The notes beneath the pieces are model-generated. The model searched no databases and had not been told where the DNA came from. It saw only the letters and a list, made by a program, of their open reading frames with translations. 64,000 nucleotides of DNA. Source: Macrostomum lignano. Lineage: Eukaryota. Position numbers and translations under genes: made by a program. Below are positions 1 through 64,000 of the stretch, piece after piece. The stretch is taken from the NCBI GenBank assembly GCA_002269645.1, contig NIVC01000600.1:124001-188000 (forward strand), in the 5' to 3' direction. How positions within the stretch are numbered: position 1 is the first letter of the stretch; each line of letters opens with the position of its first letter.

Positions 1-520
1 CCCTGGAACCTCACTGTCTCCCCTGGAACCTCACTGTCTCCCCTGGAACCTCACTGTCTCCCCTGGAACCTCACTGTCTCCCCTGGAACCTCACTGTCTC
101 CCCTGGAACCTCACTGTCTCCCCTGGAACCTCACTGTCTCCCCTGGAACCTCACTGTCTCCCCTGGAACCTTTGTCTCCCCTGGAACATCACTACATCCC
201 CTGGAACCTCACTGTCTCCCCTGGAACCTCACTGTCTCCCCTGGAACCTTTGTCTCCCCTGGAACATCACTACATCCCCTGGAACCTCACTGTCTCCCCT
301 CACTGCATCCCCTGGAACCTCACTGTCTCCCCTGGAACCTCACTGTCTCCCCTGGAACCTCACTGTCTCCCCTTGAACTTCACTGTCTCCCCTGGAACCT
401 CACTGTCTCCCCTCACTGCATCCCCTGGAATCTCACTGTCTCCCCTCACTGTCTCCCCTGGAACCTCACTGTCTCCCCTGGAACCTCACTGCATTCCCTG
501 AAACCTGTCTCCCCTGGAAC
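1..520. repeat. 20-bp minisatellite (CCCTGGAACCTCACTGTCTC)n, intronic to the F-box gene; runs off the window start
   Basis: Direct tandem copies from base 1, degenerating towards 520; abuts the minus-strand donor at about 544. Confidence 0.95.
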
Positions 521-544
521 CTCACTGCATCCCCAGATTCCCAC

Positions 545-974
545 CAACCGTCTGCTGCCGCCTCCTGCTCCGTTTGGCAGGCGGCGAACCCAGCTCGGCC
601 TCGGCCATCTCTCCAGCCGTGGCGGCGAGCTTGGCTCTGAGAAATTCGACATCGCAGAAGACCAACAGCCGATACGGCAGGTGCCAGTCGGCACGCAGCT
701 CGGTGAGCAGCAGGCCGAACCGCTTGGCCAGCTCAGCATAGGACAGCCGACAGTGGATCCCGTTGGCCGGGGCTCCGGATGGCCACTCGTACGCCAGCAG
801 GCCGTGCTTAGCGATCGGACAGCAACGCCGCCGCTCTAGCTCCCGCTGAGCAACCCGCTGCCACAGCTGGCTGACCTGGCACAGGCGGGCCAGATCGTTC
901 CGGCTTGAATAGGCTACCACTCTGGTTGCTACGGAGAATTGCTCCAGCGGATTGGAGCTCGCGCACTGCGCCAT
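545..974 (-). CDS. FBXO22: First coding exon of an F-box protein, FBXO22-like; gene continues beyond the window start
   Basis: ATG at 974 with a TTGCAG acceptor 14 nt upstream. The N-terminus VATRVVAYSSRNDLARLCQVSQLWQRVAQREL is F-box-like; LTELRADWHLPYRLLVFCDVEF and PAKRSRRR resemble the FBXO22 post-F-box segment as I recall it. Probable GT donor at 544/543 (or 548/547). The symbol is tentative. Confidence 0.55.
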
Positions 975-1067
975 CCGGGTTCACGAGACTGCAACGAGGA
1001 TAAACTTCGTATATATATATACATACGGCCCCATGCCCTCTGTAGCGACTATGCACAATTTATTGCC

Positions 1068-4000
1068 CTCCTACCCCCAACCGTAGATAAGCGGCCCCCT
1101 ACCCCCAACCGTAGATAAGCGGCCCCCTACCCCCAACCGTAGATAAGCGGCCCCCTACCCCCAACCGTAGATAAGCGGCCCCCTACCCCCAACCGTAGAT
1201 AAGCGGCCCCTACCCCAACCGTAGATAAGCGGCCCCCTACCCCCAACCGTAGATAAGCGGCCCCCTACCCCTAACCGTAGATAAGCGGCCCCCTACCCCC
1301 AACCGTAGATAAGCGGCCCCCTACCCCCAACCGTAGATAAGCGGCCCCCTACCCCCAACCGTAGATAAGCGGCCCCCTACCCCCAACCGTAGATAAGCGG
1401 CCCCCTACCCCCAACCGTAGATAAGCGGCCCCCTACCCCCAACCGTAGATAAGCGGCCCCTACCCCCAACCGTAGATAAGCGGCCCCTACCCCCAACCGT
1501 AGATAAGCGGCCCCCTACCCCCAACCGTAGATAAGCGGCCCCCTACCCCAACGGTAGATAAGCGGCCCCCTACTCCCAACCGTAGATAAGCGGCCCCCTA
1601 CCCCCAACCGTAGATAAGCGGCCCCCTACCCCCAACCGTAGATAAGCGGCCCCCTACCCCCAACGGTAGATAAGCGGCCCCCTACTCCCAACCGTAGATA
1701 AGCGGCCCCCTACCCCCAACCGTAGATAAGCGGCCCCCTACCCCCAACCGTAGATAAGCGGCCCCCTACCCCCAACCGTAGATAAGCGGCCCCCTACCCC
1801 CAACCGTAGATAAGCGGCCCCTACCCCCAACCGTAGATAAGCGGCCCCCTACCCCCAACCGTAGATAAGCGGCCCCCTACCCCCAACCGTAGATAAGCGG
1901 CCCCCTACCCCCAACCGTAGATAAGCGGCCCCCTACCCCCAACGGTAGATAAGCGGCCCCCTACTCCCAACCGTAGATAAGCGGCCCCCTACCCCCAACC
2001 GTAGATAAGCGGCCCCCTACCCCCAACGGTAGATAAGCGGCCCCCTACTCCCAACCGTAGATAAGCGGCCCCCTACCCCCAACCGTAGATAAGCGGCCCC
2101 CTACCCCCAACCGTAGATAAGCGGCCCCCTACCCCCAACCGTAGATAAGCGGCCCCCTACCCCCAACCGTAGATAAGCGGCCCCCTACCCCCAACCGTAG
2201 ATAAGCGGCCCCCTACCCCAACGGTAGATAAGCGGCCCCTACCCCCAACCGTAGATAAGCGGCCCCCTACCCCCAACCGTAGATAAGCGGCCCCCTACCC
2301 CCAACCGTAGATAAGCGCCCCCTACCCCCAACCGTAGATAAGCGGCCCCCTACCCCCAACCGTAGATAAGCGGCCCCCTACCCCAACCGTAGATAAGTGG
2401 CCCCCTAACCCCAACCGTAGATAAGCGGCCCCCTAACCCCAACCGTAGATAAGCGGCCCCCTACTCCCAACCGTAGATAAGCGGCCCCCTAACCCCAACC
2501 GTAGATAAGCGGCCCCCTAACCCCAACCGTAGATAAGCGGCCCCCTACCCCCAACCGTAGATAAGCGCCCCCTACCCCCAACCGTAGATAAGCGGCCCCT
2601 AACCCCAAACGTAGATAAGCGGCCCCTACCCCCAACCGTAGATAAGCGGCCCCCTACTCCCAACCGTAGATAAGCGGCCCCCTACCCCAACCGTAGATAA
2701 GCGGCCCCCTACCCCAACCGTAGATAAGCGGCCCCCTACCCCCAACGGTAGATAAGCGGCCCCCTACTCCCAACCGTAGATAAGCGGCCCCCTACCCCAA
2801 CCGTAGATAAGCGGCCCCCTACTCCCAACCGTAGATAAGCGGCCCCCTACCCCCAACCGTAGATAAGCGGCCCCCTACCCCAACCGTAGATAAGCGGCCC
2901 CTACCCCCAACGGTAGATAAGCGGCCCCCTACTCCCAACCGTAGATAAGCGGTCCCCTACCCCAACCGTAGATAAGCGGCCCCCTACCCCAACCGTAGAT
3001 AAGCGGCCCCCTACCCCCAACCGTAGATAAGCGGCCCCCTACCCCCAACCGTAGATAAGCGGCTCCCTAACCCCAACCGTAGATAAGTGGCCCCCTAACC
3101 CCAACCGTAGATAAGCGGCCCCCTACCCCCAACCGTAGATAAGCGGCTCCCTAACCCCAACCGTAGATAAGTGGCCCCCTAACCCCAACCGTAGATAAGC
3201 GGCCCCCTAACCCCAACCGTAGATAAGCGGCCCCCTAACCCCAAACGTAGATAAGTGGCCCCCTAACCCCAACCGTAGATAAGCGGCCCCCTACTCCCAA
3301 CCGTAGATAAGCGGCCCCCTACCCCCAACCGTAGATAAGCGGCCCCCTAACCCCAACCGTAGATAAGCGGCCCCCTACCCCCAACGGTAGATAAGCGGCC
3401 CCCTACCCCCAACCGTAGATAAGCGGCCCCTAACCCCAACCGTAGATAAGCGGCCCCCTAACCCCAACCGTAGATAAGCGGCCCCCTAACCCCAAACGTA
3501 GATAAGCGGCCCCTACCCCCAACCGTAGATAAGCGGCCCCTAACCCCAACCGTAGATAAGCGGCCCCTAACCCCAACCGTAGATAAGCGGCCCCCTAACC
3601 CCAACCGTAGATAAGCGGCCCCTAACCCCAACCGTAGATAAGCGGCCCCTAACCCCAACCGTAGATAAGCGGCCCCTAACCCCAACCGTAGATAAGCGGC
3701 CCCCTAACCCCAACCGTAGATAAGCGGCCCCTAACCCCAACCGTAGATAAGCGGCCCCTAACCCCAACCGTAGATAAGCGGCCCCCTAACCCCAACCGTA
3801 GATAAGCGGCCCCCTAACCCCAACCGTAGATAAGCGGCCCCCTAACCCCAACCGTAGATAAGCGGCCCCCTACCCCCAACCGTAGATAAGCGCCCCCCTA
3901 CCCCCAACCGTAGATAAGCGGCCCCTACCCCCAACCGTAGATAAGCGGCCCCTAACCCCAACCGTAGATAAGCGGCCCCCTAACCCCAAACGTAGATAAG

Positions 4001-4610
4001 CGGCCCCTACCCCCAACCGTAGATAAGCGGCCCCTAACCCCAACCGTAGATAAGCGGCCCCCTAACCCCAACCGTAGATAAGCGGCCCCCTAACCCCAAA
4101 CGTAGATAAGCGGCCCCTACCCCCAACCGTAGATAAGCGGCCCCTAACCCCAACCGTAGATAAGCGGCCCCTAACCCCAACCGTAGATAAGCGGCCCCCT
4201 AACCCCAACCGTAGATAAGCGGCCCCTAACCCCAACCGTAGATAAGCGGCCCCTAACCCCAACCGTAGATAAGCGGCCCCTAACCCCAACCGTAGATAAG
4301 CGGCCCCCTAACCCCAACCGTAGATAAGCGGCCCCTAACCCCAACGGTAGATAAGCGGCCCCCTACTCCCAACCGTAGATAAGCGGCCCCCTACCCCCAA
4401 CCGTAGATAAGCGGCCCCCTACCCCCAACCGTAGATAAGCGGCCCCCTACCCCCAACCGTAGATAAGCGGCCCCCTACCCCAACCGTAGATAAGCGGCCC
4501 CCTACCCCAACCGTAGATAAGCGGCCCCCTACCCCCAACCGTAGATAAGCGGCCCCTACCCCCAACCGTAAATAAGCGCCCCTCTACCCCCAACCATAGA
4601 TAAGCGGCCT
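1068..4610. repeat. 27-28-bp satellite (CCCCCTACCCCCAACCGTAGATAAGCGG)n, about 125-130 copies
   Basis: Period 28 measured (CCGTAGATAA at 1081 and 1109). Variant units carry CCCTAA or CTACTCCC. G-rich on the minus strand. Confidence 0.97.
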
Positions 4611-5225
4611 ACTATCCAAAACCTGTTACCCACCCGTACCCACATTCCTACAATGCATAGACGACTCAGTCTTCTCAGAAGTATATATTATATTTTGAAG
4701 AATTCGAGTGAAAAAAGTGAAAATTTTCGGAACATAATTTTAATCAATTTATTTAACTTTATTAATCACAGATACTAGAATAACTAGATGGGCCACTCAG
4801 CACATTTGCGTGTAAGCTACTTTCAGTTCAGTAGTAAGTTAAACTGAAGCTTTTTATCGTATTGTTATTCCACACTACCCCCGCACAAATTTTTATCGCT
4901 GTCTCAGAATTTCAGGTTCCAGCCTAAAGCTGCCATGTACATTTCAGTGGACTAACTAATGTACATTATTGCTGAACCAATTAGCAAGCTGTTTACGCCT
5001 GAAAGCTTGGGCTTCTAAACTTATCAAAGTCATTTCAGCTGCCTTTATTTCTATAAAATAGCTTTTGTATTCTTCTTTGCTACTGAACTGAAAGAAAGCT
5101 GTTTTACTAAGTATATGCCTGATTGGCCCCATATCTAGTTATTCTAGTATCTGTGACATTAATTAATGGAATCTAGACAGTCCGTATGTATATGTGCATA
5201 TGTACAACTACAAGCAGCGGTTCGC

Positions 5226-6964
5226 TCATCGCGGACACATGGCATGCCGACCGCCGTCCACGGGCAGCGTGACCCCGGTGATGAAGCCGCTGCGGTCCGG
5301 GTCTGCGAGAAACAGCGCAGCCTCTGCCACTTCGTTTGGCTGTCCCGGCCTGCCCAGCGCGTGGGTCTCGGCGCATCTTTTAATAAAGCTGGCATACTGC
5401 TCATCGCTGAGCCCGCCGGTCTTCTGCAGCTCCGTGACAATCACGCCGGGATTCACCGAGTTGCAGCGAATGCCGACTGGGGCCAGCTCCAGGGCCGCGC
5501 ACCGGGTGAACTGGTCCAGGCCAGCCTTGGACACGTTGTAGGCTAGCAATCCAGGGAAAGAGCGCAGGCCGTTCACGCTGCTCACGTTCACGATGCTGCC
5601 CTTGGGGCTGACCGATTTCAGCAGGGGCAGGCAGAGCTGGGTGAGCCGGTACACCGAGCGAAGGTTGATGTTGAGAACCCGGTCCAGCTGCTCTGTGCTG
5701 CCTGTTTCGGGATGGCATTGAGACTAAGCTAGTCCGAGAAGGTTGCCATGGCGCCTAAGCTAGTCCGAGAAGGTTGCCATGGCGCCTAAGCTAGTCCGAG
5801 AAGGTTGCCATGGAGACTAAGCTAGTCCGAGAAGGTTGCCATGGAGACTAAGCTAGTCAGGGAAGGTTGCCATGGAGACTAAGCTAGTCATAGAAGGTTG
5901 CCATGGCGCCTAAGCTAGTCCGAGAAGGTTGCCATGGCGCCTAAGCTAGTCCGAGAAGGTTGCCATGGCGCCTAAGCTAGTCCGAGAAGGTTGCCATGGA
6001 GACTAAGCTAGTTCGAGAAGGTTGCCATGGAGACAAAGCTAGTCAGGGAAGGTTGCCATGGAGACTAAGCTAGTCATAGAAGGTTGCCATGGCGCCTAAG
6101 CTAGTCCGAGAAGGTTGCCATGGCGCCTAAGCTAGTCCGAGAAGGTTGCCATGGCGCCTAAGCTAGTCCGAGAAGGTTGTCATGGAGACTAAGCTAGTTC
6201 GAGAAGGTTGCCATGGAGACTAAGCTAGTCAGGGAAGGTTGCCATGGCACCTAAGCTAGTCCGAGAAGGTTGCCATGGAGACTAAGCTAGTCAGGGAAGG
6301 TTGCCATGGAGACTAAGCTAGTCAGGGAAGGTTGCCATGGAGACTAAGCTAGTCAGGAAAAGGTTGCCATGGAGACTAAGCTAGTCAGGAAAAGGTTGCC
6401 ATGGAGACTTAATCTATCAGAGATGATTGTCATCGGGAGTATCAATTGCCTAGCAAGCAATTTGGTTGCCAATTGCCATGGCGACATGCCCATACAGAGA
6501 TAAATTCAGCTAAATAAATTTAATAGATCATTGGTAGCTAAGATGCCATCCACTAAGTTGGCCGTTACCATGGAAACTAATTTGAGGATTATTGTAGTAG
6601 CCAACCCCGCCCCCTACAGCTCAAGCTCACTGTTCTCAATGCTTCCATACTCCAGGATGCCAGCATTGTTAATCAGGGAATCCAGTCTGCCGCCAAACTG
6701 TTTCCCAGTAGCCTCGGCCAGCGCTGTCAAACACTCGGGCTTGGCCAAATCACCAACCGTTTCCATGACAACGATATCTTCGCTGCCAGTCTGTTTGAGT
6801 CTGCCAGCCTCTCGCCTGCACAGATCGGCAGTGGCCGCCAAACGCTGGACATTGCGGCCGGACAGGCTGAGGCTGTAGCCGTGACGGGCGAACAGTAGCG
6901 CTACGGCCGCACCGATCCCGGATGAGGCACCGGTGATGAGGGCTACTCGGCTGGCGGGAGACAT
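5226..6964 (-). CDS. Classical short-chain dehydrogenase/reductase (FabG-like), 2 exons: 6964-6631 and 5701-5226
   Basis: Motifs TGASSGIG (Rossmann), NNAG, catalytic S in VSSVNG, YNVSK (YxxxK) and C-terminal VDGG. The GTGAG donor at 6630 and CAG acceptor at 5704-5702 are phase-1 compatible, giving ...GSIENSSTEQLDRVLNINL...; TGA at 5228-5226. Confidence 0.95.
5721..6410. repeat. 32-bp minisatellite in the SDR intron (CTAAGCTAGTCCGAGAAGGTTGCCATGGMGMC)n, 22 copies, each with an X-box-like motif
   Basis: 22 GTTG(C/T)CATGG cores counted between 5742 and 6408. Confidence 0.95.
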
Positions 6965-7029
6965 CGGATGGAGCGGCCGGCAGCTGCGGGCGTCACGGGC
7001 GGATGACACAGATCATAACTAGGGTTAGA

Positions 7030-7470
7030 ATGGGAACTGAAGCTGGACAGGGTCTCCCTGTGCTTCCTGAGATTGGAGATGAGACCCCTGTGCTACCTGG
7101 GATTGGAGATGAGACCCCTGTGCTACCTGGGATTGGAGATGAGACCCGTGTTCCACCTGGGATTGGAGATGAGACCCCTGTGCTACCTGGGATTGGAGAT
7201 GAGACCCGTGTTCCACCTGGGATTGGAGATGAGACCCCTGTGCTACCTGGGATTGGAGATGAGACCCATGTGCTACCTGGGATTGGAGATGAGACCCCTG
7301 TTCCACCTGGGATTGGAGATGAGACCCATGTGCTACCTGGGATTGGAGATGAGACCCCTGTTCCACCTGGGATTGGAGATGAGACCCCTGTGCTTCCTGG
7401 GATTGGAGATGAGACACCTGTGCTACCTGGGATTAGAGATGAGGCACCTGTGCTACCTGGTATTAAAAAT
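7030..7470. repeat. 30-bp minisatellite (GATTGGAGATGAGACCCCTGTGCTACCTGG)n immediately upstream of the SDR gene
   Basis: About 14 direct tandem copies; explains ORFs 7003-7536, 7025-7417 and 7073-7489. Confidence 0.95.
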
Positions 7471-8307
7471 GAGATCCTGGCATCCCTAAAGCCATGCTTT
7501 ATAAACTTACTGCTATCAAACTACACAAACAAATGAATTAATACAAACAGATCACGATCAATTTCAGGTCCAAATTGGCTACTTAAAATAGTAGTCAGAT
7601 AAGCTTTTTCTTATCTGATCTTCCCAAAGTTGCCAAACAGTTTATTAACGAAGTTAAAGTAGCAGGCATTACAGTAGGCATGAATTGTTTTTGCGAGACA
7701 CATAAACACAGAATTACAGTAGTATAGTTTATAGCAACAACATTTAACTACGTACTGATTTATGATTATTAATAAGCACTACTAAACATCCAAATAGATA
7801 CAGAATATTCAAACAAATCTTTGCAACAAGAAAGCAGGAGTTTTATTCAGAATTTCAAAGATTTAGCAATTGAAGTGTTCGAAAAACTTCGACTATCTAG
7901 GAAGTTTAATTTATGACCGAATGCAGATGAATCAAGTGGACATGTCGGTTTTTAAAGCACATAAAAATTGTGCATTCTATTTAACCAATGAATGAACAAC
8001 AAATGAAGGAATAGCAAAAAGCTTACTGTAGATTTAATTTAAAGAGTTTTTGCATGCCATCGACTACTTACAATAGTAAGGTACGCATGAGGACTATTAC
8101 ATGAAATATGCTGTTCAGCCGACAAACCTGATCGATTGCAAAAAAGTGAGAATTTAAACTGCTGCAAACAATGTCAATATAAAATATTTAATGTGAGTAT
8201 TAAGGAAACCATTGAATCAGTTCAAACAGGACAGGACTGCAAGCCGATTGGCCAGTTTGGCGTTAACTACAATAAAACTACCCATAACGCGCGCTTATGG
8301 ATGCTGG

Positions 8308-8605
8308 TATCCAAGGGCAATAAACGGCCGTATCCAAGGGCAATAAACGGCCGTATCTAAGGGCAATAAACGGCCGTATCTAAGGGAAATAAACGGCCGT
8401 ATCTAAGGGCAATAAACGGCCGTATCCAAGGGAAATAAACGGCCGTATCTTAGGGCAATAAACGGCCGTATCTAAGGGCAATAAACGGCCGTATCCAAGG
8501 GAAATAAACGGCCGTATCTTAGGGCAATAAACGGCCGTATCCAAGGGAAATAAACGGCCGTATCTAAGGGCAATAAACGGCCGTATCCAAGGGAAATAAA
8601 CGGCA
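8308..8605. repeat. 23-bp minisatellite (ATCCAAGGGCAATAAACGGCCGT)n downstream of the CCDC47 stop
   Basis: Period 23 measured (8311, 8334); about 12 copies. Confidence 0.93.
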
Positions 8606-8700
8606 ATAATGGTGAATCTTTAAGGTGCTATTAACCGTTGAGTCTGCCGCCAAATTTTCCTATAATATTCAACTAGCCAAGAAAGGTGAGTTACAAGCGG

Positions 8701-10478
8701 TCACATTCCCTTAACCTTCAGCATCTTCATCTTTGGCGCTTTCCGTTTTGCCTCTCGTTTAGCCTCGCGATCCTCCAGCTTCCTGGCCCGGTCCGGGTCC
8801 TCCTCGAGCAGCAGGCGCTCCTTCTCTGCTTTGCGCTTCTCCTCGCGCCTCAGCTGGGCCGCCTCCTGGCGCTGGCTGTGCGCCAGTTTCTGCGCCGCCT
8901 CGGCCGCTTTCTCGCGCCGCTTCTCGGCTCGGGAGCGGGCCTCTTTGCTTAGCCGGACTCTGCGGCACTTGTCCACCAGGTAGATGAGCATCTTTGTGAG
9001 CGGCAGCAGTGACTCCATCTCCTCCGTGGAGGTGCTGGTCGCGGCGCCCACGCGCCGACCGATGCGAAGCTGTGGCGGGGGAAAGGGGGACGATCGGCTG
9101 TCCACTGCTATCCTCTGATACTTCGGGGCTGTCCACTGCTATCCTCTGATACTTCAGGACTGTCCACTGCTAGCCTCTGATACTTCAGGACTGTCCACTG
9201 CTATCCTCTGATACTTCAGGACTGTCCACTGCTAGCCTCTGATACTTCAGGACTGTCCACTGCTATCCTCTGATACTTCAGGACTGTCCACTGCTAGCCT
9301 CTGATACTCCAGGAGTGTCCACTGCTATCCTCTGATACATACATGCGCAACCTCCAAAATTCGGTCGGCCGTGCGACTTAGTTTTAACAAAAATGCGACG
9401 TAGTTTTTGGCCAAAAATGCGACTTACATGTAAAAAACCCTAAAGCAAAATTAACGCAACTTTGGGTAAACGGCAGGAGTAACTATGACTGCCTTATTAA
9501 GCCAAAATGCCTCGTCAGCTACTTAGTACTACTTCTTGGTTATTTTTCGGGATGGCATTTTTGCGACTTTCTTGGTTGGCTGCCAAATCGGTCGGCCGGA
9601 TCGGCCGACTTGGCCGACTGTTGCGCATGTATGCTCTGATACTTCAGGACTGGCCACTGCTATCCACTGATACTTCAGGGCTGGCCACTCCTATCCTCTG
9701 ATAATTCAGGGCTGGCCACTCCTATCCTCTGATACTTCAGGACTGTACACTGCTAGCCTCTGATACTTCAGGACTGTCCACTGCTATCCACTGATACTTC
9801 AGGACTGGCCACTCCTATCCTCTGATACTTCAGGCTGGCCACTGCTAGCCTCTGATACTTCAGGACTGGCCACTGCTATCCACTGATACTTCAGGACTGG
9901 CCGCTGCTATCCTTCAACACTTCAGCGAGCCCATCAACTAAGGTAGCAGCCACTCACAGACAGCACAATGGCCCGCTGTGAGTCGGGTGGTTTCGCCGCA
10001 CCGCCGCTAGCGCCGCCGGCTCCGCCAGCCGCGTCGTCCTGCTGCGCCCTCGGGCCGCTGTACATGTCGGAGACAATCAGATGGTCCAGGCACGACTCGA
10101 ACTGCTTCAGCACGTTGGCTACTCGCCTGTCGATGACATGCTCTGCTACTTCCGCATCCTCTGCCAGAATCGTCAGGCTGTCGGGCAGGGTGAAGGGTTT
10201 TCCATCCAATTGGCAGCGCCTGTCGCTGCAGAACTGGCTCAGGTCCGAGTGGTCGCGGATCAGCTGCAAGGGGAGAACGGTGTAGTGAAGAGCGGGCAGC
10301 TTGTGAGCACTGCTCAGAAAAGTGGCATTGTCAATTTGTTTAATAATAGTAACTTGTGTTGTCTGCTTAGAATCTGTCTGTCTGTTCTGCCTGCTTGCCT
10401 GTCTGCCTGCCTGTCTGTCTGCCTGTCTGTGTGTCTGTCTGTCTGTCTGCCTGCCTGCCTGCCTGTCTGTCTGTCTGT

Positions 10479-10511
<33 letters not shown>

Positions 10512-10543
10512 TGACTGTCTGCCTGCCTGTCTGACTGTCTGCC

Positions 10544-10600
<57 letters not shown>

Positions 10601-10603
10601 GAC

Positions 10604-10642
<39 letters not shown>

Positions 10643-10671
10643 GTGTCTGTCTGTCTGTCTGCCTGCCTGCC

Positions 10672-10711
<40 letters not shown>

Positions 10712-12586
10712 AATCCATCCTACGATTCGCAATTCTCTTCAAACCCGGCCCACCCCAGGCCAGGCGCTCCGCACTCACCTGGCCGGAGCGGCGGCGCTGT
10801 ACAATAGCCAGCACGAAGTTGTCCCAGTCGGACGAGTCGTCGAGCACCAGCTTGATCAGCAGCTGGTCATTGGACGGCCGGAACAGCTTAGCCACTAGCG
10901 ACACCAGATCCTGGCGTTTGATGAAGCGCAGCTCGACTAGCATGCCGTCCACGTGCTGGCGGCCGGTGCACCACAGGCTGTAGGTGTTCTCAGAGTCTCG
11001 CATCAGGCCTTCGGGGGACGAGGCCACCTCTTTACTTTTGCCATCGTCGCCGACAATGTGAAATTCGGATTCCAGGTAGTCCTAGGAAGGTAAATGGAGG
11101 AGTGGAATGGACATGCTGCTACAGTAATGTGTAGCTCATGTGTTGCAGTAATGTGCAGCTCATGTTACAGTAATGTGTGCAGCTCATGTGTTGCAGTAAT
11201 GTGCAGCTCATGTTACAGTAATGTGTGCAGCTCATGTTACATTAATGTGCAGCTCATGTTACATTAATGTGCAGCTCATGTTACATTAATGTGCAGCTCA
11301 TGTGTTACAGTAATGTGTAGCCCATGTGTTACAGTAATGTGCAGCACATGTGTTACAGTAATGTGCAGCACATGTTACAGCAGTGCTTATTCATAACAAA
11401 TTTGAGCTCCAGCAGCAACAAACCTTGTGAGCCACAAACCAAGCATTGGCCAGTTTCGCATTCTTGGATTTGCCAACAATAAAATTGAGAAAATAGACGG
11501 CCAGAGCCGTGAGGGTGATGAGCTCCAGGTAGTAGGAATCCCAGTTGGTGGTCAGCGGCACAGGGATTTTGGCGATCTCCAGGTCCGGCTTGTCACTTGG
11601 CGCACCTGAGCCTCCGGCCGAGGGGGACGGCTTCTCGCCGAATCCTTCGAACTCGTCGCGATCTTCCAAATAGCTGGCTGAGTCCTCATCTTCGTCTGAT
11701 GATTTCACGCTGGCCGCTTCGTCGTCCTCGGATGTGAGGGGCGTCGATGGCGGCTTTGCTGCTGCTTGCTGCTGGTCACTGGGTGCGGAACCGTCCCAGG
11801 CTGATGGCTGCTGCTCGGAGTTCGTTGGCGGGTCCTGCGACCGGTGATTTCAGGGTGATTAGGGGCAGGACAGGGTATTATCGGGGCTGGTCAAGGACTG
11901 TTGTCGGGACTGCTCAGGAGTATTATCGGGACTGCTCAGGAGTATTATCGGGACTGCTCAGGAGTATTATCGGGACTGCTCAGGAGTATTATCGGGACTG
12001 CTCATGAGTATTATCGGGACTGCTCAGGAGTATTATCGGGACTGCTCAGGAGTATTATCGGGACTGCTCAGGTGTATTATCGGGACTGCTCAGGAGTATT
12101 ATCGGGGCTGCTCAGGTGTATTATCGGGACTGCTCAGGAGTATTATCGGGATTGCTCAGGAGTATTATCGGGACTGCTCAGGAGTATTATCGGGACTCCT
12201 CAGGAGTATTATCGGGACTGCTCAGGAGTATTATCGGGACTGCTCAGGAGTATTATCGGGACTCCTCAAGAGTATTATCGGGACTCCTCAGGAGCGTTTT
12301 CGAGATGGTTCAAGGAGGGTTGTCTGGACTAGTCAGGGAAGATTTAAGACTGTTTAAAGCCCAGATAGTGGACGGGAGGTGGAATGAGAATTCAAAGCAA
12401 TGTCACCTGGCCAATGGGCGGTGGCTCATCTGGGTCTTCAAACTCTGCAAACTCATTGTCCTCAACTTCGGCATTGTGTACATTGCCCGAAGCACTGGCA
12501 GCAGAAGTAATAGCAACTCTGCTAATAAGCAGGGCCACAGATACAAACAAGGTCAGAATGGCAAGTTGAAGCACAATGGGCTTCAT
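8701..12586 (-). CDS. CCDC47: CCDC47 (PAT complex subunit / calumin), 5 coding exons: 12586-12407, 11834-11424, 11081-10779, 10263-9958, 9069-8701; 522 aa
   Basis: Signal peptide, acidic luminal region, TM segment (YYLELITLTALAVYFLNFIVG), LWCTGR..GMLVELRFIKRQDL, SDMYSGP and a C-terminal coiled coil RQEAAQLRREEKRKAEKER...KMKMLKVKGM. All four introns are GT-AG and phase 0. Confidence 0.95.
9100..9915. repeat. 31-bp minisatellite (GTCCACTGCTATCCTCTGATACTTCAGGACT)n filling CCDC47 intron 4, interrupted by a MITE
   Basis: Direct tandem copies on both sides of the 9338-9633 insertion. Confidence 0.93.
9338..9633. mobile_element. hAT-type MITE, copy 1 (296 bp)
   Basis: Perfect 14-bp TIR CATACATGCGCAAC (9338-9351) / GTTGCGCATGTATG (9620-9633). 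Perfect 8-bp TSD CTCTGATA (9330-9337 and 9634-9641). Related inverted copy at 14973-15279. Confidence 0.9.
10375..10710. repeat. (TCTG/CCTG)n tetranucleotide microsatellite in CCDC47 intron 3
   Basis: Direct reading. Confidence 0.97.
11120..11385. repeat. About 20-24-bp minisatellite (TGCAGCTCATGTTACAGTAATG)n in CCDC47 intron 2
   Basis: Direct tandem copies with small length variants. Confidence 0.9.
11875..12295. repeat. 22-bp minisatellite (GGGACTGCTCAGGAGTATTATC)n in CCDC47 intron 1
   Basis: About 19 direct copies; explains ORFs 11747-12610. Confidence 0.95.
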
Positions 12587-13109
12587 TTTTATATTTTGTG
12601 CTTAGCATAAATCAGTATCAAATACACTGTTAGTCTCATAAAACTTTAATTTAAAATACTTGAAAGCAAAAAACACTTAAGCTAAAAAAGAGATAAGCTA
12701 GGGAGCAGAATTCTTGATATTACCTAAAAATTGAGTATCATGTTAGGTACCCAAAACAACCCTATTCATCACACATGCGAAACACATGGCCAATCCAGCC
12801 AGGTGACAGAGCAGCCAAGGTAGGCATTTTGAATTATTCAGCACCAAAAAAATTATAAGTTGGGTACATATAGCTTGTAGGACATTATGTTGCTCTGTCA
12901 CAATCAAAATACTACCTAGCAACAAGAGTTCCCATGTTAGGCTGCTGGTGAATGCTTGCAAGATGGAGATGCTCAGTCAACCAGGGGGGGGGGGGGGGTA
13001 GGGGGAGGGCAGTTGCCCTCCTTAGGTGGAGACCAGAAAAAATCAAAGGGAGGGCCAAGCGAATTTTTGCAAAAAACAGAGCCACTTCTCTGCCCCCCTC
13101 CCTCCTGAG

Positions 13110-13590
13110 TCCATAATGCAGATCATGCTAGGTGCACACCTGAACAAAAATCGAACAGTTACAAATGCATGCCAAAAAATTGAGTGCACACCCCTTCTCA
13201 AAACTATGCCAGTGTTGCAACAATAAATGACCTTTTTTGAATTGCATAATAGATCCTTTTAGCAGGTAATTTAGTTTTAATTTTTCTGCTTTTTTGGCAA
13301 TACTATTTATAGTAGAAAATTGATACATGCAAAGATTTGTTTAAATGCCTTATTATAAGCTTAAAAAACCCAGAAAGCTTGAAATTTATGCTTAAAAATA
13401 AATTTTTAATATCTTTTTTTTTACTTAACATTAACTCTTCCATTTGATTCTATAAAGTGCATGCCAAATATGCACGCACACTATTTTCTTAGGAGTGATG
13501 CATACCAACTGTGCATGCCTACTTTTGGTGTGCAAGGCCTATGCATGCCCAAAATGTTTGGGCGTATACTACATGATCTGGAGTATGTTC
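13110..13590 (+). repeat. Dispersed AT-rich repeat, copy A (paralogue at about 17300-17790)
   Basis: Shared blocks CAGATCATGCT, TTCTCAAAACTAT, TTGCAACAATAAATGACCTTTT, ATAGTAGAAAATTGATA, GAAAGCTTGAAATTTATGCT, ATTTTCTTAGGAGTGATGCAT and CCTACTTTTGGTGTGCAAGGCC occur in the same order. Confidence 0.8.
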
Positions 13591-14474
13591 CTAAGACTTT
13601 ACCCTCTAGAATCCATCCCTCTCCCCTCAAAAAATTTTTTGTTGTGCTACTGATCAGGTTAGGTGCTGCATATAGATACACACACTGCCCTAGCTCTTAT
13701 GCTCCTTAATGGGAATAGTATCATAGTGAGCAAAGACTTCTAGTATCTTGGCATAGCCTGATGACTATATCTCTAATAGGAAAAACTAGGCCTAGTGCAT
13801 TGCATACCTTCTTAAAAATGTGTTCAATTTGCTACTAGAGATAACTTGAAGATGTGCCTATTCTACCTAGCCATAAACCCAATCTTATATAGCATAGAGC
13901 CTATCTCACTGATCAACATGCTAGAGAAAACTTTAAACATGTTCTATTGATCACTTTTATATTATATGCTGGAGATGCATTACCTAGAGTGCCTACTAAC
14001 CAATATTGATAACCTATACTAGAGACTTATCCCTGAGTGCTACCCAATGCTTATTACTCAAAAGAGAGAAATAGTATCAAATAGTAAAAGCAACAATAGA
14101 AAAAAATTAATTAGATATAAAACAAAGCAATGTCATAAAAGGCTCTCTAAATATAGGGATAATGTACTTTTATAATAAACTACTTATATGAGTAATAGTC
14201 TACTTTAGTAACACCCATTTTGGTAATAAAAATGACTAATTCAGTATAGCCATTTGGGTAATAGCCACTTTGGTAACAAGTGAGAATAATATAATATGTA
14301 TTAATTGATATTCTCCAAAGAATGTGCAAACTTTAAAGAAAGAACGACAAAATGCATGCATACCTGCATATGTTAAACTTGTTTAAAAGTGTTTTAACCA
14401 ATCTATTTTAATTTCTAGATGAGTCAGATATATGCGCCCAAGGCATCCTGTAATTGACCAAATATGTACCATGT

Positions 14475-14646
14475 CATACATGCGCAACTTTGGGAATCAC
14501 CCGGCCATTTCTATTGGCAACACATACATGTAAGTCGCTATTGGCTGAGAGCAGTCACGTGACTACTATTCCGTCCAATAGCGACTTACATGTGTGTGTT
14601 GCCAATAGAAATGGCCAAGTGAATCTCAAGGTTGCGCCCAAGCATG
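14475..14646. mobile_element. Short palindromic hAT-type MITE (172 bp), same TIR family
   Basis: Left end CATACATGCGCAAC, right end GTTGCGCCCAAGCATG (imperfect). Perfect 8-bp TSD TACCATGT (14467-14474 and 14647-14654). Internal 42-bp inverted arms at 14503-14544 and 14575-14616 with one mismatch. Confidence 0.85.
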
Positions 14647-14972
14647 TACCATGTGCATTAAAATCTCTGATCTAGTTAGCAAATAGCAACTTAAAATTAT
14701 AGAATCTATTTTTTTCTTTATTCATTATTTATTTTTTTTTCAATTTCAATGTATGCAACTGTGAGTAGCTTACTTTGCTTAATTTTCTTTGCTTTCAAAT
14801 TTTTCATAAAGTAATGTGCAAGTTTAAACAAATTATAATGCAGTTCAACTAGAAAGTTCAAACCATATATGGCAATAAGATATTTGAGATGCAAATTAAT
14901 AAACTAATTATTGCTAAACCTAATTATGATAAAAATAAAGTGTTGACAGTCATAAATCTGCTTGTTACCAAA

Positions 14973-15279
14973 CATACATGCGCAACAGTCGGCCGAGTCG
15001 GCCAATCTGGCCGACCAATTTGGTGGCCAACCAAGGAAGTCGCAAAAATGCCCTCCCAAAAAAATAACCAAGTAGTAGTACTAAGCAGCTGACGAGGCAT
15101 TTTGGCTTAATAAGACAGTTAATAGAGTTATAGTTACTCCTGCCGTTTACCCAAAGTTGCGTTTCTTTTGCTTTAGGGTTTTTTACATGTAAGTCACATT
15201 TTTGGCCAAAAACTATGTCGCATTTTTTGTTAAAACTAAGTTGCATGGCCGACCGAATTTCGGAGGTTGCGAATATATG
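14973..15279. mobile_element. hAT-type MITE, copy 2 (inverted relative to 9338-9633)
   Basis: TIR CATACATGCGCAAC (14973-14986) / GTTGCGAATATATG (15266-15279). TSD TTACCAAA / CTACCAAA (7 of 8). The body is the reverse complement of copy 1. Confidence 0.88.
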
Positions 15280-16141
15280 CTACCAAAGTGGCTATTACCA
15301 AAGTAGATTGTATTCCTTACATATTGCAGTAGTCTAAAATAGAATTCTTGTATTTGGCATATGCAATAAAAGAGTTATAATGATTTTTTATCATATGCAA
15401 AATAATTTTTACTTGTTAGGCCTACACTATGATTTTGGAACTTACAGATAGCAAATTAAAGACAATATTGGATTTCTTTGGAACCATATGGAAAAATGCT
15501 ATACCAAGGACAGAAAATTACCCGACTTCACGTCTCATTTTTTTATTACCGCAACAGGTTTAGAGAACGATTCAAAGATTAAAGAGAATAGATATTAGAA
15601 GTTAATTTTTTAAAATATAATAAATAAAACAATTAGGAATTGCAGGTATTTTGCAGGTAGGTAAATAGAATATAATAAATTTTCGTTGATCTGCTCACGA
15701 AAGGTCCTATCCTTTCATTATGTAAAGAAACAACCAATATGTCTTTGACTTTAAGTATTTAGTCCGTGATAATGAAACTGAAAACTGAGTCTTCAAATTG
15801 TAATGTCACATTTTCCTTAGAAACGTGTCTGACCCTTTTAAAAGTGGCTTTACCAACACAAACAAATTAAATCAAATAAATATATAAGACTAATAGATTA
15901 ATAATGAAATTTATTTTCAAATCTTTTTTTGGCTACAAATTATTCTAGTTTGTTTCATGGCTTGAAAATCAAATCGTTTAAAAAATTATGAATAATTGCT
16001 TCGAAATAGCAGCATTATACGCGCGCTCGTACTTCGTACTTCTTATCTCACTTGTCATTGTGCTACCCTCTTTACTGCCTATTTAATTCTTTCTTTGCAA
16101 AACAATTATTTCAGATATTATTTTAATAGAAGATATAAAAG

Positions 16142-19100
16142 ATGAGTCTTTTTGGTGGAAAGTCAAACTCTCAGTTTGACAGCTTGTTGAGTGAGTATTT
16201 TTACTTTATTTTATTTATTTTACATAGCAAAATAGATTAAGCCTAATTTCTTGTAAGGTTTTTGATGTGGATGTTTATTAGTTTTTTTTATTTTGTAGCA
16301 TTTATGTATTACCAAAGATGATGATTATAGAGAGCAAAAAATCGAAAAGTGTTCAACAATAACATTAAAAAACAAAATTTAATGGCTGACAGTCAGACAG
16401 TGTTTTTCTCAACTTGACTGCCACCATTTTTTCTGCTAGGCCCTAATATCTGTGGAGAGTCATTTTGTTAGAAAATTTGGTCATTTTGTCTACCATGAAA
16501 ATTTTCAGGCCTATTAATTACAATGCTAATGTAGTATCTATGACTATAATATCGTAGGCAATTGTTAAGTTTTATGGAAAGCTTGTGTGCACAGCAGCTA
16601 TCCATCCAGTGTTTAAATTGTATGCACAACAGCTGCACTTTTAACTTATTAAATGGTATGTCATATATATATTGTTCAAATTATTGGAAATTAAAAAAAT
16701 CAAATAAACAAAAAAAGCTAGGCCTATAAATTAAGATTACATTGTACATAGGATAAAACAAGTAATAAACTATTAAATAAGTTCTATGAGAAGCAATGTG
16801 CAGATTTGAGGGAAAGGGTCCAATGTGGTATTCACTATATTGCCTATTTGCCAGCTGCCATGCATGCAATTAAAACACTAAGTGGTTGGCTACCGTGTAC
16901 ACAATTAAAATGCTAGGTGGATAGCTAGTCAGCTACCATGCATGCAATTTGAACACTGGGTGGACGACTGTCATGTATATAAGCTCTCTATAAGTTTTAT
17001 TCATTAATTAAATTTTTTGACTCTAGAAAATCAATCTAAAAACCATTTTAAGTAAAAGTAAATTCTTTTAAGGGACTTTAATCCTGAATAATTAACACTT
17101 CTATGTTTCAAGACATGTTATACTCCAGGTTAAAATTTATCCCAAAAATAAATAATGTAATATATTCTGCACAGAAGATAAAAAAATTAATGCATATGCA
17201 GACAAAACTTTATTAAAATTTTCTTTGGCTCTAAAAGATAGTAAATTAATATTGGCACTAGTAAAGTTACTATTGTTACATTTAAATTCAATAATTCATA
17301 GTCCAGATCATGCTGGGTATATTGCCTATACAAAAATTGAATAATTTCAAATGCACATTAAAAAATGGAATGCATGCCCATTCTCAAAACTATACTAGTA
17401 TTGCAACAATAAATGACCTTTTTTATATTCTGATAATAAATGACTTTTTTGAAATGTATAAAGGACCTTCTTTAGTTAGATAATTTAGCTAATTTTTATG
17501 CTTTTTTGTCTATACTTTTTATAGTAGAAAATTGATATATGCAAAGATTTGTTAAAATCAAATGTCTTATTTCAAGTTGAATGAAACTGGAAAGCTTGAA
17601 ATTTATGCTCTAAAATGAATTTTTCATCTTTTCTCTATTTAACATTAACTCTTCTGTGTGATTCTATAAAGTGCATACTAGGTGTGCACACATTATTTTC
17701 TTAGGAGTGATGCATGCCAATTGTGCACGCCTACTTTTGGTGTGCAAGGCCTTTTGGACATATACTATATGATCTGGAGTGTGGCCAACAATATATACAC
17801 TTTTCTGGCAAAAAATCTATTGCTCTATGTGCCTTTCTTGGTAAAAAATTGTTCTATATACTTGATATATAAAACACATCTTGGGTTATATTATGGGGCC
17901 TATAAAATGCTACTAAGCTTTAAAAGTCTATGGTCAAAACATAAATTTTTTGAATTAAATTAGTGCAATATTAGTGCATTAGTAAATTAGTAAATTAGTG
18001 CATTAGTCAATATTAGGATTATATACCAGTATATACTAGAATGAAAATTGCTTCATTAGCTCCTATAGACCAATGTCCAATAAACTTATTATAGTTATTA
18101 TACACAAAATATACCAAGACAAAAAAAATGACAAACTATGTTTTAGGCTTATGATTTTTTCTTTTTTGCTTTTAGGTTTATATACAATGGTTTTTGCAAT
18201 TATAAAATACTTGTATGATTTCATTTGAAAATATTGCATATTGCACTTATTGTATATAAAACAAAGTTATTGCATTTAAAGGCAAATATAAAAAACCTTA
18301 TATAAAAAACCTATATAAATAAAAATTCAAATACCAAAAACTTTGAATAAAAAAACTTGCTTGAAAGTTTCTATTCAAATATAGAAATTATTGAAATAGA
18401 AATTTCAATATAGAATAGAAAGTACCAATTAAATCCAATTGTAACCAAAATTGCTATGCAAAGATTCCATCCTAGGCACTATATAATATATATGTCTTAT
18501 AATTGTCTATGGTCTAGAAATTAGAATGCTATAAAATATAAGTTTAAGTGTCTGTGGCTTCAACTTGAAAAGTTTTTATTTATACTATAAATTGTTAAGT
18601 ATGTTGTAGAGGTTTCCTCTGTCCTAATTTTATCTTACACAATGCTACCAAAGTTGTGCTAGGGCTAAAGGTTCTGCTCTCTAGAATAATAATTTTATTG
18701 CTAACACCAAGTAAAGTTAAGTCTAGTACAAAGATATACTATAGCATATAGTTTATGCAACTATTGTTCAAACATGTAAATTGTGTAGCAACTCCTTTGA
18801 CTATTAACTAATATTCTTACTAATTCTCAAGTATAACGTTCTATATTGCCATTCTTGTATCAGTCATAGCCAACACCTTTTTTGTTGATATTAAACTTTG
18901 GAATTATAAATGAAACAAGTTTAACATACAATAACAATATTCCTATGAGGCATATTGATTGATTTAGTTCGATTATAATTTATTACTATTAGTTTTATAT
19001 ATAAATTACAAGCTGTTGAAACCCGCGGATTTTGAACCCGGGGAACTCCATTCCCCGGAATTATTTTTGCATGTATTCTAAAATCTGAGGTAAAACTCAA

Positions 19101-22100
19101 ACAAAAATTTGTTCCCTTGTTAATAGTTAGGATAGAGTTAGGATCATGTAAAATTAGGATTTGAGGCAAACATTGATATTGTTGGCTGGGGTGTTGCGCA
19201 GAATGTCAGGCAAACTCTGGCCTCTACGTACCTCTGCCTCTCCCTATGTCCTTTGCATCCGTTGAAACTTCGATCTTCTTTTCTGTTTCCTATCTTCTCT
19301 CTCGTCTCTTCTCTCTCTCCCCTCTTATCTTTTCTCTCTCTTCTCCTCTCTTCGCTCTGGTCTCTGGTCTCTCATATCTCCTTTCTCCTGTTTTATCTTT
19401 TCTCATTTCTCTCTGCTCTCTACTCTGTCTTCCCTCTGCTCTCTGCTCTCTCTTCCCTCACCTCTCTTCTCACTCCTTACTCTACCTTCTCTCAACACTT
19501 TCCTTATCTCTACTCTCTCCTTTTTCCTCTCTTCTCTCAACTCTTTCCTCTCCTCTGTCCACTCTCTCCTCTCATCTCTCTGCTCTCTCCTATCCTATCT
19601 CTCTTCTCTCTCTTCTCTTCCCTCTTTCCTCTCCTCCCTCGTCCTTTTCACCAATTTCCCCTGTCCTCTCGATTCTCTCCCTTCCCCTCCTCTCTCCTCA
19701 CTCACTTCTCATCTCTCCCTTGTCTACACCTCTCATCCCTTATTTCTTATCTCTCCTCTTTTCTCTCTACTCTCCCATCTCTCGTCTGTTCACTCTCGTT
19801 TCTGCTCTCTCATCTCCCCTCTTTTATCAGTCATCTTTACTCTCATATGTTCTCTCACCTCTCCCCTTGTACTCCTCTCTTTCCCTTTTTGACTCAGGAG
19901 GACTCGATCCTTTCTTCTTTCTTCTCGTCTCTTCTCTTCTCTCTTCTATACTCTCTCCCTCTCTTGTCTTCTCTCTTCTCTCTCACTCTCCTCTCTCCTC
20001 TCTTATATCGTCTGTTCACTCTCATCTTTGCTCTCTCATTCCCCTCTCTCTTCTGTCATCTCTACTCTCCTCTCTACTGTGTATACTCTTCTCTTTCCCC
20101 CCCTCTGACTCCTCTCTTTCTAGCTTACTCCTCTCTTCTCTTCCCTCTTCTATACTCTCTCCCCTCTATTCTCTTTTCTCGTCTCTCCGCACTCTGCTCT
20201 CTCTTCCTTCATCTCTCATATTTCCTTTCATCTCACTTATCTCTACAATCTCATCTCTTTCCTCTCTCCTCCTCTTCCCTTTACTCTATCATCTCTCCTT
20301 TGTCCTCTCTTCTTTCTAAACTCTCTCTCTCATATCTATCTTCTCTCTTCTCACTCGTCTCTCCCCCTCTTATCTCCTCCCCTCTATCCTTTCTAATCCC
20401 CCCTCTCGATACTCCCATCTCCTCTTTGTTCTCTCATCTCACTCTTCTCTACTCTCCTCTCTCATCGATCCTCTGTCTTATCTCTCCCCTCTTCTCTCTC
20501 CATCTTCTCACCTCTACTATTTCCTCTCCCTTCTCTCTCCCCTCCTCTCGCTTCTTCGTCCCATATTCTCTGCTCTCTCCTCAACCTCCTCGTACGTCTC
20601 TCCTGTTATCTTCTATCTTTTCTTTTATCCCCTCTCGCCCCTCCTCCCTTTCAAATAGTATATTCCTTTTCCTTTTCACTCTCATCTGGCCCGTAGCCAT
20701 GAGCTGGATTCTTTATCTGGCCTTTGAGATAAAAATCTGCCGATCCCTGCTTCGAAAGCCAGTTTGTAGGACGTAGTACTATCGTGGTTGTTATCATTTC
20801 TCATGCTTTAATCACGTCATCTTTCTGGCCAATTAGCAGCCCTGAGAGAAATTTGTATATCTCCAGCTCCACCAGACCACCACCACAGTCTGCAGCAGTC
20901 TAACAAACAACCATGGAAATACGCATTTCTTAGGAGGCCATTTAAATTTTAAAGTACCTTATGCGAATCTTAATGTTAAAATTTTCATGGTGCAAGTGTA
21001 ACTAATTTAGTAGGATTGCATTGTAATCAGTTATTCATTAATTTTTCGATATTTTTTACAAACCCCTTGATTTGCCATCCTTGTTTAACTGCTGCAGACT
21101 TGTCTATTCAGAGGACAGTGGTTTGAAATTGAATCTCTCGCTAAACTCTCTCCTCTCTACGCCTCTCCACTTGCGGGGGTACAGAGAAGGCTATTAAAAA
21201 GTTATTCCATAACACTGTACATTCTCTATGTACATTGAGCCCTATCGCCTGACCCTTCGTCTGGACTGGGGGATTGGGGGAATGAGTGAGTTGAGCGCCA
21301 CAAACAACAGAAAAAGCAGACAAACTTCACATGCTTACAGTTTCTTTTTCGGTTGAGTTACAGAGTTGAAACTTTACATTTAGACAGAGAATGGGTCAAT
21401 GAAGAATTGTGTCAAGTTTGAAGTCAATCGCTTTACGTGGAGCAAACTTATGGCAGCTGAAAGTTAGTCAATTTTGAAACCCTTTTACACATCTGGGTCC
21501 AGATCGGGAAAGAGAGGCAGGCGGGCGGAGGTTGGGGTGGTTGCTACGCTGAAAAAAACAGCCTAACTTTAAAAGTGCACAGCACCGCTCAGGATTAACT
21601 TTGAGACTTTAATTTTTACACGATTGTGTCAAAATAGTTGAAAATTGTCTGTGTCAAATTTGAAGAGAATCGGTAGAAGTGGAGCGGCGCTATGGAGGAT
21701 TTAGTGAAAAAATCGCGCATTTTGAGCAGTTTTTTGTACTTTTAGGTAGGAAGACTTGAGTCTAGGAAATTAAAAAGTAGCCTAAGACATTCTCCGTAGT
21801 AAGTTTAGGGTGGGTGTAAAGTTTGGTGTAATTTGGTTGAGCAGTTTGGGAGTCCATAGCGATCAAAATTGTCCACACACACACACACACACAGAGTTTT
21901 GATTTTTATAGGTAGAGATAGCTCACTAAATTTTATTTTAAAACTTTAGCTCTTCTACCATATCAAAACTTGTTAAATTATGCCATTTGCATTGAAGTGC
22001 AAATTAAAATACTTAATTTAATTTCTTGGTTAAGATGCAATGCTAGTAAAAATAATAAATCAATGCTCAAGATATGATATAATTTTGGCATCTTTGTAGA

Positions 22101-25100
22101 CAAAGCAACTAGCAATCTGAATTTGGAGACTGACTGGGCTGCTATTCTAAACATCTGCGATCTGATTCGACAGCAGGATGTGAAGTAAGCCTGACTATAA
22201 ATCATCAGAACTCAGAAAAAATATTTATAGACACTTGAAATATTTCTGGTGAAAATATCCATCCAACCTGATCATTTTTTACAGTGCCAAATATGCTGTC
22301 AGTGCAGTGCGCAAGAAGCTGTGCCACGACAATCCCCACACTGTATTCTATGCTCTTCAGGTGAGCTAGTTGAACATTTTGTTCTTTTATATTGCACATA
22401 GATATGATGTCATTAGGAATACGAGTACAACTTGCCATAAAATATCATTTTAGACTGTTGAAGCCATGGTGAAGAACTGCGGCAATCCAGTCTACGACGA
22501 AGTTCTCACAGTGGAATTTCTTGATCTATTGAAAGAATTGTCCAAGGTTAGTCCGTTGGAGGACAAGTATTGACTCTGAGAAGACATAGACATGTACACA
22601 CAATCGCATACAGGGCCTGTGCAATGCAGTCTACATACAGGTTTATGTTTTTACAATGCTTTTTAGAGTCAAGATCCGGTGAAAGAGAAAGTGCTGGAAC
22701 TAATCCAGATCTGGGCCTCTGTGTTCTCCAACCAGTCCCGCTATCGCTGCATCCAAGATGTGTTCTCGTCGCTCAAGCGGGAGGGTGAGTCCTCAATTGA
22801 CGTGTATTAAAAATTTGTATTTTGGATATGCTTAATTATTGTGCAAAAATGTTAGTTGAACTTGCAACTGATAGAAAGCATGATGATAAAAGCAACAAAT
22901 GAAACTTAATACTCCCTAGCCTTCCTTGGGATTTATTTGGTAATCTTAGGCTTCCTTGATTGTGTAGTTTTTCTGGCTCTAAGGTACTTGTCTCCGCGTC
23001 CAGAGCCTCGATTTTCGTTCTGGTGTCCTAGCAGCGACTCTTGTCAGCGCCCGCCATCAAACACTACTCGTATCAGCGAGTCTCTTGTCAGCGCCCGCCA
23101 TCCAATACTACTCGTATCAGCGAGTCTCTTGTCAGCGCCCGCCATCCAGCACTACTCGTATCAGCGAGTCTCTTGTCAGCGCCCGCCATCCAACACTACT
23201 CGTATCAGCGAGTCTCTTGTCAGCGCCCGCCATCCAACACTACTCGTATCAGCGAGTCTCTTGTCAGCGCCCGTCATCCAACACTACTCGTATCAGCGAG
23301 TCTCTTGTCAGCGCCCGCCATCCAACACTACTCGTATCAGCGAGTCTCTTGTCAGCGCCCGTCATCCAACACCACTCGTATCAGCGAGTCTCTTGTCAGC
23401 GCCCGCCATCCAGCACTACTCGTATCAGCGAGTCTCTTGTCAGCGCCCGCCATCCAATACTACTCGTATCAGCGAGTCTCTTGTCAGCGCCCGCCATCCA
23501 ATACTACTCGTATCAGCGAGTCTCTTGTCAGCGCCCGCCATCCAGCACTACTCGTATCAGCGAGTCTCTTGTCAGCGCCCGCCATCCAATACTACTCGTA
23601 TCAGCGAGTCTCTTGTCAGCGCCCGCCATCCAACACTACTCGTATCAGCGAGTCTCTTGTCAGCGCCCGCCATCCAACACTACTCGTATCAGCGAGTCTC
23701 TTGTCAGCGCCCGCCATCCAATACTACTCGTATCAGCGAGTCTCTTGTCAGCGCCCGCCATCCAGCACTACTCGTATCAGCGAGTCTCTTGTCAGCGCCC
23801 GCCATCCAACACTACTCGTATCAGCGAGTCTCTTGTCAGCGCCCGCCATCCAACACTACTCGTATCAGCGAGTCTCTTGTCAGCGCCCGCCATCCAATAC
23901 TACTCGTATCAGCGAGTCTCTTGTCAGCGCCCGCCATCCAGCACTACTCGTATCAGCGAGTCTCTTGTCAGCGCCCGCCATCCAACACTACTCGTATCAG
24001 CGAGTCTCTTGTCAGCGCCCGCCATCCAATACTACTCGTATCAGCGAGTCTCTTGTCAGCGCCCGCCATCCAACACTTATTGGCGAGTCTCCTGTTTAAC
24101 ATCTGCTCTGTAATTAACCCCACATCTTTGACCAAGCACTCCCAATCGCTTCGTTCAAACTTTTTGGGTATTTCAGCCGAAAGTAATGTGACAAACTACT
24201 AATATCGTCGTAAATTATAGACATCCATTAGTGAAATGAAGCCACCCCAAACATACTCTGCCATGCCATTTCCACCCTTCGCTGCCTGCACGCAGGCCAT
24301 TCCTTTCCCGCCGTCCGGTCCTCCGACGCGATGTTCGAAGCCGAAGCGGCCCCAGAATGGAAGGAGGGCTCCCTGTGCCATAAGTGCCGCGCCCAGTTCA
24401 CCACGTTCCGGCGCAAGCACCATTGCCGCTCCTGTGGCAACATATTTTGCGACGAATGCTCTGATAAACGGTCCATCATACCGCGTTTCGGAATCGAGAA
24501 AGAGGTTCGCGTCTGCAAGGCCTGTTATGACGAGATCAATCGGTGAGACAAGCTAGCTTATTTTCGGAAACTTTTATAAGGCACAATAATTATAAATTAT
24601 CGGCTTACCCTAAGACATTGTCCATTTCAACAATTCCCCTTAGTCCTTGACCATTTGAGCAATTCCCTTGAGTCTTTGGCCATCTAATCATTTCCCCTTG
24701 AGTCTTTGGCCATCTAATCAGTTCCCCTTGAGTCTTTGGCCATCTAATCAGTTCCCCTTGAGTCTTTGGCCATCTAATCAGTTCCCCTTGAGTCTTTGGC
24801 CATTTAATCAGTTCCCCTTGAGTCTTTGGCCATCTAATCAGTTCCCCTTGAGTCTTTGGCCATCTAATCAGTTCCCCTTGAGTCCTTGGCCATTTGAGCA
24901 ATTCCCTTGAGTCTTTGGCCATCTAATCAGTTCCCCTTGAGTCTTTGGCCATCTAATCAGTTCCCCTTGAGTCTTTGGCCATCTAATCAGTTCCCCTTGA
25001 GTCTTTGGCCATCTAATCAGTTCCCCTTGAGTCCTTGGCCATTTGAGCAATTCCCTTGAGTCCTTGTCTATCTTATCAGTTCCCCTTGAGTCCTTGACCA

Positions 25101-28100
25101 TCTTATCAGTTCCCCTTGAGTCCTTGTCTATCTTATCAGTTCCCCTTGAGTCCTTGTCTATCTTATCAGTTCCCCTTGAGTCCTTACCATCTTATCAGTT
25201 CCCCTTGAGTCCCTTGTCCATCTAATCAGTTCCCCTTGAGTCCTTGGCCATTTGAGCAATTCCCTTGAGTCCCTTGTCCATCTAATCAGTTCCCCTTGAG
25301 TCCTTGACCATCTTATCAGTTCCCCTTGAGTCCCTTGTCCATCTAATCAGTTCCCCTTGAGTCCTTGACCATCTTATCAGTTCCCCTTGAGTCCTTGTCT
25401 ATCTTATCAGTTCCCCTTGAGTCCTTGACCATCTTATCAGTTCCCCTTGAGTCCTTGTCTATCTTATCAGTTCCCCTTGAGTCCTTGACCATCTTATCAG
25501 TTCCCCTTGAGTCCCTTGTCCATCTAATCAGTTCCCCTTGAGTCCCTTGTCCATCTAATCAGTTCCCCTTGAGTCCCTTGTCCATCTAATCAGTTCCCCT
25601 TGAGTCCTTGTCCATCTGAACGATTCGCTTGAGTTCTTTTCCATCTGAGCGATTCCCTTCGAGTCCTTGACAATATAATCAGTTACCCTTGAGTCATGTC
25701 CATCTGAGCAATTCCCCTTCAGTCCTTCAATGTTTCTGCAATTACTACAATTTTACTCGTAGATCGACGCTAAGTTCGATTTATTTCCAAATCGAGCATA
25801 TATTGATGTGCAATTTTCATATTACTGACTTGCTACTAACAGTTCCCAGATCAGTAGTACCCGCAACATGTCTTTAAAATTTATATTTTAAGCGTCGTGT
25901 CGCAGTCGCCCGCCCTAGTAGAACCTGGCGTTGCTAAGCAACGGCAGCGCCAGTCCAGATCGATATCGGCTGTGACGGCGGCCCACTCCAGCGATCAGTG
26001 GCATAAAAGCCGAAGAACTCGGTTGCTAATGCTAATTCTGGAATCTGTTCACTTGTTGTAGTTTGAAATCGCATTTTTTAAAACTAGTTTGTTTTGTTTG
26101 AAGTTTCCAGTTCAAAGCAGCGTCAAGTTGCAAATAGTTGTATCGTTCTAGGCCACCAAGGCGCACAGAGTGTAAATGAGAAAGTCTGGGCCGCTGTACA
26201 TGTACATCCTGTGTGAGCGCCAGCTCGTGCGTCAGTGAAATGGAATAGGTCAATTTGCGGAAAAATCTCCTTTAACTTGAAGCTAGCCATCCCATTCGTA
26301 AGCCGCTTATTTTTCCTCTCCTTGGCAGGTCCTCCAGTGCGGATTCGAACAGATACGATGACCGATCCGAAGCCGAGGCCAAGGTGAGCGAGACAGTGCG
26401 CATATCAGTCAGTATCAGCCTGTACTTAATGTCCAGGGGGTTGTAGCCTACTGGTTTACGACTTGAAGGTCGGGGGTTCGATTCCCCATCCCACTCGGTA
26501 AAATGGGTGCCAGCATTAGCTGTGGTAATTGAGGATGTGTGTGACGACCCCCCCAGTCCTTGGACTGAACAGCCGTACGCAGTCTACAGATGCGACTGAG
26601 CTATCGGTTGCACGTTGGCCCAATTGGAGCAGGTTTAGTCAATTATTATTATTATTATTATTACTATTACGAGTACTTAATATCCACTTTTCCTAATGCT
26701 GATATTGAAAAGTGGCACCTTTTTCCCCACTACAATGCTGACACTACAAAGTGGCACCTGTAAGGTTTAGCGAATTTGTAACAAAGGCCACTAGATTGGT
26801 TGCGGTTGCGCAATCAAGTTACATTTTGATTTGACAGCTGTGGAACCTAGGCACATGTGTAAAATGATTTATTACAATTTCTGTCGGTTGTCACTGTAAA
26901 CTCAAAATTGCTCCAATCCTACATTCAAAGGGCCCCTCTGAAGATCCTCAAGTGAGCAATAAAAATAATTTATTTCCATTTGCTCGGTTAACTGGCTTGC
27001 ATTTTTATAATTTGCGGTCGGAACAGTTCTATTCTACATGATACTACTACTAGTAGCTAAAATCGGCTGCTAAAATAATGCCACACTTATTGCTTTGAAT
27101 GTTGTAGTGCAAAATCTCTATAATTTGGCTGCTTTCTAATAATTCATAATTATTACTTAATTAGCTAATTCCGCTGCTTTAACAATTAAGAGTATTTTTG
27201 TATTTTTTATTGCAGCCGGCAATCTAACATTAACTGTAAAATCAAGCATGCATTCCTAATGTACATTTAATGTGCATACTCAGGAAGCACATGTGTACAT
27301 TTGGTTTGACATATAGATCACCTCTCTCTCTCCCTCTCTCTCCCTGTCTTCCACCTCTTCTCTACTGTTTTGAGTCTCACTTGCTCCGTACAAATATTTC
27401 AACTTGTGGAAGGACTCAGTGCCATGTTTTTAATCTGCATTACAGCTTAACACAATGATTGAGTCAAACGCTAGATAAAATACCATACTCTGGTTTATTA
27501 TTATTATTAGATGAACAAGGACAAGGAGAGGGAACTGGAATTGCGAGAGAAGGAGGAACTGGAATTAGCTCTGGCCTTGAGCGCCTCCGAGGCTGAATCT
27601 AAGACCAATCAGGTAAGTTATTAATGCGCTGCCGTGTTTCTCTGTTGCTATGCTAGTGGTTTTTCAGGCCTTTTTAATCTTCATTTTCTTTTGATTAGAA
27701 CTTTTGCCAAAATATAAAGAGATTTGTGTTCGCTGTCATTCTAGGGTATGAGATTTCTGTGCGCTGTCATATTCTAGGGTATGAGATTTCTGTGCGCTGT
27801 CATATTGTCATATTCTAGCGGGAGGGATTTCTGTCTTATCGGACGTTACCGAGCAGTCATATCCCCAATTATTTCCCATATCTTCCCTCAGCGCTCCAAG
27901 CCACGCCAGCAGCAGGCGGCTGCCAGCGGCTCACCTTCGGCTGCTCCTGCGGGCTCAGGCGGGGGTCTGTACTCTAAACTGGACACGTCCGGCATGGACC
28001 CCGAATTGGTGGTGTATCTGGATCGGAACTACTGGGAGAAGAGAAGGCGCGACGGTCAGCAACAGGAGGCTCAAGCAAGCGCCGGAGTTTCCAAGGCGAC

Positions 28101-31100
28101 AACTGCGACAGCTGGGACGGCTGCTACTGCGGCTGCGGCTTCTTTCACTGTTGCTTCTTCTCAGGAGCAGTCAGCTGTGCAGAAAGGCGGACAGACCAAC
28201 GTAAGTAATTTTTTCTTAGGAAATAAATCTACATTTTACTTTTTAATTCGTCAATAGCGAACTCTTCTGATTCTTTCTAATGTAACGCATTCGGCGTAGC
28301 TTTATTTTTGAACATGACATACTTTTTAGTCTACTTAAAGTAGAAAGTAAAGCATCTTTGCTCTATTTTTTGCTTGCAAATTGCTGCAAACTAAATTATT
28401 GTACACACAGTGCACGGAATGAGTGAGTAGTCTGTTTGTTTAAAGCCTGCCGAATGAAGAATGCAAACTGTGCAGCGACTAAGGAAATATGAAATACCTT
28501 ACCTATCTACGTCACTCTACATGTAAACTGATAATGGAATTTCCTTGCTGAGCAACAAGATTTACTCTAGCTAGCATGGGGAGGTAAAACAGGGTCAACC
28601 TTGGCAAGTCAGCTAACTTGTGTGGCGTAGTGAATGAATGACTTGAGTGGCGGGCTTTGCAAAGCAGAGCGCATATAGCATATAGCATGATATATGCGTC
28701 ATGCGTGCGACTGGCAAACTGGCGCTAGCGTAGCAATTTCAACACCCTGCTGGCCTTAGCCTTGGTTCATGGGTTTTCGCATTTTTTGGATCAAAGTAAA
28801 AAATCGATTACCCCTTTAATCCTAACTTTTCTGGTTTCGCGCCATCTGCTTTCGGTTTCACCTAGTTAATAGAATTCCCAAGTATGACTAACGACTTGTT
28901 GAAACAGAACAGGCGGAAATGCAAGCCGGCATACATTTCGTACAGTCAGTCGCTCTCTGTGCATCATGCCTTAATTTGTTAACAGTTGCCTGTCTCTTCC
29001 AACTTGCTATAGTTGTCTCCGCTTATGTGTGAAATTGGGCGATGCGCAATTTCGGTTCAGATTTGAATTGATTTTGTTATAATTAGAAATCCTTCCTAAC
29101 TAGTGAATGAAGACGCTGTCGTCTTCAAAGGTGGGACGATGGTTTATATTGTGTCCATTATTGTTTATGGCTATGACATCTATTTATTTAACCTAAATTG
29201 AGAGCTAAAAAGCCCCCCACGCTCCTGGCATTAGTTAGTCTAGTGGTATAGTGGGGGACTGGCCGCCCCCCACGCCCCTGGCATTAGTTAGTCTAGTGGT
29301 ATAGTGGGGGCTGGCCGCCCCCACGCCCCTGGCATTAGTTAGTCTAGTGGTATAGTGGGGGGCTGGCCGCCCCCACGCCCCTGGCATTTGTTAGTCTAGT
29401 GGTATAGTGGGGGGCTGGCCGCCCCCACGCCCCTGGCATTTATTAGTCTAGTGGTATAGTGGGGGCTCGCCGCCCCCCACGCCCCTGGCATTAGTTAGTC
29501 TAAGTGGTATAGTGGGGGGCTGGCCACCCCCACGCCCCTGGCATTAGTTAGTCTAGTGGTATAGTGGGTGGCTGGCCGCCCCCCACGCCCCTGGCATTAG
29601 TTAGTCTAGTGGTATAGTGGGGGCTGGCCGCCCCCCACGCCCCTGGCATTAGTTAGTCTAGTGGTATAGTGGGGGGCTGGCCGCCCCCCACGCCCCTGGC
29701 ATTAGTTAGTCTAGTGGTATAGTGGGGGGCTGGCCGCCCCCCACGCCCCTAGCATTAGTTAGTCTAGTGGTATAGTGGTATAGTGGGGGGGCTAGCCGCC
29801 CCCCACGCCCCTGGCATTAGTTAGTCTAGTGGTATAGTGGGGGGCTGGCCGCCCCCACGCCCCTGGCATTAGTTAGTCTAGTGGTATAGTGGGGGGCTGG
29901 CCGCCCCCACGCCCCTGGCATTAGTTAGTCTAGTGGTATAGTGGGGGGCTGGCCACCCCCCACGCCCCTGGCATTAGTTAGTCTAGTGGTATAGTGGGGG
30001 CTGGCCACCCCCCACGCCCCTGGCATTAGTTAGTCTAGTGGTATAGTGGGGGGCTGGCCGCCCCCACGCCCCTGGCATTAGTTAGTCTAGTGGTATAGTG
30101 GGGGGCTGGCCGCCCCCACGCCCCTGGCATTAGTTAGTCTAGTGGTATAGTGGGGGGCTGGCCGCCCCCCACGCCCCTGGCATTAGTTAGTCTAAGTGGT
30201 ATAGTGGGGGCTGGCCGCCCCCCACGCCCCTGGCATTAGTTAGTCTAGTGGTATAGTGGGGGCTGGCCGCCCCCACGCCCCTGGCATTAGTTAGTCTAGT
30301 GGTATAGTGGGGGGCTGGCCGCCCCCACGCCCCTGGCATTAGTTAGTCTAAGTGGTATAGTGGGGGCTGGCCGCCCCCACGCCCCTGGCATTAGTTAGTC
30401 TAGTGGTATAGTGGGGGCTGGCCACCCCCACGCCCCTGGCATTAGTTAGTCTAGTGGTATAGTGGGGGGCTGGCCGCCCCCCACGCCCCTGGCATTTATT
30501 AGTCTAGTGGTATAGTGGGGGGCTCGCCGCCCCCACGCCCCTGGCATTAGTTAGTCTAAGTGGTATAGTGGGGGGCTGGCCGCCCCCACGCCCCTGGCAT
30601 TAGTTAGTCTAGTGGTATAGTGGTATAGTGGGGGCTGGCCGCCCCCACACACCTGGCATTAGTTAGTCTAGTGGTATAGTAGGGGGCTGGCCGCCCCCAC
30701 GCCCCTGGCATTAGTTAGTCTAGTGGTATAGTGGGGGCTGGCCGCCCCCACGCCCCTGGCATTAGTTAGTCTAGTGGTATAGTGGGGGGCTGGCCGCCCC
30801 CCACGCCCCTGGCATTAGTTAGTCTAAGTGGTATAGTGGGGGGCTTGCCGCCCCCCACGCCCCTGGCATTAGTTAGTCTAGTGGTATAGTGGGGGCTGGC
30901 CACCCCCACGCCCCTGGCATTAGTTAGTCTAGTGGTATAGTGGGGGCTGGCCGCCCCCACGCCCCTGGCATTAGTTAGTCTAGTGGTATAGTGGGGGGCT
31001 GGCCGCCCCCCACGCCCCTGGCATTAGTTAGTCTAGTGGTATAGTGGGGGGCTGGCCGCCCCCCACGCCCCTGGCATTAGTTAGTCTAAGTGGTATAGTG

Positions 31101-34100
31101 GGGGGCTGCCGCCCCCACGCCCCTGGCATTAGTTAGTCTAGTGGTATAGTGGGGGGCTGGCCGCCCCCCACGCCCCTGGCATTAGTTAGTCTAGTGGTAT
31201 AGTGGTATAGTGGGGGGCTAGCCGCCCCCCACGCCCCTGGCATTAGTTAGTCTAGTGGTATAGTGGGGGGCTGGCCGCCCCCCACGCCCCTGGCATTAGT
31301 TAGTCTAGTGGTATAGTAGGGGGCTGGCCGCCCCCACGCCCCTGGCATTATTAGTCTAGTGGTATAGTGGGGGCTAGCCGCCCCCCACGCCCCTGGCATT
31401 AGTTAGTCTAGTGGTATAGTGGGGGCTGGCCGCCCCCCACGCCCCTGGCATTAGTTAGTCTAGTGGTATAGTGGGGGCTGGCCACCCCCACGCCCCTGGC
31501 ATTAGTTAGTCTAGTGGTATAGTGGGGGGCTGGCCACCCCCACGCCCCTGGCATTAGTTAGTCTAGTGGTATAGTGGGGGGCTGGCCGCCCCCCACGCCC
31601 CTGGCATTAGTTAGTCTAGTGGTATAGTGGGGGCTGGCCGCCCCCCACGCCCCTGGCATTAGTTAGTCTAGTGGTATAGTGGGGGGCTGGCCGCCCCCCA
31701 CGCCCCTGGCATTAGTTAGTCTAAGTGGTATAGTGGGGGCTGGCCGCCCCCCACGCCCCTGGCATTAGTTAGTCTAGTGGTATAGTGGGGGCTGGCCGCC
31801 CCCCACGCCCCTGGCATTAGTTAGTCTAGTGGTATAGTGGGGGGCTGGCCGCCCCCACGCCCCTGGCATTAGTTAGTCTAAGTGGTATAGTGGGGGGCTG
31901 GCCGCCCCCACGCCCCTGGCATTAGTTAGTCTAGTGGTATAGTGGGGGGCTGGCCACCCCCACGCCCCTGGCATTAGTTAGTCTAGTGGTATAGTGGGGG
32001 GCTGGCCGCCCCCCACGCCCCTGGCATTTATTAGTCTAGTGGTATAGTGGGGGGCTCGCCGCCCCCCACACACCTGGCATTAGTTAGTCTAGTGGTATAG
32101 TAGGGGGCTGGCCGCCCCCACGCCCCTGGCATTAGTTAGTCTAGTGGTATAGTGGGGGCTGGCCGCCCCCACGCCCCTGGCATTAGTTAGTCTAGTGGTA
32201 TAGTGGGGGCTGGCCGCCCCCACGCCCCTGGCATTAGTTAGTCTAAGTGGTATAGTGGGGGGCTTGCCGCCCCCCACGCCCCTGGCATTAGTTAGTCTAG
32301 TGGTATAGTGGGGGCTGGCCACCCCCACGCCCCTGGCATTAGTTAGTCTAGTGGTATAGTGGGGGCTGGCCGCCCCCCACGCCCCTGGCATTAGTTAGTC
32401 TAGTGGTATAGTGGGGGGCTGGCCGCCCCCCACGCCCCTGGCATTAGTTAGTCTAGTGGTATAGTAGGGGGCTGGCCGCCCCCACGCCCCTGGCATTTAT
32501 TAGTCTAGTGGTATAGTGGGGGCTGGCCGCCCCCACGCCCCTGGCATTAGTTTCTCTAGTGGTATAGTGGGGGCTGGCCGCCCCCACGCCCCTGGCATTA
32601 GTTAGTCTAGTGGTATAGTGGGGGCTGGCCGCCCCCCACGCCACTGGCATTAGTTAGTCTAGTGGTATAGTGGGGGCTGGCCGCCCCCACACCCCTGGCA
32701 TTAGTTTCTCTAGTGGTATAGTGGGGAGTTGGCCGCCCCCACGCCCCTGGCATTAGTTTGTCTAGTGGTATAGTGGAGGGCTGGCCGCCCCCACACCCCC
32801 GCTCCCCCACCCCTCCGCGCGTTGTTGTTGGGGAGGGTGGTTGTTGTTGTGGGGTTTGCGTAACGTGGGGGCTGCCGCCCCCACACCCCCGCTCCCCCAC
32901 CCCTCCGCGCGTTGTTGTTGGGGAGGGTGGTTGTTGTTGTGGGGTTTGCGTAACGTGGGGGCTGCCGCCCCCACACCCCCGCTCCCCACCCCTCCCGCAC
33001 ATTGTTGTTGGGGAGGGTGGTTGTTGTTGTGGGGTTTGCGTAACGTGGGGGCTGCCGCCCCCACACCCCCGCTCCCCCACCCCACCCCTCCGCAACTTTT
33101 CCCACCTCTAACACATCTTTTTAGCATGCTAAAACTGCTTGTAAGCCTTTGGCGACCGCGCAACACATGATACTTGCCGATATGTATCGTAATATTCTTT
33201 CTGCACTAACAAATCATCTGTGCCGCACTTTCAGCTTCACTCTTACTCTTTAATAAGGTATACAAGGAAAGGAAAATTAAACAATCAATATTAAATTATA
33301 TTCAAGTGAAAGAGAATTGAAAATACTAATAAATCCGTTCCTGCTAAAAAATTAAATATAAAAAAAACTTGGCCCACTTGGGATTCGAACCCGTGTTTAG
33401 GCCATTTACAAAGCAACTGCCTTCGGCCCCGATCCATCTCTTACTTAAGCGAAGCTCTACAGTGCACGCCGTTTATATCGAATATTCCCTATGGTAGCCA
33501 CTTTTACGATTTTTGCTGCTTTTTCATACATTTCTGCTCGCTGCATCGCAGCGCCTTCATCTAAAAATGCGAGTCGCATGTCGTTACAGAGATAACATCA
33601 AGGCGCATTCATCTAATGCATTTTTAAAGTATGTCAACAAATTTTACGCCTCCTAGGCGCCAAATTGTGCATTTTCACCTGTTCTGACAGGTATTCAAAC
33701 AGGTATTAAGACCTATTAACTTAAGAATCAGTTTTCAAAACTAATTTAGTTGCACAGTGCATCCATAGTGCTGTTTTTAGACACCAAAATTGAGTCTCTA
33801 GGCCTTGCCAATGCAGAGTTATTAGCAAAAGTATGCTCAAAATTTGCCCAAAAATAGCCTTCTCAAAATTCGGAGCCAATTTTCTCAAAAATACGAATTT
33901 TCCAGCCATATTGGCGTATGACCGGTGTAACTTCATCTATTCGACTAAACAATATTGAAAATGCAGAAAAATCGGTGCGCAAAATTTCTTATTTTTCCAC
34001 TTCAAAGTTTGTACCCCAAAATGGGCCGTTTTTCACTTAACAGGTAAAAAGTACCTGTTAACAGGGGTTTTTTCAGGAGTGTCTTATGTCATTCAAAAGG

Positions 34101-37100
34101 GCATCCGATGGGCTACAATTTGACGCCATACTCGAAAAACTTTGCCCCATTTTAAAAAAATTTCCTTAACAACGTCTGATTTTCTGCAGTGCCCCCCGGC
34201 CTCTTTTTTCCCTGGTTTTCGGGTCACTGCTCAGCACAGGTAGGTCCAAATGCTTAGAAAATTTAGGAAAACAAATTTCCATATGTTTGACACATCGTGT
34301 TAAAGTCTCACCACTGTAGCATAAAACACTTTTTCAAGTTTGAGGACTACTTTTTTAAAACGTGACCCAATTTTTTGAAAATGTCGTTTTTAGGCACTCT
34401 TTGGCACCTGGGCAGGTTATTGATGGCCCAATAAGCCAAATCTCGATGTTTCCGAATAGAAGACATCTATTTGAGTAATTTGGTGTAGAAATATTAAAAA
34501 ATAAAGTTTTTAATCTCGACGAGATAGGCCTCACAAAAGTGCACTAAAAATTTGTACTTTTAAAGTGCAGATAGGCAGCCATGTGAAAAGTACATTTTAG
34601 CCCTAAAAACTATAGCGCATCAAACAGCCCCAGGTGTTATTGACGCTATGAGGCAGCTCAAAGGCCGCGCTATCGCGCGTCCTTTTCGCTGCGGTGAGGC
34701 AAAGTTGGAAAAAATGCCAATTTTTCGACCTCAAAAAACACGTTTTTTGTACTTTTAGCCTAGACGTTAAAGTACAATAAAAAAATCCATTTCTGATCAT
34801 TGTAGCGTTCGAATGCCCGCGTTTACTGAGCCAGCCCGCTAAGCGCTGCCATATTCTCAATCCTTATTTTTTGAGATCAAAGTTTTTGACAAAGTCGAAA
34901 AAACGCAGTTTTTGGTTGCCATGGCAACCAAAACGCATTGCCATGGCAACCAACTATTGTGCATCCGATAGCGCTAGGTCTTTGACACATTTTGGCAAAA
35001 ACCGTTTGTAAATTGGTCGTACCGTTTTTTATTGGCAGCGTTTAAAAGTTGAAAAACGTCATTTTTAGTGTGTGCAACCACGTTACATCTTATCAGGGAC
35101 GATTTCGCAAAAGTAAGCACCATAGAAAAAAATTCTCGCTTCGCTCGCCTTTTTTTCTATACTACTTACTGGCTCATCGTCCCACAACAAGTTGGGTTGG
35201 GGTGGGTAGTGGGCGCGGGCTTATTTGAGACAGGAATCACAGGATTGACTAATTTAAACACATTTTAACTTAAGATAGAAAATGCCTTCTAGATAAGAAA
35301 ATATATAATGGGGTTGCGGGCCGTATGGCTGGTGCTGGCTGGGGATGGTTTGGTTCGCCAGTTGCGTTGTAAAACGCCACCGGAACGAACAACCCCAAAC
35401 CCGATTGAAAATGTAAAGTTATATAGAAAATGACTGGAACGGAATTGGAAAGGGATAGAGGGGTTTGGGGGTGAAGAAAGGACACGACGGGCACAGCGAA
35501 AACTTTGCCCCGATGCTGTCCGTGGGCCAGCCCCTCCTCTCTGTCCTTAATAGTTAGGGGACTTGTCGCCCGCGTACATTTTGGCTTAACGCGGCTGAAC
35601 CAGCCCCCCCCCCAAGCCCTTTGCAGGTCACCAAAAAGACCTCATTTTCGCCATTGGCTCCGTCTGACTCAGCTCCTTTCATTCCCTTCCTTCCAAGTCT
35701 AAACCAAACCTTCTCCCTCCTGATAGCGATGGGGTGGCGGGTTTCGGGGGGGGGGGGGTATCCGACACTTCCAATTATAGGCTGACCCATCCCACCCCCT
35801 CAGCTTTCAGCGCATGTGTGCGCGGGGGGCACCGAAATTGGTCCGTCCGACCCGCGAAATTCATCCATAGAAAGAAGCCTTAGTGCTTGCTTGCGACTGG
35901 CTGAACTGACTTTTAAGAGTCAAGACCCAAACATGCTGTAAATGCGAATACAGCCGGGACAGCAGGCAGTCTGGCATATAGCTTTACCTTACCACTGTGC
36001 GAATGCCACCTCTTGTGTATAAACAACAACTTATTTAGCTAAACTGACTGTAAGACACTGAGCGTCGAACTGCAGCACATCGCGCTTGCTTAATAAAAAT
36101 TTCACGATTCTGTAATTCGCTACCTCGGCAATGAGTCTTGGCGACGGCGTTTACGTCGACGGCAGCTGGGAGTTGAGCATCTTAGTTGATGATTTGCAAT
36201 TAACTCGCCGACTGCGCGTCAACGGCGAGACTCACATAGGCGGCCTGATGCTTCGCTTAGTTGAAGCCATCGACGTGCGAATGGACTGGTCAGATCACGG
36301 CCTGTGGTGGCCGGCGCATAATCGTTGGTTATTAAAAACTCGGCACACCCTTGATCAGTGCGGAGTGCAAGCCGACGCTAAACTGGAATTCCATCGGATG
36401 CACGGCTACGCTCGAGTTCAGCTGCCCGACTTGCAGGAAATAGAAATGCGCCTCAGCTTTGCTCAAACGGTATTTGCTGTTGTAGTTTCCGCCTGTCGAG
36501 AGCTCGGCATCCGTCACCCCGAGGAGCTCTCGTTGCAGGCCGACGGACTTCAGGGCGCCGCGTCTTGCGATGGTAACAACGGCGACAGCGGGGACAGCAG
36601 TAGCGGCAGTCTGCTTCGGACTGGCCATAAAAAGAAGAGCCCGTCGAGTCCGATGCGACCCTCGCCGAGTCCTCGATCGGCCGCTTCGCTTGGCAGCCTC
36701 GGTGGCAGCCTAGGCGACTGCATCGACGGCGGCGGCAGCGTGGCCACCCTGGCTGACAGTCCGAGAGTGAAGGCGACATCGACAGCTTCGCCGCGTCACC
36801 AGCGCGGCAATCGGCGGCCTCCTCGCACGCCGTTAGAACGGGCGGTGGCCAGCGGTGTAGAGTCCTGGCTTGACTCGTCCCGCAGCCTGATGGAGCAGGG
36901 GCTGCGACCCTGCGGCGACAGCTTGTCTAGCGGGCCATTGAGGCTTCGCTTTAAATTTCACGCTCACTACGATTTGAATCCTCAGCTGGACGCTGTTCGC
37001 ATTAACCAGCTGTACGAGCAGGCGAAGTGGTCAGTGCTGATTGGCGAGCAGCAGTGCACGGAGGAGGAGGCCATGTTGTTAGCCGCACTGCAGCTGCAGG

Positions 37101-40100
37101 CCCAGCTTGGCGCCAGGCCAAACGAACCGGCTGCGGGCTCCGCCGGTTCGGCTTTGAACGAAGCCTCGGCGCTGGTTATGCCGTCGTCGAATCTGGCAGA
37201 TGCGGATGCTCAGCTCGATGCTGAGATCGACGCCGACCTTGCCCAGCTGGAGGCGTCGCTGTCTTTGTCTCCAACGTCGGCTTCTGACGGTGTAGCACCG
37301 TCGGTAGTGGCTTCGACGATCGGACGAAGCGGCGCGGCCAGCGCGCCAATAGAAGCCGTGCCCGAGCTGGCCAGCTGGTTGAAGGTCTCCTCAGGCGGCA
37401 GCGGAGGCGGCGTGTTCGCCACGCTGACGCTGCGTGGCGGCGCCGATTCAGGCAAGCGGCGCTATTTGATTTTGCGCGAACTCCAGTTGCTGGTCTGCTC
37501 GGACGATACCGAGGCTGGCCGAACTGAGCCCGTGGCCGAGCTGTCTCTGGCCGGCGCCGAGGTCATGCCGGACACTGCTGGCGGCCGCCTTTCGATTCGC
37601 TTGCTGCCGTCGTCTGGCTCTTCAACTGGCTGGTGGCGGCTGAAATTCGGCGGCGATAACGCCAGGCGGCAGTTCGCCGAATGGTCGGCCGGTCTGAGCC
37701 TGGCCGCGCGAGGCCGAACCCTGGCCAGCCAGGACCTGTTCACCGCCGAGGTGCGAGACATCCTGGCCCGTCTGGAGCTCCAATGTCCAACTATCGCCGC
37801 AGTGTCCGAAGCGGCTGAGCTATCCGCGGAGGAAGTCGTCGAAAACCTGGATCCGACCGACTACTTGCCGCCGGCCGTGTTGAAAAGCGGCGGCAAGCCT
37901 CGGGCTTTGGCCAGGCAGATTCTGGAGCGCCGAGCCCGCGTCCTTGATCGCAGCCGCCTTGACGCTAAGCTGGATTACATCCGGGCCTGGCAGCGTCTGC
38001 CAATGTCGGGCGTGACTTATTTTTGCGTCTATTATAGCGAGCAGCAGCCCGGAGCTCCCGTCAGCTTCGACGATTTCCGTCGCGAGCGCCGACAGCAGAA
38101 GAAGCAGAACCGGCGTCCAGACCTGTTCGGCGTGGCTTTCAATCGGATTATGCGGCTGAACCCGCTGACTGGCGACGCGCTGGCCACCTGGCGCTATCAC
38201 GAGCTGGACTCCTGGACAGTGAACTGGGAGATGATGAGCTTGAGTGCCAGCTTGAACCGGCCGCCGCACTACATGTGCCTGACCCCGTGTCCCAGCAACC
38301 CGGCTCTGAAGCTGAACGTGTGCAAAACCCTAGCCGAATACATTGGCGGCTACGTGTTTCTCAGTCTGAGAAAGCCGGAGAAAAGTCAGCTGCTCGACGA
38401 GCGAATGTTTCAGAAGCTCACCTGCGGCAGGGACGCGGTTTCCGCTTGAAGCACGGGCCAGATGGCAGATGGTTTTGTTGTGCTAGATCGATTATTCGAT
38501 ATCTTCTAGAAGCAGGTCCAGCAATATCGGACTAACTGATCAATGCGTTACAGTCCAGAGATTTTTAATGCAGTTCTGTTTATGGGCTTTGCCTTTGCTT
38601 ATGGCTTGGCTTTTTATGTTGTTTTTTTCAGTTCGAATTGGCGCCTTTTTAAATCAAATACTATATTAGTACATGCATTATTATGGTTCTGCTAATCTCC
38701 ACTTGATATTTGTGCTGTTTTATAGAATCGCGCAAAACTAATTTGGTTTATTATTTTATTAATTTAGACATTCGAAACTATTGTGCAGTCTCGGCATTAG
38801 GAATACGCGCTTAAGTGGAGAAATCGTTGCATATTGTTTTTATTCATTTTTTAATTTTTGGTATTATATAGTATGCATATGGTCAATGGGTATTATTATG
38901 CTGTACATACATTTGCATTAAACGTACCCTCTGCTCTGCTATCGTCCTGATCGAATCTTTTTTTGCTTAACAAACGTTTTGCTTTTGTATTACCAGTGGA
39001 TAACATTATAATATATACATTGATAGTAAAATTTAAAAAATTAGTAATTTCGTGCACGCTTAGCCACTTTTGTGTTTCTTTCATTTAACGTACTTAATAA
39101 AAATACCTGCTGTTAGTTTTCACGACCAGGTGCTCAAGTCAGAGATTATTCTCTGACTTAAGTCTTATTGACAGTCTAAAGGACTAGCGGGATCTCAGGA
39201 CGTCTCAGGACCAGCAGGATCTTATCTCACTCAGGTCTAAGGACCAGCAGGATCTTATCTCACTCAGGTCTAAGGACCAGCAGGATCTTATCTCACTCAG
39301 GTCTAAGAACCAGCAGGATCTTATCTCACTCAGGTCTAAGGACAGGGGGATCTCACTCAGGTCTAAGGACAGGATCGAGGATCTCACCCAGGTCTAAGGA
39401 CAGCGGGATCTCACCCAGGTCTAAGGACAGGGGGATCTCACTCAGGTCTAAGGACAGGAGGATCTCACCCAGGTCTAAGGACAGGGGGATCTCACCCAGG
39501 TCTAAGGACAGGGGGATCTCACTCAGGTCTAAGGACAGGAGGATCTCACCCAGGTCTAAGGACAGCGGGATCTCACCCAGGTCTAAGGACAGCGGGATCT
39601 CACCCAGGTCTAAGAACCAGCAGGATCTCACTCAGGTCTAAGGACAGGGGGATCTCACCCAGGTCTAAGAACCAGCAGGATCTCACTCAGGTCTAAGGAC
39701 AGGGGGATCTCACCCAGGTCTAAGAACCAGCAGGATCTCACTCAGGTCTAAGGACAGGGGGATCTCACCCAGGTCTAAGAACCAGCAGTATCTCAGTCAG
39801 GTCTAAGGACAGGGGGATCTCACCCAGGTCTAAGAACCAGCATGATCTCACTCAGGTCTAAGGACAGGGGGATCTCACCCAGGTCTAAGAACCAGCAGGA
39901 TCTCACTCAGGTCTAAGGACAGGGGGATCTCACCCAGGTCTAAGAACCAGCAGGATCTCACTCAGGTCTAAGGACAGCGGAATCTCACCCAGGTCTAAGA
40001 ACCAGCATGATCTCACTCAGGTCTAAGGACAGGGGGATCTCACCCAGGTCTAAGAACCAGCAGGATCTCACTCAGGTCTAAGGACAGCGGAATCTCACCC

Positions 40101-43100
40101 AGGTCTAAGAACCAGCATGATCTCACTCAGGTCTAAGGACAGCGGGATCTCACCCAGGTCTAAGGACAGCGGGATCTCACTCAGGTCTAAGGACAGGGGC
40201 ATCTCACCCAGGTCTAAGAACCAGCAGGATCTCACTCAGGTCTAAGGACAGGGGGATCTCACCCAGGTCTAAGAACCAGCAGGATCTCACTCAGGTCTAA
40301 GGACAGCGGAATCTCACCCAGGTCTAAGAACCAGTAGGATCTCACTCAGGTCTAAGGACAGGGGGATCTCACCCAGGTCTAAGAACCAGCAGGATCTCAC
40401 TCAGGTCTAAGGACAGCGGAATCTCACCCAGGTCTAAGAACCAGTAGGATCTCACTGGAGGTTGCAGAAAATCATTGATCGAAGTTCATCAATCGCATCT
40501 ATTTGCTACTCCAGGATAATTTCGTAGTGCACAGAAGCAAGGTTGCCTGTGCAGATACTTGTACTGCTTCTGCGCAAGTGTCCCATTTTTGCGACAGCCG
40601 CTTCGCTTGGCCTCGTCTAAAGAGATTTTCAACTGCAACTGTAATCCAAGAGCTTTTCCGCAGCAAAGTAGCAAATTGGGGGCTGAAATATTTCTATACG
40701 GCGCTGGGCGTTGACTTTCGTTCAATACTCGTATAATAATAATAATAATAAAAGTAGGTCCCCAGAAAGGCCTCAGTAGAAATAGCTGGCACTTGTTTAC
40801 CCTGCGTCCAATTCTGTGGATACTGTGGGCAGGCAGGCAGGCAGCGAAAAGGACCAGGCTAAACGCGAAAGTTTTAGCTCGTATCGGGCAAGAGCCATCT
40901 CTCTTTCGGCTTTCCTTCTAGATGCAAGGAGAGAGGGAGATAGAGACGGGTGCATGCGGGGTTATCCCCCGAATCTTTGCAACTTTCTGCAGCGTGCGCA
41001 CTTTCATCGGCGTCTCTATTCTATCCCATGTCTAAATCCCTAAACACTCTGCCGAGGTCCTGCGGCTCCTGCCCGGCTTTGGCCTTAATTTGCCAAGCAT
41101 AAAGAATAGAAAAATTAATGATGGAATTTGTGTGTTTCCTATTATTATTGCATTCTAATGGCTCCAGACCAGCTCAGTTCTGGAGTGTCTAGCCAGCCCA
41201 GATCTAAAGTGTCTATCCAGCCCAGATCTAGAGTGTCTAACCAGCCCAGATCTAAAGTGTCTATCCAGCCCAGATCTGGAGTGTCTAACCAGCCCAGTTC
41301 TCTCTTTCATCGGCCTGTTGATGAGTTAAAGAAATCTAGGCTGGGAAACTATAGTTGCACTTTTAAGTGCTCCCCCTTCCCACAGTTGAGCCTGCAGAAC
41401 CGATCATTGCGGCTAATGCCCTCTGCGCATTTCTCGACTCCCAAACTGGTTTTGCCGGGACTTTCCGATCGAATTCGCTTCCTCTTGCTAATCTCGACTG
41501 CCTCCGTTCGGCTGCTGAGCAATTATATCCCAGCTCCGATTGGTAGCTTCGATGCCGGCTGCCTCCGTTCCCTCACGCTGTGTCGCCATGGCTTTTAAAA
41601 ATGCCAGAGTCCATCCTATCCGCAGGCATCCGAGCGATGGCCACTTGCACTTTAAACAAATGGGGTAGAATTTCAGATCCAACATACTGTACATTGCAAA
41701 ACTGACAACATGATTAATGAGCATATCGGCAATTGCTAGACAACTGTTTGTAGATGTCAGCATTTGCCTACAAACTGTGTCTAGCAAGTTTTCCTGTGGC
41801 TGAAAACATCTAACCAAAATGGGAACAACAGTTGAACCCCGCTCCGCCATCTATCCAAGTCTCAGCTTCCCAACCGTGCTTCCACTGTGTGTGTGTGTGG
41901 GGGGGGGCAAATTGACGCAGAACAATTGATGAAGATCGCATTTATTAGTCCTAGTTATTTGCCAATTTTATAGGCTCTATATTTTTCGGAGTTCTTGTAT
42001 CAACTGCATAAAATGCAGTTATTTTTTAAACAACGAATGAGACAAATATCAGGCTTAAAACGCGATGACACTACTGAATTGTAAGTAGCATAATTAGCGC
42101 CAATCTCGGTGAACACGCGCAACAATTCAGGGCGAATCGGCCGGGCTTGGCAAAGACGAGGACGCCGGGCCTCGCGAGGAATTCCTCCGCGCTCTGGCCA
42201 GCAGCATCGAGATCTTCGTCAACCGGATGAAGGCCGACAGCGTACGCGGCCGCAGCGTTGCAGCCGACGGCACCGTCCAGACGCTGTTTATGACCCTCAA
42301 CCAGATGCACCCGCAGCTCATCGAGCACATGAACCGGGTCGAGGCCCGGCGCAACATTCTGGAGGAGCAGCAGGACAAACTGGCCAGACTGAGGGACGCT
42401 CGAGAGGCGTTGAACGCCCTGCGAGATGAGCACGAGCAGAGGCGCAAGGCTGAGCAGCAGGAGCGGGAGAAGCAGCGATTCGCTCAGATGATGATCAAAC
42501 TGGAGGAGATGCGCCAGAAGAAGCATGTAAGGCCAGCCCATGTTTTTTGTGTGCAACTTTGAATTGACATTTGACTGCCAGTGACATTTGACTGCCAGTT
42601 ACATTTGAATTGTCAGTGACATTTGACTGCCAGTGCCATCTGACTGTCAATGACAATTGTCACCGCCATTAATGGCAATCATACGTGCCGATATGTATCG
42701 AAAAAAACGTGTTTCTCGTTCCGCCTGACAGGAGTTCATGGAGTACCAGCGCCAGCTGCAAATCCAACAGATGGAAGCCCAGCGCCGGGAATTCGAAATG
42801 CGAATGGAGGCGCAGAAGCAGCGCCAGGCAATGGAGCAGTACAAGCAGCAGTTCCCCTATTCGAGCGGCGCCTACCAGCAGCAGTTCGTCCCCCAGCCTG
42901 GGCAGCCCGGGCCTCAGCCGCCAGCTTCAAGCGGTGGCTACGCCATCCAGTACCCGCCGGGCTATCCAGTCCAGCAGCAGCAGCAGCCGCCGCCGCAGTC
43001 AGTCGCTAGTAGCGCCGGTTATTCGCTGCCGCACTCTGCTGCTTCGACTGATCCGTCTGCCCAGTACATGTACCACATGCAGCAGCAGCCACCCAGCTCT

Positions 43101-43352
43101 GATGCGCAATATTCCACTGCTCCGATGTCGCTGCCGCCTCAGCATCATCCCCAGCAGCAGCAGCAATATTCTCAGCACCAGCCTCAGCAGCAGCAGCCTT
43201 CGTACACCTATGCTCAGCAGTATCAGCAGCCGCAGCAACAGCCGCAGCAGCAGCCGCAGCAATACCAGCAGCCTCAAGTGACATCGTCGGATCCTCAGCA
43301 GCAGCAGCAGCAGCAGCAACAATCTGACGAAGCTCAATTGATCCAGTTTTGA
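16142..43352 (+). CDS. HGS: HGS/Hrs (ESCRT-0), 11 coding exons: 16142-16190, 22100-22184, 22285-22360, 22454-22546, 22667-22784, 24296-24542, 26329-26383, 27511-27612, 27892-28200, 42131-42526, 42732-43352; 716 aa
   Basis: VHS domain (KATSNLNLETDWAAILNICDLIRQ...VKNCG), FYVE (RKHHCRSCG...VRVCKACY), UIM (EELELALALSASEAE), DPELVVYLDRNYWE, GAT/coiled coil (FVNRMK...MHPQL...QDKLARLRDAR), Q/P-rich tail and terminal LIQF. All ten introns are GT-AG and phase-consistent; the exon 9-10 junction gives QTN|GES, matching the conserved NGES. Confidence 0.95.
17300..17790 (+). repeat. Dispersed AT-rich repeat, copy B (in HGS intron 1)
   Basis: Collinear homology with 13110-13590. Confidence 0.8.
19240..20685. 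repeat. About 1.4-kb cryptic polypyrimidine (CT-rich) low-complexity tract in HGS intron 1
   Basis: Almost purine-free on the + strand; source of the Leu/Ser ORFs 19246-20776. Confidence 0.95.
21400..21925. mobile_element. Putative non-autonomous Helitron/Helentron-like (HINE/DINE-type) element
   Basis: The AAAGTTTGGTGTAATTTGGTTGAGCAGTTTGGGAG segment followed by a (CA)n microsatellite and GATTTTTATAGGTAGAGAT resembles the architecture of such elements. Termini not defined. Confidence 0.35.
23035..24078. repeat. 44-bp minisatellite (TCGTATCAGCGAGTCTCTTGTCAGCGCCCGCCATCCAACACTAC)n in HGS intron 5, about 23 copies
   Basis: Highly homogeneous direct copies varying mainly at the CCA(A/G)(C/T)AC position. 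Confidence 0.97.
24630..25720. repeat. 30-bp minisatellite (TTCCCCTTGAGTCTTTGGCCATCTAATCAG)n in HGS intron 6
   Basis: Direct copies; variant blocks change along the array. Confidence 0.95.
26434..26670 (+). mobile_element. tRNA-derived SINE-like element in HGS intron 7
   Basis: A-box-like TAGCCTACTGG, B-box GGTTCGATTCC, body GTAAAATGGGTGCCAGC and an (ATT)n tail at 26641-26670. Confidence 0.6.
29205..32765. repeat. About 52-bp hairpin satellite (CCCCACGCCCCTGGCATTAGTTAGTCTAGTGGTATAGTGGGGGGCTGGCCG)n, about 68 copies, in HGS intron 9
   Basis: Period 51-53; each unit has a GGGGGC-TGGCC-GCCCCC stem-loop and a CTAG. Confidence 0.97.
32766..33095. repeat. About 82-bp repeat, 3-4 copies, sharing the GGGGGCTGCCGCCCCC hairpin with the adjacent satellite
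   Basis: Repeated CGTAACGTGGGGGCTGCCGCCCCCACACCCCCGCTCCCCCACCC and GTTGTTGTTGGGGAGGGTGG blocks. Confidence 0.9.
33096..35165. mobile_element. Putative non-autonomous DNA element body (Helitron/Helentron-like) adjoining the hairpin satellite
   Basis: Non-coding and contiguous with the hairpin repeats; has a reverse B-box-like GGGATTCGAACC near 33380, a 24-bp palindrome at 34910-34933 and CTCGCTTCGCTCGC near 35136. No transposase or Rep ORF. Confidence 0.3.
36131..38449 (+). CDS. FERMT: Kindlin / fermitin family protein, single coding exon, 772 aa, nested in HGS intron 9
   Basis: F0: [10 protein letters not shown]...[26 protein letters not shown]...WLLKT..[15 protein letters not shown]. F1: [12 protein letters not shown]. 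F2: [12 protein letters not shown]...LRFKF...[23 protein letters not shown]...[13 protein letters not shown], split by a PH domain. F3: TWRY...WTVNWE...[16 protein letters not shown] at 39096-39101. Confidence 0.96.
   Translation: [772 protein letters not shown]
39185..40460. repeat. 27-29-bp minisatellite (GGATCTCAC[TC]CAGGTCTAAG[G/A]AC...)n, becoming an alternating ~55-bp dimer from about 39600
   Basis: GGACAGGGG-type and GAACCAGCA-type units alternate; period 55 measured (39601, 39656). Confidence 0.95.
41165..41300. repeat. 24-bp minisatellite (CCAGCCCAGATCTARAGTGTCTAW)n, about 5 copies
   Basis: Direct reading. Confidence 0.85.
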
Positions 43353-44139
43353 AGAACCGATTGCAAAGACAGAAACAATGATGCATAAACTTGTCTTATT
43401 ATTTATTGTTATACAGAATACCGAAAAAGTTTCGCAGTGTCATAACAGAATTTTTAACTCCAGATACCCCCCTGTTCCTCTCTTTAGCCACTCTCCTATA
43501 ATCTTCAGAAGCAAAAATTTTGATTTTTTCAAGTCGATACTCAGTAATACATTTCACTTCACTGAGGAGAATTGTTCTGTAATTTAAATTCGCGCTCTTT
43601 AACCATAATACTACTTCTATTAGTAGTTTAACCAGCTTTGCTTATCCAGTCTTACGCTTGCTACTCCTTTTTTAATAATCTCTTCATATAACCTTGTCTG
43701 ATGTACAAGGAGAAGCTTAAAAAATGTTGTGAAAGGTTTTTAATGAAAATAGCATAACAAAATCTTTGTCTGTAGTAGGCCAGCTTTGCACAACAATATT
43801 AATATCTGGTCTTTTGATCCTAGGCAATCCTATGGAAAATAAGCAAATGCTTTTTGCTTTTCTTGCGTCATTTATATGCCATATGTAACCTAATTAATTA
43901 TTATAGTAGCGTGACTCAATTCAGATGGAGAGATGCATAATTAATTAACATTTATAATTAAGAAGACAAATATAATACAGCGGAATGCACTGCCCAGTAA
44001 TATACTTTTTGCGTCGCTTTGATTCTGTTACAATCTAGATGTACCTATCGATCGTCATACATTTGTATTTGTGACTTCTGCTCTTCTGAAGATTTTTTAC
44101 AGTTGTCCAGAACATCTGGCATAAAACAGAAGCCAATGT

Positions 44140-44700
44140 GGCGTCAACCAATCAGCATTTACTTAGATTTGGGGTCTGTTCCAATGTGCACTGAATTCAA
44201 CCAATAAGCATCAACTTAGATTTGGGGTCTTTTCCAATGTGCACTGAATTCAACCAATAAGCATCAACTTAGATTTGGGGTCTTTTCCAATGTGCACTGA
44301 ATTCAACCAATAAGCATCAACTTAGATTTGGGGTCTTTTCCAATGTGCACTGAATTCAACCAATAAGCATCAACTTAGATTTGGGGTCTTTTCCAATGTG
44401 CACTGAATTCAACCAATAAGCATCAACTTAGATTTGGGGTCTTTTCCAATGTGCACTGAATTCAACCAATAAGCATCAACTTAGATTTGGGGTCTTTTCC
44501 AATGTGCACTGAATTCAACCAATAAGCATCAACTTAGATTTGGGGTCTGTTCCAATGTGCACTCTGGCGTCAACCAATGAGCATCGACTTTGATTTTGGG
44601 TCTGTTCCAATGTGCAATCTGGCGTCAACCAATCAGCATCGACTTTGATTTTGGGTCTGTTCCAATGTCCACTCTGGCGTCAACCAATCAGCATCAACTT
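44140..44700. repeat. 53-bp minisatellite (CAACCAATAAGCATCAACTTAGATTTGGGGTCTTTTCCAATGTGCACTGAATT)n, about 10-11 copies
   Basis: Direct copies about 0.5 kb upstream of the orphan gene ATG. Confidence 0.95.
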
Positions 44701-45184
44701 TTGTGGGGACGGATAGTCGCACATCAGATACTATCTAAATGTACACTACAGCGGTAATATTATATTGCATAAGTGTAGTGGGGAAAGGTATATAGCACAC
44801 TAAATTTCTTTTGGATTGTACATATTAATACTTTTCTCTTTTAAAAATTTTTTCTTTATCGAGCATCGAAAATAATCGAACGCACTTTTGTCAACACATC
44901 GTTATGCATGCTCGAGCAAATACATATCGATCTATATTTGGAACGCAGCTACTCGTATAGAGCGATACAACCTCTGGCTGCTTCTCCCCAGCCAAGCAGT
45001 TGTGTTTGTCTATGGGCCGAACTATCGACTGTACCTGCGATTGGAGCCGCTTCGGCTCGGCTTATGCCAAGCTAAGTTAGACTGGACTTTCGTGCACTGG
45101 GAAGGTGAGTTTGTTGCAAAGCAGCGAGAATCACATAAAGCAGCGATCGATTGCAAACTGACTAACGAGCCGGCTGCCAAGACC

Positions 45185-46188
45185 ATGTCTGCCAAGGAGC
45201 GCGTGACCTTCTCTATTGACGTCAACCTCAGCAAGGAGCAGATCAAGTTTGTTGACATCAGCGCGGACACCTACCAGTTTTGTCTATCGCCGATTGAAAA
45301 CGAGAACGAGGCCACATGGCAGGGAAACCCGGCGGAGGCTGACTGGATCTCGGTGAAGAAGGACCAGTACTACCTCATTAAGGCTCGGCCAGGCGAGGCC
45401 TACCAATATCAGAAGATAGCTCAGATTGTACTCACGGAGAAGACCTTCCGGTAAGCGGTACTTTATGCTTGCTTTTTGCAACGTTTCCTGCATTGAGTTT
45501 TGGTAATGTCCTGAGGGTGTCCTATTAAACCGTCCCTTATGTGCCCCGCAGTGTCAAAGAGGTGGACACTCCGCCCAATACTCTGTTCATGACGGTCGAG
45601 CAGAACGAGAAGGCGATGCACTCTATCGTGAACAAGATCGACCAGATCGCGCAGCGCTCGACCCACTCCGACAACAAGCAGGTGCTGGTGTTTGCCGAGG
45701 ATCCGTTTTACACCAACCTGCCAGAGGTAAGCTTGGCATTGGCTGTGATTGTTCTCTCTGATTCTGCTCCAGTTCGGAGATTTCTCGCTTGAATCAGTTC
45801 ACTCGCTCCTTATCCGCTTCCGCACCAGACGGAGAAGGAGAAGTGCATCTGGAAGGACTACACATTCGAGATGGACGTCAAGAACTGCTCGATCCGATTC
45901 GTGAAGGAAGAGGAGAGCAAGGCCATCCTCATGGTGTACAAGGGCGAGAACCAGACCAACGAGGCTCCAATAGTGCACATCGACCTCGGCTCCAACAACA
46001 TCCCTCTTAGCGACCTGAAGCTGGAGCGGCACGCCTTCTACACCTTGTTCGTGAAGCGGGACGCCAGCTCGCCTGACACGCCGGTCATCCTGTTTAAGAT
46101 CACTGACAAGACCGCCATCATCCGGGAGCTGCCGGGCACCAAGCCGCCGGTGTTCCTCAGCTACCAGAAGGGCCACGAGCCTCACTAA
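45185..46188 (+). CDS. Uncharacterised 266-aa protein with an internal two-fold domain repeat; 3 exons: 45185-45450, 45552-45726, 45829-46188
   Basis: ACCATG start; GTAAG donors at 45451 and 45727; CAG acceptors ending at 45551 and 45828; phases 2 and 0 consistent; strong C/G third-position bias; TAA at 46186-46188. No family recognised. Confidence 0.85.
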
Positions 46189-47129
46189 GCGGCCGCACTG
46201 ATGCTTTGGCCCGGCAGTAGAAAGTCCGGTCAGAGAATAGAGTGATTGAGAGAACAGCTGAACAAACACATTTTGATTCTTTACCGGGAGCGGAGCGGCT
46301 GCAGTCGCTTCCACTGGCCCTCCCTGCCGCAGAAAAAGCGATAGTTTGACTCTCTGTTTACGCGTAAAGTTAATTTGCTCGAATGTATCTTGCGAATACT
46401 TTTTGCTTTTTAGAAATACTAAAATCAATCATCATCACAATGCTGGACATTCACTTGCAGAACAAAAATCGGCGCTGATTGAGTCTTTGCACTGGTTTCT
46501 TCAATGCCGTTCTCGAGTTTATGATTATTAAAAGTGCTCAAAATGCTCCTATTTGGTTTAGCATTGAGGTGCTATTCCTCGGTACCTGAATAAGGGAACA
46601 AAACGGAACTGTTTAGATCCAAGAGAAGTGAGCAATTGCAAAACTTGCCCGACACTGCACCGGAGTGTGTATTGTATGAGTTTGAGGATATTTCGGGCCA
46701 AGCATTAAACGATTGATCATTTTTTGTCAAAAGAATTAAAAACTAAAAGCTGGTGCAAAGTAAAAAATCATATTCAGCGGTGCGGGTCGAAGCAAGAAAA
46801 TTAATTAATATAAAAACTGCAACGTCAGTTGTTTGAAGCCACATTCAAATTTCTACATGTTTTTTGCCTGCCTTGTATACCGCTCAGAGTTAACTCCATT
46901 GACAACTGAAGTTGGCGAGACAAAACGTCTTCCGTTTTTTAGCACTGAATTCCAGAATGTGGGATATTGGGAAGTCGCTGCTAAAAAAATGAAAGCTTCC
47001 CATCTCGCCAGTGAATTTTACAGCGAAATCCAGCCGGCACATTGAAGATCGGCACGACTTGCCGATGCAGCGGTTGGCTCAAGCAAGGCTTCTATCTTCT
47101 AGTTAGCTTCTAGTCCCTATATTTAGCCC

Positions 47130-48734
47130 CTACAACCAAGGACATCTAGGACTTTTACAATGATAACGGTCCTTGGCATTAAAGTTAACTATAAAAGTCT
47201 CTACAAAGTCAAAGGGGTGGCAGTTGGCCAGACTAAAACATTTGAGAAAAGTCTCAAATTCGTACTGATTCAGAAAAGCCCTGCTTGAAATCCCCCCGAG
47301 TCTATGAATGCATGCAAGGTATGCAGAATCGATGCAGAGGCAGAGACTTGCCCCTACGTCGTGGTGCTGTAAGGAGGAGTCGTGGTCACGGTTTCGCTTT
47401 CCGACGTCACGGACCGGCTCTTCTGAGCGGCGATCACGCAGAGAACAACAAGGGCGATCACGATGGCCAAGAAAATAACCACCGCGGCCGCTGTCACGAA
47501 TCGAGTTGCCGTGTGATTCTCCAGCAGCATGGACCGTTCGTGGTCCTCCCTGGTCCTGTAGCAGCCCAACACGGCCAACTGCCGTCTTGCCCAGCCCATC
47601 TCGCTCAGGCTGCCGTGCAGCTCGCAGTTCGCCTCGCCGCAAAGCCTGCAGTACCGCGTGGCCTCGTCAGACACCGTCCCCCCTGCCGCTTCAGCGTCTG
47701 AGGCGTCGACATCGTCGCGTCGACCGAAGGGCAGCCGGCTGAACAGACGGGCGGCCAGACTGGTTCTCCGAGATCGCGACTGCGACGACCGTTGCAGGTC
47801 GGACGAGCTGAACTCGACCTGACCGCTGCCGCCGCTTCCGCCGCTGGGGCCGCCGGGGCCGCCGCTGCCGCCACCGCTGCTTCCTGCCACGGCAGCGCCG
47901 CTGGTGCCGCCAACGCCACCGGCGCCGCCGCCGATGGAGGGCCGGGCGCCGAACAATCGCTTCAGGCGCTCTTTGAAGTCGTCGCCGCTCTGGTCGAGGC
48001 CGGCGGTGGCCAGCGTCACCTCCTGCAGCATCGGGCCGCCGGAGACGCTGTAGCGGCGCGACTGGCGCCGAGAGCCGGTTGCACCATCCGCGCCTGTGCT
48101 GGAGGAGGCGCCATCGCCGCCGACGCGGCCGAGGAGGTCCAAGCTGCTGCCTTTGCGGCTCAGCCCGACTGAGCCGACTTCGAATCGGCGCGGGTTGGCA
48201 ACCGGCGGCTTTTGAGACGTTAAAGATCGCTTTTGCGGCTGCTGCTGGGCATCCGCACTGGGGGTCGCTGCTGATGCGACCTGCGGAAAATTTAGTTTGA
48301 TTCAGAGAAATTTGAAACCAAAACGGACTAACAGTTATCACTTTCACAAGCATTTCGCGCAGAAACTTACTGCAGAGGAATCCCGCTTCTGTTGACTCGA
48401 ATCCATCGCAGGTGCTCGTGCAGCCGCAGTCGCGCCGCCACCGTCCAGATCGACGGTGCTGCCACCGCGAGTTGCAGCCGCTTCCGCGGCTGTCGCCTCA
48501 CAAGCTGGACTGCTGCCGCCGCTCTGGTAAGCGCTCTCCTCCGACTCGAAGCTACCGTGCAGCAGCCGGCTCTGTTGGGGCGTCGGGCCCAACTTTGGCG
48601 GCGCGGGAGTCGCCGAGACAGTGGTGGTGCCGATATTGTCATCTGGATAGACCCGGTTAACCTTATTGGGCCGGCTGAACAGGTGGCGCTGCGGTCCGGA
48701 TATTGTTTGGGGGTTAGATTGGTTGAGGAACTGT
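47130..48734 (-). CDS. Uncharacterised single-pass membrane protein; exons 48734-48371, 48280-47358 and probably 47301-47130; 5' exons further upstream not resolved
   Basis: Acceptor CTAACAG ending at 48735, donor GTAAGT at 48370, acceptor TTCCGCAG ending at 48281 (phase 0). TM segment FVTAAAVVIFLAIVIALVVLCVIAA. A phase-compatible 56-nt GT-AG intron (47357-47302) extends the frame into a Cys-containing tail ending CKSPRCPWL; the unspliced frame stops at 47354. Confidence 0.65.
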
Positions 48735-48785
48735 CTGTTAGAAGCAAAACATCACAGATGATGAACGGAGAATTGGCTACGTAGT

Positions 48786-49050
48786 TACGGATGTAAACAG
48801 TCGATGAGTCAATGATCACGGATGTAAACAGTCGATGAGTCAAAGATCACGGATGTAAACAGTCGATGAGTCAAAGATCACGGATGTAAACAGTCGATGA
48901 GTCAATGATCCCGGATGTAAACAGTCGATGAGTCAATGATCCTGGATGTAAACAGTCGATGAGTCAAAGATCACCGATGTAAACAGCCGATGAGTCAAAG
49001 ATCACGGATGTAAACAGTCGATGAGCTAAAGATCACGGATGTGAAAAGTC
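48786..49050. repeat. 31-bp minisatellite (GATCACGGATGTAAACAGTCGATGAGTCAAW)n, 8 copies
   Basis: GTAAACA at 48793, 48824, 48855, 48886, 48917, 48948, 48979 and 49010. Confidence 0.95.
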
Positions 49051-49639
49051 GATGAGCTGCAGATCATGGATGAGATAAGGTGTTAGTCAGCTAGGACACA
49101 GATCATGGTTGATGAACCGTCATCCACGATGTGCTAGTTTACTATCTCTTCTAATCAGTAGCACCGAAGATACAATTCGTTACTTTTTGTCATGTCCTGC
49201 TGCCTGCAGCCTGGAAGCAAACACCTCTCTATCCCTCTCACCAAATCAAGTCGACAGTTTAAAGCTTGCTTTTGGAGGGGAAGTCCAGCTGACAAATCAG
49301 CTCATTGTTGAGTGCCCTCTCTCTCTCTATTCAAATAGGTATATTTCTGGCTAATTAATGCAATTGTCTGCTTTAGTGGTTAAAAATAGCTTTGCTCGGT
49401 TTTCTCGAGCGTGGGTGGAGGATACAGTAATATTGCAATGGTTTTCGCTTCAGCCAAGCAGAAGTGCTGGGGCTGCAATATTCAATTTGATTGATTAAAC
49501 CTCCGCAAGCTCTGCGCAGAGATTTCTTCATGGATGTCGGCAGCTGTTTGGCGGGCCAAATTTTTCATTGTATTAATTGGAGAGTTCTTTTTTGTAGAAG
49601 CAATGATGTATAGTAATATATTGTCTTACTTATTATATG

Positions 49640-50900
49640 GTTAGACTGTCAGTGAGCTACAGATCACGGATTTTGAACTGTCAGTGAGCTACATATACTG
49701 GATGCTGAACTGTCAGTGAGCTAGTTAGCTACAGATCACGGATGTTGAACTGTCAGTGAGCTAGTGAGCTACAGATCACGGATGTTGAACTGTCAGTGAG
49801 CTAGTGAGCTACAGATCACGGATGCTGAACTGTCAGTGAGCTAGTGAACTACAGATCACGGATGTTGAGCTGTCAGTGAGCTAGTGAGCTACAGATCACT
49901 GATGTTACACTGTCAGTGAGCTAGTGAGCTACAGATCACGGATGTTGAGCTGTCAGCTAGTGAGCTACAGATCACTGATGTTACACTGTCAGTGAGCTAG
50001 TGAGCTACAGATCACGGATGTTGAGCTGTCAGTGAGCTAGTGAGCTACAGATCACGGATGTTGAACTGTCAGTGAGCTACATATACTGGATGCTGAACTG
50101 TCAGTGAGCTAGTTAGCTACAGATCACGGATGTTACACTGTCAGTGAGCTAGTGAGCTACAGATCACGGATGTTGAGCTGTCGTGAGCTAGTGAGCTACA
50201 GATCACGATGTTAACTGTCAGTGAGCTAGTGAGCTACAGATCACGGATGTTGAGCTGTCAGTGAGCTAGTGAGCTACAGATCACGGATGTTGAACTGTCA
50301 GTGAGCTACATATACTGGATGCTGAACTGTCAGTGAGCTAGTTAGCTACAGATCACGGATATCGAACTGTCAGTGAGCTAGTGAGCTACAGATCACTGAT
50401 GTTACACTGTCAGTGAGCTAGTGAGCTACAGATCATGGATGTGAACTGTCAGTGAGCTAGTGAGCTACAGATCACGGATGTTGAACTGTCAGTGAGCTAC
50501 AGATCACGGCTGATGTCAGTGAGCTACTACAGTCACGGATGTTGAGCTAGCTAGTGATACAGATGATGATGTCAGTGAGCTAGTGAGCTACAGTCACGGA
50601 TGTTGAGCTGTCAGTGAGCTAGTGAGCTACAGATCACGGATAACTGTCAGTGAGCTACTGTACATGTGAGTCAGTGAGCTAGAGCTACAGATCACGGATG
50701 AACTGTCAGTGAGCTACTGTCAGGATGAGCTGTCAGTGAGCTACTACAGATCATGGATGTCAGTGAGCTAGTGAGCTGATCACTGATGTTACACTGTCAG
50801 TGAGCTAGTATAACAGATCATGGATGTTGAACTGTCAGTGAGCTACATATAATGGACGTTGAACTGTCAGTGAGCTAGTTAGCTACAAATCACGGATTTA
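49640..50900. repeat. About 32-40-bp minisatellite (GTCAGTGAGCTAGTGAGCTACAGATCACGGATGTTGAACT)n
   Basis: Direct copies, increasingly degenerate after about 50150. Confidence 0.92.
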
Positions 50901-52564
50901 GGACTGCCAGCGAGTCAGCGAGCTAGAGATAGAGTTACGGGCTAGATGTTGAACAGTCAAATGTTGAGCTAAGTGTCAAGTGTCAAATAGGTCAGAGAAA
51001 TATAGATCGCTATTTTTGAACAGAAATGAAATGAACTACAGAAATGATCACGGCTGCAGCGCAGTCTGGTATAGTGCTGCAAATATGTATAAATATCCGT
51101 AGAATTCCTAATGATTACTGTTGACAAAATCGTTTGAAAAAGTCTAGAAGCAGTGAGGTAGTGCTTACCTTGGCCACCGCTGACGGGGACCGAGAGTCAA
51201 TCATCGTACTTTTGCAGTTTCGGTGAATAGCGGAGGTCTGGTCTCACTTGCCATCACCCGGGCCGCGAAGATGGACAGCAGTTTCGGTCTGTTGACTTTT
51301 CAATCAATTCCGGTATGGGTTTGAGCGCTTTTAAGCAAATTGATTGAAGCTCTCGTTGGCTGAAGCAGCGTAGGTTAGCGAGATGAACTGCCGACAATAT
51401 GCACTGCATGTCGGTTTTGTGTGTCTCAGAAAGCGGCCGCGTCCCTTTTTTGGAGGCTTTTTTCTGCCCGGCCATGATAATCTGTCGCGTTGGCAACAAT
51501 ACGAGCTCAATGCTTCCCGCCCGCAGGTAACACATGCGCGCCAATGGATAAGCGCAGAGAAGCGGGTGATGCGTCTTCGTTTACTTAATTCCCCCCCCAT
51601 AGCCAAGTGGAGGCTCAGCGTCATAGGAGGAGCTGCTCAATGCCCACCCGACCGCCCTGCAGTGCGCATTTGGCTGGCATATCCTACTGCTCCGCACCTG
51701 CACCTGCGTTTCCTTTTTAGCGTCTCTCTCTCTCTCCTTATTTTCCAGGAATTAATAGAAGAAGGAAGTTGCCGGAGGTCTCCACGCCATTGTTGTCCAA
51801 GGATGCCGGGGCTTGCTGTGGCAATTGATGAAGAACCGATGCTGGGCTGCTAGCTGGCTCATTCAGACGCTGCGAGGTGATGCCGACTTAAAAGAGCATC
51901 GACTGGTTGGATGAAGTGTGCATCGTAAACTCGCTGGGAAGAGGCTGCAGCCAGCTGCCTTGGTGTTGTTTTGCCTTGTCGAGTGCAGCGTTGACAACGA
52001 ATGTAGAAGCCGCTGCCCTTGTAGACCGGTTTTAGCCCGCAAAAGGCATTAGCTAGAGATGGGAGCATTTTTATTTGTTTAGCTCTGAATTCACAATATC
52101 TCACCTGGACTTCAGAGCTCCAAATGAAGCAGGTGTGTGTGCGTTTTTCCCCAGATTAGACTCACAAGTTTATCAAGCTATTGTTTCCTAAAATCCCACA
52201 GGAGACCGGCAAGTAAGAGCCAACCAATTTTGTCTATGGCGAAGCTTATTTAGCGAGCTATGTAGAAATTGCTATTGTATCTCGCTGGTGCGTGTTTTAA
52301 ATAAAAGTTATTTCCGTTTATTTATTTCTTTGGTTCGAAGCTTTTGATTCAGACCATAGACTAAAATGAACGGACATAATATTTTTATACCCCGGCCGTT
52401 TGGCCAAACTAACACTGTACATTTTAACCATAGACAAATGTTGATTTGATGCAGTTCACGAAAACGACTGTTTTCGAGTTTGGTATTTCAAATTGAGTGG
52501 TTGTCTCTACTTAATCGTTTTAATTTTAATCTGTGACACTTTCGCGTTAGTTTCAACTTGATGT

Positions 52565-52924
52565 ATGGTAGAAATCTTTCGATCGTGGCACAAAAGGAAG
52601 AAGACTCAATGGGCTAAGGCAGAATATGGACCGAGTTTGATGGTGTTGGGTGATCTATCCGAGATAAGCAAGCACGATCTCAACTACGTTCTTAAGTGGT
52701 TTATCTTAGAGATAAAAAAATAAGTGTGGTGTTCGCATGGCGCTTCTACATTGAAGGATTTTTTCAGTACGAGTATGTTGCAATACTTGGTTAACGAATG
52801 TGGAAAGCCATGGACCCTCTGGAAGGACGTGGATTGCGTCGTGCAGGACCTGTACCATCTAGCATCGAATAGAAGCTCTGGTCTGAAGGTGTGCTCGGTA
52901 GTGATAGTCCACGACAACTGGTGA
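52565..52924 (+). pseudogene. Degenerate Crypton/DUF3504-like (ZMYM/QRICH1/KCTD1-type tyrosine-recombinase-derived) fragment
   Basis: One frame reads VEIFRSWHKRKK...DLSEISKHDLNYVLKWFILEIKK*VWCSHGASTLKDFFSTSMLQYLVNECG...WKD with one in-frame TAA (52721-52723). It resembles the recalled pattern 'F..W...R...DL.....ELNYWL..F.LE.RK.DG..YPP.TL......LQRYL'. Confidence 0.5.
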
Positions 52925-54119
52925 GTTCCGCGATTTGGGATGTGGGAAAACATTTCGCACTACGCGGTGGTTTGGAGTTGCGAGTTGTTCAATACTCGTA
53001 ACCGTTAGCTATTGTACATCATTATAATCTGTTGAATAAACTTGTTTGATTACTTTCCTGCTTATTCATTGTCATTTATTTGGATCGTTTATTTGGCCGG
53101 GTCAGATAAATGTTTTTTTAAATTGGACCATAGACTTTTTTGGCGCGGCCAAAAGGGGTATGACTTGTTACTGTGTAAGAAACGCAGTTGTCTATGGTCT
53201 GAACACATTAAACAAAACGCAGGTCAGCGTGTAAGAAACGCAGTGTCTGGACCATAGACAACTGCGTCGATTACACGCTGACCAAAATAAATGAAAGTAA
53301 CAACGTATATTTTGTTTTTTTTTCAAAATGCAGGTAAACTGAACTGATTATATAAACAAAGCAAATTCAAACATCGTTCACAGAAAGCAAACTAACAATG
53401 TAAATCAGTGATTACGTCAGCCATGTCCCTAATCACGAAACACACAGTTGTAGAGCAGTCCGTAGAAATTGAACACAATAGGTCGATTGCCAAATGGTAG
53501 ACGAATCCATGGTAACAATGGCAGCCGGTACGTGTATTGATTGATTGACTATTGTCGCTGACTCGATAAACTGTAGTTGAAACAACCGCGCCTTCTTGCC
53601 TGGCAGCTATTGGCATACTTGCAGGATCCGCTCCAGACACAGGAACTGGGATTACCCGCGCTTCCTTGATTCGGCTGATACCAGATTCCTGCCATAGGAA
53701 TGCAGCGACAGCGACAGACTCTGCGATATTTACCTCATCTCGGCGATCCACGGTCCTTTTGAGTGGGCTCTATTCTAAAATTCTATTTTTTGCTATTTCG
53801 ATCTGGATTGCTCCTTTCTTATAGTCTTACAGTCAGCATGAAAGAAAAGAGTTGTCTATGGGTGACGGCCATTCAGTGCAGCCTGTAAGAAACGCAACTG
53901 TAAATGTAATATACTATTGAGATGACACTAATACATTGATGCCGCGTGATAAAATGGTCTTGGCACGAGTGCGTGCACGAGCCAAAAATCCAGTTAAAAA
54001 ACCAAACCTGCCAATTGCCGTTTCTGCCTATCTTTAATATACAGTAGTGCCTTTTCAAAACTGTTCTTAGCAACCTGCAAACCAACCCTCCCACTAAACA
54101 ATTGATTCGTTAACTCACT

Positions 54120-54262
54120 GGTGAAACGCACCGGCGAAATGCACTGGCGAAATGCACTGGAGAAAAACACAGGTGAAACACACAGGTAGAACCCACAGGT
54201 GAAACACACAGGTAGAATCCACAGGTGAAACACACAGGTAGAATCCACAGTTGAAACACACG
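54120..54262. repeat. Short tandem repeats (AAATGCACTGG)n and (GAAACACACAGGTAGAAYCCACAGGT)n
   Basis: Direct reading, 3-4 copies. Confidence 0.75.
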
Positions 54263-55230
54263 CTCTCCACTTTGCTCCCTATTTCAATTGTTTTGTCTGT
54301 CTCATGCTCAAATTTTCCAGTGTTCTACACAAAATTCCAACTTCTTCACTACGAGTCTACTTAGTCCAGTAGTAATAAGCAAATTTGATTTGAACAAAAA
54401 ATTTATCTCTTTTTTTCTCTGATCCGTTGAAAATCAAATAGCGATACAAATGCACCCTTTAGTTTGCGCTGTTATCAGTTGCATAACTTCAAAGGTAAAA
54501 ACAATTTTTATTTGCCCTCTTAGAGGCCAAGCAGCAGTCTGGTGCGCACTCGCAGGTGGCATAAGTTGTTGCAGCAGCTTGCGCAATACATTTCTGCTTT
54601 CGTAGCAATAAATTTTCCGAAAAATGACTCCAACACAGAGACCGATCGCTTGCACTGCGTTACAGTACATTTGACATTTTATGCTAAACTATTCTACCTT
54701 AGAGTAGACTGAAAGCGCTTCATTAGTTTAAATCAAAACTTGGTGTGCATAAAATTATAAAGCAAAAATAAATTCAAATTTGCAGATTTATTTGTTTATT
54801 TGATGATAAATTTGTTTGAGTCATCTGAACCGCTTGAATCAAGAAATTTTTGCACAACGTGTGTTAGATTTGACGTCATTCCTTCTATTGCGAAGAAACA
54901 CGAAGTTATGCAACAGAAAGCATAACATTAACCAAACTATACTGTGTTTCTGTGTACAATTATGGAAAACCAAACATTATACTGGGCTGTAGTCAGGAAG
55001 TTCAAGCCAGTCCAGAATTACTTCAACAACAGTTCTCGGCTGCAAATCGAGCAATTTGAAAACTCGGCCTTTGAAAACTAGGGAAACGGCAATTTGAGCA
55101 ATTACCCACGGTCTGTACTTTATCAAAGTTTATTTTTTAACAAATTCCACGCGATTTATCATCGAAATAAAACTAAATTCCGTTTTGCGCTCGATTTTGA
55201 ATTTTCTCGCTCATTTATTCTCGAAATCTT

Positions 55231-55540
55231 GCGCCATTTCCTCTAGATATTTGGCGCCATTTTCTCTAGATATTTGACACCATTTCCTGTAGATATTTAG
55301 CGCCATTTCCTCTAGATAAGGATATTTGGCTCCATTTCTTCTGGATATTTGGCGCCATTTCCTCAGGCGCCATTTCCTTAGGCGCCATTTCCTCAGGCGC
55401 CATTTCCTCAGGCGCCATTTCCTCAGGCGCCATTTCCTCAGGTGCCATTTCCTCAGGCGCCATTTCCTCAGGCGCCATCTCCTCAGGCGCCATTTCCTTA
55501 GGCGCCATTTCCTCAGGCGCCATTTCCTCAGGCGCCACTT
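55231..55540. repeat. 15-bp minisatellite (GGCGCCATTTCCTCA)n preceded by longer related units
   Basis: About 12 copies of the 15-mer from about 55350; explains ORFs 55266-55568 and 55326-55910. Confidence 0.93.
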
Positions 55541-56099
55541 TCTCTATAAATTTAGCTCGTCCCCTCAAATAATGCTATTCCCCCATATCCCGAAGTCAAT
55601 AAGTACCCGTCCATCATGTTTGGCAGTAAAACTACCTACGAGCATTTCCAATGCAGACGTCTGTAAGCCAGTTAGCAAATTCATAATGTTTTTAAATAGC
55701 CAAGAATCCGAAAAACCGGCACGGTGTCTGTTCCGCCTTATCTCTTCGTTCGCTGTGAAGTGGGTGCAGCCGCACTACTTGACTCGCAAAAAACTACACA
55801 GAAACCCTGCAGTCCCGAGCGCTCACCATATTTTGAGCAGGAAAACCCAGAGTCTGTCAGCAGAAGAGGTGAAAAATCTTTCACAGAAGCAGAAATTCAG
55901 GTTCAAGTAAATTATTTATGCCAAACTCCCAAATCAACCCGTACTGATCTTCCTTCAGATCTTAAATCTCTCTGCTCCTTGCTCAAGCTAAGGAATCTGC
56001 TTCTTGTCTGCTTCCGGATTTGCTTATTTCCGCTGAGGTGCTCCCTCTCTTCCTGACAAACGGCGTTTGCTGTCGCTTTTAAGTTGTTATTACACTCTA

Positions 56100-57712
56100 C
56101 ACAGATCTCTTTCTGCTTCGAGTTGCTCTACTCTCCCCTGTTCTCTGTCTCCATTCCCCTGTTCTCTATCTCGTCTCTCCTGTTCTCTGTCTCCATTCCC
56201 CCGTTCTCTGTCTCTACTCCCCTGTTCTCTGTCTCCTCTCTCCTGTTCTCTGTCTCCTCTCTCCTGTTCTCCTGTCCTCTCTCCTGTCTCTTCTCCCCTG
56301 TTCTCTGTTTCTTCTTCCCTGTACTCTGTCTCCTTTCCCCTGTTCTCTGTCTCCATTCCCCTGTTCTGTGTCTCCTCTTCCCTGTTCTCTGTCTTCTCTC
56401 TCCTTTTCTCTGGCTCCTCTCCCCTGTTCTGTTTCACCTCTCCCCTGTTCTATGTCTCCTCTCCCCTGTTCTCTGTCTTCTCTTCCCTGTTCTCTGTCCT
56501 CTCTCCCCTGTTCTCTGTCTCCTCTTCCCTGTTCTCTGTCTTCTCTCCCCTGTTCTCTGTCTCCATTCCCCCGTTCTCTGTCTCTACTCCCCTGTTCTCT
56601 GTCTCCTCTCCCCTGTTCTCTGTCTCCTCTCCCCTGTTCTCTGTCTCCTCTCCCCTGTTCTCTGTCTCCTCTCCCCTGTTCTCTGTCTCCTCTCTCCTGT
56701 TCTCTGTCTCCATTCCCCCGTTCTCTGTCTCTACTCCCCTGTTCTCTGTCTACTCTCTCCTGTTCTCTGTCTGCTCTCTCCTGTTCTCTGTCTCCTCTCT
56801 CCTGTTCTCTGTCTCCTCTCTCCTGTTCTCTGTCTCCATTCCCCCGTTCTCTGTCTCTACTCCCCTGTTCTCTGTCTCCTCTCCCCTGTTCTCTGTCTCC
56901 TCTCTCCTGTTCTCTGTCTCCATTCCCCCGTTCTCTGTCTCTACTCCCCTGTTCTCTGTCTACTCTCTCCTGTTCTCTGTCTGCTCTCTCCTGTTCTCTG
57001 TCTCCTCTCTCCTGTTCTCTGTCTCCTCTCTCCTGTTCTCCTGTCCTCTCTCCTGTCTCTTCTCCCCTGTTCTCTGTTTCTTCTTCCCTGTTCTCTGTCT
57101 CCATTCCCCTGTTCTGTGTCTCCTCTCCCCTGTTTTCTGTCTCCTCTTCCCTGTTCTCTGTCTCCTCTCCCCTTTTCTCTGTCTCCATTCCCCTGTTCTC
57201 TGTCTCCTCTCTCCTGTTCTCTGTCTCCTCTCTCCTTTTCTCTGTCTCCTCTCTCCTGTTCTCTGTCTTCTCTCTCCTTTTCTCTGTCTCCATTCCCCCG
57301 TTCTCTGTCTCCTCTCTCCTGTTCTCTGTCTCCTCTTCCCTGTTCTCTGTCTCCTCTCCCCTGTTGTCTGTCTCCATTCCCCTGTTCTCTGTCTTCTCTC
57401 TCCTTTTCTCTGTCTCCATTCGCCCGTTCTCTGTCTCCTCTCTCCTGTTCTCTGTCTCCTCTCTCCTGTTCTCTGTCTTCTCTCTCCTGTTCTCTGTCTG
57501 CTCTCTCCTGTTCTCTGTCTCCTCTCTCCTGTTCTCTGTCTTCTCTCTCCTGTTCTCTGTCTCCTCTCTCCTGTTCTCCTGTCCTCTCTCCTGTCTCTTC
57601 TCCCCTGTTCTCTGTCTCCTCTCCCCTGTTGTCTGTCTCCATTCCCTGTTCTCTGTCTTCATTCCCTGTTCGCTTTCTCCCCTCCCCTGTTCTCTGTCTC
57701 CTCTGTTCTATC
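56100..57712. repeat. About 21-bp polypyrimidine minisatellite (CTCCTCTCCCCTGTTCTCTGT)n, 1.6 kb
   Basis: Direct copies; source of all ORFs between 56067 and 57769. Confidence 0.96.
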
Positions 57713-57714
57713 GC

Positions 57715-57822
57715 TGAGCTGAGGCAATACAGAGCCAAGTGTCTTGCTCAAGGATGCAAATTATCCTGAGTGGGTCGAGAATCGAACCCCCGACCTTGCA
57801 GTCGCGAGTCCGGCTAGCACAA
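57715..57822 (-). mobile_element. Truncated tRNA-derived SINE-like fragment
   Basis: Minus strand reads GACTCGCGACTGCAAGGTCGGGGGTTCGATTCTCGACCC...TCCTTGAGCAAGACACTT; shares AAGGTCGGGGGTTCGATT with the 26434-26670 copy. Confidence 0.5.
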
Positions 57823-58750
57823 CTTAATGTAAAAAGCAGAGTCAAGAAAAAGAAGAATTCGAACATTTATACCGCTATATATATAATAAAATAAAGGCAA
57901 TTATTGTTTTTTATTTTTTTGATAGCGGTTAATACCGGAACACGCAAAGCAGCATACTTTTAATAACAAAATAATAGTTGTGAATGAAGATTTGGTATTT
58001 TATATAGTGCCACTCTATACCGGTTTGGTAAAGCATCTTGCAAGACATCAATGACGGATGGGGTCATGAAGGGAGCCATCAACAAGGTTAAACGCCACTT
58101 ATATCATATTGAAGGTGAGAAAAATGCACGAGATGGATTTTTTGCCTGGCATTTCGGATGCACAGGTGCAGGCCAGGGCCTATAAATGGCAACTCAGCAT
58201 TATTTATAGTATTTATAGTACATTATGAGTACATTTCTCAGGCATCAGTTCTTCAGTAATCTACTAATGCAGCACATCCAACAACAAGAAAATTGAATAA
58301 TATTATAGTAATAACAGTAATAATAAAATAAAGGGCAAAACTGAAAGTAAATCTGCCGAATGGATGCGAATGGCCCAAACACCGCCAGATGAGAATTGCA
58401 CTGCATCAACAGGTGGTGTGGCCCATATGCATTCGGTACGAGAGCGCAATAACGGAAAATATATAAATATGCATAATCATCCTTTCTCTGATCGGGTATT
58501 TTGTACAGATTTTCGCGCGAGGCTTCTGTTCTCTAAGTTCAGCTTGCTTTTTTCAACAAGTTATACAGTTATACAGCAAGGACGCACGGAGAGAAACCGC
58601 AGCCAATGGCTAATGATGCACCACCTGGTAAAGTATTTTTTAAAAGTCTGTCTTTGAATTCGAATGCAATGCTTTGTAGTCAGAGTATTTCATATAGGGG
58701 GGTTTCATGGGGGGGGTTGCGAAGCCGCGATCCGCTTCAGGTTGCGGAAG

Positions 58751-61700
58751 TCACTCCGAGGCCGTCAGCTGACAAGCGGTGACCAGCGGCGGAGTCGTGG
58801 TGCTGCAGCCGGCGGAGGTGGTGGTGTACACTGTGCCAGCGATGGAGCCCAGGCAGCTCACCGAGGGGAACAGCTGGGTGCCGTAGAACACCTGGTCGAT
58901 CACCCAGTCAGCCGAGTTGAACGGTTCCAGGGCGACGCCCGTTGACGTCGCTGCGGCAGCAGCCGCGGCGGCCGCCGCTGCCTCAGCTTCGAAGTAGGTC
59001 TGCGACAGCAGCTCCGAGATGAGGTACAGGGCGCTGCGCCGCTCCTGCTGCATCAGGCAGACGGTGGAGTTGCACACCACATCAGCCAGAATCTGTGCGG
59101 TTTGGAGGGATAATTTTAAATTCACCCAAAATGTTTCAAGCAGTCTTTTTTGAGCTGGAAACTTGGCATTGTTAAAATCCAGTCCCCAGCCTCACCTGTA
59201 GGTACAGCGTCCTTAGCTGAGCATCGGCAGGTGGAAAATGCGCAGCCAGGTAGGATTGAATTTTCACCCGCTGCTGTCTGGCATCCGGGAAGTCGATGAA
59301 GAACCTGGAGCACATGTACTTCTCCAGATGAGGCACGTCGAGTCCCTGAGCAGGCAGGTAGCCATCCACCAGGAGCTTGCAGTACTTCAGCAGGCCGCCG
59401 CCTCGGATCTGCTCGGGGCAACGGGTGCAAATCTCACGGCGCCGCAGGTGGCCAAATGCCTCCTCGAAGCAGCCGCTGGCAGCCTCCGCAACTACAGTCG
59501 GATAGAAGCGCTCGCTGATTGAGCTGGAGCTGGGCTGCACCTTGTAGAAGGTGATGAGCGAGTCCAGGATGATTTGGAAGCTGTCAACGGTGAACTCAAA
59601 CTGCCGGCGCATGTGGTCAACGAATTTGAGCTCGACAGTGAGTCCGTCTTGGCTGCCCAGGCTGAGCAGGAACCACCTGTCCGCGTGCTCAATCCTGGCC
59701 TGCTTAGACACGTACGCCTCCACCATCTGCAGTTGCTGGGGCAGCGGCCTCTTGGCCTGCGCATCCTGCTCAGTCTCAGAAGAAGTCTCTTCGGTTTTTT
59801 CATCGGCATCGCCGTGCTGCTCGTTCTGGCTGATCAGAAACAAGTGCAGACACTCCAGAACTGCTCTGCGAATGATGTCGACGGTGTCGCGAGAGCTGAG
59901 GTCGACGCCAAACAGAAGGTCAAGGTCATTGTACGTGTGGTACGGGTCCATGCCTGAGAAGGGAGCAAAAGACGTTATTTTAGTTTATTAAATTGGTTTT
60001 TATGCATTCACAACGCTATACATTTAGAAATATAAAGGGTCATGCGGCTGTGGGTTCTGAAGGCCAAGTACGGAAGACCAGAGTTTGAAGGCCCGAGACT
60101 CAGTGCCGAGGGATCAACGCACAATCCCTCTGGCTCTAGCTTAATACGAGATCAAGAGCTAAAAGACTAGATAGGCCAATCTGAGAATACGAGTATAACG
60201 CAAGAACTCGAACGGGCAGCAATAGAGTAGTACGAGCTACAAGTGATTGTCAACCCGCGGCAAAAATCAGAAAGCTCCACCGGCTGAACCTCCCGATACG
60301 CATTATTATTAACAATATAAATACGCCTCAAGTAGTGTCGGAACTGGAGAAGCGTTGGAAATTTGAGTTCGTGGGTGTGTGAATGAAAACATATGGCCAA
60401 TGCGTAATGACTATTTACTATGCCTGAGCCGAAGTCAGGCAGAGACACGGCCGGATAGTGAAAGAATGCAATCGGAGCAGAGCTGAGTAGAGAAGGGAAG
60501 AGACGTTGGGCCCGGAAAAGTGCAACTTGCAAAAACTGCCGACTGCAAAATAGCGCGTATCCGTTTGATATGAGTATCGATTTTTTGAGAGCTGTTTTTA
60601 CATTTGATTCTCCTCTCTCTCTCTCTTTCACTGGTGGTCGCCCCTGAGCACCCAAGTCGTGAGCAGTCTGTCGCAACAAAGCAATTTTCAATTCTAGCTT
60701 GTACAATGCTAACCAGAATACACAATTAAGTTGCTGCATTCATTCATTCATAAATTCGAAGTGGCAAATTGAAGCTCCCAGACACGGTTGAAACTTCAAC
60801 ACAATAAAATTAAGTCTGAAAAGATTTGATAAGACCGCAAATTGGTTATTTTTGCACCTGCAGGCTGGATAGCGCCAGAGTTTCAAGAATTGGTTAGTTA
60901 TACAGGAGAGGAAGAGGCTTGCATATTTCTGCTTGCATTGGCAGTTTTGCTGGCCTAGAAGGCCCTGTTGGATTTCAGTTCAGTGGTCCCTCTAAACTTT
61001 TGGAGAGCGCGCAGTCAGTTCAAGAAGGAGGGCTGGGGGGGGGCGGTTGGTTGCCAGAAAGTTTTATGCAGAGCGCAGCAAAGTGAGTCGAAATCAATTT
61101 GTGTAAACAGTCAGCCAACTCTTCTCCTTGTCTCTCCCCCGGCTCCGTCTTTCTGCAAGCAAATCAAATAGTGCGGTGGTGCGCATGGCACGTGCGTGCA
61201 AGCGGAGTCGGGGGCTGGAAAGTACAAGCGAACTACATTTCGGATTATTAAAATATGTTCACCAGCCATGCTCAGTGCAGTCTGTTTAATAAAACGCTTT
61301 ATTAAACGCTTCAATCCGGTCAGGTTTCCAAAATAAACATGTCATAAACAGCAGCAGCAGCAGCAACAATGGCCAGACCATTTTTTCGGCGAGCTAAATA
61401 TAAAACCACGTTTTCAATGCAACACGCGCTTCAGGACTGAAAGCAGAGAAAGAGAGACGGCGGGCAAGAGAAACTGCGCCGATGCAGATGGAGAGAAGCT
61501 GGCTAGGGGAGCAATAGAAAAGTTTGCTTATTAAAATTAGCGCGTTGAGTTTAATGTTATTCGGTGATAGCCCAGGTCAATGCCACAGCGGTAATGGGGG
61601 GAGGGGGCTGGCCCATCCTAACTCCGCCCGAAACAGACAATGCCCCCCTTCGCTCTCTCAGCTCGTGCCCTTGAAAATTGAATCAGCTGGTTATTGTGTG

Positions 61701-62526
61701 GATACGAGATGAAGAATAAGCGAATGCCAGTGTGCAGTCTCCGAATGCCATACAGGGCACGCGTTTCCCGCTTAGCTTGGGTAAACGAGCGAGCAGACTC
61801 AGGCACGGCTAAATATTATTTGCAGATCCAACTCATTCGAGCTCACACTGTTTGTTACATGCATGTAAATATTAACTTATTAACTAGCTATTGCTGCAGC
61901 AATCCAAGTTGTAGGAAAAGAAATTTCTCAGTCAAATATAAAGAAAGAAAAAGTGCCGACTCAGTTTATTGAGTTTACTAATTCATAGTTGAACTTTACC
62001 GATACTCCCAAGTTACATTGTTGCCAACTTGATACTTGAGCCTTGTTTCCTAATAGACTCAAGAAAGTTGCTGTTTGAAGCATCCACAGGTCAAGGGGGC
62101 GGGCTGGTCTCGCTTTTAAAGTTTGTAAAATTATACAATATTTCGAAATTTTAGTGTTACTTCTAGCGCTATTACGTATTATGCATTAATGATGACGCAA
62201 CACCCCCCGATTCGCTAAAACAACTCGTATAAAAAATAACCTCGCACAGTTCAGCGCTCACCAATGATGTAGGAAGCGCCACCTCCGTTGAGCCGGACAT
62301 CGCGAACGGGCACCCCGTCGGCCTCTAGGCGAGTCCGCACCCGCTGAACCCAGTCCTTGAGGGTGAGGCGCACCGGCGGGCAGCCGCCCAGGCCGTGAAT
62401 GGCGATCTCCTGCTCCATGAAGTTGTACAGACGCTCGACCTGCTCAAAGCACAGCACACTGTACCGACTGGAGTCGCGTCTCTGCTTGCTGTTGCACGTC
62501 TTCTCGTCTCTATGGTCACTGGTCAT
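58751..62526 (-). CDS. TENT5: Terminal nucleotidyltransferase 5 (TENT5/FAM46) non-canonical poly(A) polymerase, 3 exons: 62526-62262, 59953-59196, 59092-58751; 454 aa
   Basis: NGGGAS...YNDLDL catalytic motif, VELKFVDHMRRQFEFTVDSFQI, PEQIRGGGLLKYC, YMCSRFFIDF, NSTVCLMQQERR. Introns are GT-AG, phases 1 and 0. Acceptor CTAACCACAG 14 nt before the ATG. Confidence 0.95.
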
Positions 62527-63440
62527 GCTTGCAGTCAGCACTGTGGTTAGATGGGTGACAGACCTTGGCTGAGGTAAATACAAGCTAGAGAAGTGTTGCG
62601 CTGGAGAACACGAAACGGCTTTGTAAGTCTTGAAGGCCAAGGCTGCGAGAAAGAAAGCGCGGACTATTTATAAGCCTAGCTCAGCAGTTTTCACCCCCCT
62701 GTGCTGTTGAGCTAAATTTAAAATGTACACCTGACCCTCCTCAAAGCCTGACAGCAGCCCTCCAATAGGAGGTCGCCGCCAGCGCCTCCACCCGCACTGA
62801 ATGAATCTGATAAGTAAAGTTTTGGTTTGAGCTAGTCAGTAGCTTGAGTAGTCTGATTAATTACAGTTCGCATTGCGATCATAAATAACAATCAGATTGC
62901 CAACGGCGTGTAAGCTATCATTTCATCTTGGCACAACTGGGAGGTTGGATAGCAACACTGCTGAGCGCTGGCGTCGGGCTCAAAAAGAATTCCATCCAAC
63001 TCAATGCGTACATTGCGAAAGCAGAAGGCCGATGTTACAAAAATAGCCCATCCGGGGACGGGGGTCGAGCTTCTCCTATTTTGGTCGTCGGGTAGGGATG
63101 GGGATAGAATGAAACTGGAGGCGCTGTCCTTGCCCCCCCATCCGTCCCAAATCCCTGAAACTCTCGCGGGCCTCCATTCCGTGTTGACTCTCCGTAGTCC
63201 CATTGCGGCCAGGGATTGCCAGAGAGAGAGTCTGGACTGGAAGACTCACAAGTTTGGACTCGGTTCAAGGCTAAATAAGTCTTTTTTTAAACAAATTTAA
63301 AAAGAAGCAAAACTTAAAACGTCAAGCGCCGAGCAAGGTTAACGGAGAAAAAACTTGTCATTTGGTTTGTTTTGAAGATAAATCAAAGCTAAAGCCTGAG
63401 CTCTGCTTTCTGTCCAGATTTCTATAACTTTGAACAGTCC

Positions 63441-63671
63441 ATGTCCCTGCCTAAGGGGAAGAGGACTGAGTGGGTGGGATGCGGGGAGTGGGAGAGAACT
63501 GGTACAGAGCCGACCTTCGAGGCGGTGGTGGAATTTCCCAAGCCAACTCCGTCTAAAAAGGACGATACGGATCGACAGGAGCTTCTCGCTGTAGGAAAGC
63601 AGATACAGAGGAAGCTGGGCAGCCTGCTTTTCTGGCGGACTGCCAATATTGAGTTGCTAGGCTATTTTTAG
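63441..63671 (+). CDS. Possible small ORF or first exon of a gene divergent from TENT5
   Basis: ATG preceded 3 nt upstream by a TTTGAACAG acceptor-like sequence; 76 codons of normal complexity; no family recognised. Confidence 0.25.
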   Translation: MSLPKGKRTEWVGCGEWERTGTEPTFEAVVEFPKPTPSKKDDTDRQELLAVGKQIQRKLGSLLFWRTANIELLGYF

Positions 63672-64000
63672 ACACTTGGCCTTCCTCTATCCTCCCCTCT
63701 ACAGCGGTGGCTGTAGAGACGAAGCCTCTTCAATCGAGCATAAACGAGGAGAAAACCCGATGGCCTTCTCAGAGTGAACCGTCATCAGCCCGCGCCAGTC
63801 TCTGGAGGGGTGTGCAGGAAATTTCTTTGCCAACTTCTTTTCTGTAGTCTATTTTTAGCAGCAGAAATTTTCTTCCAAAAGCCCGTTTATAGCCCCGATA
63901 TAAAAATTCATGGACTGCCTTCTCTTCTTTTCCTTCTTCTCATGTTCCATCCAAGCTCTTACTCAAACTCAAGCCCTAGCTTCGATGCGTGGGTGGAAGG

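Follow-up and report, generated by a model that had tools for sequence, protein, structure and literature searches.

In the sequence of Macrostomum lignano analysed here (a 64-kb window of assembly GCA_002269645.1), a kindlin coding sequence without introns (36131-38449, + strand) lies wholly between two exons of the HGS/Hrs gene that are joined 28200|42131, on the same strand as its host. The reading that we favour, and that we consider probable, is that of a nested gene of the ordinary same-strand kind: HGS intron 9 would contain an intron-free kindlin, old and functional, that most likely produces its own mRNA.

The HGS/Hrs gene was rebuilt as 11 coding exons on the + strand, every intron being GT-AG. 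The spliced model encodes 716 aa and is 99% identical to HGS protein P0241 (711 aa), which is deposited for M. lignano and comes from a paralogous contig. Exon 1 (16142-16190; MSLFGGKSNSQFDSLL plus one nucleotide, donor GTGAGT) is the sole ATG-to-donor candidate with a peptide matching the N-termini of homologues (…SQFDKLL.KATS), and its N-terminus is identical to that of P0241. Exons 2 to 6 were placed by tblastn with HGS homologues and by GT-AG boundaries: the VHS domain starts in exon 2 (22100-22184), continues through exons 3 (22285-22360) and 4 (22454-22546) and ends in exon 5 (22667-22784), while exon 6 (24296-24542) encodes the FYVE zinc finger, with 55-60% identity to the FYVE regions of homologues. 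Exon 7 (26329-26383), a linker, keeps the frame between GT-AG boundaries and is present in P0241 too; exon 8 (27511-27612), located by UIM motif search and splice sites, carries the UIM (EELELALALSASEAE). Exon 9 (27892-28200), placed by homologues, splice site and P0241, ends with …QTN. Exon 10 (42131-42526) begins with GES and encodes the Hrs_helical domain, i.e. the STAM-binding coiled coil (Pfam, E=1.9e-22), and exon 11 (42732-43352), taken from the spliced model and P0241, contains the Q/P-rich tail, the C-terminal end and the stop codon. Thus VHS, FYVE, UIM, Hrs_helical and a C-terminal clathrin-box-like motif (…LIQF) are found in one protein, as expected of HGS/Hrs; for the near-identical deposited protein, the precomputed Pfam matches are VHS, FYVE and Hrs_helical.

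Intron 9 extends from 28201 to 42130 (13,930 nt, GT…AG, + strand). Its donor is ACCAAC|GTAAGT at 28200/28201 and its acceptor ATTCAG|GGCGAATCG at 42130/42131, both in phase 0, GGCGAATCG encoding GES. Homologues are continuous across this junction (...YQNGESEE or ...ENGETD...), with no HGS segment missing, and P0241, from another contig, shares the same QTNGES. The proposal of the earlier note that exons 9 and 10 flank a single 13.9-kb intron therefore agrees with the splice signals, the phase, the homologues and the deposited protein. Downstream of kindlin the intron also contains a 55-nt satellite array (39323-40456; Tandem Repeats Finder).

The open reading frame at 36131-38449 (+ strand, stop codon included) is complete and uninterrupted over 772 aa, as first described; coordinates and domain matches agree. 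Its F0 domain is recognised by Pfam (Kindlin_2_N, PF18124, E=3.9e-30, residues 8-91), and FERM_M (E=4.1e-20) covers residues 283-631, spanning an insertion. The PDB structure of kindlin-2 (8tee) matches about residues 3-766 in three stretches (E=5e-99), leaving the insertion at about residues 324-567 unmatched. Within it, kindlin PH-domain chains of the PDB match residues 442-551 (E=8e-10); Pfam PH alone stays below threshold (E=0.001, 20 bits vs 25.1). This PH domain has diverged, the basic beta1-beta2 cluster being absent. F3 retains the Trp of its QW motif (…SWTVNWE…), and the N-terminus can be aligned from residue 1 to the paralogues and to kindlin-2. Of the 141 columns that show no variation among 15 other kindlins, the protein keeps 118 (84%), a value equal to that of the most conservative paralogue (P0002), and its GC3 of 0.71 resembles that of other M. 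lignano coding sequences. Judged by its sequence, which is under the same degree of constraint as its closest paralogue, the nested kindlin is an old and probably functional paralogue.

On both sides of the coding sequence we read motifs whose function can be proposed. The 5' flank (945 nt, 35186-36130, + strand) contains a candidate TATA box, TATAAA, at 36018-36023 (-113 from the ATG); an acceptor-like TTATTTAG at 36031-36038, 93 nt before the ATG; a YTNCAG-type CTGCAG at 36070-36075, 55 nt before the ATG; and an AATAAA at 36092-36097. As evidence, one TATAAA within 945 nt of flank carries little weight; a 90-nt window would contain it by chance in about 2% of cases. The putative 3' UTR (38450-39125, + strand, 33% GC) includes the previously noted AATAAA, found as expected at 39096-39101 and placing the presumed cleavage site shortly downstream; it is one of seven sense-strand AATAAA hexamers in intron 9, not the only one. 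From these elements, the kindlin mRNA would begin no more than about 100 nt before the ATG at 36131, either from a TATA-type promoter at 36018 or at an SL acceptor close by, on a short outron belonging to kindlin itself, and the AATAAA at 39096 would set the 3' end. Polymerases starting at the HGS promoter would read through the kindlin unit, and removal of the 13.9-kb intron, joining 28200 to 42131, would yield full-length HGS. A host transcript ending at the kindlin poly(A) site, or spliced into the kindlin 5' region, would instead encode VHS-FYVE-UIM alone, with a stop within a few codons. The loss of the Hrs_helical domain and clathrin box anticipated for use of that poly(A) site is borne out by the gene model, both being encoded past intron 9. 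Likewise, splicing of exon 9 to 36039, just after the acceptor-like site that does end at 36038, reads CTA AAC TGA, an in-frame stop; all three candidate acceptors checked give early in-frame stops, so that none of them allows an HGS-kindlin fusion protein, in line with the earlier suggestion.

This copy of the locus differs from others by a 6.08-kb insertion (29105-35185), limited to it: in two other copies, L001 and L002, the empty site reads …CCTTCCTAAC|AAGTTGGG…. About 60% of the insertion is satellite repeats; Tandem Repeats Finder gives a 52-nt satellite at 29212-32800 and 90-nt repeats at 32773-33083, besides 2.1 kb of unique sequence. No further copy of the insertion was found in the sequences searched. 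To judge from the empty sites, the ancestral intron 9 was about 7.85 kb long and the kindlin ATG lay about 1.85 kb past the exon 9 donor.

Could kindlin simply have been mis-joined between two partial HGS genes, exons 10-11 coming from another HGS copy? The genome assembly is partly duplicated and rich in repeats, and the three copies of the locus are mosaic in identity (flanks 85-96%, centre >99.5%), as such an artefact might produce. But the order exon 9 - kindlin - exon 10 is repeated on two further contigs, three in all, and because these keep the same order a mis-join is unlikely. The near-identical block runs unbroken from 27719, before exon 9, through kindlin to 40456, HGS exons occur as a single set in the 64-kb window, and the exon 9/10 junction of the deposited HGS model is the same. 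On both further contigs a deposited gene with VHS, FYVE and Hrs_helical spans the kindlin gene, which the deposited annotation calls as a separate gene with an identical protein on the three contigs. We therefore regard the artefact as extremely improbable: the mis-join or separate gene copy that the earlier note had named as the finding that would overturn its reading was looked for on the three contigs and did not appear there, and kindlin stands, as that note held, in the sense orientation within one HGS transcription unit. The three copies show 0 differences across 36131-39160; such near-identity over the kindlin region means that they bring no comparative information on regulatory elements.

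The lack of introns had also been taken to suggest a retrocopy. If the nested kindlin were a processed retrocopy that entered the HGS intron recently and is perhaps decaying as a pseudogene, this would account for a 2.3-kb coding sequence with no introns where the kindlin gene of Lingula contains 11 or more, for the longest branch among the three M. lignano paralogues, and for a PH domain under the Pfam threshold. Nevertheless, the other kindlins of the species make this argument weak: P0003 is intronless as well and P0002 has two introns, both small, of which one lies 3 codons away from the position of an intron in Lingula. Intron poverty is therefore family-wide in M. lignano and intron loss is not specific to the nested copy. 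Moreover, the nested kindlin is just 45% (the closest) and 41% identical to these two paralogues and so must be old. A poly(A) remnant or A-rich tract was sought after 39101 and none was found, but the absence of a poly(A) tract or target-site duplication weighs little, such marks being expected to have eroded at 45% identity. The intact 772-aa frame, the retention of invariant positions at the level of P0002 and the native GC3 also run against decay. Paralogue identity and invariant columns thus already contradict, as far as sequence can tell, a "recent" or "pseudogene" status, and we give this origin very little credence.

More weight, though still well short of an even chance, goes to an operon-like arrangement, in which kindlin would lack a promoter and its mRNA would be released from HGS pre-mRNA: SL trans-splicing to an acceptor within the intron, in competition with cis-splicing of intron 9, would make the 5' end, and poly(A) cleavage at 39096 the 3' end. 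The acceptor would be for example CTGCAG|C (36075/36076) or TTATTTAG|C (36038/36039). Of M. lignano genes, 30-39% are trans-spliced to one 35-nt SL and about 15% are in operons, and an acceptor without an upstream cis donor suffices for trans-splicing (PMC8629364, PMC5730564). Given the first of these figures, the kindlin mRNA may be trans-spliced, possibly from the host pre-mRNA, and SL trans-splicing of kindlin is plausible in this species. It is consistent with the two acceptor-like sites that precede the ATG by 55 and 93 nt, the nearer fitting YTNCAG, and with the short ancestral distance from the exon 9 donor to the ATG. However, that donor (GTAAGT) is a strong one, situated in cis upstream of these sites, and any good acceptor should preferentially be cis-spliced to it. 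TTATTTAG, previously put forward as a possible SL site, does not fit the trans-acceptor motif of the species, [T/C]TNCAG; three sequences upstream of the ATG do, CTGCAG at 36070-36075, TTTCAG (-320) and TTGCAG (-504), and the first fits better than TTATTTAG, but has no pyrimidine tract. TATAAA at -113 offers an independent start, and a nested gene falls outside the rule by which operons are called in M. lignano (<1 kb, repeat-adjusted, from the 3' end of the upstream gene). The SL sequence was sought in the DNA of the window and not found. A stronger version, to which we give less credit again, is an "intronic operon", where the HGS transcript would give either full-length Hrs mRNA by cis-splicing, or kindlin mRNA together with a truncated VHS-FYVE-UIM Hrs by SL trans-splicing in intron 9. 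If true, an integrin activator would in this way be linked to an ESCRT-0 component whose sorting sends integrins to degradation. We thus retain the ordinary nested gene as our preferred reading.

A similar arrangement is that of the cholinergic gene locus, where VAChT/unc-17 is nested in the first intron of ChAT/cha-1. These functionally coupled genes share 5' exon(s) and promoter, conservation of their arrangement extends from nematodes to mammals, and the guest can rely for its expression on transcription of the host and on alternative processing. Both loci have an intron-poor or intronless guest in the same orientation inside a host intron; in contrast, kindlin occupies a mid-gene intron and no shared exon is evident. 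In the cestode HGS gene no nested gene is called. Intronic nested protein-coding genes have been catalogued in human, fly and worm, e.g. single-exon CHML with its host OPN3 (PMC3192792). The present locus resembles these in having a complete protein-coding gene in one intron of an unrelated host, and differs by its partners (HGS as host, kindlin as guest) and by its setting, a flatworm with SL trans-splicing. The earlier note's stress on sense nesting as unusual finds little support, about 37% of human nested genes being same-strand and 41% single-exon (PMC3192792). Upstream of nested genes, aberrant host transcripts have been described that end prematurely through intron retention, forced exonization or cryptic polyadenylation, and experiments with L1 minigenes confirmed tandem interference (PMC3192792). 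Genes of M. lignano operons are tandem, with about 100 nt (repeat-adjusted) from the upstream 3' end to the downstream acceptor (PMC8629364, PMC5730564). As in those operons, HGS and kindlin are same-strand genes that could share one precursor resolved by SL trans-splicing and polyadenylation, with YTNCAG-type sites before the kindlin ATG; unlike them, kindlin does not follow in tandem but sits within an intron of the gene upstream, and its SL use is putative. By its F0 domain, its FERM domain with a PH-like insertion in F2 and its full-length, collinear match to kindlin-2, the guest belongs with the kindlin/fermitin family (FERMT1-3, UNC-112, Fit1/2), from which it stands apart as a lineage-specific third paralogue with a diverged PH domain and no introns.

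The locus was read correctly, and its gene arrangement is a common one that the deposited gene calls already show. In M. lignano transgenesis is possible and SL trans-splicing operates, which gives the locus some use for tests. A same-strand guest behind a strong upstream cis donor provides a clean site for the competition between cis-splicing, SL trans-splicing and intronic polyadenylation on one pre-mRNA, and also suits asking whether the expression of host and guest is coupled. Finally, it documents a lineage-specific expansion of kindlins in this flatworm, with three intron-poor paralogues, one of which has a degenerate PH domain.

The HGS (Hrs) gene that hosts the kindlin was modelled from homologue-guided tblastn matches and splice signals. 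It comprises eleven coding exons, all on the + strand (16142-16190, 22100-22184, 22285-22360, 22454-22546, 22667-22784, 24296-24542, 26329-26383, 27511-27612, 27892-28200, 42131-42526 and 42732-43352), separated by introns that are all GT-AG, and encodes 716 aa. The protein combines VHS, FYVE, UIM and Hrs_helical domains and terminates in …LIQF. Exon 9 ends at 28200 (ACCAAC/GTAAGT) and exon 10 starts at 42131 (ATTCAG/GGCGAATCG), both in phase 0. The HGS of other animals read …YQNGESEE…, …ENGETD… or …QNGDVDE… at this junction, and no segment is missing between exons 9 and 10 relative to these homologues. P0241 (BOX15_Mlig029941g1, 711 aa), an HGS protein deposited for M. lignano from a paralogous contig, shares 99% identity with our model, and its junction reads QTNGES. 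Thus the kindlin does lie inside a single HGS intron (28201-42130), as the earlier note had claimed: splice signals, phase, homologues and P0241 all agree on the junction.

Some features of the host gene deserve mention. A TTTCAG fitting the YTNCAG SL acceptor motif ends 26 nt upstream of the HGS start codon (window 16107-16141), so HGS itself may be SL trans-spliced. Neither AATAAA nor ATTAAA occurs in the 1.5 kb downstream of the HGS stop codon (window 43353-46185), and the next same-strand coding region is an ORF from 44888 to ~46185, which has no Pfam match and corresponds to a 266-aa gene among the deposited calls of L001, another contig carrying the locus. Possible explanations are a variant poly(A) signal or co-transcription of HGS with this neighbour. 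Tandem repeats fill other HGS introns (19142-20773, 22937-24202 and 24600-25700); the long low-complexity ORFs found in HGS introns (up to 544 codons) were rejected as spurious products of repeats, not genes.

The window carries the third copy of the HGS-kindlin locus, beside the M. lignano contigs L001 and L002. It is very unlikely that exons 10-11 were mis-joined to the rest of HGS during assembly: both other contigs have exon 9, kindlin and exon 10 in the same order, with a deposited VHS+FYVE+Hrs_helical gene spanning the kindlin on the same strand; a block of near-identical sequence (>99.5%) extends unbroken in all three copies between 27719, ahead of exon 9, and 40456, with kindlin inside it; and the window holds only one set of HGS exons. 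The placing of kindlin within one HGS unit therefore stands on three contigs.

Compared over window 17300-48460, the three copies show a mosaic identity. The central block, which contains exon 9, kindlin and a satellite, corresponds to 27719-29104 plus 35186-40456, while its flanks are 85-96% identical among copies; exons 10-11 of L002 carry 4 amino-acid differences and Q-run indels. Such a pattern points to duplicated chromosome copies having recently undergone gene conversion or recombination, or to contigs that are chimeric. No difference was found among the three copies in 36131-39160, so a selection test across them is without power.

The 772-aa ORF at 36131-38449 (+) is a kindlin according to both Pfam (Kindlin_2_N, E=3.9e-30; FERM_M, E=4.1e-20) and solved structures. 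Among these structures, kindlin-2 chains score best (E=5e-99), with an alignment that covers roughly residues 3-766 in three stretches; residues 442-551 are also matched by chains of kindlin PH domains. An exact-protein look-up returned an identical protein from three genomic contigs of GCA_002269645.1 (NIVC01…) and from no RNA-derived contig; protein names in this assembly identify Macrostomum lignano, in line with the Mlig_3_7 genome of PMC5730564. Its N-terminus aligns from residue 1 with those of the two other M. lignano kindlins, P0002 and P0003, which identifies the ATG at 36131 as the start. Among the 141 columns invariant in 15 other kindlins, 118 are kept in the nested protein, 119 in P0002 and 109 in P0003, and its GC3 (0.71) is in line with other M. 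lignano coding sequence. The nested kindlin is an old, constrained and functional-looking gene. Its PH domain (window 37360-37790, residues ~410-553) is degenerate, with a Pfam PH match below threshold (E=0.001); the basic beta1-beta2 stretch, …KFFKPKRFTLKNYKRY… in the paralogues, is replaced by …KVSSGGSGGGVFATLTLRGGADSGKRRY…. This divergence hints at a lost or altered phosphoinositide binding. A literature search found no publication mentioning Macrostomum together with kindlin, and the supplements of two M. lignano annotation papers have no FERMT or HGS entries.

The earlier note had taken the lack of introns as a sign of a retrocopy. P0002 (784 aa) and P0003 (778 aa) are 45% and 41% identical to the nested kindlin, respectively, and neither of their genes is nested. 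The P0003 gene is intronless, since it measures exactly 2337 nt for 778 codons, and that of P0002 opens with a 615-codon exon, after which come two short introns (~113 and 149 nt), one lying 3 codons from an intron position of the Lingula kindlin gene, which has at least 11 introns, and the other without counterpart there. Intron poverty is therefore common to the whole M. lignano family and cannot be used to call the nested copy a retrocopy of a parent with introns. The three paralogues cluster in a neighbour-joining tree, with the shortest branch for P0002 and the longest for the nested copy. No A-rich tract follows the 3' end of the nested kindlin. An ancient retroposition, either of the nested copy or of an ancestor common to all three, is possible.

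Intron 9 has itself been enlarged in the window copy. Positions 29104 and 35186 are adjacent in L001 and L002 (empty site …CCTTCCTAAC/AAGTTGGG…), so that the window copy alone carries a 6.08-kb insertion at 29105-35185; the ancestral intron was therefore ~7.85 kb long, with the kindlin ATG ~1.85 kb past the exon 9 donor. The insertion contains 68 copies of a 52-nt satellite (29212-32800), three 90-nt repeats and 2.1 kb of unique sequence, and has no coding capacity. It shows neither inverted nor long direct terminal repeats, and no second copy was found among the window, L001, L002 and the other fetched sequences; a 3-bp AAC may be duplicated at its junctions. The insertion may be a mobile element or may have arisen by satellite expansion. 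Past kindlin, a 55-nt satellite occupies 39323-40456. Neither Rfam nor a tRNA scan nor a search with the SL sequence returned anything in intron 9, or anything relevant across the window. At 11149-11245 (+) ARAGORN calls a “tRNA-???” of 97 nt whose anticodon has 4 bases; as Rfam finds no tRNA there, the call is probably spurious. The ORF at 59172-59951 (-), with a Pfam NTP_transf_7 (nucleotidyltransferase) match (E=5.7e-76), is an unrelated neighbour gene on the opposite strand.

The AATAAA reported at 39096 is present, and it is one of seven on the sense strand of intron 9 (28222, 33328, 34500, 34776, 36092, 39096 and 40747); the host must therefore ignore several anyway. Transcripts ending at 39096 would encode, as predicted, a truncated Hrs devoid of the Hrs_helical domain and the clathrin box. 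The AATAAA at 36092-36097, 34 nt upstream of the kindlin ATG, has the same context (CTTAATAAAAAT) as the 39096 copy. It does not form an operon-type poly(A)/acceptor pair, since there is no AG between the hexamer and the ATG.

Three acceptor-like sites upstream of kindlin were checked, and all lead to an early in-frame stop when joined to exon 9. A HGS-kindlin fusion protein is thus not expected, in agreement with the earlier note for TTATTTAG, which ends at 36038: exon 9 joined to 36039 reads CTA AAC TGA. The nested kindlin could have its own TATA-type promoter, with TATAAA at 36018-36023, 113 nt upstream of the ATG, and a predicted start near 36050; this is weak evidence, as a TATAAA would fall in such a window by chance in ~2% of cases. 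The 11-mer TATAAACAACA occurs once in the window (36018-36028, -113 of the nested ATG; 0.03 expected per 64 kb) and once in L003, the 22.6-kb P0002 locus (9948-9958, -53 of the P0002 ATG). It was dropped as a shared kindlin promoter motif: a shuffle test on local alignments of the 300-nt flanks gives no significance, the score being reached in 25 of 300 shuffles.

The 5' end of the kindlin mRNA could also be made by SL trans-splicing. In M. lignano 30-39% of genes receive a single 35-nt SL, and [T/C]TNCAG is the enriched trans-acceptor motif (PMC8629364, PMC5730564). TTATTTAG, put forward before as SL acceptor, does not fit this motif; CTGCAG at 36070-36075 does, but without a pyrimidine tract. 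A pure outron-type acceptor is argued against by the strong exon 9 donor, which in cis should compete with the SL. Kindlin is most likely a self-standing transcription unit with its own start, possibly also SL-capped; its operon-like release from a host-driven transcript would be a minority possibility. Under either mode, full-length HGS would be made only if transcription continued past the kindlin 3' end and the entire intron 9 were removed.

In concept, the nearest parallel is the cholinergic locus: VAChT, a same-strand and intron-poor guest, lies inside a ChAT intron and has 5' exons and function in common with its host; no such sharing is evident for HGS-kindlin. Genes nested in introns are common: of the human ones ~63% are antisense and ~37% same-strand, and 41% are single-exon (PMC3192792). 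Host transcripts that terminate prematurely, with forced exonization and cryptic polyadenylation, have been observed upstream of nested genes (PMC3192792). The cestode Mesocestoides corti does not share the arrangement, no nested gene being called in its HGS gene. A literature search on SL trans-splicing of intron-nested genes gave no useful result. Gene calls deposited with the assembly already show the nesting, and we found no paper describing it. The initial observation thus holds, its interpretation only in part, neither the retrocopy nor the TTATTTAG acceptor finding good support. HGS-kindlin is a fresh example of a well-known arrangement, of low general interest; it offers a defined site at which to test cis-splicing versus SL trans-splicing versus intronic polyadenylation in a transgenic flatworm.
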